Source: Phycisphaerales bacterium (GTDB lineage: Bacteria; Planctomycetota; Phycisphaerae; Phycisphaerales; SM1A02). From it: DNA of 40,957 nucleotides. The notes under the pieces were generated by a model. The model saw nothing but the letters and a program-made list of their open reading frames with translations, did no database searches and was not told the DNA's origin. Location: contig JBILFU010000001.1 in NCBI GenBank assembly GCA_044351405.1, forward strand, positions 1 to 40,957. Reading direction: 5' to 3'. The position numbers were made by a program, and so were the translations under genes. Below, piece by piece: positions 1 to 40,957 of this stretch; position 1 is the first letter of the stretch; every line of letters begins with the position of its first letter.

Positions 1-1666
1 GCGCGACGCCCTTGGCGGCGCGGCGGTGGTTGCGGACCACGCGGAGCATGTGCTCCTTGTTGGCCTTGTAGCCGTCGAACGGCCCGTGCTCGGCGGCGAG
101 CACGGCGCTCGCGGCGTAGCTGCGGCCGGTGAGGATCGCGGTGAGCGCGCCGCACACGGCGCGGCCGGCGTCGCTGTCGTAGGGGATGCCCGCCTGCATC
201 AGCATGGCGCCGAGGTTGGCGTAGCCGAGGCCGAGCGTGCGGTACTTCCAGCTGAGCTCGGCGATCTCCTTGGAGGGGAAGCTCGCCATCAGCACGCTGA
301 TCTCCAGGACCACGGTCCACAGGCTGATCGCGTGCTCGTAGCCCTCGAGGTCGAAGGTCCGCGACTCGGAGTCGTAGAACTTCATCAGGTTGATCGACGC
401 CAGGTTGCACGCCGTGTTGTCGAGGAACATGTACTCGCTGCACGGGTTGCTGGCGTTGATGCGCCCGCCCTCGGGGCAGGTGTGCCAGGCGTTGATGGTG
501 CTGTCGTACTGGACGCCGGGATCGGCGCAGTGCCACGCGGCCTCGTTGATCTGCCTCCAGAGGTCGCGCGCCTTCATGGTCTTGGCGGGCTTGCCGTCGG
601 TGCGGCGGACGAGCGTCCACTCGCCGTCCTTCTCCACCGCGTCCATGAACGCGTCCGACAGGCGGACCGAGTTGTTCGAGTTCTGGCCGCTGACCGTGTA
701 GTAGGCCTCGCCGTTGAAGTCGTAGTCGAGCTTCAGGCCGAGCTGCTCCGCGATCTCCCTCTGGTTCGGCGCGAGGTGCTTCATGCCCTCGACGAGCGCG
801 GCGACCTTGATCTCCTCGCGGACCTTCCAGTTGACGAACTTCTCGATGTCGGGGTGGTCGACGTCGAGGCAGACCATCTTGGCCGCGCGGCGCGTGGTGC
901 CGCCGGACTTGATGGCGCCCGCGGCGCGGTCGCCGATCTTCAGGAAGCTCATCAGGCCCGAGCTGCGGCCGCCGCCCGAGAGCGGCTCGTTCTCGCCGCG
1001 CAGGTTGGAGAAGTTGGTGCCGGTGCCGGAGCCGTACTTGAAGAGGCGCGCCTCGCGCGTCCACAGGTCCATGATGCCGCCCTCGCCGACGAGGTCGTCG
1101 CGGACGCCCTGGATGAAGCAGGCGTGCGGCTGCGGGTGCGTGTACGCGTCCTTCGCCAGGCTGCACCTGCCGGTCTTGTGGTCGGCGATCCAGTGGCCCT
1201 GCGCGGGGCCGCTGATGCCGTACGCGTAGTTGAGGCCGGTGTTGAACCACTGCGGGCTGTTCGGCGCCGCCATCTGGTTCAGCAGCATGTGCGCGAGCTC
1301 GTCGTAGAAGGCGTCCGCGTCCTTCTTGGTGCTGAAGTAGCCGAACTTCTCGCCCCAGTGGCGCCAGCAGCCCGCGAGGCGGTGCACGACCTGCCTCACG
1401 CTGCGCTCCGGCCCGAGGACCGGCTTGCCGCCGGAGTCCTTCAGCGGGCGGCCGTCCTTGCCCATCTGCGGGACGCCGGCCTTGCGGAAGTACTTGCTCA
1501 CGACGATGTCGGTCGCGAGCTGGCTCCACGACGCCGGGACCTGCGCGTCCTGCATCTCGAAGACGGTGCTGCCGTCGGAGTTGCTGATGCGGCTCGAGCG
1601 GGTGGTCCACTCGATGGTTCCGTAGACGTCCTTGCCTGCGGTGGTGAAGCGTCGTGCGATGCGCAT
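1..1666 (-). CDS. nrdJ: Class II (adenosylcobalamin-dependent) ribonucleotide reductase, N-terminal ~555 aa; the 3' end runs off the left window edge
   Basis: Absent from the supplied ORF track because it is open to the window edge. Reverse-strand translation from ATG 1666..1664 gives MRIARRFTTAGKDVYGTIEWTTRSSRISNSDGSTVFEMQDAQVPASWSQLATDIVVSKYFRKAG..., then ...GGTTRRAAKMVCLDVDHPDIEKFV... and the active-site block NASNPCSEYMFLDNTACNLASINL. GGAG lies 5 nt upstream of the ATG. The 609-aa plus-strand ORF 26..1855 is its antisense shadow. Confidence 0.9.
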   Translation of the reverse strand, partial: MRIARRFTTAGKDVYGTIEWTTRSSRISNSDGSTVFEMQDAQVPASWSQLATDIVVSKYFRKAGVPQMGKDGRPLKDSGGKPVLGPERSVRQVVHRLAGCWRHWGEKFGYFSTKKDADAFYDELAHMLLNQMAAPNSPQWFNTGLNYAYGISGPAQGHWIADHKTGRCSLAKDAYTHPQPHACFIQGVRDDLVGEGGIMDLWTREARLFKYGSGTGTNFSNLRGENEPLSGGGRSSGLMSFLKIGDRAAGAIKSGGTTRRAAKMVCLDVDHPDIEKFVNWKVREEIKVAALVEGMKHLAPNQREIAEQLGLKLDYDFNGEAYYTVSGQNSNNSVRLSDAFMDAVEKDGEWTLVRRTDGKPAKTMKARDLWRQINEAAWHCADPGVQYDSTINAWHTCPEGGRINASNPCSEYMFLDNTACNLASINLMKFYDSESRTFDLEGYEHAISLWTVVLEISVLMASFPSKEIAELSWKYRTLGLGYANLGAMLMQAGIPYDSDAGRAVCGALTAILTGRSYAASAVLAAEHGPFDGYKANKEHMLRVVRNHRRAAKGVA

Positions 1667-1787
1667 TGGGTCTCCGTCTCTCTTCTCGGGGGTCTTGCGC
1701 GCGATGCCTGCGCGCGTGTCGGGTTTCGTGGCTCGTGCGGTCGACGGCGACGCGCGCGGGGGCACGCGGCACCGCCCTGGGTGCGGT

Positions 1788-2402
1788 TCAGCCGTGTCGG
1801 TGGTTTCGGGGACTGCCGTCGTCGAACGGAATGCCGTCGACGCGGGGCAGGGTGAGGCCGGCCTGGTCCTGGTACTTGCCGCCCTTGTCGGCGTAGCTCA
1901 CGGCGCACGCCTTCTGCGCCTTCAGGAAGATCATCTGCGCGATCCCCTCGTTGGCGTAGATCTTGGCCGGGAGCGGCGTGGTGTTGCTGATCTCGATGGT
2001 CACCTTGCCGCGCCACTCGGGCTCGAGCGGGGTGACGTTGACGATGATGCCGCAGCGGGCGTAGGTGCTCTTGCCGACGCAGATGGCGAGCACGTCGCGG
2101 GGCACGTCGATGGTCTCGACGGTCTCCGCGAGCGCGAAGGAGTTCGGCGGGATCACGATGTGGTCCTTGCCGGTCACCGCGGTGTCGATGGTGATGAAGA
2201 GGTCGTTCGTGAACGCCTTGGGGTCGACGATCGCGGTGCCGCCGCTCGTGGCGTTCGTGAACACCTTGAACCTGGTGCCGACGCGGACGTCGTACCCGTA
2301 GCTCGAGACGCCGAACGAGACGGTGCCCGGCCGCTTGACGTTGTCCGCGAACGGCTCGATCCGCACGCTGTCACGGATCTGCGTGTCGCACAGGATGCTC
2401 AT
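1788..2402 (-). CDS. dcd: dCTP deaminase
   Basis: From the internal ATG at 2402: [42 protein letters not shown]...[13 protein letters not shown]...[32 protein letters not shown]...IAQMIF. This is the typical Dcd/dUTPase-fold pattern. The track start at 2462 adds 20 non-conserved residues. Confidence 0.88.
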
Positions 2403-2575
2403 TGCCCGACCCCTTGCAGGGACCATGCCGGTCCCGAGAGACGCTTGTTGAACCACCGACACCTCAGGTCACCATGCCGGCGGGCGCCATGTTCGGCATC
2501 CGTTCGGTATGATTTGCCCTTGCCGCGCACCACCAACGGTTGGGAGCGCGGGGCATGGTACCCCTACAGGTTGTG

Positions 2576-2602
2576 GGTGCAAGCGGTTGCACCGACGTTT
2601 TT
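2576..2602 (+). terminator. Orphan terminator-like hairpin in the dcd/uvrD divergent spacer: GGTGCAA-gcgg-TTGCACC, then gacg + TTTTT
   Basis: 7-bp stem at 2576..2582 / 2587..2593 and T5 at 2598..2602. The T-run is offset by 4 nt from the stem, which is atypical. Confidence 0.3.
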
Positions 2603-2757
2603 ATGGTCTTTCCGCGACGTGGTCGCAAGTCGATCCCGGCGCGGGGTTTAGGTTGTATGAAGATGCAGGCGGGCGCATCGGAGCGGTGTGGACAGCGTGT
2701 CGACGCCTGTCTCCTAGACTCGGCCCGCGCAAGGCGCGACGCACGGAGGCCACGCGA

Positions 2758-5043
2758 GTGCTGTTCCCCGACGAGGAAAATGACCCGGAAACGCCGGTTT
2801 CGGCGCCTTCCCTCGACCCAGATGCCTTCCTCGCGGGGCTCACCGCGGACCAGCGCACGGCGGTGTCGCACGTCGACGGGCCGCTCCTGGTGCTGGCGGG
2901 ACCCGGCTCCGGCAAGACGCGCGTGATCACGCGTCGCGTCGCGCGGCTCGTCGCGCTCGGGATCCCCGCGTGGCAGGTGCTCGCGCTCACCTTCACGAAC
3001 AAGGCGGCCGGCGAGATGAAGCGGCGCGTCGAGGAGATGCTCCCCGCGGACCTGCCCGGCCGGCGCGGCCTGGTGGTGAGCACGTTCCACGCGTTCTGCG
3101 CGATGTTCCTGCGCCGGCACGCCGTGGAGTGCGGCGTCGACCCGGACTTCGTGATCTTCGACGCCGACGACCAGCGCACCGCGATGAAGCAGGCGATCGA
3201 GGAGGTCGGCCTCGACGCGAAGAACTTCCAGCCGGCCGCGGTGCACGCGCGGGTCAGCGCCGCGAAGAACCAGCTCGTCGACGCCGCCGCGTTCCGCGAG
3301 TCGGCGGGCGACTTCTCGTCGCGCCAGGTGGCGAAGGCGTACGAGGCGTACGAGCGCATCCTGGCGCGCAGCAGGGCGCTCGACTTCGACGACCTCCTGA
3401 TGCGCGTCGCGCAGGCGCTCGAGCGCGACGCCGCGCTGCGCGACCGCACCGCGGCGCGCTACCGCTACGTGCTGATCGACGAGTACCAGGACACCAACCG
3501 CGCGCAGTTCGCGATCGCCGCGCGGATCGCGGGCGGGCACCGGAACATCTGCGTGGTCGGCGACCCGGACCAGTCGATCTACCGCTGGCGCGGCGCGGAC
3601 ATCCGCAACATCCTCGAGTTCGAGGAGTGCTTCGCGGGGACGCGCACCGTGGCGCTCGGCGAGAACTTCCGCTCCACCGCGCACATCGTGGCGGCCGCGG
3701 ACTCGCTGATCCGCCACAACCGCCGCCGCAAGGAGAAGCCGCTCTACACCGGCCTCGGCGACGGCGAGCAGGTGCGCATCCTGCGCACGGCCGACGAGCA
3801 CGCCGAGGCGGACGAGGTCGCCAAGTCGATCGTCACCGCGAACGACGCCGGCGTCCCGTGGCGCGAGATGGCGGTCCTCTACCGCATGAACGCGCTGAGC
3901 CGCGTGGTGGAGGACGCGCTGCGGCGCCGCGGCATCCCGTACCGCATCGTGCGCGGCACGGCGTTCTTCGAGCGCAAGGAGGTCAAGGACCTCGTCGCGT
4001 ACCTGCGCGTCGTCGCCAATCCGTCCGACGACGTGGCCTGCGCGCGCGTCGTCAACGTGCCTGCGCGCGGCATCGGGCAGGCCTCGCTCGCGAAGGTCGA
4101 GCGGATCGCGCTCTCGCGCGGCGTGCCGCTGCTGGAGGCGCTGGGATCGGCGCGCGAGGCCGGCGTGGCCGACCGCACTGCGCGCGCGATCGAGGGCTTC
4201 CGCGACACGGTGCGGCGCTGGCGCGAGGTGCTCGGGCAGGGCGAGCCCGGCGCGCTCGCGGCGTTCGTCGAGATGGTGCTCGACGAGAGCGGCCTGCGGG
4301 ACTTTGCCGACGGTACCGACGGCGACGATCTGGACCAGCGCCGCGCGAACCTGGACGAGGTGGTCAACGCCGCCGGCGACTTCGAGCTCCCGGAGGACCC
4401 GGTCGGCGCGCCGCCGACGCTCCTGCGCGCGCTGCAGGGCTTCCTGCAGTCGGTGGCCCTGGCGGCGGACTCCGATGCCTTCGACCCGGAGAGCGGGGCG
4501 GTGACGCTGATGACCCTGCACGCCGCCAAGGGGCTCGAGTTCGAGTCGGTCGCCGTGATCGGCTGCGAGGACGGCATCCTGCCGCACTCGCGCGCCCGCG
4601 AGGGCGGCGAGGAGGTCGAGGAGGAGCGCCGCCTGTGCTTCGTGGGCATGACGCGCGCCAAGCGCCGTCTGCTCCTGACGCACGCCGCCAACCGCACCGT
4701 GCGCGGCATGCGCATGTCGGCGATGCAGAGCGAGTTCCTCCGCGAGATCGCCGAGGCGAACGTGGTGCGGGAGGACCTCGCCGGCGGCTGGCTCGCGGGC
4801 GACGACGGCAGCGACGGCGCGGACGAGCCCTGGCGCGACGAGATCGACTCCCCGCGCGGGCTGGGTGCGCAGTTCCCGGTCGGTTCGCTCGTCAGGCACC
4901 CGCTCTTCGGCGTGGGCACGGTGCAGGCGATCCTGCCCCGCGGCAGCGTCACGAGCGCGCGCGTGTCTTTCCGGACCGTCGGCGTGAAGACGCTGGTGCT
5001 CGAGTACGCGAAGCTGGTGCGGCTGCGGACCGACGCGCCGTGA
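2758..5043 (+). CDS. uvrD: UvrD/PcrA/Rep-family ATP-dependent DNA helicase
   Basis: Contains LTADQRTAVSHVDGPLLVLAGPGSGKTRVITRRVA (Walker A), LALTFTNKAAGEM, YVLIDEYQDTN, VVGDPDQSIYRWRGA, ENFRST, VTLMTLHAAKGLEFESV and CFVGMTRAKRRLLL. I chose the in-frame GTG at 2758 as start. The 83 codons upstream of it (track start 2509) lie in lower-GC, non-protein-like sequence. Start uncertain by tens of codons. Confidence 0.9.
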   Translation: MLFPDEENDPETPVSAPSLDPDAFLAGLTADQRTAVSHVDGPLLVLAGPGSGKTRVITRRVARLVALGIPAWQVLALTFTNKAAGEMKRRVEEMLPADLPGRRGLVVSTFHAFCAMFLRRHAVECGVDPDFVIFDADDQRTAMKQAIEEVGLDAKNFQPAAVHARVSAAKNQLVDAAAFRESAGDFSSRQVAKAYEAYERILARSRALDFDDLLMRVAQALERDAALRDRTAARYRYVLIDEYQDTNRAQFAIAARIAGGHRNICVVGDPDQSIYRWRGADIRNILEFEECFAGTRTVALGENFRSTAHIVAAADSLIRHNRRRKEKPLYTGLGDGEQVRILRTADEHAEADEVAKSIVTANDAGVPWREMAVLYRMNALSRVVEDALRRRGIPYRIVRGTAFFERKEVKDLVAYLRVVANPSDDVACARVVNVPARGIGQASLAKVERIALSRGVPLLEALGSAREAGVADRTARAIEGFRDTVRRWREVLGQGEPGALAAFVEMVLDESGLRDFADGTDGDDLDQRRANLDEVVNAAGDFELPEDPVGAPPTLLRALQGFLQSVALAADSDAFDPESGAVTLMTLHAAKGLEFESVAVIGCEDGILPHSRAREGGEEVEEERRLCFVGMTRAKRRLLLTHAANRTVRGMRMSAMQSEFLREIAEANVVREDLAGGWLAGDDGSDGADEPWRDEIDSPRGLGAQFPVGSLVRHPLFGVGTVQAILPRGSVTSARVSFRTVGVKTLVLEYAKLVRLRTDAP

Positions 5044-5088
5044 CGGCAGGCCCCGATCGGTGGCCCGATAGCGACAAATTCCTCGTAT

Positions 5089-5173
5089 CCGGTGATGGTT
5101 CCCGGTCGCCGAATGCGGTTTGAGGGAGGGGTGGACACGGTCCACGACCCGCGTCCCGGACGTTCCGGGCGCG
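5089..5173 (+). promoter_or_regulatory. Conserved 5' leader block, copy 1, upstream of PEP-CTERM paralog A; contains hairpin GTGGAC-acg-GTCCAC at 5131..5145
   Basis: CCGGTGATGGTTCCCGGtCGCCGAaTGCGgTTTgAGgGaGGGGTGGACacGGTCCAc..CCCGCGtCCCGgaCGTTCcGGGCGCG aligns by eye with 6016..6100. Confidence 0.5.
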
Positions 5174-5201
5174 CTTCCGGGAGCAACCGAGGACTTTGAG
5201 C

Positions 5202-5942
5202 ATGGCGATGATCGATCCGGACCCCTCGCAGCGCGACGACTCGCGTTCCTCCTCGACCTCCGGCAGGGGCCGCGCGCGGCTCGCCGCCCGCCTCGCCGTC
5301 GGCCTCGGCGCGCTGACCGTCGGCACCCCCGACGCCGGTGCGGCGGTGGTGGCGATCGACCTCACGAGCCTCGGCACCGGGACCGCGCGCGTCGACGTCA
5401 CGGGCGACAACGGCGGGCTGGCGGCAACGGGAGACAGGACCACCGTGGTCGACTGGCTCGGCACCGGGACCGGTGCGCTCCGGATCTGGAACGGGTACAG
5501 CAGCGGCTGGGGGATGGACGGCCAGTACGGGTCGGACAGCGCCACCATGCTGGAGTTCGCGAGCAGCGCCGGCTCTCCCACGCCGCCGGTGTCGCCCGTG
5601 AACTTCGCCGCCGGTGCAGGCATCCAGGAGGATCCTTCGTGGGTCTTCAGCGGCGATCCGTATCAGTCGGCCTTCCGCAGCGGTGCCGTGGCCTCGGCCG
5701 ACTTCGGCGCCGGCAGCTACATGGGCTTCCGCTTCGGCTCGGGATCGAACTGGTACTACGGCTACCTCGAGGTGACGTGGACGGCGTCGACGAACACGTT
5801 CCGGATCCTCTCGGGCGCCTACGAGTCCCACGTGAACACGGCGATCCTGGCCGGCGCGATGGCCGTCCCCGCGCCCTCGGCGCTGGCGCTCGCGGCCCTC
5901 GGCGGCAGCGCGTTCCGGCGCGCCCGCGTGCGGGCGGCGTGA
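5202..5942 (+). CDS. Secreted protein with PEP-CTERM-like C-terminal sorting signal (VPAP variant), paralog A
   Basis: The N-terminus has a hydrophobic signal-like segment, ARLAARLAVGLGALTVGTPDAGAA|VVAIDLT. The C-terminus is VPAPSALALAALGGSAFRRARVRAA (P-x-P, hydrophobic helix, Arg-rich tail). Shared core with paralog B: FGAGSYMGFRFGSG..YYGYLEVTW.AST.TF.ILSGAYES.VNT.ILAGA. ATG at 5202; an in-frame TTG at 5196 is also possible. Confidence 0.75.
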   Translation: MAMIDPDPSQRDDSRSSSTSGRGRARLAARLAVGLGALTVGTPDAGAAVVAIDLTSLGTGTARVDVTGDNGGLAATGDRTTVVDWLGTGTGALRIWNGYSSGWGMDGQYGSDSATMLEFASSAGSPTPPVSPVNFAAGAGIQEDPSWVFSGDPYQSAFRSGAVASADFGAGSYMGFRFGSGSNWYYGYLEVTWTASTNTFRILSGAYESHVNTAILAGAMAVPAPSALALAALGGSAFRRARVRAA

Positions 5943-6015
5943 GCGGGGCGGGGTGCCGCGGCGCCCGCCCGCCACGGGCGCGGATTTGGCGCTGAATCGC
6001 AGAATTCCAAGGCGT

Positions 6016-6100
6016 CCGGTGATGGTTCCCGGGCGCCGATTGCGTTTAGAGGGGGGGGTGGACCATCGGTCCATCCCGCGCCCCGAGCGTTCTGGGCGCG
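6016..6100 (+). promoter_or_regulatory. Conserved 5' leader block, copy 2, upstream of PEP-CTERM paralog B; hairpin TGGACC-atc-GGTCCA at 6059..6073, G8 tract at 6051..6058
   Basis: Same block as 5089..5173. The hairpin is preserved with a shifted register. Confidence 0.5.
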
Positions 6101-6149
6101 TCGAGCGCCCGGTGTGGGGCGCCGCCTCGTGTGACCAGGGAGCTTGAGC

Positions 6150-6872
6150 ATGTCGACGATCCATCCAGCCCGTTCGCCGCGCGGCGACTCGCGTCCGTCC
6201 TCGGTTTCCGCCACGGGCTCGGCGCGGCTCGCCGCGTACCTGGCCGCCGGCGTCGGCGCGTCGCTGGTGGGCACGCCGGATGCCGAGGCGGCGGTGGTGG
6301 CGATCAACCTCACCAACGTCGGCGGACAGAACATCACGGGATTGAATGCGGGGCTGTCCAGTGGGGGGAGGCTCTCCATCCCGAACTGGCTTGGACCCGG
6401 CACCGGGGGGTCCATCACGCTATCCAACAATGCGATCGTCGGGGGCTACCGGTTCTTGGGGCTCGCCGGTGGCAGCGGCTTGGGGTTTGCCATCGGCACT
6501 CGCTTTGCGAGCCCCTTCAACTTCGGGGCGGGGACAACCATCGGTCCCTCCACGCCTGTCTCCTATTCGTCAGCTGAGCCCGCCTTCGAGTACTCCAATT
6601 CGGGTGGATACTACACCTCGCCCAACTTCGGAGCCGGAAGCTACATGGGTTTCCGCTTCGCCTCGGGACTCGACTTTCACTACGGATACCTCGAGGTGAC
6701 GTGGAACGCGTCCACGGCGACGTTCCAGATTCTCTCGGGTGCCTACGAGTCGACCGTGAACACCGGGATCCTCGCCGGCGCGACGCCGACGCCCGTCCCC
6801 GCGCCCTCGGCGCTGGCGCTCCTGGCCCTCGGCGGCGGCGCGTTCCGGCGCGCCCGCGCGCGGGCGGCGTGA
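6150..6872 (+). CDS. Secreted protein with PEP-CTERM-like C-terminal sorting signal (VPAP variant), paralog B
   Basis: ARLAAYLAAGVGASLVGTPDAEAA|VVAINLT near the N-terminus; C-terminus PVPAPSALALLALGGGAFRRARARAA; same conserved C-terminal core as paralog A. ATG at 6150 (in-frame TTG at 6144). Confidence 0.75.
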   Translation: MSTIHPARSPRGDSRPSSVSATGSARLAAYLAAGVGASLVGTPDAEAAVVAINLTNVGGQNITGLNAGLSSGGRLSIPNWLGPGTGGSITLSNNAIVGGYRFLGLAGGSGLGFAIGTRFASPFNFGAGTTIGPSTPVSYSSAEPAFEYSNSGGYYTSPNFGAGSYMGFRFASGLDFHYGYLEVTWNASTATFQILSGAYESTVNTGILAGATPTPVPAPSALALLALGGGAFRRARARAA

Positions 6873-6937
6873 GCGGGGCGGGCGCCGGTGCCACGGCGTG
6901 GTGCTCGCGTCCTTGACGCGGCATCTAGTCTGACACG

Positions 6938-9688
6938 ATGACCACGCGCCGCCGCCTGCTCCTCGTCGGCTGGGACTCTGCCGACTGGAAGATCATCCAC
7001 CCGCTGATGGACGCGGGCGCCATGCCTGGCGTCGCGCGGCTGGTGGAGCACGGCACCAGCGGCAACCTCACCACGCTGGAGCCGCAGCTCTCGCCCATGC
7101 TGTGGACCAGCATCGCCACGGGCAAGATGGCCTACCACCACCGGGTGCCGGGCTTCACCGAGGTCGACCCGGGGTCCGGCAAGGTGGTGCCGGTGTCGGC
7201 CGCCACGCGGCGGGCGCGCACGCTGTGGGAGATCCTCGGCGAGCGTGGGCTGCGCAGCCACGTGGTGTCCTGGTTTGCCACCCACGGCGAGCGCGACCTG
7301 GCCGGCTGCATGGTGTCGAACATGTATTGCCATGTGCGCGGCGCCAAGGCGGGCGAGGACCCGTCGCGGTGGCCGCCGTCGCCCCCGGGGACGTTCTGGC
7401 CCGAGTCGATCGGCCCCGCGCTCGATGCCGCGCGCATCAGCATCCACGACATCGACCCCGAGGAGGTGATGCGGCTCTTCGTGCCGCAGGGCCACGAGGT
7501 GGACCAGGAGAAGGACCGTCGCCTCGCGGTGCTCGGGCAGCACCTTGCCGAGAGCTTCTCGGTGCACGAGGCGGCGACCCACCTGATCGAGCACCAGCCC
7601 GACTGGGACTTCATGGCGGTCTACTACCGGGCGATCGACGAGGTCTGCCACTCGTTCATGCCGTACCACCCCCCGCGGATGGAGGGCATCCCGGAGCGGG
7701 ACTTCGAGCTCTACCAGCACGTGGTGCGCGGCATCTACCGCCTGCATGACCTGTTCCTGCAGCGGCTGCAGCAGCTGGCCGGGCCGGACACGGCCATCAT
7801 TCTGGTGTCCGACCACGGGTTTCACAGCGACCACCTGCGCCCGCGGTTCACGCCGCGCGTCCCCGCCGGCATCACCGTGTGGCACCGCCCGCAGGGCGTG
7901 TTCGCCGCGGCCGGGCCCGGGTTCCGCCGCGACTCGCTGGTGTACGGGGCACGCCTGCTCGACGTGGCGCCCACGGTGCTTCACTGGTTCGGGCTTCCGG
8001 TGGGCGAGGACATGGAGGGGCGCGTGCTCGAGGACGCGTTCGACCCGCGCCGGCCCGTGGAGACGGTGCCCTCGTGGGAACGGCCCGGGCTGCCGCCCCG
8101 CGAGCGGGTCTCGTTCGGCGACGACGCCGACCGCGCGCTGCTCGAGCAGTTCCAGGACCTGGGCTACATCGGCGAACTGCCCGACGATGCCGCGCGCGCC
8201 GCCGAGGAGACCAACCGCGAGAACGACTGGAACATGGCCCGCGCGTGCATGCACGGCGGCCGCTGCGAGGAGGCGCTGCCGCTGCTTGAGGCATGCTTCC
8301 ATGCGCTGCCGGCGCGCACCGACTACGCGCAGGTGCTGGCGTCGTGCCAGATGCAGCTTGGGCTCCTGGACGAGGCCGACCGCACCATCGCCGTGGCGGC
8401 CGAGACGTTCGGGCGGACGGAGCAGGCCGACCTGGTGCGCGCGTCGATCGCCATCCAGCGCGGCGACCCGGCGGCGGCGCTCGCGGCGCTGGAGCGGGTG
8501 CGCGCGCTCTCGCCCGACGAGGTGCAGCTGCAGGTCATGCTGGCGCAGGCGTACCTGGCGCTGGGGCGCTGGCGCGAGTGCGAGGAGGCGGCGCGCGCGG
8601 TGCTGGCACGCGACCCGCACAACCCGCGCGCGTTCCTGCTGCTGGCCCGCGCGGAGATGAGCGTCGGGCGGTCGGCCGAGGCCGCCGAGCACGCGCTCGA
8701 GGCGATCGGGCTCCAGTTCGGCAACCCGCTCGGGCACTTCGTGCTGGGGCGCGCGCTGGCGGCGCAGGCGCGGCACATCGATGCCGAGCGCGCCTTCGCC
8801 AACGCGGTGGCGCTCGACGCCGGCTTCGTGGACGCGCACCGGGCGCTCGCCGAGTGCCGGCGCATCACCGGAAGCATGCAGCTGGCAGCCATGGCCGCGG
8901 CCGATGCGGATCGCGCCGAGGCGTCCGCGCGTGCCCGTGCCGAGGCGCGCGTGGCGGAGATCCGCCGGGCGGCCGAGGCGCGGGCGGCGGCGCGCGCGGA
9001 GGCGGACCGGGCGCGTGCGGCGGCGCAGGCACCGGCCGCGGCGGCCGGGGGCGGGGCAGGGGCAGCGGATGCGCCGGCCGCGGGGGCCGAGCAGAGGGAG
9101 TTCCTGATCGTGTCCGGGCTGCCGCGCTCGGGAACCTCGCTCATGATGCAGATGCTGCGCGCGGGCGGCATCGCGCCCATGACCGACGAGCAGCGCGCGG
9201 CCGACGAGGACAACCCCGAGGGCTACTGGGAGTGGGAGGCGATCAAGGACCTGCCCAAGGATCCTTCCATCATCGAGCGCGCGCACGGCAAGGCGGTGAA
9301 GGTGATCTCGGCCTTGCTGCCGTCGCTGCCAGGCAACCACCGCTACGTGGTGATCTACATGGTGCGGCCGGCGGAGCAGGTGGTCGACTCGCAGTGGGCC
9401 ATGCTCGCGCGGCGCGGGCGGTCGCCGCGGTCGGAGCGCCAGCACCTGGTCGACGTGCAGCAGCGCCACAGCGAGCAGATCCGCCAGGTGCTGCGCAAGA
9501 GCCCGCGGGTGCGGCTGCTGGAGGTGTCCTACCCGGAGCTGGTGGCCGACCCGGCGACGGTGATCTCGCGGCTGGCGGAGCTGCTCCCGGGCGCGTTCAC
9601 GCCGGGCCCGGCGGTGGCCGCGTGCGTCAAGCCAGCGCTCTTCCGGAACCGCGGCGCGGCTTCCGGGCCGGCGCCGGACCGCCGCTGA
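6938..9688 (+). CDS. Tri-domain protein: type I phosphodiesterase/nucleotide pyrophosphatase (alkaline-phosphatase superfamily) + TPR repeats + sulfotransferase
   Basis: N-terminal domain (~6938-8100): LLLVGWDSADWKIIHPL..., LEPQLSPMLWTSIATG, ILVSDHGFHSD. These resemble the metal-ligand and nucleophile blocks of the AlkP-core family. TPR-like helices lie at ~8220-8865. An Ala/Arg-rich low-complexity linker lies at ~8880-9095. The C-terminal domain (~9098-9688) has EFLIVSGLPRSGTSLMMQML (PAPS 5'-phosphosulfate loop) and YMVRPAEQVVDS (3'-phosphate motif). Confidence 0.75.
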   Translation: MTTRRRLLLVGWDSADWKIIHPLMDAGAMPGVARLVEHGTSGNLTTLEPQLSPMLWTSIATGKMAYHHRVPGFTEVDPGSGKVVPVSAATRRARTLWEILGERGLRSHVVSWFATHGERDLAGCMVSNMYCHVRGAKAGEDPSRWPPSPPGTFWPESIGPALDAARISIHDIDPEEVMRLFVPQGHEVDQEKDRRLAVLGQHLAESFSVHEAATHLIEHQPDWDFMAVYYRAIDEVCHSFMPYHPPRMEGIPERDFELYQHVVRGIYRLHDLFLQRLQQLAGPDTAIILVSDHGFHSDHLRPRFTPRVPAGITVWHRPQGVFAAAGPGFRRDSLVYGARLLDVAPTVLHWFGLPVGEDMEGRVLEDAFDPRRPVETVPSWERPGLPPRERVSFGDDADRALLEQFQDLGYIGELPDDAARAAEETNRENDWNMARACMHGGRCEEALPLLEACFHALPARTDYAQVLASCQMQLGLLDEADRTIAVAAETFGRTEQADLVRASIAIQRGDPAAALAALERVRALSPDEVQLQVMLAQAYLALGRWRECEEAARAVLARDPHNPRAFLLLARAEMSVGRSAEAAEHALEAIGLQFGNPLGHFVLGRALAAQARHIDAERAFANAVALDAGFVDAHRALAECRRITGSMQLAAMAAADADRAEASARARAEARVAEIRRAAEARAAARAEADRARAAAQAPAAAAGGGAGAADAPAAGAEQREFLIVSGLPRSGTSLMMQMLRAGGIAPMTDEQRAADEDNPEGYWEWEAIKDLPKDPSIIERAHGKAVKVISALLPSLPGNHRYVVIYMVRPAEQVVDSQWAMLARRGRSPRSERQHLVDVQQRHSEQIRQVLRKSPRVRLLEVSYPELVADPATVISRLAELLPGAFTPGPAVAACVKPALFRNRGAASGPAPDRR

Positions 9689-12611
9689 CGGCTGCCCGCC
9701 CCAGGATCGGCTTCAGGTAGCGGCCGGTGTGCGAGGCCGGGTCGCGCGCGACGTCCTCGGGCGTGCCGCACGCCACCACGGTGCCGCCGCGCTCGCCGCC
9801 CTCGGGGCCGAGGTCGACGATCCAGTCGGCGCACTTGACGACGTCGAGGCTGTGCTCGATGACCACCAGCGTATGGCCCGCGTCCGCGAGCCGCTGCAGC
9901 ACGCCGAGCAGCTTCTCGACGTCGGCGAAGTGGAGTCCCGTGGTCGGCTCGTCCAGCACGTAGAGGGTCTGCGCGCTGGACATGTTGCCGAGCTCGGTGG
10001 CGAGCTTGATGCGCTGCGCCTCGCCGCCCGAGACCGTGGTGCTCGCCTGGCCGAGCTGCATGTAGCCGAGGCCCACGTCTCGGAGGCACTCGAGCATCCC
10101 GCGGACCCTCGGGTACGCGTCGAAGTGCGCGAGCGCGTCGTCGACGGTCATGTCGAGGACCTCGGCGATCGACCTCCCCTTGAAGCGGATCTCGAGCGTC
10201 TCGCGGTTGTAGCGCGCGCCCTTGCAGGTGTCGCAGGCCACGAAGACGTCGGGCAGGAAGTGCATCTCGATCTTCACCGTGCCCTGGCCCTGGCACGCCT
10301 CGCATCGGCCGCCCTTGACGTTGAAGCTGAAGCGGCCCGGCTCGTAGCCGCGGATCTTCGCCTCGGGGACCTTGGCAAAATGCTTGCGGATCTCGTCGAA
10401 GATCCCGGTGTAGGTCGCCGGGTTCGAGCGCGGGGTGCGGCCGATCGGGCTCTGGTCCACCTCGACCACGCGCTCGATGCCGGCGAGCCCGTTGACGCGG
10501 TCGTGCGCGCCGGGGACGCACTTGGTGCCGTGCACGTGCCGCTGCGCTGCCTTCAGCAGGATGTCGGTGACCAGCGTGCTCTTGCCGCTGCCGCTGACGC
10601 CCGTCACGCAGACGAGCCCTCCGAGCGGGAATGCGGCGTCGACCGACTTCAGGTTGTTCTCGCGCGCGCCCTTCACGACGATGGCGCGGTCCGCGCGGAG
10701 CGGGCGCCGCTCGGCCGGCACCGCGATCGCGCGGCGACCGGAGAGGTACGCGCCCGTCAGGCTCTCCGCGCACGCGGCGACCTCGTCCACGGATCCCTGC
10801 GCGACGATGCGCCCGCCGTGGCGGCCGGGACCGGGCCCGACGTCCACCAGGTGGTCGGCGGCGCGGATCACGTCCTCGTCGTGCTCGACGACGAGCACCG
10901 TGTTGCCGATGTCCGCCAGGCGCCGGAGCGTCGCGAGCAGCCGGTCGTTGTCGCGCTGGTGCAGGCCGATCGTCGGCTCGTCGAGGACGTACGCGACGCC
11001 GACGAGTCCGCTTCCCACCTGCGTCGCCAGCCGGATGCGCTGCGCCTCGCCGCCCGAGAGCGTGCCCGAGGCGCGGTCGAGCGTGAGGTAGCCCAGTCCG
11101 ACGCTCGCGAGGAACCCGAGGCGCGCGTCGATCTCCTTGAGGATCGGCGCGGCGATCGCGCGCTGCATCTCGCCGAGCGCGAGGCTCGCGAAGAATCCGA
11201 CGGCGCGCTCGATGCTCATGGCCGTGGCGTCGGCGATGCTCGCCTCGAGCGTGCCGCCGCGCACCCTCACCGCGAGCGCGGCGGGTCGCAGGCGCCTCCC
11301 GGCGCACGCGGGGCAGGGCGCGCTGCTCATGTAGGCGAGCAGGCGCTCCTTCACGAACTCGCTCTCGCTCTCCTCGAAGCGGCGCTTGAGGTTCGGCAGC
11401 ACGCCCTCGAACTTGCCGCCGAGCGCCTCGCGCTCCCGCTCCGGGATGCCGTTCATCAGGTAGCCCCGGACCTTCGCGGGCAGCTCGTCGAAGGGAGTCG
11501 ACGGCTTCAGCTTGAAGAACGCGCCGAAGTTGCGGATGGCGCGCGCGTAGTACATGTTCATCCGCGGGCCGTTGCGGCGCCACGGCTCGATCGCCTCGGA
11601 GTAGGGCGCCCCCGGGTCGGGGACCACGAGCGCCTCGTCGAACTCCTGCACGTGGCCGAGCCCGGCGCACGTCGGGCACGCGCCCTGCGGGCTGTTGAAG
11701 CTGAAGAGCCGCGGCTCGAGCTCCTCGAGCGCGCACTCCGGGTGGTCCGGGCAGCTGAAGCGCTCGCTGTAGCGGTGCTCGGCCCAGGTGCCGTCCTCGG
11801 ATTCCTGCAGCACCAGCAGGTTGCCTTCGCCCAGCTTCAGCGCGGTCTCCACGCTCTCGGCGATCCGCTGGCGGTCCTCGGCGCGGGCGACGACGCGGTC
11901 GACCACGGCCTCGATGTCGTGCGTCTCGTAGCGGCCGAGGCCGAGCGGGTTCTCGCCGCCGGCCTTGAGCGCGTCGCGCACGTCGATCACGTTGCCGTTC
12001 ACGCGTGCGCGGACGAGGCCCTGCTTGGCGAGCGCCTCGAGGACCTCCTTGTGGAAGCCCTTCTTCCGACGGACCACCGGGGCGCAGAGCATCATCCGCG
12101 CACCGTCCGTCGCGAGCAGCGCGTCGACGATCTGCGTCGGCGCGGTGGCGCGGATGGGCTTCCCGCAGGTGCGGCCCCTGTCGTCGACGTGCCAGCACGT
12201 GGGCGTGCCGCAGCGCGCCCAGAGGAGCCGCAGGTAGTCGTAGATCTCGGTGGTGGTGGCCACGGTCGAGCGCGGCGTGTGGCCGCCGCCGCGCTGCTCG
12301 ATGGCGATCGTCGGGGGCAGGCCCTCGATCGACTCGACGTCGGGCTTCTGCATCTGGTCGAGGAACTGCCGCGCGTAGGCGGACAGGCTCTCCATGTACT
12401 TGCGCTGGCCCTCGGCGAAGATGGTGTCGAACGCCAGCGAGCTCTTGCCGCTGCCGGAGACGCCGGTCATGACGACCAGGCAGTCGCGCGGTATCGAGAG
12501 GTCGACGGCCTTCAGGTTGTGCTCGCGCGCGCCGCGGATGCGGATCGATCGCGCGTCGGCGGGCGGGGAGCCGGCGGCCGGCGGGGAAACTGGTGCCTTC
12601 GGGCGCGGCAT
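9627..12611 (-). CDS. uvrA: Excinuclease ABC subunit A
   Basis: IRIRGAREHNLKAVDLSIPRDCLVVMTGVSGSGKSSLAFDTIFAEGQRKYMESLSAYARQFL; second ATPase module VCVTGVSGSGKSTLV; two signature/Walker B sets (LSGGEAQRIRLA..VLDEPTIGLH; VSGGEAQRIKLA..VLDEPTTGLH); Cys clusters CPDHPEC..CPTCAGLG and CEACQGQG..CDTCKG. The C-terminus ends HTGRYLKPIL plus a 24-aa tail. Confidence 0.95.
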   Translation of the reverse strand: MPRPKAPVSPPAAGSPPADARSIRIRGAREHNLKAVDLSIPRDCLVVMTGVSGSGKSSLAFDTIFAEGQRKYMESLSAYARQFLDQMQKPDVESIEGLPPTIAIEQRGGGHTPRSTVATTTEIYDYLRLLWARCGTPTCWHVDDRGRTCGKPIRATAPTQIVDALLATDGARMMLCAPVVRRKKGFHKEVLEALAKQGLVRARVNGNVIDVRDALKAGGENPLGLGRYETHDIEAVVDRVVARAEDRQRIAESVETALKLGEGNLLVLQESEDGTWAEHRYSERFSCPDHPECALEELEPRLFSFNSPQGACPTCAGLGHVQEFDEALVVPDPGAPYSEAIEPWRRNGPRMNMYYARAIRNFGAFFKLKPSTPFDELPAKVRGYLMNGIPEREREALGGKFEGVLPNLKRRFEESESEFVKERLLAYMSSAPCPACAGRRLRPAALAVRVRGGTLEASIADATAMSIERAVGFFASLALGEMQRAIAAPILKEIDARLGFLASVGLGYLTLDRASGTLSGGEAQRIRLATQVGSGLVGVAYVLDEPTIGLHQRDNDRLLATLRRLADIGNTVLVVEHDEDVIRAADHLVDVGPGPGRHGGRIVAQGSVDEVAACAESLTGAYLSGRRAIAVPAERRPLRADRAIVVKGARENNLKSVDAAFPLGGLVCVTGVSGSGKSTLVTDILLKAAQRHVHGTKCVPGAHDRVNGLAGIERVVEVDQSPIGRTPRSNPATYTGIFDEIRKHFAKVPEAKIRGYEPGRFSFNVKGGRCEACQGQGTVKIEMHFLPDVFVACDTCKGARYNRETLEIRFKGRSIAEVLDMTVDDALAHFDAYPRVRGMLECLRDVGLGYMQLGQASTTVSGGEAQRIKLATELGNMSSAQTLYVLDEPTTGLHFADVEKLLGVLQRLADAGHTLVVIEHSLDVVKCADWIVDLGPEGGERGGTVVACGTPEDVARDPASHTGRYLKPILGRAAVSGGPAPARKPRRGSGRALA

Positions 12612-12904
12612 CGACGGTCCGCAAATATAGGGGTGGCAGGGGCTTGCGGAGGGGTGCCGAGGCCGGCCGGGGGACGAAAGCGCGATTTCTGCGTCCGTGA
12701 GGGCCGTGCGGCCGAATCTTCCCGTGTGAAGCAGGCCGGAGCCAATGCGGGGATCACCCCCGACGCGCGCGCCGCGGCCCTCGGTCGCGTCGCCGGCGGC
12801 GTTCTCGCCGCGCCGCTCCGTCGGCGGTCCCGTGCCGCACGCGGCGAGCTCGCGATCGTCGAGCGTGCCGCGCGGCGGATGGTCCTCGGGCGCCGCGTGC
12901 GCTG

Positions 12905-12932
12905 AGCGGAAATTCGTCCCGGAGGAACGGGA

Positions 12933-12933
<1 letters not shown>
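12905..12933 (-). terminator. Weak hairpin immediately after the uvrB stop (GTCCCG-ttcctc-CGGGAC followed by GAATTTCC on the minus strand)
   Basis: Stem halves at 12916..12921 and 12928..12933. The U-tract is short, so function is uncertain. Confidence 0.25.
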
Positions 12934-15013
<2,080 letters not shown>

Positions 15014-15023
<10 letters not shown>

Positions 15024-15117
15024 CCGGGGTTGATTTTCCCATTTTCCGGGGGCATGCGGCACCCCCGACGCGGCCCCCGCGCCGGAAAATGGGAAAATCA
15101 ACCCCGGGTGACTTTCT
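15014..15117. repeat. 104-bp inverted repeat: 36-bp arms (15014..15049 and 15082..15117, 35/36 complementary) separated by a 32-bp GC-rich spacer
   Basis: Left arm: AGAAAATCACCCGGGGTTGATTTTCCCATTTTCCGG. Right arm: CCGGAAAATGGGAAAATCAACCCCGGGTGACTTTCT. Pairing was checked base by base; the only mismatch is 15019/15112. Each arm carries two GGAAAAT heptads and a CCCGGG-centred sub-palindrome. The left arm contains the uvrB GTG start and the right arm overlaps the permease TAG stop. Confidence 0.95.
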
Positions 15118-17692
15118 ACGCCACCAGCTCCCGCACGCTCCGGCGCATCAGCCGGCGCACCGCGGGCAGGGCGCTCGCGAGCGTCATCGCGCACAGCACC
15201 GCCCAGCCGACGGCGATCGGCAGGACGGGCGGCCGGAAGCCGATCTCCTGGCCGCCGAGCTGCTCGTGCCAAAGCACGCCCATCCGCGCCAGGTGCAGCC
15301 CGAGCAGCGTCCCCACCGCGGCGCCCGCGAGCGTCAGGAGCAGCACCTCGCCGAGGACCAGCCGTGCCAGGAGCCCCGGTGCCGCGCCGGTCGCGCGCAG
15401 CACGCCGTACTCGAACCGCCGCGCGCCGATGTTCGCCGCCACCACGTTCCCCACGCCGAAGCACGCGAGCCCGAGCGCCGCGAACGCGATCGCGCTCGTG
15501 ATCGCGAGGATCCGCTCGCCCACCGAGACGATCGCCTGCCGGATCGCGCGCCCGCTCGCGTACACCGCGCCCGGCACCGCGTCGGTCACGCGCTCGGCGA
15601 GCTGCGCGTCGAGCTCCGGCGGGCTGTCGTCCGCGACGTCCACCTGCAGGATGAACGCCTCGCGGCTGCCGAAGGTCTCCGCCACCTCCTCGAAGTCCAT
15701 GAACACGCAGCTCACCGCGTTCTCGGTGTAGACGCTGCGGATGCCGAAGTACTGGACCGCCACGTCGAGCCCCGCCGCGCCGACGACGCCGACGATCTCG
15801 TACTCCTTCTCGGTCCTCCCGCCGCCGAGCCGGATGCGGTCGCCGAGGTCCTTCCCGCGCGCCACGAGGAACTCCTTCGCGACGAGGATCCCGCTGCCGT
15901 CCTCCAGCCTCGGCAGCGCCGTCTCCGGCGCGCCCCTGATCCAGTCGAGGCGGTTGAGCCGCAGGAACTCCTCCGGCCGGAACCCGATGCACACCACGTT
16001 CGGGGTCGACACGCCGTCCACGCCGAACACCGTCTCGCCCACGACCTTGACGGGCAGGTAGCCGATCGGCACCGTGGACAGCACCCCGGGCAGGTCGCGG
16101 ATGCGCAGCTGCTCCGTCACGGCCATGCCGTTGGCCTTGAAGACGAAGCCGTCGGAGAAGCGCACGCGCTCGCTGATGTCGCTGACGACCGCGGTGCCGT
16201 TGGTCCACGTGCTCGTCAGGATCGAGACGCCGACCATCAGCGCGCCCGCCGTGAAGCCGAGTCGGTAGGGCGCCTGCCGCACCGCGCCCGAGAGCAGTCC
16301 GCGCGGGATCCGGAGCGCCCGCTCGAGCGGCCCCGCGAGCCCCCGCGCCGCGACCCACAGGGCCGGCACCGAGAGGAGGAACCAGCCCGCGTGCACGAGC
16401 GGGATGCCGAGGATCGCGTACGTCCAGAAGCGCGCCTGCGCGCCCGGCACCGCGAGGAGCGCCACCTGCACCGCCAGGCACGCAGCGCCGACGAGCCCGA
16501 GCCGCCACACCCACGCGAGCCGCGGCGGCCGCGACTGCGGCGCGAGCGCGGCGAGCGGGCTGGTGCGCGACGCCTGCCACGCCGGCCACAGCGACCCGCC
16601 GACCCCCGCGAGCACGCTGCCCGCGATCGCGAGCGCCACCCCAGTCCAGCTCATGAAGAAGCCGTCGGAGAGCCACTCGCGGAACCACCACCGCAGTCCC
16701 GCCGCGAGCGCCACGCCGAGCGGCGCGCCTGCCGCACCGGCCGCTCCGCAGAGCGCGGCGCCCGCCAGCACCTGGCTCATGAAGACCTGCCCGCGGCTCG
16801 CGCCCACGCACCGCGCGATGGCGAGCTCCTTCTGCTGCTCCGCGACCGCGGTCGTCATCCCGGTGCCGACGATGAACGCGCAGCTCATGAAGGCGATCGC
16901 GCTCACGAGCACGAAGCCGAGCCGCATCGCGTCCATCTGCTGGTCGAAGCCGGCCGTGTAGAGCTCGCTCGGCTCGAGGGAGAGCGGCTCCTCGAACGTG
17001 CCCGCGTGCTCCGCGACCCACGCGGGGACGTCGGTGCCGGCCTCGAGCGCCACCATCACCTGCGTCACCTGGTCGCTCCCCGAGGCCTCCACGAGCGTGC
17101 CGCGGTCGACCACCGCGTAGGGCCGCTGCAGCGCGCCGAGCGTCGCGCGGTCGATGATGCCGGTCACCGTGAGGTCGATCGGGTCGCCGAAGCGCTGCAC
17201 CTGCAGGCGGTCGCCGGTCCCCGCGGCGAGCGCCCTGGCCGTCAGCGGGTCGATCGCGATCTCCCCGGCGCGCTCCGGCAGCCGGCCCTCGCGCATCTCC
17301 TGCATCCGGAAGCGCGCGTCGCCCGCGGAGTCGAGCCCGCGCACCTGCGCGACCGTGCGTCGCGGCTTGCCGTCGTCGCCGGTGCCGCCGTCGGCGCGCA
17401 CGAGCGACAGCGAGCCGCCGAGGCTCGTCCCCACCGCCTCGACCGCGGGCAGCGCGCGCACTCGCTCCGCCTCGGCCGCGTCGAACGCCGCGCCGAAGCG
17501 GTTCACGAGCCGCGCGTCGGTGCCGCCGATCGACCGGCGCAGGCTCGCCTCGGCGTTGCCGCGCGCGCTCTCGAGGCCGCACGCCACAGCCGCCACGAGC
17601 GTGCTCGCGAGGACGACCGCCAGCGCCAGCAGCGCGGTCCTACCGCGCCTGGCCGCCAAGCCCTGACGCGCGAACCACCAGGTCGCTCGCAT
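15116..17692 (-). CDS. ABC transporter permease, MacB/FtsX family with duplicated FtsX domains (858 aa)
   Basis: Starts MRATWWFARQGLAARRGRTALLALAVVLAS. Two FtsX-type 4-TM modules are separated by extracytoplasmic regions. The C-terminal block RRFEYGVLRATGAAPGLLARLVLGEVLLLTLAGAAVG is typical of FtsX-like permeases. ATG at 17692 overlaps the upstream ATPase gene by 53 nt. Confidence 0.8.
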   Translation of the reverse strand: MRATWWFARQGLAARRGRTALLALAVVLASTLVAAVACGLESARGNAEASLRRSIGGTDARLVNRFGAAFDAAEAERVRALPAVEAVGTSLGGSLSLVRADGGTGDDGKPRRTVAQVRGLDSAGDARFRMQEMREGRLPERAGEIAIDPLTARALAAGTGDRLQVQRFGDPIDLTVTGIIDRATLGALQRPYAVVDRGTLVEASGSDQVTQVMVALEAGTDVPAWVAEHAGTFEEPLSLEPSELYTAGFDQQMDAMRLGFVLVSAIAFMSCAFIVGTGMTTAVAEQQKELAIARCVGASRGQVFMSQVLAGAALCGAAGAAGAPLGVALAAGLRWWFREWLSDGFFMSWTGVALAIAGSVLAGVGGSLWPAWQASRTSPLAALAPQSRPPRLAWVWRLGLVGAACLAVQVALLAVPGAQARFWTYAILGIPLVHAGWFLLSVPALWVAARGLAGPLERALRIPRGLLSGAVRQAPYRLGFTAGALMVGVSILTSTWTNGTAVVSDISERVRFSDGFVFKANGMAVTEQLRIRDLPGVLSTVPIGYLPVKVVGETVFGVDGVSTPNVVCIGFRPEEFLRLNRLDWIRGAPETALPRLEDGSGILVAKEFLVARGKDLGDRIRLGGGRTEKEYEIVGVVGAAGLDVAVQYFGIRSVYTENAVSCVFMDFEEVAETFGSREAFILQVDVADDSPPELDAQLAERVTDAVPGAVYASGRAIRQAIVSVGERILAITSAIAFAALGLACFGVGNVVAANIGARRFEYGVLRATGAAPGLLARLVLGEVLLLTLAGAAVGTLLGLHLARMGVLWHEQLGGQEIGFRPPVLPIAVGWAVLCAMTLASALPAVRRLMRRSVRELVA

Positions 17693-18446
17693 TCATTCCC
17701 TTCGTATCGAAGCCGCCCGCGACGACGCCGTCGCGGATCACGAACACGTGCCTGCAGTGCGCGGCCGCGGCCGGCTCGTGCGTCACCATCAGGACGACCA
17801 TGCGCCGCTCCCACGCGAGCTCGTCGAGCATCCGCCACATGCGCTCGCTGTTGGCGCTGTCGAGCGCGCCCGTCGGCTCGTCGGCGAAGAGCACCGGCGG
17901 CTCGAAGAGGAGGGCGCGCGCGATCGCGACGCGCTGCTGCTCGCCGCCCGACATCGCCTCGGGCCGGTGGGTCGCGCGGTCCGCGAGGCCGAGCGTGCCG
18001 AGCAGCTCCCTCGCCCGCGCCTCGAGCGCGCCGCGGTCTCCGCCGTCGAGGATGCCGGGCAGCATCACGTTCTCGAGCGCCGTCAGCGTGGGCAGCAGGT
18101 TGTACTGCTGGAAGACCACGCCGATCCGCTTGCGGCGGTGCAGCGTGAGCTCGTCCTCGGTCATCCGGTCGATGCGCGCGCCGCCGACCTCGATCTCGCC
18201 CTCGTCGGCGCGGTCGAGCCCCGCAAGCAGGTAGAGCAGGGTGCTCTTGCCGCTGCCGGACGCCCCCATGATGCCGTAGAAGCCGGGCTCGGCGATCTCG
18301 AGGTCCGCGCCGCGCAGCGCCGCCACGCCGCGATCGCCGGCGCGGTAGGTCTTGCGCACGCCGCGCGCACGCACGAAGGCCGTGCCCGCCGGGACGCCGC
18401 CGACCTCGGCCGCGCCGACCGCGTCGCTCGGCCCGCCGGTCGCCAC
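17640..18446 (-). CDS. ABC transporter ATP-binding protein (LolD/MacB-type)
   Basis: Walker A GASGSGKSTLL, Q-loop VFQQYNLLP, signature MSGGEQQRVAIARAL, Walker B VLFADEPTGALD, H-loop VTHE. The GTG start at 18446 lies 1 nt after the gcvH stop. Confidence 0.9.
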   Translation of the reverse strand: MATGGPSDAVGAAEVGGVPAGTAFVRARGVRKTYRAGDRGVAALRGADLEIAEPGFYGIMGASGSGKSTLLYLLAGLDRADEGEIEVGGARIDRMTEDELTLHRRKRIGVVFQQYNLLPTLTALENVMLPGILDGGDRGALEARARELLGTLGLADRATHRPEAMSGGEQQRVAIARALLFEPPVLFADEPTGALDSANSERMWRMLDELAWERRMVVLMVTHEPAAAAHCRHVFVIRDGVVAGGFDTKGMNASDLVVRASGLGGQAR

Positions 18447-18447
18447 C

Positions 18448-18831
18448 TCAGTGCCCGTTCTGCTTGTCGTACGCGGCGGCGTCCATGAGGCCGGCCGCCT
18501 TCGAGAGGTCGCAGCCCGAGAGCCGCACCAGCCAGCCCTTCCCGAAGGGGTCGCTGTTGAGGAGCGACGGATCCTTGTGCGCCGCGTCGTTCACCGCGGC
18601 CACGGTGCCCGCGCACGGCACGTAGATCTCGCTCGAGGTCTTCACGCTCTCGACCTCGCCGACGGTGCCGCCCGCGGAGACGGCGGTCCCGGCCGGCTTC
18701 ATCTCCACGAAGGTGATGTCGGTGAGCGCGTCGGCCGCATGCTGGGTGATCCCCATGGTGACGGAGCCGTCCGGCTCCTGGCGGAACCACTCGTGCGTCT
18801 CGGTGTAGCGGCAGTTGGCGGGGCTCGGCAT
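18448..18831 (-). CDS. gcvH: Glycine cleavage system H-like lipoyl carrier protein
   Basis: From ATG 18831: MPSPANCRYTETHEWFRQEPDGSVTMGITQHAADALTDITFVEMKPAGTAVSAGGTVGEVESVKTSSEIYVPCAGTV...DPFGKGWLVRL. It has the lipoyl-lysine motif ESVK. 127 aa. The track ORF (368 aa) over-extends at the 5' end. Confidence 0.88.
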   Translation of the reverse strand: MPSPANCRYTETHEWFRQEPDGSVTMGITQHAADALTDITFVEMKPAGTAVSAGGTVGEVESVKTSSEIYVPCAGTVAAVNDAAHKDPSLLNSDPFGKGWLVRLSGCDLSKAAGLMDAAAYDKQNGH

Positions 18832-18933
18832 CGCTGTTCTCCGGGTGCGGGCCGCGCCGCGATCCTCGCGGCGGCGTGCTCGGGGCGGGAATGATAGCCG
18901 CGTGGTTAGACTGCGGACCTCCCGGTTCCCCCG

Positions 18934-19740
18934 ATGCTCCTCACCGTCTCCACCCGGTCCCTCCAGCACGTCAAGCGCGAGAAGGAGCCGATCGCCCCGC
19001 TCGACGTGCCCGACTTCGTGGCGGAGCAGCTCGGGCTGAAGGGCCTCAACGTCTTCTCCTCGCTCCTGCGCGGCATGGCCGCCAGGGACCTCGAGCGCCT
19101 GCGCGACCGCGCCGACCGCGCGCGCTGCCCGGTGCTGGTGCTCGTCGACGAGACTCCGCTCGACTTCGGCGGCGACGCCGCGGCGGGCTCGATGCGCCGC
19201 GTCGAGACGCTCGGCCTGGCCGCGAGCAAGCTGGGCGCGCCCGCGGTCGCGGTGGAGCTGGCGGCGCTGCCGCCGGAGCGGTTCGAGCACTACGCCGCCA
19301 ACGTGAAGCGCGCCCTCGCGGGGATCGAGCGCTTCGAGACGCACCTCCTGGTTCGCCCGGGCAGCGGCCCGGCGGGCGACCCGCAGCGCCTCGCCGAGCT
19401 CATCAAGAAGATCGGCGGCTTCCGCATCGGCAGCATGCCCACCTTCGCGCACGCGGCGGCCGCCGCCGACGAGGGCGACTTCATCCGCCGGCTCTGCCCC
19501 TACGCGCAGGCGGTCGAGGCGAGCGTGAAGGCGTTCGGCAAGTCCGGCAAGCACGACTCCTGGGACCTGGTGGCGCTCCTCGACGCGGTCCGCAACGTCG
19601 GCTACCAGAACACCCTGTGCATCGACTACTCCGGCAAGACCGCGCCGGTCGCCACCATCGAACGCGCCCGCGACCTGCTCGCCGCGGCGATCGACCCCGC
19701 GGAGGACGACGAAGAGGACGGCGGCGAGGAGGCGGATTGA
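18934..19740 (+). CDS. Sugar-phosphate isomerase/epimerase-like (xylose isomerase-fold TIM barrel) protein
   Basis: The overall pattern (LGLKGLNV..., AASKLGAPAVAVEL, ETHLLVRPGSG, GFRIGSMPTFAH, WDLVALLDAVRNVGYQNTLCIDY) resembles AP-endonuclease-2/xylose-isomerase-like TIM-barrel proteins. It has an acidic C-terminal tail. Assigned by eye only. Confidence 0.5.
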   Translation: MLLTVSTRSLQHVKREKEPIAPLDVPDFVAEQLGLKGLNVFSSLLRGMAARDLERLRDRADRARCPVLVLVDETPLDFGGDAAAGSMRRVETLGLAASKLGAPAVAVELAALPPERFEHYAANVKRALAGIERFETHLLVRPGSGPAGDPQRLAELIKKIGGFRIGSMPTFAHAAAAADEGDFIRRLCPYAQAVEASVKAFGKSGKHDSWDLVALLDAVRNVGYQNTLCIDYSGKTAPVATIERARDLLAAAIDPAEDDEEDGGEEAD

Positions 19741-20459
19741 CCGCGTCGCCCGGCGTCATCGTCACCATGGACGGTCCCGCCGGGACGGGGAAGAGCTCCG
19801 TCGCCTGGAAGCTCGCGCAGCGCCTGGGGCTCGAGGTGCTCGACACGGGCGCGATGTACCGCGCGGCCGCGGTGGTGGCGATCGACGAGGGCGTGCCCGC
19901 CGACGACGGCGACGCGCTCGCCGCGCGCATCGCGGAGGAGGGGCTGGCCTTCGACTGGTCGTGCCATCCGCCGCGGCTCCTCCTCGGCGGGCGCGACCTC
20001 ACCGAGCGGATCCGCGACGCCGACGTCAACGTGGTCGTGAGCGTGGTCGCGCGCCAGGCCGCGCTGCGGGCCGCGATGGTCGGCGCGCAGCGGACCATCG
20101 GCGCCGCGCACCCGCGCCTGGTGACGGAGGGCCGCGACCAGGGGTCGGTGGTCTTCCCGGACGCCGCGGTGCGCTTCTACCTCGACGCGCATCCGGAGGT
20201 CCGCGCGCGCCGGCGCGTCGAGCAGATGCGCGCGCAGGGCCGCCCGGCGGACTACGAGGCCGTCCTGCGCGCGATCCAGCAGCGCGACCACCTCGACGAG
20301 ACGCGATCCGACGGGCCGCTCCTCTGCCCCGAGGGCGCGCAGCGCGTCGACACCAGCCTCCTCTCCCTCGACCAGGTGGTCGAGGAGCTCGAGCGCCGCG
20401 TGCGCGCGAGCGTCCCGCCCGCGCTCCTCGCGCCGCACCGCGCGGCGCAGCCGGCATGA
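19737..20459 (+). CDS. cmk: Cytidylate kinase
   Basis: TTG at 19737 overlaps the upstream TGA (TTGA) and gives MTASPGVIVTMDGPAGTGKSSVAWKLAQRLGLEVLDTGAMYRAAA...VTEGRDQGSVVFPDA...RR. The later ATG at 19767 would remove the beta-strand preceding the P-loop. Confidence 0.85.
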   Translation: MTASPGVIVTMDGPAGTGKSSVAWKLAQRLGLEVLDTGAMYRAAAVVAIDEGVPADDGDALAARIAEEGLAFDWSCHPPRLLLGGRDLTERIRDADVNVVVSVVARQAALRAAMVGAQRTIGAAHPRLVTEGRDQGSVVFPDAAVRFYLDAHPEVRARRRVEQMRAQGRPADYEAVLRAIQQRDHLDETRSDGPLLCPEGAQRVDTSLLSLDQVVEELERRVRASVPPALLAPHRAAQPA

Positions 20460-21205
20460 TGGGCCTCGGCGACGCGGCGCGCCGCGCGCCCGGTCGCGGC
20501 GCGCTGAGCGTCGCGTGGTTCACGCTGTGCGCCGCGCTCCTCTTCTGGGGCTTCCGCCTCGTCTGGCGGCTCCGCGTCACGGGCCTCTCCAACCTGCCGC
20601 GCTCGGGCGGCATCCTGGTCGTCAGCAACCACCAGAGCTTCCTCGACCCGCCGGTCTGCGGCAGCTCGATCCGCGATCGCCCGTACACGATCATCGCGCG
20701 CGAGAGCCTGTTCCGCTTCGCGCCGTTCGGCGCGCTGATCCGGAGCTTCGGCGCGGTGCCGATCGAGCGCGGCTCGGGGGACATGGGCGCGCTGCGCACG
20801 GCGATCGCGCAGCTGGCGATGGGCCGCTGCGTCTTCATGTTCCCGGAGGGCACGCGCAACGAGGACGGCCGCACCAAGGCGCTGAAGCCGGGCGTCGCGC
20901 TCCTCGCGCGCCGGGCGCGCGCGCCCGTCGTCCCCATGGCGATCGAGGGCGCGAACGACCTGTGGCCGCGGACGCGCGCGCTGCCGCGCCTGCGCGGGCG
21001 CCTCGAGGTCGAGGTCGGCGAGCCGATCCCGGCGGCGACGGTCGAGGAGTGGTCGCGCGAGGGCGCGGACGTCCTGCTCGAGCGCATGCGCCGGCGGATC
21101 GAGGAGCTGCGCATGCGCTGCCGCGCGCGGATGCGCGAGCGCTCCGGCGGCAGGTGGCCCGCGCCCGGGCCCGCCGACCGCCCGTACTGGGAGGGCGCCC
21201 CGTGA
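20456..21205 (+). CDS. plsC: 1-acyl-sn-glycerol-3-phosphate acyltransferase
   Basis: ATGA overlap with the cmk stop. N-terminal TM segment, HX4D motif VVSNHQSFLDPP, FPEGTRNEDG and VVPMAIEG blocks. Confidence 0.85.
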   Translation: MMGLGDAARRAPGRGALSVAWFTLCAALLFWGFRLVWRLRVTGLSNLPRSGGILVVSNHQSFLDPPVCGSSIRDRPYTIIARESLFRFAPFGALIRSFGAVPIERGSGDMGALRTAIAQLAMGRCVFMFPEGTRNEDGRTKALKPGVALLARRARAPVVPMAIEGANDLWPRTRALPRLRGRLEVEVGEPIPAATVEEWSREGADVLLERMRRRIEELRMRCRARMRERSGGRWPAPGPADRPYWEGAP

Positions 21206-22449
21206 GCGGCGGCGACGGCCGCGGGCAGGGCGCGCCGGTCGCGCCGCGCGTCGCCGCGGCGTGGGTCGCCAGGCGGCTCCGCGAGGCGGGCTTCCGCGCG
21301 CTCTTCGCGGGCGGCTGCGTGCGCGACACGCTCCTCGGCCTCGAGGCGGCCGACTACGACGTCGCCACCGACGCGTCGCCCGAGGAGGTGCGCGGGGTCT
21401 TCCCGCGCGCGATCGGCGTGGGCGAGTCCTTCGGCGTGATGCTCGTGCGGCACGGCGGGCGCTCGGTCGAGGTCGCCACCTTCCGCGCCGACGGCTCCTA
21501 CGCCGACGGCCGCCGGCCGGAGGGCGTCCGCTTCACCGACGACCGCGAGGACGCGCTCCGCCGCGACTTCACCGTCAACGGCATGTTCGAGGACCCGGAG
21601 AGCGGCGAGGTGATCGACCACGTCGGCGGGCGCGCGGACCTCGAGGCGCGCGTCCTGCGCGCGATCGGCGTGCCCGAGGAGCGCATGCGCGAGGACCGCC
21701 TGCGCACGCTCCGCGCCGCGCGCTTCGCGGCGCGCTTCTCGCTCGCCGTCGATCCCGCCACCGAGACGGCCGTGCGGCGCTTCGCGGGTGACCTCGCCGC
21801 GGTGAGCCGCGAGCGCATCGGCAACGAGGTGCGGCGCATGCTCTCGCACCCGACCCGCGCGCGTGCCGCGTCGCTCGTGGAGGACCTGGGGCTGGCCGCC
21901 GCCGTGCTGCTCGAGCCGCCGGCCGTGCCCGACCTCTCGATCCTCGCCGCGCTGCCGCCGGGGGCGGGGCTGGAGGAGTCGCTCGCGGCGTGGATGCTCG
22001 GCCGCCCGGGCCCGGGCGGGGGGCCGGACCTCTCCGCGGCCCGCCAGCGCGCCTGGCGCGATGCCCTCGTCCTCTCCAACGGCGAGAGCGACCTCCTGGC
22101 CGCGATCCTGCTGCAGCTTCGCCGCATCCCGTCGGAGTGGCCCTCCGCGGACCGCGCGGGCCGCAAGCGCCTCGCGGCCGCGGCGGGCTTCCGTGGCGCC
22201 CTGGCCATCCTGCGCGCGGCCGGGAATCCGGCCGCCGACGCCGTGGCGGCCGACCTCCCGCCCCTGGAGGCGGAGGGACTGTCGCCGGCGCCCTTCGTCA
22301 CCGGGGACGACCTCGTGGCGCTCGGCATGAGCCCCGGGCCCGCGTTCCGGCCGCTCCTCGACCGCGCCTACGACCTGCAGCTCAACGGCACGGTCCGCGA
22401 CCGGGCGGCCGCCCTCGTGGCCGTGCGATCGTGGATTCCGGCATCCTGA
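21202..22449 (+). CDS. cca: CCA-adding tRNA nucleotidyltransferase / poly(A) polymerase family protein
   Basis: GTGA overlap with the plsC stop. FAGGCVRDTLLGLEAADYDVATDA, FGVMLV, VATFRADGSY, RRDFTVNGMF, EDRLRTLRAARFAARF. The CCA-adding versus poly(A) assignment cannot be settled by eye. Confidence 0.8.
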   Translation: MSGGDGRGQGAPVAPRVAAAWVARRLREAGFRALFAGGCVRDTLLGLEAADYDVATDASPEEVRGVFPRAIGVGESFGVMLVRHGGRSVEVATFRADGSYADGRRPEGVRFTDDREDALRRDFTVNGMFEDPESGEVIDHVGGRADLEARVLRAIGVPEERMREDRLRTLRAARFAARFSLAVDPATETAVRRFAGDLAAVSRERIGNEVRRMLSHPTRARAASLVEDLGLAAAVLLEPPAVPDLSILAALPPGAGLEESLAAWMLGRPGPGGGPDLSAARQRAWRDALVLSNGESDLLAAILLQLRRIPSEWPSADRAGRKRLAAAAGFRGALAILRAAGNPAADAVAADLPPLEAEGLSPAPFVTGDDLVALGMSPGPAFRPLLDRAYDLQLNGTVRDRAAALVAVRSWIPAS

Positions 22450-22466
22450 GTAGACTTCGGGGTCCC

Positions 22467-23792
22467 ATGAAGACGCTCTTCCTCGTGGCCGTGCTTGCCG
22501 TCGCCGCCCCAGCGTTCGCGCAGTCGGGAGCCCCCGACGCACCCGAAGCCCCCGACGCGCCCGGCTCCGCCGATCCCGCCGCGTCCCCCGAGGGGGCCGG
22601 CCCCGGGACGGCCGCCCCGGCCGCGGCCGAGGCTCCCGCGAAGGCGCCGCCGCCCTTCACCCTCGGGCGAGGTTCCGAGGAGCGGAACGCCCCCAGCCCC
22701 TACGCGGTCGACACGCAGTTCGGCCGGCCGCCCAACGTCTACGTGATCCCGATGGAGGGCCTGATGGGCCTCGACATCCACGAGGTGGTCTACGCGAAGA
22801 TCCTGGCCGACCTCAAGGAGAAGAAGCCGGACCTGGTGGTCTTCCGCCTGAAGTCCTCCAACCACGGCGAGAAGGACTCCTACATGGAGGCGGTCGCCAA
22901 CTCGTCCGACGAGGACAAGGTCGACCCGCGCCGCCTGGCGAGCGCCATCACCGACTACCGCGACCTGGCGGCGCGGCTGCAGTCGGAGATCGGCTCCGTG
23001 CCGAGCGTCATGTACGTGGTCGACGCGCGCGGCGTCTCCTGCGTCTATGCGCTCGCGTGGCCCTACATGTTCATGGCGCCCGACTCGAAGATCGCCGGGC
23101 TCGACATCGTGACCGAGCTCGCCGGCGGCAACGACGACGACATCAAGGCGAAGATGCTCAGCGCCTGGACCGGGATCGCCAAGGGCGTCCTGGAGCTGGG
23201 CGGCCACCCGCAGGCGCTCGCGGACGCGCTGGTCCGCCCGGACCGCGTCCTGAGCGCCGACATCGAGGGACGAAGCACCCGGTGGCGCGCCGACACCGAC
23301 GGGTCGTGGATCGTGGTGGACACGTCCATGGAGACCGCGGCGCGCTTCCCGGCGAAGCTGGCGGAGGACACCGGGCTCACCGAGGGCCTCGCGGACGACG
23401 TCCCCGACGTCCTGGGGCAGCTGGGCTACCCGGAGTTCACCATCATCGACAGCGGCGAGAAGATCTTCCGCGACTCCAACGCCGCCTGGCGCCGCCGCTT
23501 CGAGGAGTCCAAGAAGTGGATGGAGGAGTTCCAGGAGGAGATGGCCGACGAGCGCGAGCTCTCCAAGAAGAAGGCCATCATCGAGAAGATGCTCCAGAAC
23601 TTCAAGCAGTCGCCGCAGCTCGCGCGGATGTGGCAGTGGACGCGCGGGATCGACGAGACGCAGCTGAGGACCACGCTGGACCAGATCAACGAGCAGATCC
23701 GCGCCTACCAGAAGTCCAAGAGCTCCACGCGCGGCTCGAAGGGCTCGAAGGGCGGCGGCGGCGGCGGCCCCGGCGCGCCGTTCGGACGCTGA
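22467..23792 (+). CDS. Secreted ClpP/NfeD-like fold protein, paralog 1 (canonical S/TPGG block not evident), with a Lys/Glu-rich helical C-terminal region
   Basis: Signal peptide MKTLFLVAVLAVAAPAFA|Q, then a Pro/Ala-rich linker. VYVIPMEGLMGLDIHEVVYAKILADLKEKKPDLVVFRLKSSNHG resembles the N-terminal strand-helix-strand of NfeD/SppA-type proteases, but SSNHG replaces the xPGG motif. C-terminal tail SKGSKGGGGGGPGAPFGR. Confidence 0.5.
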   Translation: MKTLFLVAVLAVAAPAFAQSGAPDAPEAPDAPGSADPAASPEGAGPGTAAPAAAEAPAKAPPPFTLGRGSEERNAPSPYAVDTQFGRPPNVYVIPMEGLMGLDIHEVVYAKILADLKEKKPDLVVFRLKSSNHGEKDSYMEAVANSSDEDKVDPRRLASAITDYRDLAARLQSEIGSVPSVMYVVDARGVSCVYALAWPYMFMAPDSKIAGLDIVTELAGGNDDDIKAKMLSAWTGIAKGVLELGGHPQALADALVRPDRVLSADIEGRSTRWRADTDGSWIVVDTSMETAARFPAKLAEDTGLTEGLADDVPDVLGQLGYPEFTIIDSGEKIFRDSNAAWRRRFEESKKWMEEFQEEMADERELSKKKAIIEKMLQNFKQSPQLARMWQWTRGIDETQLRTTLDQINEQIRAYQKSKSSTRGSKGSKGGGGGGPGAPFGR

Positions 23793-23823
23793 CGCGCCTG
23801 CGCGACCCACCAGGAGGCAAGCC

Positions 23824-24942
23824 ATGAAGATCCCCACCACCCCGTCCCTCGCGCTCCTCTGCTCCGCGGCCCTCGCGGCGGCCGCGGCGCCGCCCCCGTC
23901 GCCGGCGCAGCCCGCCGCGCCCGGCACCTCCGCGAAGCAGCCCGCGCCCGCCGGCGCCAAGGTCGACTCGCGCGGCTTCACGCTCGACGAGCGCGGCTAC
24001 CGGGTGTCGCCCAAGCCGGGCGTGTTCGTGCTGCCCTGGTCCGGGGGCGTCGGCCAGACGGCCAACGCGAAGGAGATCGCCGACATCGGCGCCGAGGCCG
24101 ACAAGTGGGGCCCGGGCCAGATCATCGTGCTCGACATCGACAGCCCCGGCGGCCGCGTGACGGAGATCTTCAAGATCATCGACGCGATCGCCAAGGTCCG
24201 CGAGCGCCACCGCGTCGTGGTCTGGGTGCGCGAGGCCATCTCCGCCGCGGCCATCACCTCCATGCAGTGCGACGAGATCTACTTCCGCAAGGTCGGCGCG
24301 CTGGGCGCGGCCATGGTGATCAACGGCGCGGACAGCGCGCCGCCGGAGATCGTCGAGCGGTTCCGGACCGACGTGGCGCCCATCGTCGAGCGCAACGGGC
24401 GCCCGCGCGCCGTGTTCGAGGCCATGGTGCTCGCCAACGCGGTGCTCACCTACACCAAGGACCCGGTCACGGGCAAGGTGACCTGGCACGACAAGGTCAC
24501 CGGCCTCCCCGGCGAGGTGGTGCTCTCCGACGAGAAGGAGAACCTCACCTTCAACGCCAGCAACGCGCTCGACTCGGGCTTCAGCAAGGGAACCGCCGAC
24601 AGCGAGAAGGAGCTTGCCGCGCTGCTCGGCCTCCAGGAGTGGTACGAGATCAGCGACGCGGGCCGCAAGGCATCCGCAACGCTGGTCCGGAACTACAAGG
24701 AATGCGAGAAGGACCTGCAGCGCATGCAGCAGGGCATGGGCGTGCAGCGCGGCTCCGAGGTCGAGCAGCTGCGCTACCAGGTGACCGCGCTCGAGAAGGC
24801 GCTCGCCTGGGCCAAGCGCTGCCCGCCGTGCGCCACCAACGTCTTCGGCGGGTTCGACGTCGGCGACGTCGTCGAGCAGCTGGGCAAGCAGCTCAAGGAC
24901 GCCAAGAAGCGCCTGGCCGACGCACGCAAGGCCGGTCAGTGA
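23824..24942 (+). CDS. Secreted ClpP-class (NfeD/SppA S49-like) serine protease homolog, paralog 2
   Basis: AGGAGG lies 6 nt upstream of the ATG. N-terminal signal-like segment LALLCSAALAAAAA. IIVLDIDSPGGRVTEIFKIIDAIAKVRERHRVVVWVREAISAAAITSMQCDEIYF matches the NfeD/SppA pattern (L-D-T/S-P-G-G ... A-x-S-A-G/A). Coiled-coil-like C-terminus. Confidence 0.6.
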   Translation: MKIPTTPSLALLCSAALAAAAAPPPSPAQPAAPGTSAKQPAPAGAKVDSRGFTLDERGYRVSPKPGVFVLPWSGGVGQTANAKEIADIGAEADKWGPGQIIVLDIDSPGGRVTEIFKIIDAIAKVRERHRVVVWVREAISAAAITSMQCDEIYFRKVGALGAAMVINGADSAPPEIVERFRTDVAPIVERNGRPRAVFEAMVLANAVLTYTKDPVTGKVTWHDKVTGLPGEVVLSDEKENLTFNASNALDSGFSKGTADSEKELAALLGLQEWYEISDAGRKASATLVRNYKECEKDLQRMQQGMGVQRGSEVEQLRYQVTALEKALAWAKRCPPCATNVFGGFDVGDVVEQLGKQLKDAKKRLADARKAGQ

Positions 24943-24952
24943 CCGGCGGCGG

Positions 24953-25996
24953 TCAGCCGACCTCGCGGCGCTGGAAGAGCGCGACGGCGATGCCCATCGC
25001 CGCGACGATCGCCAGGACTCCGTACGCGGCAGAGGGCAGCACGTAGGAGAGCGGGATCGCCCGCTTCTGCTGCACCGCGTCGGAGAGCCAGAACACCTGG
25101 AAATTCGGCACCACCGCGTAGGCGGCCTTCAGCGCCGCCAGCTTGGCGTGGGCCGCGTCGAACGCCGTGCCCGGGCTGCCCTCGGCGGCAAGCCGCTCGA
25201 GCGTGGCGGACAGCTCGCGCATGGGCCGCGCGAAGAGCCAGTCGCTCATCAGGCCGATCAGGAAGCTGCCGAAGGTGACGCCCAGCGTCACGACCTGCCC
25301 GAACCGGGTCGACGTGGCGACCGCGATGCTCGCCAGCACCAGCAGCCCCAGCCACATCATGGAGATGGCCACCCAGAGCTGCCCGCGGAACTGCGCCGCC
25401 GGCGCCACCGGGGTCCAGTCCTTGCCGAACACCAGGCACACGAGGTACGCGACCGCCAGGAGCGGCAGCCCGAACCCGAGCACCGATGCCGGGAAGCTCC
25501 ACCCGTAGAAGTAGTTGCACCACGCCGACGCCGCCACCGTCGCGGCGAGCGCCCCGATGCCGAGGGCGAGCACCGGGAAGTGGTAGGGCGTCATCACGGT
25601 CGGCATGGTGCCGTGCATGTCCGTGAGCATGAAGGCGCACGAGAGGAACGCGGTGCAGGCGGTGAGCGCAGCCGCCACGCCGAGGAACTTGCCCCAGACG
25701 AACACCGGGCGGCCCACGGGCTTCGAGACCACGGTGAGCGCCGTGCGCACCTCGATCTCCCTGCTGAGCGCGCTGGTGGCCAGGAACGCCGCGAGCACGG
25801 TGCCGCACACGAACACCGTGGAGAGCCCCAGGTCCACGAACATCCGCTGGTCGTCCATCAGCGTGAAGCCGCTGAAGGGGACGGACAGCACGATCAGCAG
25901 GACGCCCGCCACCAGCACGGCCAGGGTGACGGGCTGGCGCACGCACTCGACGGCGGTGTTGCGGGCGATCGCCCAGAGCTGGGGAAGGAAGTCCAT
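24953..25996 (-). CDS. ABC-2 type transporter permease (NosY/GldF-like), 347 aa
   Basis: From ATG 25996: MDFLPQLWAIARNTAVECVRQPVTLAVLVAG..., then SALSREIEVRTALTVVSKPVGRPVFVWGKFLG, the characteristic E-x3-T-x6-KPV-x-R..GK block of ABC-2 permeases. About 6 hydrophobic segments. The track start (26128) adds an Arg-rich non-protein-like extension. Confidence 0.7.
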   Translation of the reverse strand: MDFLPQLWAIARNTAVECVRQPVTLAVLVAGVLLIVLSVPFSGFTLMDDQRMFVDLGLSTVFVCGTVLAAFLATSALSREIEVRTALTVVSKPVGRPVFVWGKFLGVAAALTACTAFLSCAFMLTDMHGTMPTVMTPYHFPVLALGIGALAATVAASAWCNYFYGWSFPASVLGFGLPLLAVAYLVCLVFGKDWTPVAPAAQFRGQLWVAISMMWLGLLVLASIAVATSTRFGQVVTLGVTFGSFLIGLMSDWLFARPMRELSATLERLAAEGSPGTAFDAAHAKLAALKAAYAVVPNFQVFWLSDAVQQKRAIPLSYVLPSAAYGVLAIVAAMGIAVALFQRREVG

Positions 25997-26049
25997 GGCG
26001 GGCCTCGTCCGCGCCGGGACGGCTCCTCGGCGGCGGGAATACACTACCT

Positions 26050-26064
26050 TGGCACGCCCGTTCC
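26050..26064 (+). promoter_or_regulatory. Sigma-54-like -24/-12 element TGGCACG-cccg-TTCC upstream of the SPFH operon
   Basis: Matches TGGCACG-N4-TTGCW in 14 of 15 specified positions, including the W position. The near-invariant -12 GC reads CC. It is intergenic, correctly oriented, and ~43 nt upstream of the ATG at 26107. It is the only intergenic TGGCAC I saw in the window. Confidence 0.3.
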
Positions 26065-26106
26065 CGTCCGGACCGCAGCGCCCCGATTTCCCGCCGACCG
26101 CCCGCG

Positions 26107-28260
26107 ATGCGCATCGACCAGTACGCATACCAGCAAGCCACCCGCATCGCCGGCCTCGGCCTCGTCCTCCAGGCCGTCGTCACGCTGGCGCTGCTCCTGG
26201 TGGGCCGCCTGCTCGGCAGCACCGCCTTCTCGAGCGCCGTCGCGTTCGGCGTCGCCGGGTGCGCGGGCTGGGCTGTGCTCGTCGTGCTGTTCCACCAGCA
26301 CCGGCTCGCGGCCCTCGAGGCCGCGGAGGCCGACGAGCTCGGGGCATCGCGGGCCGCGTCGACCGTGTTCGACTCCGAGCGCTCCACGGACGGCCGCGTG
26401 GCGGCGCGCCGCCTGCAGCTCATGCAGCGGGTCATGCTCCCCCTGGCCAGCCTGGCGATCGCCGGGTTCCTGGGCTGGACCGGCGTCGCGACGGTCGCGT
26501 ACGTCAACTCGCTGTCGCTGCCCCCCGGCCCGGACGTCCCGGACGTCGCCCGCTTCTCGGTGGGCTCCTCGACGGGCTGGCAGCTCGCCGTGTGCGTCGG
26601 CCTGGCGCTGGCGGCCTTCATCTTCTCGCGCTTCGTCGCGGGCATGGCCCGCCAGCCCGCCTGGCAGAACCTGCGCGGCGGCGCGGGATTCATGGTCGCC
26701 ACGGCCCTGGTCCTCACGGCGATCGCGGGCGGCCTGGTCGCCACGGCGCTCGGCAAGGCCAAGGTGCTCGAGCCGATCGTCCTCGCCGTCGGGTGCGCGC
26801 AGGTCGCCTTCGCCGCGGAGGTGGTCCTCAACCTGGTGCTCGGCCTGTACCGGCCGCGCCGCGCCGGCGACAACCCGCGGGCGGCGTTCGATTCCCGCGT
26901 CCTCGGCCTGGTGGCGGCGCCCGACTCGATCGTCCGCTCCATCAACGAGGCGGTCAACTACCAGTTCGGCTTCGACATCACCTCCAGCTGGGGGTACCAG
27001 CTGCTCCTGCGGAGCACGGCGTGGCTGCTCGCGCTGGGCGCGGGCGCGCTCGTCCTCCTCTCGTGCGTCGTGGTGGTGCCGCCCGGCCAGCAGGCCGTGC
27101 GCCTGCGCGGCGGCGCGATCGTGGGCGAGCCCTGCGAGTCCAGCGTCATGCTCAAGTGGCCGTGGCCGCTCGAGACGGCCCTGGTCGAGGACGTCGGCCG
27201 GATCCGGACGCTCGCGCTCGGCCCGAAGCCGCTGAAGGTGCAGAAGGTCAACGTCTGGGAGGACGACGAGACCCGCGACTCGGACCGCTACCCGTACCTG
27301 GTCGCCGCGCCCGAGGTCCCCGCGGAGCTGAAGGACGGCGCGCCCGGCGCGCGGGATGCCGACTCGCCCGACGCCTCCTCGCGCGAGGTGTCGCAGCGCT
27401 TCGCGCTCGTCGACGCCGACGTGGTGGTCGACTACCGGATCGCCCCCGGCGGGCTCCTCGACTGGCTCGAGCTCTCGGCCGACACGCGCGTCCGGCGCAC
27501 GGGCACCGCGATGCGCGAGCGCCTCCTGCGCGGCATCGCGCTGCGCGAGGTGACGCTGCACATGTCGACGCAGCCGCTCGACTCCGTGCTCGCCCCCCGC
27601 GGCGACTCCCTGGTGCGGACCCTGCGCGAGCGCGTGCAGGCGGCGTTCGACGCGGCCCGGACCGGCGTGGAGGTGGTGGCGCTCCAGGTGCCCGCGCTTC
27701 GCCCGCCGGTGGGGGAGGGCGTCGGCATGTTCGAGGAGGTCTCGATCGACGTGCAGAACGCGCGCAAGCTCCGCGAGGAGGCCGAGCGCACGGCCCGCGC
27801 CACGATGGCCGCCATCGCCGGCAGCCCCGAGCGCGCCGCGGAGATCGTCGCCGCCATCGAGGCCGTCGACCGCGCCGAGCGCGAGCAGGGCCCCGAGGCC
27901 GCCGCGCCGCTGCGCGCCGAGGCGGAGCGGCTGGTCGCCGGCAGCACCGGCGCGGCCGCGAGCGTGATCGGCGCCGCCCGCGCCCGCAGGTGGGCGATCG
28001 TGATGGGCGCCGCGGGCGACTCCGCGGAGGTGCTCGGCCAGGCGCCGTCGTTCCGCGCCGCGCCCGAGCTCTACAAGCAGTTCCGCACCATGCAGGTGCT
28101 CGGGCGCGCGCTCTCCGGCGTGCGCGTCAAGTACGTGCTCGGGCCGGGCGTCCCCGGACGCGCGGAGATCGACATGACCATGAAGCAGGCGGAGTCCGGC
28201 CTGAACCTGGCGGACTACCTCGAGAAGAAGGAGAACCCCGCCGCCGCGGGGGGCAACTGA
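26107..28260 (+). CDS. Polytopic membrane domain fused to a C-terminal SPFH/band-7 (HflK/C-like) domain, 717 aa
   Basis: The first ~330 aa contain about 7 hydrophobic helices. Then VVVVPPGQQAVRLRGGAIVGEPCESSVMLKWPWPLETALVEDVGRIRT (SPFH entry motif) and a long Ala/Glu/Arg-rich helical region (EEAERTARATMAAIAGSPERAAEIVAAIE...) as in HflK/C coiled coils. Confidence 0.65.
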   Translation: MRIDQYAYQQATRIAGLGLVLQAVVTLALLLVGRLLGSTAFSSAVAFGVAGCAGWAVLVVLFHQHRLAALEAAEADELGASRAASTVFDSERSTDGRVAARRLQLMQRVMLPLASLAIAGFLGWTGVATVAYVNSLSLPPGPDVPDVARFSVGSSTGWQLAVCVGLALAAFIFSRFVAGMARQPAWQNLRGGAGFMVATALVLTAIAGGLVATALGKAKVLEPIVLAVGCAQVAFAAEVVLNLVLGLYRPRRAGDNPRAAFDSRVLGLVAAPDSIVRSINEAVNYQFGFDITSSWGYQLLLRSTAWLLALGAGALVLLSCVVVVPPGQQAVRLRGGAIVGEPCESSVMLKWPWPLETALVEDVGRIRTLALGPKPLKVQKVNVWEDDETRDSDRYPYLVAAPEVPAELKDGAPGARDADSPDASSREVSQRFALVDADVVVDYRIAPGGLLDWLELSADTRVRRTGTAMRERLLRGIALREVTLHMSTQPLDSVLAPRGDSLVRTLRERVQAAFDAARTGVEVVALQVPALRPPVGEGVGMFEEVSIDVQNARKLREEAERTARATMAAIAGSPERAAEIVAAIEAVDRAEREQGPEAAAPLRAEAERLVAGSTGAAASVIGAARARRWAIVMGAAGDSAEVLGQAPSFRAAPELYKQFRTMQVLGRALSGVRVKYVLGPGVPGRAEIDMTMKQAESGLNLADYLEKKENPAAAGGN

Positions 28261-28264
28261 AGCC

Positions 28265-29179
28265 ATGAACCGCACCATCGGCATCGTCGTCGGGGCGCTC
28301 ATCGTGGGCGTGCTCGTCCTCTACAACACGACGTACACGGTCAACTTCCACGAGATCGCCATCGTCACGCGCTTCGGCAAGCCCGCGGGCGTGGTGAAGG
28401 ACCCGGGCCTCCACCTGAAGGCCCCTTTCTTCGTGGACCAGGTGACGCGCCTGGACACCCGCCAGCAGCTGGTCGAGAGCCCGCTCGAGACCGTGCTCAC
28501 CCGCGACGGCCAGCAGGTCCTGGTGCAGGCGTACATGACCTGGCGCATCGACGCGGAGCCCGACGCCGCGCTGCGCTTCTTCACCAGCTACTCCTCGCTC
28601 GAGGGCGCCCAGCCCGCGCTGGAGACGCAGCTGCAGGGCGCCCTGCGCGCGATCGGCAGCTACCGGTTCGGCGACCTGGTCGGGCAGGGCAGCAAGCTCG
28701 CCGAGGCGGAGGCGTCGATCCTGGAGGACCTGCGCCGCACGCGCCTGGCGGGCACCGAGCCGGTCTCGGTGGGCATCTCTCAGGTGGTGCTGCCCAGCAA
28801 GACCTCGGTCGCCGTCCTGCGGCGCATGGCCGCCGTGCAGGAGACGCTCGCCAACCTGGAGGAGGCCAAGGGCGCCAGCGCCGCGGAGGCCATCCGCAGC
28901 CAGGCGAAGAGCCAGGCGGACATCATCATGAACTTCGCCGACCAGTGGGCCGCGCGCATCGAGGCCAAGGGAAACGAGGAGGCCACGCGCTACTACCAGG
29001 AGATGAAGGCCGAGTCCGAGCTCGCCATCTTCCTGGCCTGGCTGGACACCCTCAAGGCGTCGCTCGCCGAGAGCACCACGTACATCACCGACACGACCCG
29101 CGCGCCGTTCCACCTGATCGACCTCGACGCGCCGGTCGACGCGAAGGGCATCCCCCAGCCCGGCGCCGCGCGCAAGTGA
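28265..29179 (+). CDS. SPFH/band-7 domain protein, HflC-like
   Basis: N-terminal TM IGIVVGALIVGVLVLY, then TYTVNFHEIAIVTRFGKPAGVVKDPGLHLKAPFFVDQVTRLDTRQQ, which closely follows the HflC pattern. 4-nt gap from the upstream gene. Confidence 0.8.
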   Translation: MNRTIGIVVGALIVGVLVLYNTTYTVNFHEIAIVTRFGKPAGVVKDPGLHLKAPFFVDQVTRLDTRQQLVESPLETVLTRDGQQVLVQAYMTWRIDAEPDAALRFFTSYSSLEGAQPALETQLQGALRAIGSYRFGDLVGQGSKLAEAEASILEDLRRTRLAGTEPVSVGISQVVLPSKTSVAVLRRMAAVQETLANLEEAKGASAAEAIRSQAKSQADIIMNFADQWAARIEAKGNEEATRYYQEMKAESELAIFLAWLDTLKASLAESTTYITDTTRAPFHLIDLDAPVDAKGIPQPGAARK

Positions 29180-29192
29180 CCCCGAATCCGCC

Positions 29193-30605
29193 ATGACAGA
29201 GCCGACCGACAACGACCTGCCCGAGTCCGACGCGCCGCGCCGCGGTGCGAGCGCGCGCTTCGACGTCGGCGCCACGGCCGGCGCGCAGGCGGCCATGCGC
29301 GAGGCGATGGACCCGGCCAACCAGTCGCTCGCCGAGGCGCTGCGCCTGAGCTACCGGGTGCTGCAGCTTGCCATGCTCGCGCTGGTGGCGGTCTTCCTCC
29401 TCAGCGGCTTCCAGCAGGTGCAGGAGGGGCAGACGGGCGTGAAGACGCTGTTCGGCCGCATCGTCGGCGGCCCGGGGGCCGAGCAGGTCTCGCCGGGGCT
29501 GCAGCCCTTCTGGCCGTACCCGGTCGGCGAGGTGGTGCTCCTCCCGCAGAAGGACGCGGTCGAGCTGAACTCCGAGTTCTTCCCGCGCTTCCCGCAGGGC
29601 GCCTCCACCGTCGAGCTGGCCGCGGCCTCCACGACCACCGCGGACCCCATCCGTCCGGGCCGCGACGGTTCGCTCGTCACCGCCGACGGCGACCTCGCGC
29701 ACGTCCGCATCGTGGCCGAGTACCTCGTCGACGACCCGGTCCGCACGCTCGCCGAGTTCCGCCCCGACGCCCTGCGGGAGGTGGTCCGCAAGGCGCTGTG
29801 CCGGTCCATGGTGCAGGTGGCCGCGCAGTTCACGCTGCAGGAGCTCCTCGAGAACCGCGACGCGCCGGCCGACGCGCTGCGCGAGGGTGCGCAGCGGACG
29901 CTCGACGCCATGCGCGCCGGCGTCCGCGTCTCCTCGGTGGTGTTCGCGGAGCGGATGGCGCCGCTCGCCATCCGCAACGCCTTCGGCCGCGTGCAGGAGG
30001 CGCGCGAGGAGGCGAAGCTCGCGCTCGAGAAGGCGCAGCAGGAGGCGAACAAGACCCTCGTCGGCATGGCGGGCGCCGGCTGGGAGGAGCTGCTCGCGCT
30101 GGTCCAGGAGTACGAGGCCGAGCTCTCGCGCAACGACCTCGCGGCCGCGGACGCGGTCATGCAGCGGATCGGCGAGCGGCTGGAGGCGGGCTCCGCCGTC
30201 GGCCGGACCTCGGCGATCATCGCCCGTGCGCAGGCCTACCGAACCACCGTCCGCGCCACGCTGGGCAAGGAGGCCGGCCGCCTGGCGGGCCTGGCCCCCG
30301 CGTTCCGGGAGAACCCGGGGCAGCTCGTGCGCACCCTCTGGCTGGACGCGCTGCGCCAGGTGCTCTCCTCGCCCACCGCGGAGGTCGTCGCGGCCCCCGA
30401 GGAGGGAGGCGACTTCAACCTGGGCCTCGAGAGCTCCAACGACGTCATGCAGGCGCGGCGCAACGCCGAGGTCGAGCGCCGCAAGCGCCGCGCCCAGGAA
30501 CCCGTCGGCGGCGACCAGTACCAGCTCGGCAGCCGCCAGATCATGATCGACGCGCCCGGTCGCCGGCTCGACCGCTCGGCGAGCGGCGGCTTCGGCCGCG
30601 AGTGA
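29193..30605 (+). CDS. SPFH/band-7 domain protein, HflK-like
   Basis: Cytoplasmic N-terminal tail, TM LAMLALVAVFLLSGF, then QQVQEGQTGVKTLFGRIVGG...VSPGLQPFWPYPVGEVVLLP (HflK-type entry), a later SPFH core, and a helical region EAREEAKLALEKAQQEANK. Confidence 0.75.
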   Translation: MTEPTDNDLPESDAPRRGASARFDVGATAGAQAAMREAMDPANQSLAEALRLSYRVLQLAMLALVAVFLLSGFQQVQEGQTGVKTLFGRIVGGPGAEQVSPGLQPFWPYPVGEVVLLPQKDAVELNSEFFPRFPQGASTVELAAASTTTADPIRPGRDGSLVTADGDLAHVRIVAEYLVDDPVRTLAEFRPDALREVVRKALCRSMVQVAAQFTLQELLENRDAPADALREGAQRTLDAMRAGVRVSSVVFAERMAPLAIRNAFGRVQEAREEAKLALEKAQQEANKTLVGMAGAGWEELLALVQEYEAELSRNDLAAADAVMQRIGERLEAGSAVGRTSAIIARAQAYRTTVRATLGKEAGRLAGLAPAFRENPGQLVRTLWLDALRQVLSSPTAEVVAAPEEGGDFNLGLESSNDVMQARRNAEVERRKRRAQEPVGGDQYQLGSRQIMIDAPGRRLDRSASGGFGRE

Positions 30606-30624
30606 TGCGCCCAGGAGGCCCCCG

Positions 30625-31839
30625 ATGACCCGCGAGATGCCGTCGGCTGACGTGGTGGTCGAGGCGAACGGCCTCACCAAGGTCTTCTCCGACTTCTGGA
30701 TGCGCCGCAAGGCGGTCGCGGTGGACGGGATCTCCTTCCGCATCGAGCGCGACGAGATCTTCGGGCTGCTCGGCCCCAACGGGAGCGGCAAGAGCACCAC
30801 CATCAAGATGATCCTGGGGCTTCTGCACCGGACCCGCGGGCTGCTCTCGGTGTTCGGCCGCGAGCCGTCGGACGTCGCGGTCAAGCGGCGCATCGGCTAC
30901 CTGCCCGAGGAGAGCTACCTCTACCGCTTCCTCACGCCTGCGGAGACGCTCGACTTCTACGGCAAGCTCTTCGGCCTCGACCGCGCCGTGCGGCGCCGCC
31001 GCACCGCGGAGCTCCTGGAGATGGTCGGCATGACGCACGCCGCCGACCGGCAGGTGGGCGAGTTCTCCAAGGGCATGGCGCGGCGCCTGGGGATCGCGCA
31101 GGCGCTCATCAACGACCCCGACCTCCTGATCCTCGACGAGCCGACCTCGGGCCTCGACCCGCTCGGGTCGCGGCAGGTGAAGGACCTGATCCTCGACCTC
31201 GGCCGCCGCGGGAAGACCATCCTCCTCTCCAGCCACCAGCTCGACGACGTGCAGGACGTCTGCGACCGCATGGTGATCCTCTACGGCGGCAGGATCCGCA
31301 GCGAGGGCACCGTCGACCAGCTGCTCGAGGACACGGGCCGGACGGTGATCACCGTGCCCCGGCTCGACGCCGCCGCCGAGGCGCGCGTCCGCAGCGCGCT
31401 GCACGACTCCGCGCACGTGGACGTCGAGCGCATCGCCGCCCCGCGCCAGCGCCTCGAGGACCTCTTCCTCCGCATCGTCGAGCAGGCCCGCGCCGACCGC
31501 GCCACGACGAGCGGCGCGCTCGCCGGCGGCCCCACCGCCGCGTTCCTCCTCGGCGAGGACGCCGGGCGCGGGGAGGGCAGCGAACTGATCGCGGCGCTCG
31601 AGTCGGCGCCCGCGCCGGCGCAGGCGGCGTCCGCGGCGGCCGCCCCGGTCCCCGCGGCACCCGCCGCCGACCGGGCGGAGCTCGACCGGCTGGTCGCGCC
31701 CCCGCCGCCGGCCCCGGCGGCCCCCGCCGCCGCGCAGCCGCCCGCGGCCGGCCGTCCCGGTGCAGCGCCCCCGAGGCCCGCGCCCGACGTCGACCGCGGC
31801 GTCATCGACGACCTGCTGGGCGGAGGCGGGCGTCCGTGA
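30625..31839 (+). CDS. ABC-2 type transporter ATP-binding protein with ~100-aa Pro/Ala-rich C-terminal extension
   Basis: AGGAGG upstream. Walker A GPNGSGKSTT, signature FSKGMARRLGIAQAL, Walker B LLILDEPTSGLDP, H-loop LSSHQL. The tail from about nt 31525 reads ...APAPAQAASAAAAPVPAAPAADRAELDRLVAPPPPAPAAPAAAQPPAAGRPGAAPPRPAPD.... Confidence 0.88.
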   Translation: MTREMPSADVVVEANGLTKVFSDFWMRRKAVAVDGISFRIERDEIFGLLGPNGSGKSTTIKMILGLLHRTRGLLSVFGREPSDVAVKRRIGYLPEESYLYRFLTPAETLDFYGKLFGLDRAVRRRRTAELLEMVGMTHAADRQVGEFSKGMARRLGIAQALINDPDLLILDEPTSGLDPLGSRQVKDLILDLGRRGKTILLSSHQLDDVQDVCDRMVILYGGRIRSEGTVDQLLEDTGRTVITVPRLDAAAEARVRSALHDSAHVDVERIAAPRQRLEDLFLRIVEQARADRATTSGALAGGPTAAFLLGEDAGRGEGSELIAALESAPAPAQAASAAAAPVPAAPAADRAELDRLVAPPPPAPAAPAAAQPPAAGRPGAAPPRPAPDVDRGVIDDLLGGGGRP

Positions 31840-33893
31840 CCGAGCTGCTGCGGCGGCTCCACGAACTGCTCCGCGCGCGCCTCTCGACGCGCGCGGCGCG
31901 CATCGCGGCCACGGTGCTCGCCGTCGCCGGGACGGCGGCGGTGGGCGTGCCGCTGGTGCGGACCTCCTCGAGCCTCGCCGCGCAGCGCGTCGCCATCCTC
32001 GACGCCCTGCGGGAGTGCTCCGCCGCGCGCCGCGACCCGGCCGCCGTGCAGCTCATCGAGCGCGGCATGGTCCGCGTCGGCGACCGCGACTACGGCGGCC
32101 CGCTCGTCGTCGGCCGGCCGCTCGACCTCTTCGACGGCCGCGGCGAGATGCCCGCGGAGACCAAGGAGGACCTCTCCTGGCGGATGCTCGCCGACCAGGT
32201 GCCCGCGTGGATGCCCTATGCGCTCGTCAAGAGCCCGCCCGCGGTGGCGGTGCTCCTCGCCGGGGCGCTCGCCGCGGCGCTCGGTGCGGTCTGGGCCGGC
32301 TTCCTGCTCCCGGCGCTCGAGGGCGGCCTGCTGGTTGCCGCGGTCACCGCGTTCTGCTGGCGGATGGGCTGGACCGCGGCCGCGCAGTGGACGGTGAGCG
32401 CCGCGCTCTGCTTCCTGCTGTTCGGCTTCCTGTGGCAGTCGGTGCGGCTGCTGCTCTCCGCGCGCAGCGGCCCGGTGGCCGTCGCGGGCAACACGGCGCT
32501 CGAGGGAATCCGCACGCTGGCGCTCCCGGGCTTCGCGCTGCCGGTGGCGCTGCTCCTGCCGTTCCTGGCGCTGTCGCGCGAGCGCGGCGAGGCGCTGCTG
32601 CAGGCGATTCCCGCGTTCCTCGACTGGGGCCACACGGTGGCCTACGCGTTCGCCGCCATCTTCGTCATCCTGTTCGGCTGCGCCACCAGCGCCTTCGAGG
32701 TGCGCGACCGCCAGGTGTGGTCGGTGGTCACCAAGCCCGTCTCGGGCGGCGGGTGGCTCCTCGGCAAGTGGCTCGGCACGCTCGCGCTCGGCATGACCGT
32801 CGTCGTCGGCGGGACGCTGCTCCTGGGCCTCGGCGCGCGCTACCTGGCGGCGCAGCGCCCCCTCGACGAGCGCGACGCCCGCGACGTGCGCGAGACCGTG
32901 CTGATCGGCCGCGTCGGCACGCTGCCCGAGTACCAGGAGATGGACGCCGCCGCGCTGCGCGAGGCGATCGACGCCGAGATCGAGTCGGACGGCGTCATGC
33001 GGGCCGACATCGCCAACGGGCTCCGCGACGAGGCCGAGATCCGCCGCACGATCGCGGCGCGCCGCAAGCGAGAGTTCCTCGACCAGCAGCGCCGCATCGG
33101 CCCGGGCGACAGCCGCGAGTTCACCTTCCGCGGCCTCCGCGGCGCGGTCGACTCCGGACGGCGCGTCTCGCTGCGCTACCGCTTCCACGGCGGCGGCGAG
33201 GACGAGCACATGCGCTTCCCGGCGATGATCCAGTACGCGTCGGGCAAGGACGCCGGCTCCTGGGAGCTGCGCGAGTGGGTGCCCGGCGAGCCGTACACCG
33301 TCGCGCTCGACCCGAAGTTCGTCGACCCCGACGGCACGCTGCGCATCCGCATCTTCAGCGCCGGCTGGGACGAGGCGTCCAACCAGCCCGTTCCGGGCAC
33401 GATCACCATGTTCATGACCGACGACTCGCTGGAGGTCATGGCGGAGGACTCGACCTTCGCGGGCAACCTGGCCTCCGCCGCGGCGGTCGACCTGTGCAAG
33501 ATCGCGTTCCTGGCCGCGCTCGCCGTGTGCGCGGGCGCGCTCCTCAGCTTCCCGATCGCCGTGCTCCTGGCCTTCGGCGTGTTCGCGCTGGCGACGCTCG
33601 CGCCGTTCCTCTCGACGGCGCTCTCCAACTGGAACCCCGACGAGCGCAGCGGCGTCGTCATCTGGGCCTTCCAGCAGGCGGTGCTCGGCGTCGCGACCGC
33701 GGTCGAGTTCCTCCTGCGCGGATTCTCGGCGCGCAGCCCGAGCGACTCGCTCGCGCAGGGCCGCTCCATCACCTGGGCCGCGCTGTCCCAGGCCGCGCTG
33801 GGCATCGGCTTCCTGTGGACCTTCGGGACCCTGGCCGTCGGCTGGCTGGGCGTTCGGCGCAAGGAGATGGCCGTCTACGGCGGCAACGGCTGA
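31836..33893 (+). CDS. Large ABC-2-like permease / membrane protein (685 aa) with a central extracytoplasmic domain
   Basis: GTGA overlap with the ATPase stop. Multiple N-terminal TM helices. SAFEVRDRQVWSVVTKPVSGGGWLLGKWLG is paralogous to the block in the 24953..25996 permease. A soluble segment of ~200 aa is followed by C-terminal TM helices. Confidence 0.65.
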   Translation: MTELLRRLHELLRARLSTRAARIAATVLAVAGTAAVGVPLVRTSSSLAAQRVAILDALRECSAARRDPAAVQLIERGMVRVGDRDYGGPLVVGRPLDLFDGRGEMPAETKEDLSWRMLADQVPAWMPYALVKSPPAVAVLLAGALAAALGAVWAGFLLPALEGGLLVAAVTAFCWRMGWTAAAQWTVSAALCFLLFGFLWQSVRLLLSARSGPVAVAGNTALEGIRTLALPGFALPVALLLPFLALSRERGEALLQAIPAFLDWGHTVAYAFAAIFVILFGCATSAFEVRDRQVWSVVTKPVSGGGWLLGKWLGTLALGMTVVVGGTLLLGLGARYLAAQRPLDERDARDVRETVLIGRVGTLPEYQEMDAAALREAIDAEIESDGVMRADIANGLRDEAEIRRTIAARRKREFLDQQRRIGPGDSREFTFRGLRGAVDSGRRVSLRYRFHGGGEDEHMRFPAMIQYASGKDAGSWELREWVPGEPYTVALDPKFVDPDGTLRIRIFSAGWDEASNQPVPGTITMFMTDDSLEVMAEDSTFAGNLASAAAVDLCKIAFLAALAVCAGALLSFPIAVLLAFGVFALATLAPFLSTALSNWNPDERSGVVIWAFQQAVLGVATAVEFLLRGFSARSPSDSLAQGRSITWAALSQAALGIGFLWTFGTLAVGWLGVRRKEMAVYGGNG

Positions 33894-33896
33894 CCC

Positions 33897-35861
33897 ATGC
33901 GCGACCGCCCGATCCAGCTCCTGGCGGCCTCGTCCGCGCTCGCCGCCGCGGTCGGCGCGGGCGCGCTGCTGCCCAGGATCGTCTCGGAGAGCGACGCCGC
34001 CAAGCTCCGCTACACGGACGTCTCCGTCGAGGGCGCGCCGCCGATCGTCGCCGTGGGCGCCGCCATCGGCGCGGTGCGCGGCCTGGTGGTCGACTACCTG
34101 TGGATCCGCCTGCAGCAGATGCGCGAGCTGGGCCAGTACTACGACGCCCGGCGGCTGGCGGACCTCATCACCAAGCTGCAGCCGCGCTTCGGCGAGGTGT
34201 GGGCCTTCCACGGCCACAACCTGGCCTACAACCTGTCCGTCCTCATGGGCACGCCGGAGGAGCGCTGGAGGCTCGTGAACGAGGGCATCGACCTCGTCCG
34301 CAACAAGGGCATCCGCTACAACCCCAACGACCTGATCCTCTACAAGGAGCTCGGCTGGTGGTTCGCGCACAAGGTCGACGGCCTGAGCGACGACGCGCAC
34401 CTCTTCTACAAGCGCGAGCTGGCGAAGGAGTGGCACTTCCTTCTCGGGGAGCCGCCGGTCTCCGCCGAGGAGCGCGCCGCCTGGATGCAGCGGATCGCGG
34501 ACGCCCCCGCGACCTACGAGGAGCTGGTGGCGCGCCATCCGGAGGTGGCCGGCCTGGTGGCCGCCATCGAGGCCCGCATGCGGGCCTTCGACCCCAAGTG
34601 GTCGCTCCGCCTCGACCGCGACTTCGCCATGACCGAGGGACGGCGCGAGGCGCTCCGCTCCACGGGCGGATATGCGCGGTTCTTCGGCCTCCAGGAGCAG
34701 TTCCGCCGCCGCGACCCGGTGTACGCGGCCCTCGACGACGTGCTCTCCGACCCGGCAAACCAGAAGGCCCGCGAGGAGCTCGTGGCGTTCGTCCGCAGGC
34801 GCGTGCTGCTCGACGACTACAACATGGACCCCGCCCGCATGGCCGCCTTCACGCGGGACTTCGGTCCCCTCGACTGGCGCCACCCGCAGGCGCACGCCTT
34901 CTACTGGTCCAAGCTCGGCAGCGAGATCGGCGCGGAGCGCTACAACAACGACGAGGACATCTACCGCATCCTCAACGACGACCGCACCACCATCCAGGCC
35001 ATGCAGGCGCTCGCGCACTCCGGGCTGGTCCGCGTCGACCCGTTCTCCAACGACAATCCGTCCCGCCTGTACGACACGCGGTGGATCAAGCCGATCGACC
35101 GCTACTTCCGCGAGCTCTACCAGAAGCACTTCAAGGCGCGCGGCGGCGGCCCGGACACCTTCGTCGACTTCTACGAGAACTTCATGGCGCAGGCGGTGCG
35201 CGAGCTCTACCACGCCGGCGAGATCGAGGAGGCGCAGCGCATCCTGGACGAGCTGGACCGTCTGTGCGGGCGCGGCGGCCTGATCCCGAACAACAAGTAC
35301 GTGGCGCCCGTGGACGTCTTCGTCCGCAACGCCACCTACGGCGAGTACGAGGCGATGCCCGACACGGCGCGGACCGACGTCCTCGCCGTCCTCAGGCGTG
35401 GGTTCCTGGAGTGCTACCTGCTGGGCAAGCGCAAGGTGCTCGACGACGCGCTGGCCTACGCGCGCGACCTCACCGAGTACTTCAAGACGAACCGCTACAC
35501 CGACTTCCGCACCAAGATGGGCGACGCGCGGCTGGCCGACCTGCTGGGCTCGCTCGAGCGCAGCACGGAGGACACGCTGGTCGGCATCATGCAGGATCCC
35601 TCGCTTCCGCTCGTCGACCGGCTCACCGTTTACTCCCGGCTCCCGGAGGACCAGCGCTGCATGGTCTACGACCCCTCGCTGAAGCGCATCACGCAGGACA
35701 TCGCGGCGAGCCCGCTCGGCGCGGCGGGCGCCACCGCCGCGAACCTGTTCCCGCCCCCTCCCGGCATCGACGAGTACCGGGCCCGCAGGGCGGCGGAGGC
35801 GGAGCGGCGCCGGGAGCGGCAGGAGAGCTTCAAGGAAGGATCCGGCGACCGCAAGCGCTGA
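33897..35861 (+). CDS. Conserved-looking hypothetical protein, N-terminal membrane anchor + all-helical (TPR-like) body, 654 aa; no family recognised
   Basis: 3-nt gap from the upstream gene. Protein-like composition rich in W/Y/F/N/K (VVDYLWIRLQQMRELGQYYDARRLADLITKLQPRFGEVWAFHGHNLAYNLSV..., YWSKLGSEIGAERYNNDEDIYRILNDD...). Basic Arg/Glu C-terminal tail. Confidence 0.7.
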   Translation: MRDRPIQLLAASSALAAAVGAGALLPRIVSESDAAKLRYTDVSVEGAPPIVAVGAAIGAVRGLVVDYLWIRLQQMRELGQYYDARRLADLITKLQPRFGEVWAFHGHNLAYNLSVLMGTPEERWRLVNEGIDLVRNKGIRYNPNDLILYKELGWWFAHKVDGLSDDAHLFYKRELAKEWHFLLGEPPVSAEERAAWMQRIADAPATYEELVARHPEVAGLVAAIEARMRAFDPKWSLRLDRDFAMTEGRREALRSTGGYARFFGLQEQFRRRDPVYAALDDVLSDPANQKAREELVAFVRRRVLLDDYNMDPARMAAFTRDFGPLDWRHPQAHAFYWSKLGSEIGAERYNNDEDIYRILNDDRTTIQAMQALAHSGLVRVDPFSNDNPSRLYDTRWIKPIDRYFRELYQKHFKARGGGPDTFVDFYENFMAQAVRELYHAGEIEEAQRILDELDRLCGRGGLIPNNKYVAPVDVFVRNATYGEYEAMPDTARTDVLAVLRRGFLECYLLGKRKVLDDALAYARDLTEYFKTNRYTDFRTKMGDARLADLLGSLERSTEDTLVGIMQDPSLPLVDRLTVYSRLPEDQRCMVYDPSLKRITQDIAASPLGAAGATAANLFPPPPGIDEYRARRAAEAERRRERQESFKEGSGDRKR

Positions 35862-35883
35862 GCGCGCGGCTAGCCTCGTCCGG

Positions 35884-36540
35884 ATGCCCGTCCCGCCCGC
35901 CATCCTCGCCGTCGGCCGCAACTACGCCGACCATGCCGCCGAGCTCGGCGCCGCCGCGCCCGAGCGCATCATGCTCTTCCTGAAGAACCCGGCCTGCGCT
36001 TGCGGCGACGGCGACCCGATCGTCATCCCGCCCATCTGCGACGACCACGGCCCGCAGGTGGACTTCGAGGGCGAGCTCGCCGTGGTGATCGGCCGGACCT
36101 GCCGCGACGTCCCGGAGCGCGAGGCGCTCGGCGCGGTTCGCGGCTACGCGGCGGCCAACGACGTGACGGCGCGCTGGTGGCAGAAGGAGGGAAGCGGCGG
36201 GCAGTTCTGCCGCGGTAAGAGCTTCGACACGTTCTGCCCGCTCGGGGCGGTCGCGCCCGCCGCCGGGATCCCCGACCCGCAGGCGCTGCGCATCGTGACC
36301 ACGCTCAACGGGAAGGTGATGCAGGACGCGCCGACGTCGCTCATGCTCCACCCGGTGGCGCGCATCATCGCCGACCTCTCGCGCGGGATGACGCTCCTCG
36401 AGGGGACCGTCATCCTCACCGGCACGCCGTCGGGCGTGGGCGCGGGCCGCAGCCCGAAGGTGTTCCTGCAGCCGGGCGACGTGGTCGAGGTGTCGATCGA
36501 GGGCGTCGGCTCGGTGCGGAACCCGGTGCGCCATGCCTGA
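35884..36540 (+). CDS. Fumarylacetoacetate hydrolase (FAH) family protein
   Basis: [58 protein letters not shown]. These are typical FAH-family blocks. Confidence 0.8.
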
Positions 36541-36775
36541 GGGGACCGGGGTCCGCAGGGGCGTCGCCGCGCGCGGGGCGTCCGCGTGCATCCGCTGGTA
36601 CCGGCGACGCCTGGCGTGGATGACCCGGGGCTGGTGCCGCTTCGAGCCCTCGTGCTCGCAGTACGCGCTGGAGGCGATCGAGCGGCACGGGGCCGTGCGC
36701 GGGATCGCGCTCGGCGCCTGGCGCATCGCGCGCTGCAACCCGCTCGGCGGGTGCGGTCACGACCCGGTGCCGTGA
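36533..36775 (+). CDS. yidD: Membrane protein insertion efficiency factor YidD
   Basis: [61 protein letters not shown] is the canonical YidD signature. 8-nt overlap with the FAH gene. Confidence 0.88.
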
Positions 36776-37134
36776 TCGCGGGGCAGGGCGCGGTCGAGTT
36801 CGGCGGCGCTCTCGGCGAGCGCGGCGCGGTAGCGCTCCCCGGGCCACTCCGGGTGCGGGCGCGCCACCACCACGAGGTCCAGTCCCGCGGGCAGCGCGCG
36901 CTGCGCGGCGCGGAACGCCTCGCGCAGCAGGCGCTTCACGCGGTTGCGCCGCACCGCGCCCCCGACCTTGCGGGACACGCTCAGCCCCAGCCTGGTCACC
37001 CCGAGGCCGTTGCGGGCCCCGTACACCACGATGGCCCCGCAGTCGCGGCGGCGCCGCAGGGCGTACGCCCGGTCGAAGTCCTCACCGCGCTTCACCCGCA
37101 GGGCGGCCGGGAATCGTTGTCCGGTGGGCTCCAC
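36757..37134 (-). CDS. rnpA: Ribonuclease P protein component
   Basis: GTG start at 37134. [17 protein letters not shown]..., [29 protein letters not shown] (the RNR-x-KR-x2-RE motif). Its 3' end overlaps the yidD 3' end by 19 bp on the opposite strand. Confidence 0.85.
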
Positions 37135-37195
37135 GGCCGGAGCCTACCCCTGCCACCCGGCGCGTCCGGCCGACGGGACCGGATGTTCTCGGCGC

Positions 37196-37224
37196 TTGGA
37201 CGGCCCGCCCGGGCTGCCTATACT
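37196..37224 (+). promoter_or_regulatory. Sigma-70-like promoter TTGGAC-N17-TATACT upstream of rpoZ
   Basis: -35 at 37196..37201, 17-nt spacer, -10 at 37219..37224. Located in the rnpA/rpoZ divergent spacer, ~60 nt upstream of the rpoZ TTG start, which is preceded by GGAG at 37275..37278. Confidence 0.4.
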
Positions 37225-37285
37225 GCGCGGCTCGGACGGGGCAGGCCGCGGTCGGCCGCACCCCTCCGGACACCGGAGCTTCCCC

Positions 37286-37510
37286 TTGATCGACGCACTG
37301 AAGAGCGATGAGATCGTCCAGCGGCTCGGCGGCCGCTTCAAGCTGACCGCCCTGATCCAGCGCCGCCTCGGCGAGCTGGTCGACGGCGCGCGCCCCCTGG
37401 TGGAGCGCGAGGGCCGGACCGACTTCGAGGTGGTGATCGAGGAGATCGTGCAGGAGAAGATCACGATCGACTGGGAGGCCAGCGGCCTCGAGGCCCCTTC
37501 GGCCCGCTGA
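37286..37510 (+). CDS. rpoZ: DNA-directed RNA polymerase subunit omega
   Basis: TTG start gives (M)IDALKSDEIVQRLGGRFKLTALIQRRLGELVDGARPLVEREGRTDFEVVIEEIVQEKITIDW, an omega-subunit pattern (x-RF/Y-x-L-x5-R-x5-G-x-P-x-V). GGAG lies 7 nt upstream. Confidence 0.75.
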   Translation: MIDALKSDEIVQRLGGRFKLTALIQRRLGELVDGARPLVEREGRTDFEVVIEEIVQEKITIDWEASGLEAPSAR

Positions 37511-37569
37511 GCCGGCCCGCGCCGCAGCCGACCCGGACGGCGACCTGCGCAGCGACCTGCAAACCGCGG

Positions 37570-37600
37570 CCCCGCCCCTCTCGGGCGGGGTCGTCCCTTT
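37570..37600 (+). terminator. GC-rich hairpin after rpoZ (CCCCGCCC-ctctc-GGGCGGGG followed by TCGTCCCTTTCC)
   Basis: 8-bp stem at 37570..37577 / 37583..37590 with a 5-nt loop. The T-tract is weak and interrupted. Confidence 0.35.
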
Positions 37601-37636
37601 CCGGCGGGGCCCGCGCCCGGCCGTATCCTCGGCCGC

Positions 37637-38113
37637 ATGGCAGCGATCGTCTTCGCCATCCTCGCCGGCACGTGCTGGGGCATCGGCGAGCTCGCCGCGA
37701 AGAGCGCGCTGAGGTCCGGCGAGGTCGGGCCGATGACCGCGATCGCCGTGCGCGCCACGGTGGCGCTCCCCGTCGTCTGGCTGGCCTGGCTGGCCGCGAC
37801 GCGCGGCTGGCTGGAGCCGCTCGGCGTCTCCGCCGCGCGCGAACCCGCCGGGTGGATGCAGGCCTCGGCGGCCACCTGGTGGAAGTTGGTGCTGGGCGCC
37901 GGGCTCGCCGCCGGCGCACTCGGCCTTGCGTTCTTCTACCTGGGACTCTCGGTCGGGGAGGTGAGCCGCGTGAAGCCCGTGGCCTTCGCGCTGGCGCCGA
38001 CCGTCGCGGCGCTGCTGTCGTTCGTCCTCCTCGGCGAGGAGCCCTCCGCCCGGAAGCTCTCCGGCATCGCGCTCGTGGTCGCGGGCGTGCTCGTCCTCAC
38101 CACGCGGGACTGA
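37637..38113 (+). CDS. Half-size EamA/DMT-superfamily membrane transporter (single EamA domain, 158 aa)
   Basis: About five hydrophobic helices. The C-terminal block VKPVAFALAPTVAALLSFVLLGEEPSARKLSGIALVVAGVLVL is typical of EamA domains. Confidence 0.7.
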   Translation: MAAIVFAILAGTCWGIGELAAKSALRSGEVGPMTAIAVRATVALPVVWLAWLAATRGWLEPLGVSAAREPAGWMQASAATWWKLVLGAGLAAGALGLAFFYLGLSVGEVSRVKPVAFALAPTVAALLSFVLLGEEPSARKLSGIALVVAGVLVLTTRD

Positions 38114-38117
38114 GGCC

Positions 38118-38294
38118 GTGGCCGCCGACCCTGCATCGGGCCGCCCGCGATGCCCGCGCTGCGGCCTGCCGCTGCGCGTGGTCGAGGTGCACGGGCACGG
38201 CCAGTGCGCCGCCTGCGGAATGAACATCCAGCCCTGCTGCGACGGGGATTCCTGCACGGCCGGGCAGCCAACGCCGGAGCGCCCCGGGGGCTGA
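38118..38294 (+). CDS. Small Cys-rich zinc-ribbon-like protein (58 aa), below the ORF-track length cutoff
   Basis: GTG at 38118, 4 nt after the EamA stop: (M)AADPASGRPRCPRCGLPLRVVEVHGHGQCAACGMNIQPCCDGDSCTAGQPTPERPGG. It has a CPRC-N15-CAAC arrangement and G/C-dominated third codon positions. No homology check was possible. Confidence 0.4.
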   Translation: MAADPASGRPRCPRCGLPLRVVEVHGHGQCAACGMNIQPCCDGDSCTAGQPTPERPGG

Positions 38295-38335
38295 ACGCCC
38301 GGGGAGCCGCTGAAGTCCCGCCGGCATCCCGCCGA

Positions 38336-38341
38336 TACAAT
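38336..38341 (+). promoter_or_regulatory. Possible -10 box TACAAT 12 nt upstream of tRNA-Ser
   Basis: AT-rich hexamer in otherwise GC-rich DNA. No convincing -35 (CTGAAG at 19-nt spacing). Confidence 0.25.
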
Positions 38342-38353
38342 GTGCCGACCGCT

Positions 38354-38441
38354 GGAGAGGTGTCCGAGCGGTTGAAGGAGCTAGTCTCGAAAACTAGTAG
38401 TGGGCTCGTCCTACTCGTGGGTTCGAATCCCACCCTCTCCG
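38354..38441 (+). tRNA. tRNA-Ser (anticodon CGA), class II with long variable arm; CCA not encoded
   Basis: GGAGAGG-TG-TCCG-AGCGGTTGAA-GGA-G-CTAGT-CTCGAAA-ACTAG-TAGTGGGCTCGTCCTACTC-GTGGG-TTCGAAT-CCCAC-CCTCTCC-G. It folds as a cloverleaf, aligns arm for arm with E. coli tRNA-Ser, and is followed by TTT rather than CCA. Confidence 0.95.
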
Positions 38442-38445
38442 TTTC

Positions 38446-38479
38446 GCGCCCCGGCCCCCTCGGCCGGGGCGCGGCGTTT
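38446..38479 (+). terminator. Hairpin after tRNA-Ser: GCGCCCCGGCC-ccctc-GGCCGGGGCGC followed by GGCGTTTCC
   Basis: 11-bp perfect stem at 38446..38456 / 38462..38472 with a 5-nt loop and a short T-run. Confidence 0.5.
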
Positions 38480-38482
38480 CCG

Positions 38483-38530
38483 GGCGCTGCGCCTCAGGGG
38501 CGCTGCGCCTCAGGGGCGCTGCGGCTCACG
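38483..38530. repeat. 16-nt tandem direct repeat GGCGCTGCGCCTCAGG, three copies (the third with 2 mismatches), plus a partial fourth
   Basis: Copies at 38483..38498, 38499..38514 (identical) and 38515..38530 (GGCGCTGCGGCTCACG). The third copy overlaps the batE-like stop codon (38526..38528). Confidence 0.9.
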
Positions 38531-39365
38531 GGCGCGCGACCTGCGTGTCCCGCGCCCATCCGGACCGGCCGTCGGGAAGTTCGAGCCGCACCCAGCCCGG
38601 CCGTTCCTCCGTCACCGTGCACTCCACGCCAGCGCCGAGCGCCTCGACGAACGCCGGCTCGAAGCCCTCGCCGTTGCCCTTGCGCAGCACCGTGCTCGGA
38701 TCGAGCAGCACGGCCGGGGGCCTCGCGCCGCGGAGGAGGGCATCGACGATCGCCGTGCCGCCGAGCAGCGCCGCGCCCGCGAGCGCAGCCCACGCCGAGG
38801 CGCGCACCACCATGTCCGCCGGGCGCGGGAGCCCCGTCCCCGCGAGCGCGCGGACCGAGAGGAGCAGCCAGAGCGCGGCCCAGCAGGCGAGCCCGATCGA
38901 CGCCCGCACGTGGCCCGGCACCACGTGCCACCAGCTGGCCACCGTGTCGACGAGGAGCGTGGTGCCGCCGCGGCCGACCGCATCCGGCACCTGCGACCGT
39001 GCCGCCGCCAGGTTGTGGGCGAGGTCCGCGTTCCCGGGCAGGAACCGCTCGGCCCGCCGGTAGCAGGCGATGGCGTTGCCCAGGTCGCCCGCCTCCAGGT
39101 ACGCGTTGCCCAGGTTGAACTCGAGCGGCCCGTTCTCGGCGCCGGCGCCTCGCACGCGCTCCCACTCGCGCGCGGCGTCGCGGAAGGCCGCAAGGCTCGC
39201 CGCCGGGTCCGTGCGGCGCAGCCCGACGGCGCGGTCGTGGGCCTCCTGTGCGCGCTCGAGCTGCGCCAGGGCCAGGTCGGCGTCGGAAGCGCGGGCGGCG
39301 GGCGCCCAGGAAGCCGCGCAGGCCAGGAGCGCCGCGAGCGCAGTCGGACGGAAGGCGCCGGTCAT
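38526..39365 (-). CDS. batE: BatE-like protein: signal peptide + TPR repeats + TM segments + C-terminal SH3b domain
   Basis: From ATG 39365 (ATGA overlap with the batD stop): MTGAFRPTALAALLACAASWAPAARA.... TPR-like FNLGNAYLEAGDLGNAIACYRRAERFLPGNADLAHNL. Hydrophobic helices follow. C-terminal VLRKGNGEGFEPAFVEALGAGVECTVTEERPGWVRLELPDGRSGWARDTQV (SH3b pattern). Confidence 0.75.
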   Translation of the reverse strand: MTGAFRPTALAALLACAASWAPAARASDADLALAQLERAQEAHDRAVGLRRTDPAASLAAFRDAAREWERVRGAGAENGPLEFNLGNAYLEAGDLGNAIACYRRAERFLPGNADLAHNLAAARSQVPDAVGRGGTTLLVDTVASWWHVVPGHVRASIGLACWAALWLLLSVRALAGTGLPRPADMVVRASAWAALAGAALLGGTAIVDALLRGARPPAVLLDPSTVLRKGNGEGFEPAFVEALGAGVECTVTEERPGWVRLELPDGRSGWARDTQVARP

Positions 39366-40957
39366 CGCCGGTTCCCCTTGGTGCGCAGGCCGGAGGCATC
39401 GAGCGCCTCGAGCACGGCGCGCGCCTCGTCGGCGATGGCGGGGTCGGCACCCGCGCCGCCCGCATAGCGCGCCCGGTCGCAGCGGGCGAGGAGTTCGCGC
39501 GCGCGGTCGCGGACCCCGTCCGCCGTGCCCGCGGCGGCAAGCGCCGCGTCGAGGTCGCCCCGCGTGAGCGTCCCGGGCGCGCGCCCGGTCGCATCCTCGA
39601 CGAAGCCGGTCACCGCGCCCGCGACGGCCGCGGCGTCGGCGGCCGCGGCCAGGCGCTGCTCCGCCCTGCGCCGCGCGGAGGCGCGCCGCGCGATCGATCC
39701 ATCGCGCGCGTGGCGGTCGCGGCGCATGCGCCAGGCGACGGCCGCCGCGGCCAGCGCGGGGGGCACGGCGAGCATCGCCAGGCCCGATGCGCCCAGCCGG
39801 GGACGGTCGTCGGCGAGCATGGCCTCCGAGACCGGGAGGTTCGCCACGAGCCCGCCCTCCGCGGAGCGCAGGCCGGTCCCTTCCGGCGCGGGCGCGGCTG
39901 CGCCCCCGGCCGACACGATCCTCGCGAGGTCCAGGGAGCTGCCCGGGACCACCGTGATCGGGATGGGCGCGGAGCGGACGGCGCCGTAGCGCCGGGCCTT
40001 CGGGTCGAACGACGAGAACTCGAGCGCCGGGATGGACGCGATCCCCGCGCGGAGCGGCCGCAGGGTGAGGGTGAACCGCTTGGTGCGACCGCTCACCACG
40101 CCCGAGATGGCCTCGTTGGGAACGCGGAAGTCCCTGGCGAGCTCCGCGTCGCCCGCAAGCGGCGGCGGCTGCAGCGACTCCATGTTGGCCGTGCCCGCCT
40201 CGTCCGTGATCGCGAGGGTGACGGTGATCGGGTCCCCCGCCGCCACCTCGGTGGGCTTGGCGGTGGCGGCCATCGAGAAGGTCCCGACCGCGCCGGCGAA
40301 CGACGCGGGGCGGCCTTCCTCCGGGAGCGGAAGCACCTCGATGCCCGTCGGCTGCGCGGCCACCGACACGGGCCGCGACTGCGTGACGCGCAGCTCGCGG
40401 TCGAGCATGAAGCCCGGCACCTCGCGCAGCTCCATCGGGTAGGTCATGCGCACGCGGACCTCGCCGATGTCCGGCATGCCCGACTTGGGCGGCCAGGTGC
40501 GGCGGGTCACCTCGTAGACGTACCACTCCTCGTCGCCGCGGGCCTCGCGCTGGACCCTCGGGGCGGAGCCACGCTGCACGAGCTCGGCGATCTCGGGCGC
40601 GAAGATCCCCCATTCGCTTCCCTTGAGGTCGACGAACTGCCACATCTGCAGCTCGTTGAGCGCGCCGTAGCGCGGGTCGCGGTACGGCTTCACCGCGATG
40701 CGGAGCACCAGGTCGAGCGGCTCGCCGATCGACACCTCGGGCGGCTGGCCGAACACCTCCGCCGCGAGCAGGTCGGCCGCGTCGCTGGGCCTTACGTTCA
40801 CGGTGCGGGCCTCGGTGCGCATGGCCACGCCGTCCACCCGGACCTCCATGGCCGGGATCGCGAGCTCTCCCGGCCGCTCCGGGACGATCTCCACGGCGTA
40901 GGTGACCGTGGTCGAGCGCGAGATGCGCCCGTTGATGAGCTGCATGCTCTGCTGCCG
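39362..40957 (-). CDS. batD: BatD-like oxygen-tolerance protein, 5' end beyond the right window edge
   Basis: The frame is open to the window edge (RQQSMQLINGR...). LPLPEEGRPASFAGAVGTFSMAATAKPTEVAAGDPITVTLAI..., RPLRAGIASIPALEFSSFDPKARRYGAVRSAPIPITVV, then a TM segment and an Ala/Arg-rich cytoplasmic tail, as in BatD family proteins. Confidence 0.75.
   Translation of the reverse strand, partial: RQQSMQLINGRISRSTTVTYAVEIVPERPGELAIPAMEVRVDGVAMRTEARTVNVRPSDAADLLAAEVFGQPPEVSIGEPLDLVLRIAVKPYRDPRYGALNELQMWQFVDLKGSEWGIFAPEIAELVQRGSAPRVQREARGDEEWYVYEVTRRTWPPKSGMPDIGEVRVRMTYPMELREVPGFMLDRELRVTQSRPVSVAAQPTGIEVLPLPEEGRPASFAGAVGTFSMAATAKPTEVAAGDPITVTLAITDEAGTANMESLQPPPLAGDAELARDFRVPNEAISGVVSGRTKRFTLTLRPLRAGIASIPALEFSSFDPKARRYGAVRSAPIPITVVPGSSLDLARIVSAGGAAAPAPEGTGLRSAEGGLVANLPVSEAMLADDRPRLGASGLAMLAVPPALAAAAVAWRMRRDRHARDGSIARRASARRRAEQRLAAAADAAAVAGAVTGFVEDATGRAPGTLTRGDLDAALAAAGTADGVRDRARELLARCDRARYAGGAGADPAIADEARAVLEALDASGLRTKGNRR

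Follow-up and report, generated by a model that had tools for sequence, protein, structure and literature searches.

A divergently transcribed permease gene and six tightly packed genes in a Phycisphaerales bacterium very likely encode one uncharacterised envelope machine. The locus lies in a stretch of 40,957 nucleotides (contig JBILFU010000001.1 of assembly GCA_044351405.1), referred to here as the window, and we are confident that its seven genes (U1 plus G1–G6) form a real conserved module and that the functional unit is this set of seven and not of six. The features are:

24953–25996, minus strand: U1, ABC-2 family permease of ~347 aa (Pfam ABC2_membrane_2 below cut-off, similarity to G5, conserved position)
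25997–26106, no strand: U1/G1 divergent intergenic region of 110 bp, with a conserved motif inside
26107–28260, plus strand: G1, multi-pass protein with an HflK-like SPFH domain, 717 aa (hydropathy, Band_7 in orthologues, TIGR01933)
28265–29179, plus strand: G2, HflC-like SPFH protein, 304 aa (Band_7, TIGR01932, PDB HflC)
29193–30605, plus strand: G3, HflK-like SPFH protein, 470 aa (Band_7, TIGR01933, PDB HflK)
30625–31839, plus strand: G4, ABC-2-type ATPase with a Pro/Ala-rich tail (ABC_tran)
31836–33893, plus strand: G5, ABC-2 permease with an insert, 685 aa (ABC2_membrane_2 in orthologues, AF2)
33897–35861, plus strand: G6, membrane-anchored TPR-like solenoid, 654 aa (AF2)
35884–36540, plus strand: G7, FAA hydrolase, starting 22 nt after G6

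The open reading frame list places the six plus-strand genes at 26107–35861 with successive gaps of 4, 13, 19, −4 and 3 nt, reproducing exactly the coordinates and packing given in a preliminary description of this DNA, and the domain calls agree with the gene content given there (SPFH trio, ABC-2 ATPase, large permease, helical protein). The operon of six proposed there is borne out as regards the tight packing of G1–G6, but the conserved unit has seven genes, U1 included. The window has a GC content of ~73% and plentiful spurious ORFs; a GC3 frame plot backs precisely the G1–G6 frames (GC3 0.93–1.00, GC1 > GC2). The start of G5 overlaps the end of G4 by 4 nt (GTGA); most close loci, and several of the distant ones, show the same overlap and the same 3-nt G5/G6 junction. 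Judging from spacing only, we infer that G1–G6 are co-transcribed. As a counterpoint to the model of physical coupling set out below, a shared operon may reflect co-regulation of independent functions.

Conservation defines the module. G1–G6 are collinear on one strand in all 53 close loci with enough flank, U1 lies beside G1 on the opposite strand in 48/48 close loci with longer flank, and the whole seven-gene block is kept in 8/8 distant genomes, which have 50–68% GC (vs 73% here) and in which each protein is 21–55% identical to its window counterpart. From 91% down to ~30% protein identity, the seven genes remain linked in one collinear order, their relative strands unchanged and their junctions short or overlapping, a degree of collinearity far beyond chance. 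Loss of this co-localisation in relatives had been named beforehand as the test that could refute the proposal; the block is instead intact while its flanks are replaced. None of U2, U3 (the two NfeD/ClpP-like genes upstream), G7 or RnpA is retained at any of the 8 distant loci, and the NfeD/ClpP-like genes and the downstream FAA hydrolase are neighbours in the close clade only. The genes flanking the distant loci differ from one another, except that L082 and L088 share an upstream P-type ATPase and L081 and L088 a downstream aldose epimerase. U1, the second upstream ABC-2 permease noted earlier, is a divergently transcribed core member of the module. A spread over Planctomycetota and other phyla, the range suggested earlier for testing, is not shown, the named relatives being only from Phycisphaerae or labelled Planctomycetota.

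Vertical conservation of the block throughout the lineage argues against its being a mobile or accessory island, such as an anti-phage defence system or a resistance pump gained by horizontal transfer. Such an origin might be read from the weak PADLOC matches that ABC ATPase domains give (here mad3 on G4 only, 4.7e-27), but PADLOC matches no other gene, GC content and GC3 are the same as in the flanks, the neighbours in the window are housekeeping genes, among them RNR, UvrA, UvrD, RnpA and the CCA-adding enzyme, and neither an integrase nor a repeat nor an adjacent tRNA is present. We consider it extremely improbable.

Profile and structure matches show G1, G2 and G3 to be HflK/HflC-type SPFH paralogues. 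G2 matches Band_7 (2.9e-25) and TIGR01932 hflC (90 bits, under the 134.4 cut-off), and its closest solved structure is HflC (3.8e-17); with a median identity of 68%, it is also the most conserved protein of the block among close-clade loci. In G3, a 55-aa N-terminal tail is followed by a single TM segment, an SPFH domain and a long coiled coil; the protein matches Band_7 (8.8e-18) and TIGR01933 hflK (63 bits, under the 159.4 cut-off), and HflK is its closest solved structure (2.9e-7), followed by erlin-1. Stomatin is more remote from the SPFH proteins of the module (E ~3e-4 vs 4e-17 for HflC). Hydropathy analysis gives G1 about seven hydrophobic segments (residues 14–324) ahead of an HflK-like SPFH domain and a coiled-coil/C-terminal region; within the hydrophobic part, residues 250–305 make up a highly conserved loop with a predicted cytoplasmic location. 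The Band_7 match of G1 itself is sub-threshold (E = 3.3e-3, 18 bits vs a cut-off of 23.6), and 15/15 orthologues scanned match the model (best 5.5e-10). G1 further matches TIGR01933 hflK (2e-10), its profile reaches HflK in 7vhp_E (2.7e-4) and the HflK construct in 7vhq_E (1.1e-4), and its C-terminal half can be aligned to G3 (26% identity, E = 2e-6) as well as to the C-terminal region of HflK; Pfam and PDB searches found no relative of its N-terminal domain. With one N-terminal TM segment each in G2 and G3 and an odd number of segments ahead of the SPFH domain in G1, the predicted topology is HflK/C-like, the SPFH domains facing the periplasm.

Among the closest known arrangements is HflK/HflC-FtsH of E. 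coli (SPFH3; 7vhp, 9cz1; PMC12048511), which shares with the module adjacent HflC-like and HflK-like genes, single N-terminal TM segments, predicted periplasmic SPFH domains and coiled coils in G2 and G3, the HflK-type C-terminal region recognisable in G1 and, as proposed here, the idea of a cage of SPFH proteins that surrounds a membrane machine driven by ATP. The module differs in having three paralogues and not two, one of them fused to a unique multi-pass domain, in lacking the hfq-hflX context, and in a linked ATPase that belongs to an ABC-2 transporter and not to the AAA+ protease FtsH. Neither G2 nor G3 reaches its equivalog cut-off (HflC and HflK, respectively), so that the formation of a cage is an assumption from homology. 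Three SPFH genes also share one operon in PaFlo5-PaFlo6-PaFlo7 of Pseudomonas aeruginosa (PMC13086221), a likeness of gene arrangement; no ABC transporter or TPR partner is reported there, and the distribution of PaFlo5-7 is patchy and HGT-like, whereas the present module is in every related genome examined.

G4, G5 and U1 are shown by sequence to be an ABC-2 (type V-like) transporter set with one ATPase and two different permeases. G4 matches ABC_tran (3.3e-31) and, below cut-off, the DrrA subfamily (7.4e-65) and GldA (7.7e-55), with ABCA4/ABCA1 (1e-68) and NosF (1.7e-46) as best PDB matches, and so is classed as a DrrA/GldA/NosF/ABCA-like ATPase. Its NBD of ~300 aa is followed by a Pro/Ala-rich, probably disordered tail of ~100 aa with short motifs (TSGAxxGGxTAxFL and repeated [VL][IL][DE][DS]L[LIV], terminating in DVDRGVIDDLLGG) that are kept in close loci and in 7/8 distant loci. 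G5 itself matches no Pfam or NCBIfam model, while 10/16 of its orthologues match ABC2_membrane_2 (best 2.9e-9). U1 matches that model below cut-off (2.2e-5) and shares 30% identity with G5 in a stretch of 107 aa spanning the ABC-2 'E-R...T..KP' loop common to both (E = 1e-5); the two are probably heterodimeric permease partners. G5, the fastest-evolving protein of the block (median identity 35%), begins with an extension in which about four TM helices are accompanied by a ~90-aa loop, continues with the ABC-2 core, and carries a predicted periplasmic insert of ~200 aa (residues ~345–540) built of helices and a beta-sandwich (AF2 pLDDT 86.6, pTM 0.82). Foldseek gave no significant global match for the model, and the sandwich faintly resembles CBM-type jelly rolls (8wab; prob 1.0, TM 0.43, E = 1.4e-2); because the insert has no significant structural relative, the substrate class is only a guess.

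Among known transporters, NosDFY, GldAFG, DrrAB and eukaryotic ABCA proteins share the DrrA/NosF/ABCA type of ATPase, permeases of NosY/GldF-type ABC-2 (type V) systems are likewise ABC2_membrane_2-like, and the large extracytoplasmic domain of G5 resembles ABCA ECDs or what separate GldG/NosD partners supply. However, the NCBIfam scores all fall under the equivalog cut-offs (GldA 186 vs 402; DrrA 219 vs 312), neither a GldG (ABC_transp_aux) nor a NosD domain is present, the G5 insert apparently follows the third core helix instead of lying between TM1 and TM2, and the long motif-bearing tail of G4 sets it apart from all of these. We know of no ABC-2 (type V) member that is operon-linked to SPFH proteins.

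G6, described earlier as a 654-aa orphan, proves to be an all-alpha TPR-like solenoid (AF2 pLDDT 81.9, pTM 0.75) in a large Phycisphaerae-centred family of 2044 unannotated clusters at 50% identity, whose named members are all from Phycisphaerae or Planctomycetota. It has no Pfam, NCBIfam or PADLOC match, and Foldseek returned generic TPR proteins alone (E>=1e-3, TM 0.12–0.17). More than 130 positions are invariant across 39 sequences, many of them W/H/N/D/R. Besides its N-terminal TM helix, G6 has a second helix of marginal hydrophobicity and, at the C terminus, a basic one; the second segment scores 1.5–1.8 in the close clade vs 0.8–1.45 in most distant orthologues scanned (Kyte-Doolittle, 19-residue window), so the repeat domain could be periplasmic, a placement that would remove the interaction with the G4 tail proposed below.

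A periplasmic G6 would suit an exporter of a glycan, glycolipid or other lipid-linked envelope polymer, in which (G4)2-G5-U1 is the pump, the G5 beta-sandwich and G6 guide the polymer, and the SPFH proteins are accessory stabilisers. The TPR scaffolds AlgK, BcsC and PelB of polysaccharide secretion offer a model for such a G6, and ABC-2 is the classic fold of O-antigen, capsule and teichoic-acid exporters. The nearness of the G4 NBD to ABCA lipid exporters, the weak likeness of the G5 insert to carbohydrate-binding jelly rolls and BcsB domains, the W/N/H/D/R-rich conserved positions of G6 and its marginal second segment are all consistent with this reading. Nevertheless, the Foldseek matches are non-significant (E>=1e-2), no linked glycosyltransferase, polymerase or outer-membrane component occurs in the window or the 8 distant loci, bar one secretin in L086, and the invariable attachment of three SPFH genes is left unexplained; we judge the reading distinctly unlikely.

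The upstream neighbours would be compatible with a quality-control machine for periplasmic or membrane proteins, analogous to FtsH-HflKC, in which an ABC-2 mechanotransducer would extract or unfold clients inside an SPFH cage and U2 and U3 would degrade them. NosFY, LolCDE and FtsEX are mechanotransducers that could model the ABC-2 complex, and the permeases fall in the ABC2_membrane_2 group, which includes NosY. U2 carries a signal peptide and is NfeD1b_N/ClpP-like (57.6 bits vs a cut-off of 40), U3 is its distant paralogue, and both lie directly upstream, U2 being at that spot in the 27 close-clade loci where it was matchable. The pairing of NfeD proteases with stomatins is established (PMC4208085, PMC2636767), and the proximity of SPFH genes to ClpP-like NfeD genes in the window and the close clade recalls such stomatin/NfeD (STOPP) pairs. 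The genes do adjoin the module here, as the preliminary description had it, but they lie outside it and are missing from the flanks of 8/8 distant modules. Unlike STOPP partners, U2 and U3 are secreted and soluble, with neither the TM segments nor the OB domain that classical NfeD has at its C terminus, and the SPFH proteins are HflK/C-type and not stomatin-type; DSPGG is lost from U3, and proteolysis by U2/U3 is putative. This reading appears still harder to sustain.

What the module may do instead is physically couple its two halves, with an SPFH assembly corralling a heterodimeric ABC-2 machine; we put this forward tentatively, as a possible account that falls a little short of probable. 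On this model, G1, G2 and G3 would come together as a hetero-oligomeric ring or cage that sits on the cytoplasmic membrane and faces the periplasm, modelled on HflK/HflC, prohibitins, stomatin and flotillins and anchored by the multi-pass domain of G1. Cages of this kind enclose FtsH in the case of HflK/C (PMC12048511) and the m-AAA protease in that of prohibitin (PMC13376388), stomatin cages have been reported to encapsulate the specific transporters AQP1 and UT-B (PMC12407830), and PaFlo5-7 show that three SPFH genes can share an operon (PMC13086221). The dedicated client here would be the ABC-2 complex (G4)2-G5-U1, whose G5 alpha/beta-sandwich would project into the enclosed space, while ATP hydrolysis by G4 would power either mechanical work in the periplasm or the export of a lipid or of an envelope component linked to one, and the SPFH assembly would limit the membrane components that reach the machine. 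The G6 solenoid may serve as adaptor; were its repeats cytoplasmic, it would probably dock the short motifs of the G4 tail and the conserved cytoplasmic loop of G1. More broadly, we infer a microdomain scaffold that organises an export or quality-control machine.

Alternatively, two independent functions may share one operon, G1–G3 modulating an FtsH encoded elsewhere and U1, G4, G5 and G6 forming an unrelated, co-regulated ABC-2 exporter. The nearest solved structures of G2 and G3 point this way, and no ftsH was found among the window ORFs scanned, so that an FtsH partner elsewhere is possible. To our knowledge, ABC-2 exporters in all characterised systems also function without SPFH proteins. 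Yet the seven genes are never apart in 61 loci to ~30% protein identity with flanks turning over, translational coupling is common at their junctions, G2 and G3 score well under the equivalog cut-offs, and the third paralogue carries a unique multi-pass domain foreign to known FtsH-HflKC systems. We regard this division of labour as rather unlikely. As the preliminary description supposed, the joint function seems undescribed: no Pfam, NCBIfam or PADLOC system model covers the combination of SPFH trio, ABC-2 set and helical protein, and no description of it came from the literature searched.

The start of U1 is set at 25996 by the conserved ...GAAGTNCAT; it replaces a start at 26128 that would overlap G1, so U1 and G1 do not overlap. 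A sigma-70 consensus scan of the U1/G1 spacer found nothing. The spacer contains the conserved motif GGGAATACACTACCTTG (26035–26051), a candidate promoter −10 or operator element, and an alignment of 9 loci shows ATAC..TAC..T as its sole invariant block, the rest having diverged.

The three HflK/C-type SPFH paralogues, the ABC-2 ATPase, the two different ABC-2 permeases, and the TPR-like membrane protein encoded by U1 and G1–G6 constitute an inseparable, vertically inherited set, and very probably a real, conserved seven-gene functional module. Since the window has a GC content of ~73%, long spurious ORFs are common in it; its genes were called by GC3 and frame, and the six plus-strand ORFs (G1–G6) show GC3 values of 0.93–1.00 with GC1 above GC2. 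This calling returned the same frames and intergenic gaps (4, 13, 19, −4, and 3 nt) as the preliminary description had given for its six-gene operon.

Genes of the module and its nearest neighbors in the window
~22467–23792, plus strand: U3, ~441 aa, signal peptide; distant U2 paralogue (20% identity, E = 8e-7)
23824–24942, plus strand: U2, 372 aa, NfeD1b_N (57.6 bits against a cut-off of 40), ClpP/SppA-like, signal peptide, DSPGG kept
24953–25996, minus strand: U1, ABC-2 permease
26107–28260, plus strand: G1, 717 aa, multi-pass SPFH protein
28265–29179, plus strand: G2, 304 aa, SPFH protein
29193–30605, plus strand: G3, 470 aa, SPFH protein
30625–31839, plus strand: G4, 404 aa, ABC ATPase
31836–33893, plus strand: G5, 685 aa, GTG start, large permease
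33897–35861, plus strand: G6, 654 aa, TPR-like membrane protein
35884–36540, plus strand: FAA-family hydrolase, starting 22 nt past G6

Given its short distance from G6 on the same strand, the FAA hydrolase is probably co-transcribed with the operon here. The start of U1 was fixed at 25996 by the conserved ...GAAGTNCAT in relatives, so U1 and G1 do not overlap. Between the two genes, the divergent spacer of 110 bp contains a single conserved block, GGGAATACACTACCTTG, at 26035–26051, which is the only invariant block of this otherwise diverged spacer across 9 loci and is a candidate −10 or operator element; a sigma-70 consensus scan does not recognize it. The promoter and terminator scan returned a single promoter-like site, which does not lie in the operon, and three sites resembling terminators, a frequency that does not exceed that of shuffled sequence. 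An Rfam search of the whole window matched only a tRNA-Ser, with no riboswitch or other element in or before the operon, and therefore gave no riboswitch hint at a substrate.

The conservation of the module was assessed by scanning GTDB species representatives, in which 315 species carry a G6 relative, and by analyzing the best 80 loci. Among near relatives, G1–G6 are collinear on one strand in 53/53 loci whose upstream flank is 7.9 kb or longer, and U1 lies on the opposite strand in 48/48 loci with at least 9.3 kb. The FAA hydrolase (68 of 69 close loci) and RnpA are also syntenic in this clade, so that close-clade synteny alone could reflect mere relatedness. A distant set was decisive: the loci of eight G6 homologues, on contigs of 50–68% GC, with 21–55% identity to the window proteins and including the complete genomes of Poriferisphaera sp. 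WC338 and strain ZRK34. In these two genomes, the module lies within 3561599–3583746 of CP194516.1 (WC338) and 2576211–2598424 of CP050848.1 (ZRK34). All eight carry the full seven-gene block with the same relative strands and short gaps or overlaps, in the order ABC-2 permease (minus strand), multi-pass SPFH protein (690–718 aa), SPFH protein (300–338 aa), SPFH protein (429–493 aa), ABC ATPase (395–481 aa), large permease (573–671 aa), and G6 homologue. U2, U3, the FAA hydrolase, and RnpA were not found near any of the eight, and the flanking genes differ among them, save for a P-type ATPase upstream that is common to loci L082 and L088 and an aldose epimerase downstream that is common to L081 and L088. 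The conserved unit is thus the seven genes, and the FAA hydrolase, syntenic in the close clade and never in the distant loci, is not part of it. The conservation result is solid, and the pairing of an SPFH trio with an ABC-2 set, first proposed from the window alone, holds in 8/8 distant loci. The titles of several GTDB MAG records with the module (L010, L015, L035, and others) read ‘uncultured Chitinophaga sp.’, ‘uncultured Bifidobacterium sp.’, or ‘Singulisphaera sp. GP187’, apparently because the taxon was mislabelled at the source.

Each of the first three operon genes encodes an SPFH protein. Pfam matched the Band_7/SPFH domain in G2 (2.9e-25) and G3 (8.8e-18); G1 by itself was sub-threshold (E = 3.3e-3), and the domain was matched in 15/15 G1 orthologues (best 5.5e-10). 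The closest solved structure to G2 is E. coli HflC (3.8e-17, versus 2.5e-4 for stomatin), that to G3 is E. coli HflK (2.9e-7, versus 1.3e-4 for erlin), and a G1 profile searched against the PDB matched HflK (1.1e-4), also matching the C-terminal region of HflK in 7vhp; the closest solved relatives of G1–G3 are thus HflC and HflK instead of stomatin, flotillin, or prohibitin. With 90 bits for G2, 63.3 for G3, and 40.5 for G1, none of the three reaches the NCBIfam equivalog cut-off for hflC (TIGR01932, 134.4 bits) or hflK (TIGR01933, 159.4 bits). Because G2 and G3 lie well under these values, they are classed on sequence as HflK/C-like and not as orthologues by that standard. G1 comprises about seven hydrophobic segments (residues 14–324) followed by an SPFH region that aligns to G3 (26% identity, E = 2e-6). 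Its multi-pass N-terminal domain has no relative in Pfam or the PDB, and hhalign detected no relation between the extra TM domains of the G1 and G5 families; the most conserved stretch of G1, residues 250–305, is a loop for which a cytoplasmic location is predicted. Hydropathy places the SPFH domains of G1, G2, and G3 in the periplasm, provided that their N-termini are cytoplasmic. Of the ORFs scanned in the window, none was an ftsH gene.

G4 (ABC_tran 3.3e-31, Pfam) belongs, by its domain matches, to the DrrA/GldA/NodI group of ABC ATPases, with a DrrA subfamily match of 7.4e-65 that stays under the NCBIfam cut-off of 312; its closest solved structures are ABCA4 (1e-68), of the ABCA lipid exporters, and NosF (1.7e-46). 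The gliding-motility system GldA/GldF/GldG differs in that G4 scores 186.5 bits against a GldA equivalog value of 402.6, and no module protein matched the GldG-type ABC_transp_aux family. An anti-phage defense system was also considered and rejected, as PADLOC on nine proteins gave only generic ABC-ATPase matches, on G4. The C-terminus of G4 is a Pro/Ala-rich, probably disordered tail of ~100 aa (residues ~295–404, window 31500–31836) with the motif TSGAxxGGxTAxFL and two or three acidic [VL][IL][DE][DS]L[LIV] copies, the last one near the C-terminus. These motifs are kept in seven of the eight distant orthologues, even where G4 is only ~50% identical, while linker lengths vary greatly.

G5 of the window matched no family model, and ABC2_membrane_2 was matched in 10/16 of its orthologues (best 2.9e-9); U1 scored 24.3 bits with its permease model against a cut-off of 27.2. 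In the distant loci, the U1 and G5 orthologues carry precomputed ABC2_membrane_2/3/5 matches. A second ABC-2 permease upstream had already been proposed in the preliminary description; it is the minus-strand U1, which shares with G5 a conserved post-TM2 loop (30% over 107 aa, E = 1e-5). A word-prefiltered homologue search with G5 gave 43 matches, all close relatives, and a PDB sequence-profile search gave nothing meaningful. Its AF2 model is confident (pLDDT 86.6, pTM 0.82); in it, about four helices extend an ABC-2-like core at the N-terminus, and residues ~345–540 form an insert, predicted from the helix count to be periplasmic, of helices plus a beta-sandwich. Foldseek returned no significant relative of this model; the beta-sandwich weakly resembles carbohydrate-binding jelly rolls, and matches to RND and SecDF proteins were dismissed as low-probability artefacts of a large membrane-plus-periplasm shape.

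G6 matched nothing in Pfam (TPR included), NCBIfam, PADLOC, or PDB sequences, and had been described at the outset as an orphan of no recognized family. That status does not stand, as HMMER, run exhaustively over 1.84 billion cluster representatives, found 2044 clusters at E ≤ 1e-3, of which 671 reach E ≤ 1e-30; full-length members with 30–38% identity are numerous. A word-indexed search gave 654 matches, the best 120 of which are 53–91% identical and ~651 aa long. Among the matches listed (best 120–150), all named ones are Phycisphaerales or Phycisphaeraceae or are labelled Planctomycetota, and one complete genome with G6 carries the label ‘Planctomycetales bacterium ZRK34’. AF2 models G6 as an all-alpha protein (pLDDT 81.9), with two N-terminal helices followed by a solenoid, and the top Foldseek matches of this model are all generic TPR proteins (probability 0.9, E of at least 1e-3, TM 0.12–0.17).

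The individual parts are of known kinds (SPFH, ABC-2, helical repeat), and their combination is absent as a system from Pfam, NCBIfam, and PADLOC. No description of an SPFH–ABC module was found in the literature on SPFH proteins with ABC transporters, on Planctomycetes, or on gene neighborhoods, and none is described in the 2009 survey of prokaryotic SPFH operons (PMC2636767). The closest precedent, P. aeruginosa PaFlo5-7, likewise groups three SPFH genes in a single operon; no transporter partner is reported for it.

The role that SPFH cages play for their enclosed proteins remains an open question; to our knowledge, HflK/C–FtsH is the only well-defined cage–client pair in bacteria, and most other SPFH proteins have no known client. 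G1–G3 would form a hetero-oligomeric cage by analogy with HflK/C, which builds a periplasm-facing cage around FtsH (PMC12048511), with the prohibitins that cage the m-AAA protease (PMC13376388), and with stomatin, which encapsulates AQP1 and UT-B (PMC12407830). The client would be a (G4)2–G5–U1 complex, the caged space would hold the periplasmic domain of G5, and G6 would be the likely adaptor, linked to the G4 tail motifs and the conserved G1 loop. Short motifs on a flexible tail are the type of ligand bound by TPR grooves, and the adaptor role is proposed because the G4 tail carries conserved motifs of this type. For this role, G6 must form a hairpin of two helices and have its repeat domain in the cytoplasm, which is uncertain because the second hydrophobic segment, at 1.5–1.8 in the close clade, is lower (0.8–1.45) in most distant orthologues scanned; if G6 were periplasmic, it would suit a role in guiding a polymer instead. 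A single physical machine of SPFH proteins and ABC-2 complex is, from the analogy, a plausible reading that we hold tentatively. The full holo-complex—a three-paralogue HflK/C-type cage around a dedicated ABC-2 motor, not the AAA+ protease FtsH, with a TPR-like adaptor reading ATPase-tail motifs—is more doubtful. A lipid or glycolipid substrate is rather unlikely. Two features, the ABCA-like nucleotide-binding domain of G4 and the CBM-like sandwich of G5, are weak hints in favor of a lipid or lipid-linked glycan; a mechanotransducer role, as in NosFY, LolCDE, or FtsEX, is equally open.

In every related genome examined, the SPFH genes are tied to a candidate client, the ABC-2 transporter, and a candidate adaptor, which makes the cage-role question directly experimental and the mechanism testable in cultured Phycisphaerae. 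The holo-complex, if real, would be the first bacterial SPFH cage whose client transporter is a product of the same operon, and a genetically defined system for probing cage effects on clients. The module also gives context to three large unannotated families (the TPR-like G6, the big-insert permease G5, and the multi-pass SPFH fusion G1). A Phycisphaerae-specific envelope function is probable, in a group whose cell envelope is still little understood.

The two NfeD/ClpP-like genes noted earlier upstream of the operon are present in the window, with U2 directly upstream of the module in 27 close-clade loci, but are linked to it in none of the distant genomes (0/8); they are neighbors of the module only in the close clade. 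U2 and U3 have neither the TM nor the OB-fold part of classical NfeD, and a stomatin–NfeD operon pair is distinguished by a conserved adjoining NfeD gene, whereas both are missing from 8/8 distant flanks. In U3, DSPGG is replaced by SSNHG, and the protein may be inactive.

The remaining window genes encode a class II RNR, dCTP deaminase, UvrD, UvrA, a MacB-type ABC pair, an acyltransferase, the CCA-adding enzyme, RnpA, tRNA-Ser, and a BatD-like protein; this rest of the window is housekeeping, and the locus is core chromosome and not an island. The ABC pair is a second, unrelated system of the MacB/FtsX type (15116–18446, minus strand), made up of its ATPase and a permease of 858 aa that has a MacB periplasmic core domain. 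A 916-aa protein (6938–9688, plus strand) has an unusual architecture of type I phosphodiesterase/nucleotide pyrophosphatase, TPR repeats, and a C-terminal sulfotransferase domain. A 762-aa ORF (12754–15042, minus strand) has no Pfam match, and the antisense GC3 pattern there suggests a real minus-strand gene. The BatD-like protein lies near the window end (39362–40945, minus strand), and in ZRK34 (L082:13456–20710) the module is followed by VWA, TPR, and MotA/ExbB genes, three ExbD genes, and a large TPR protein; the BatD-like gene here and the VWA/ExbD cluster there may be a coincidence.
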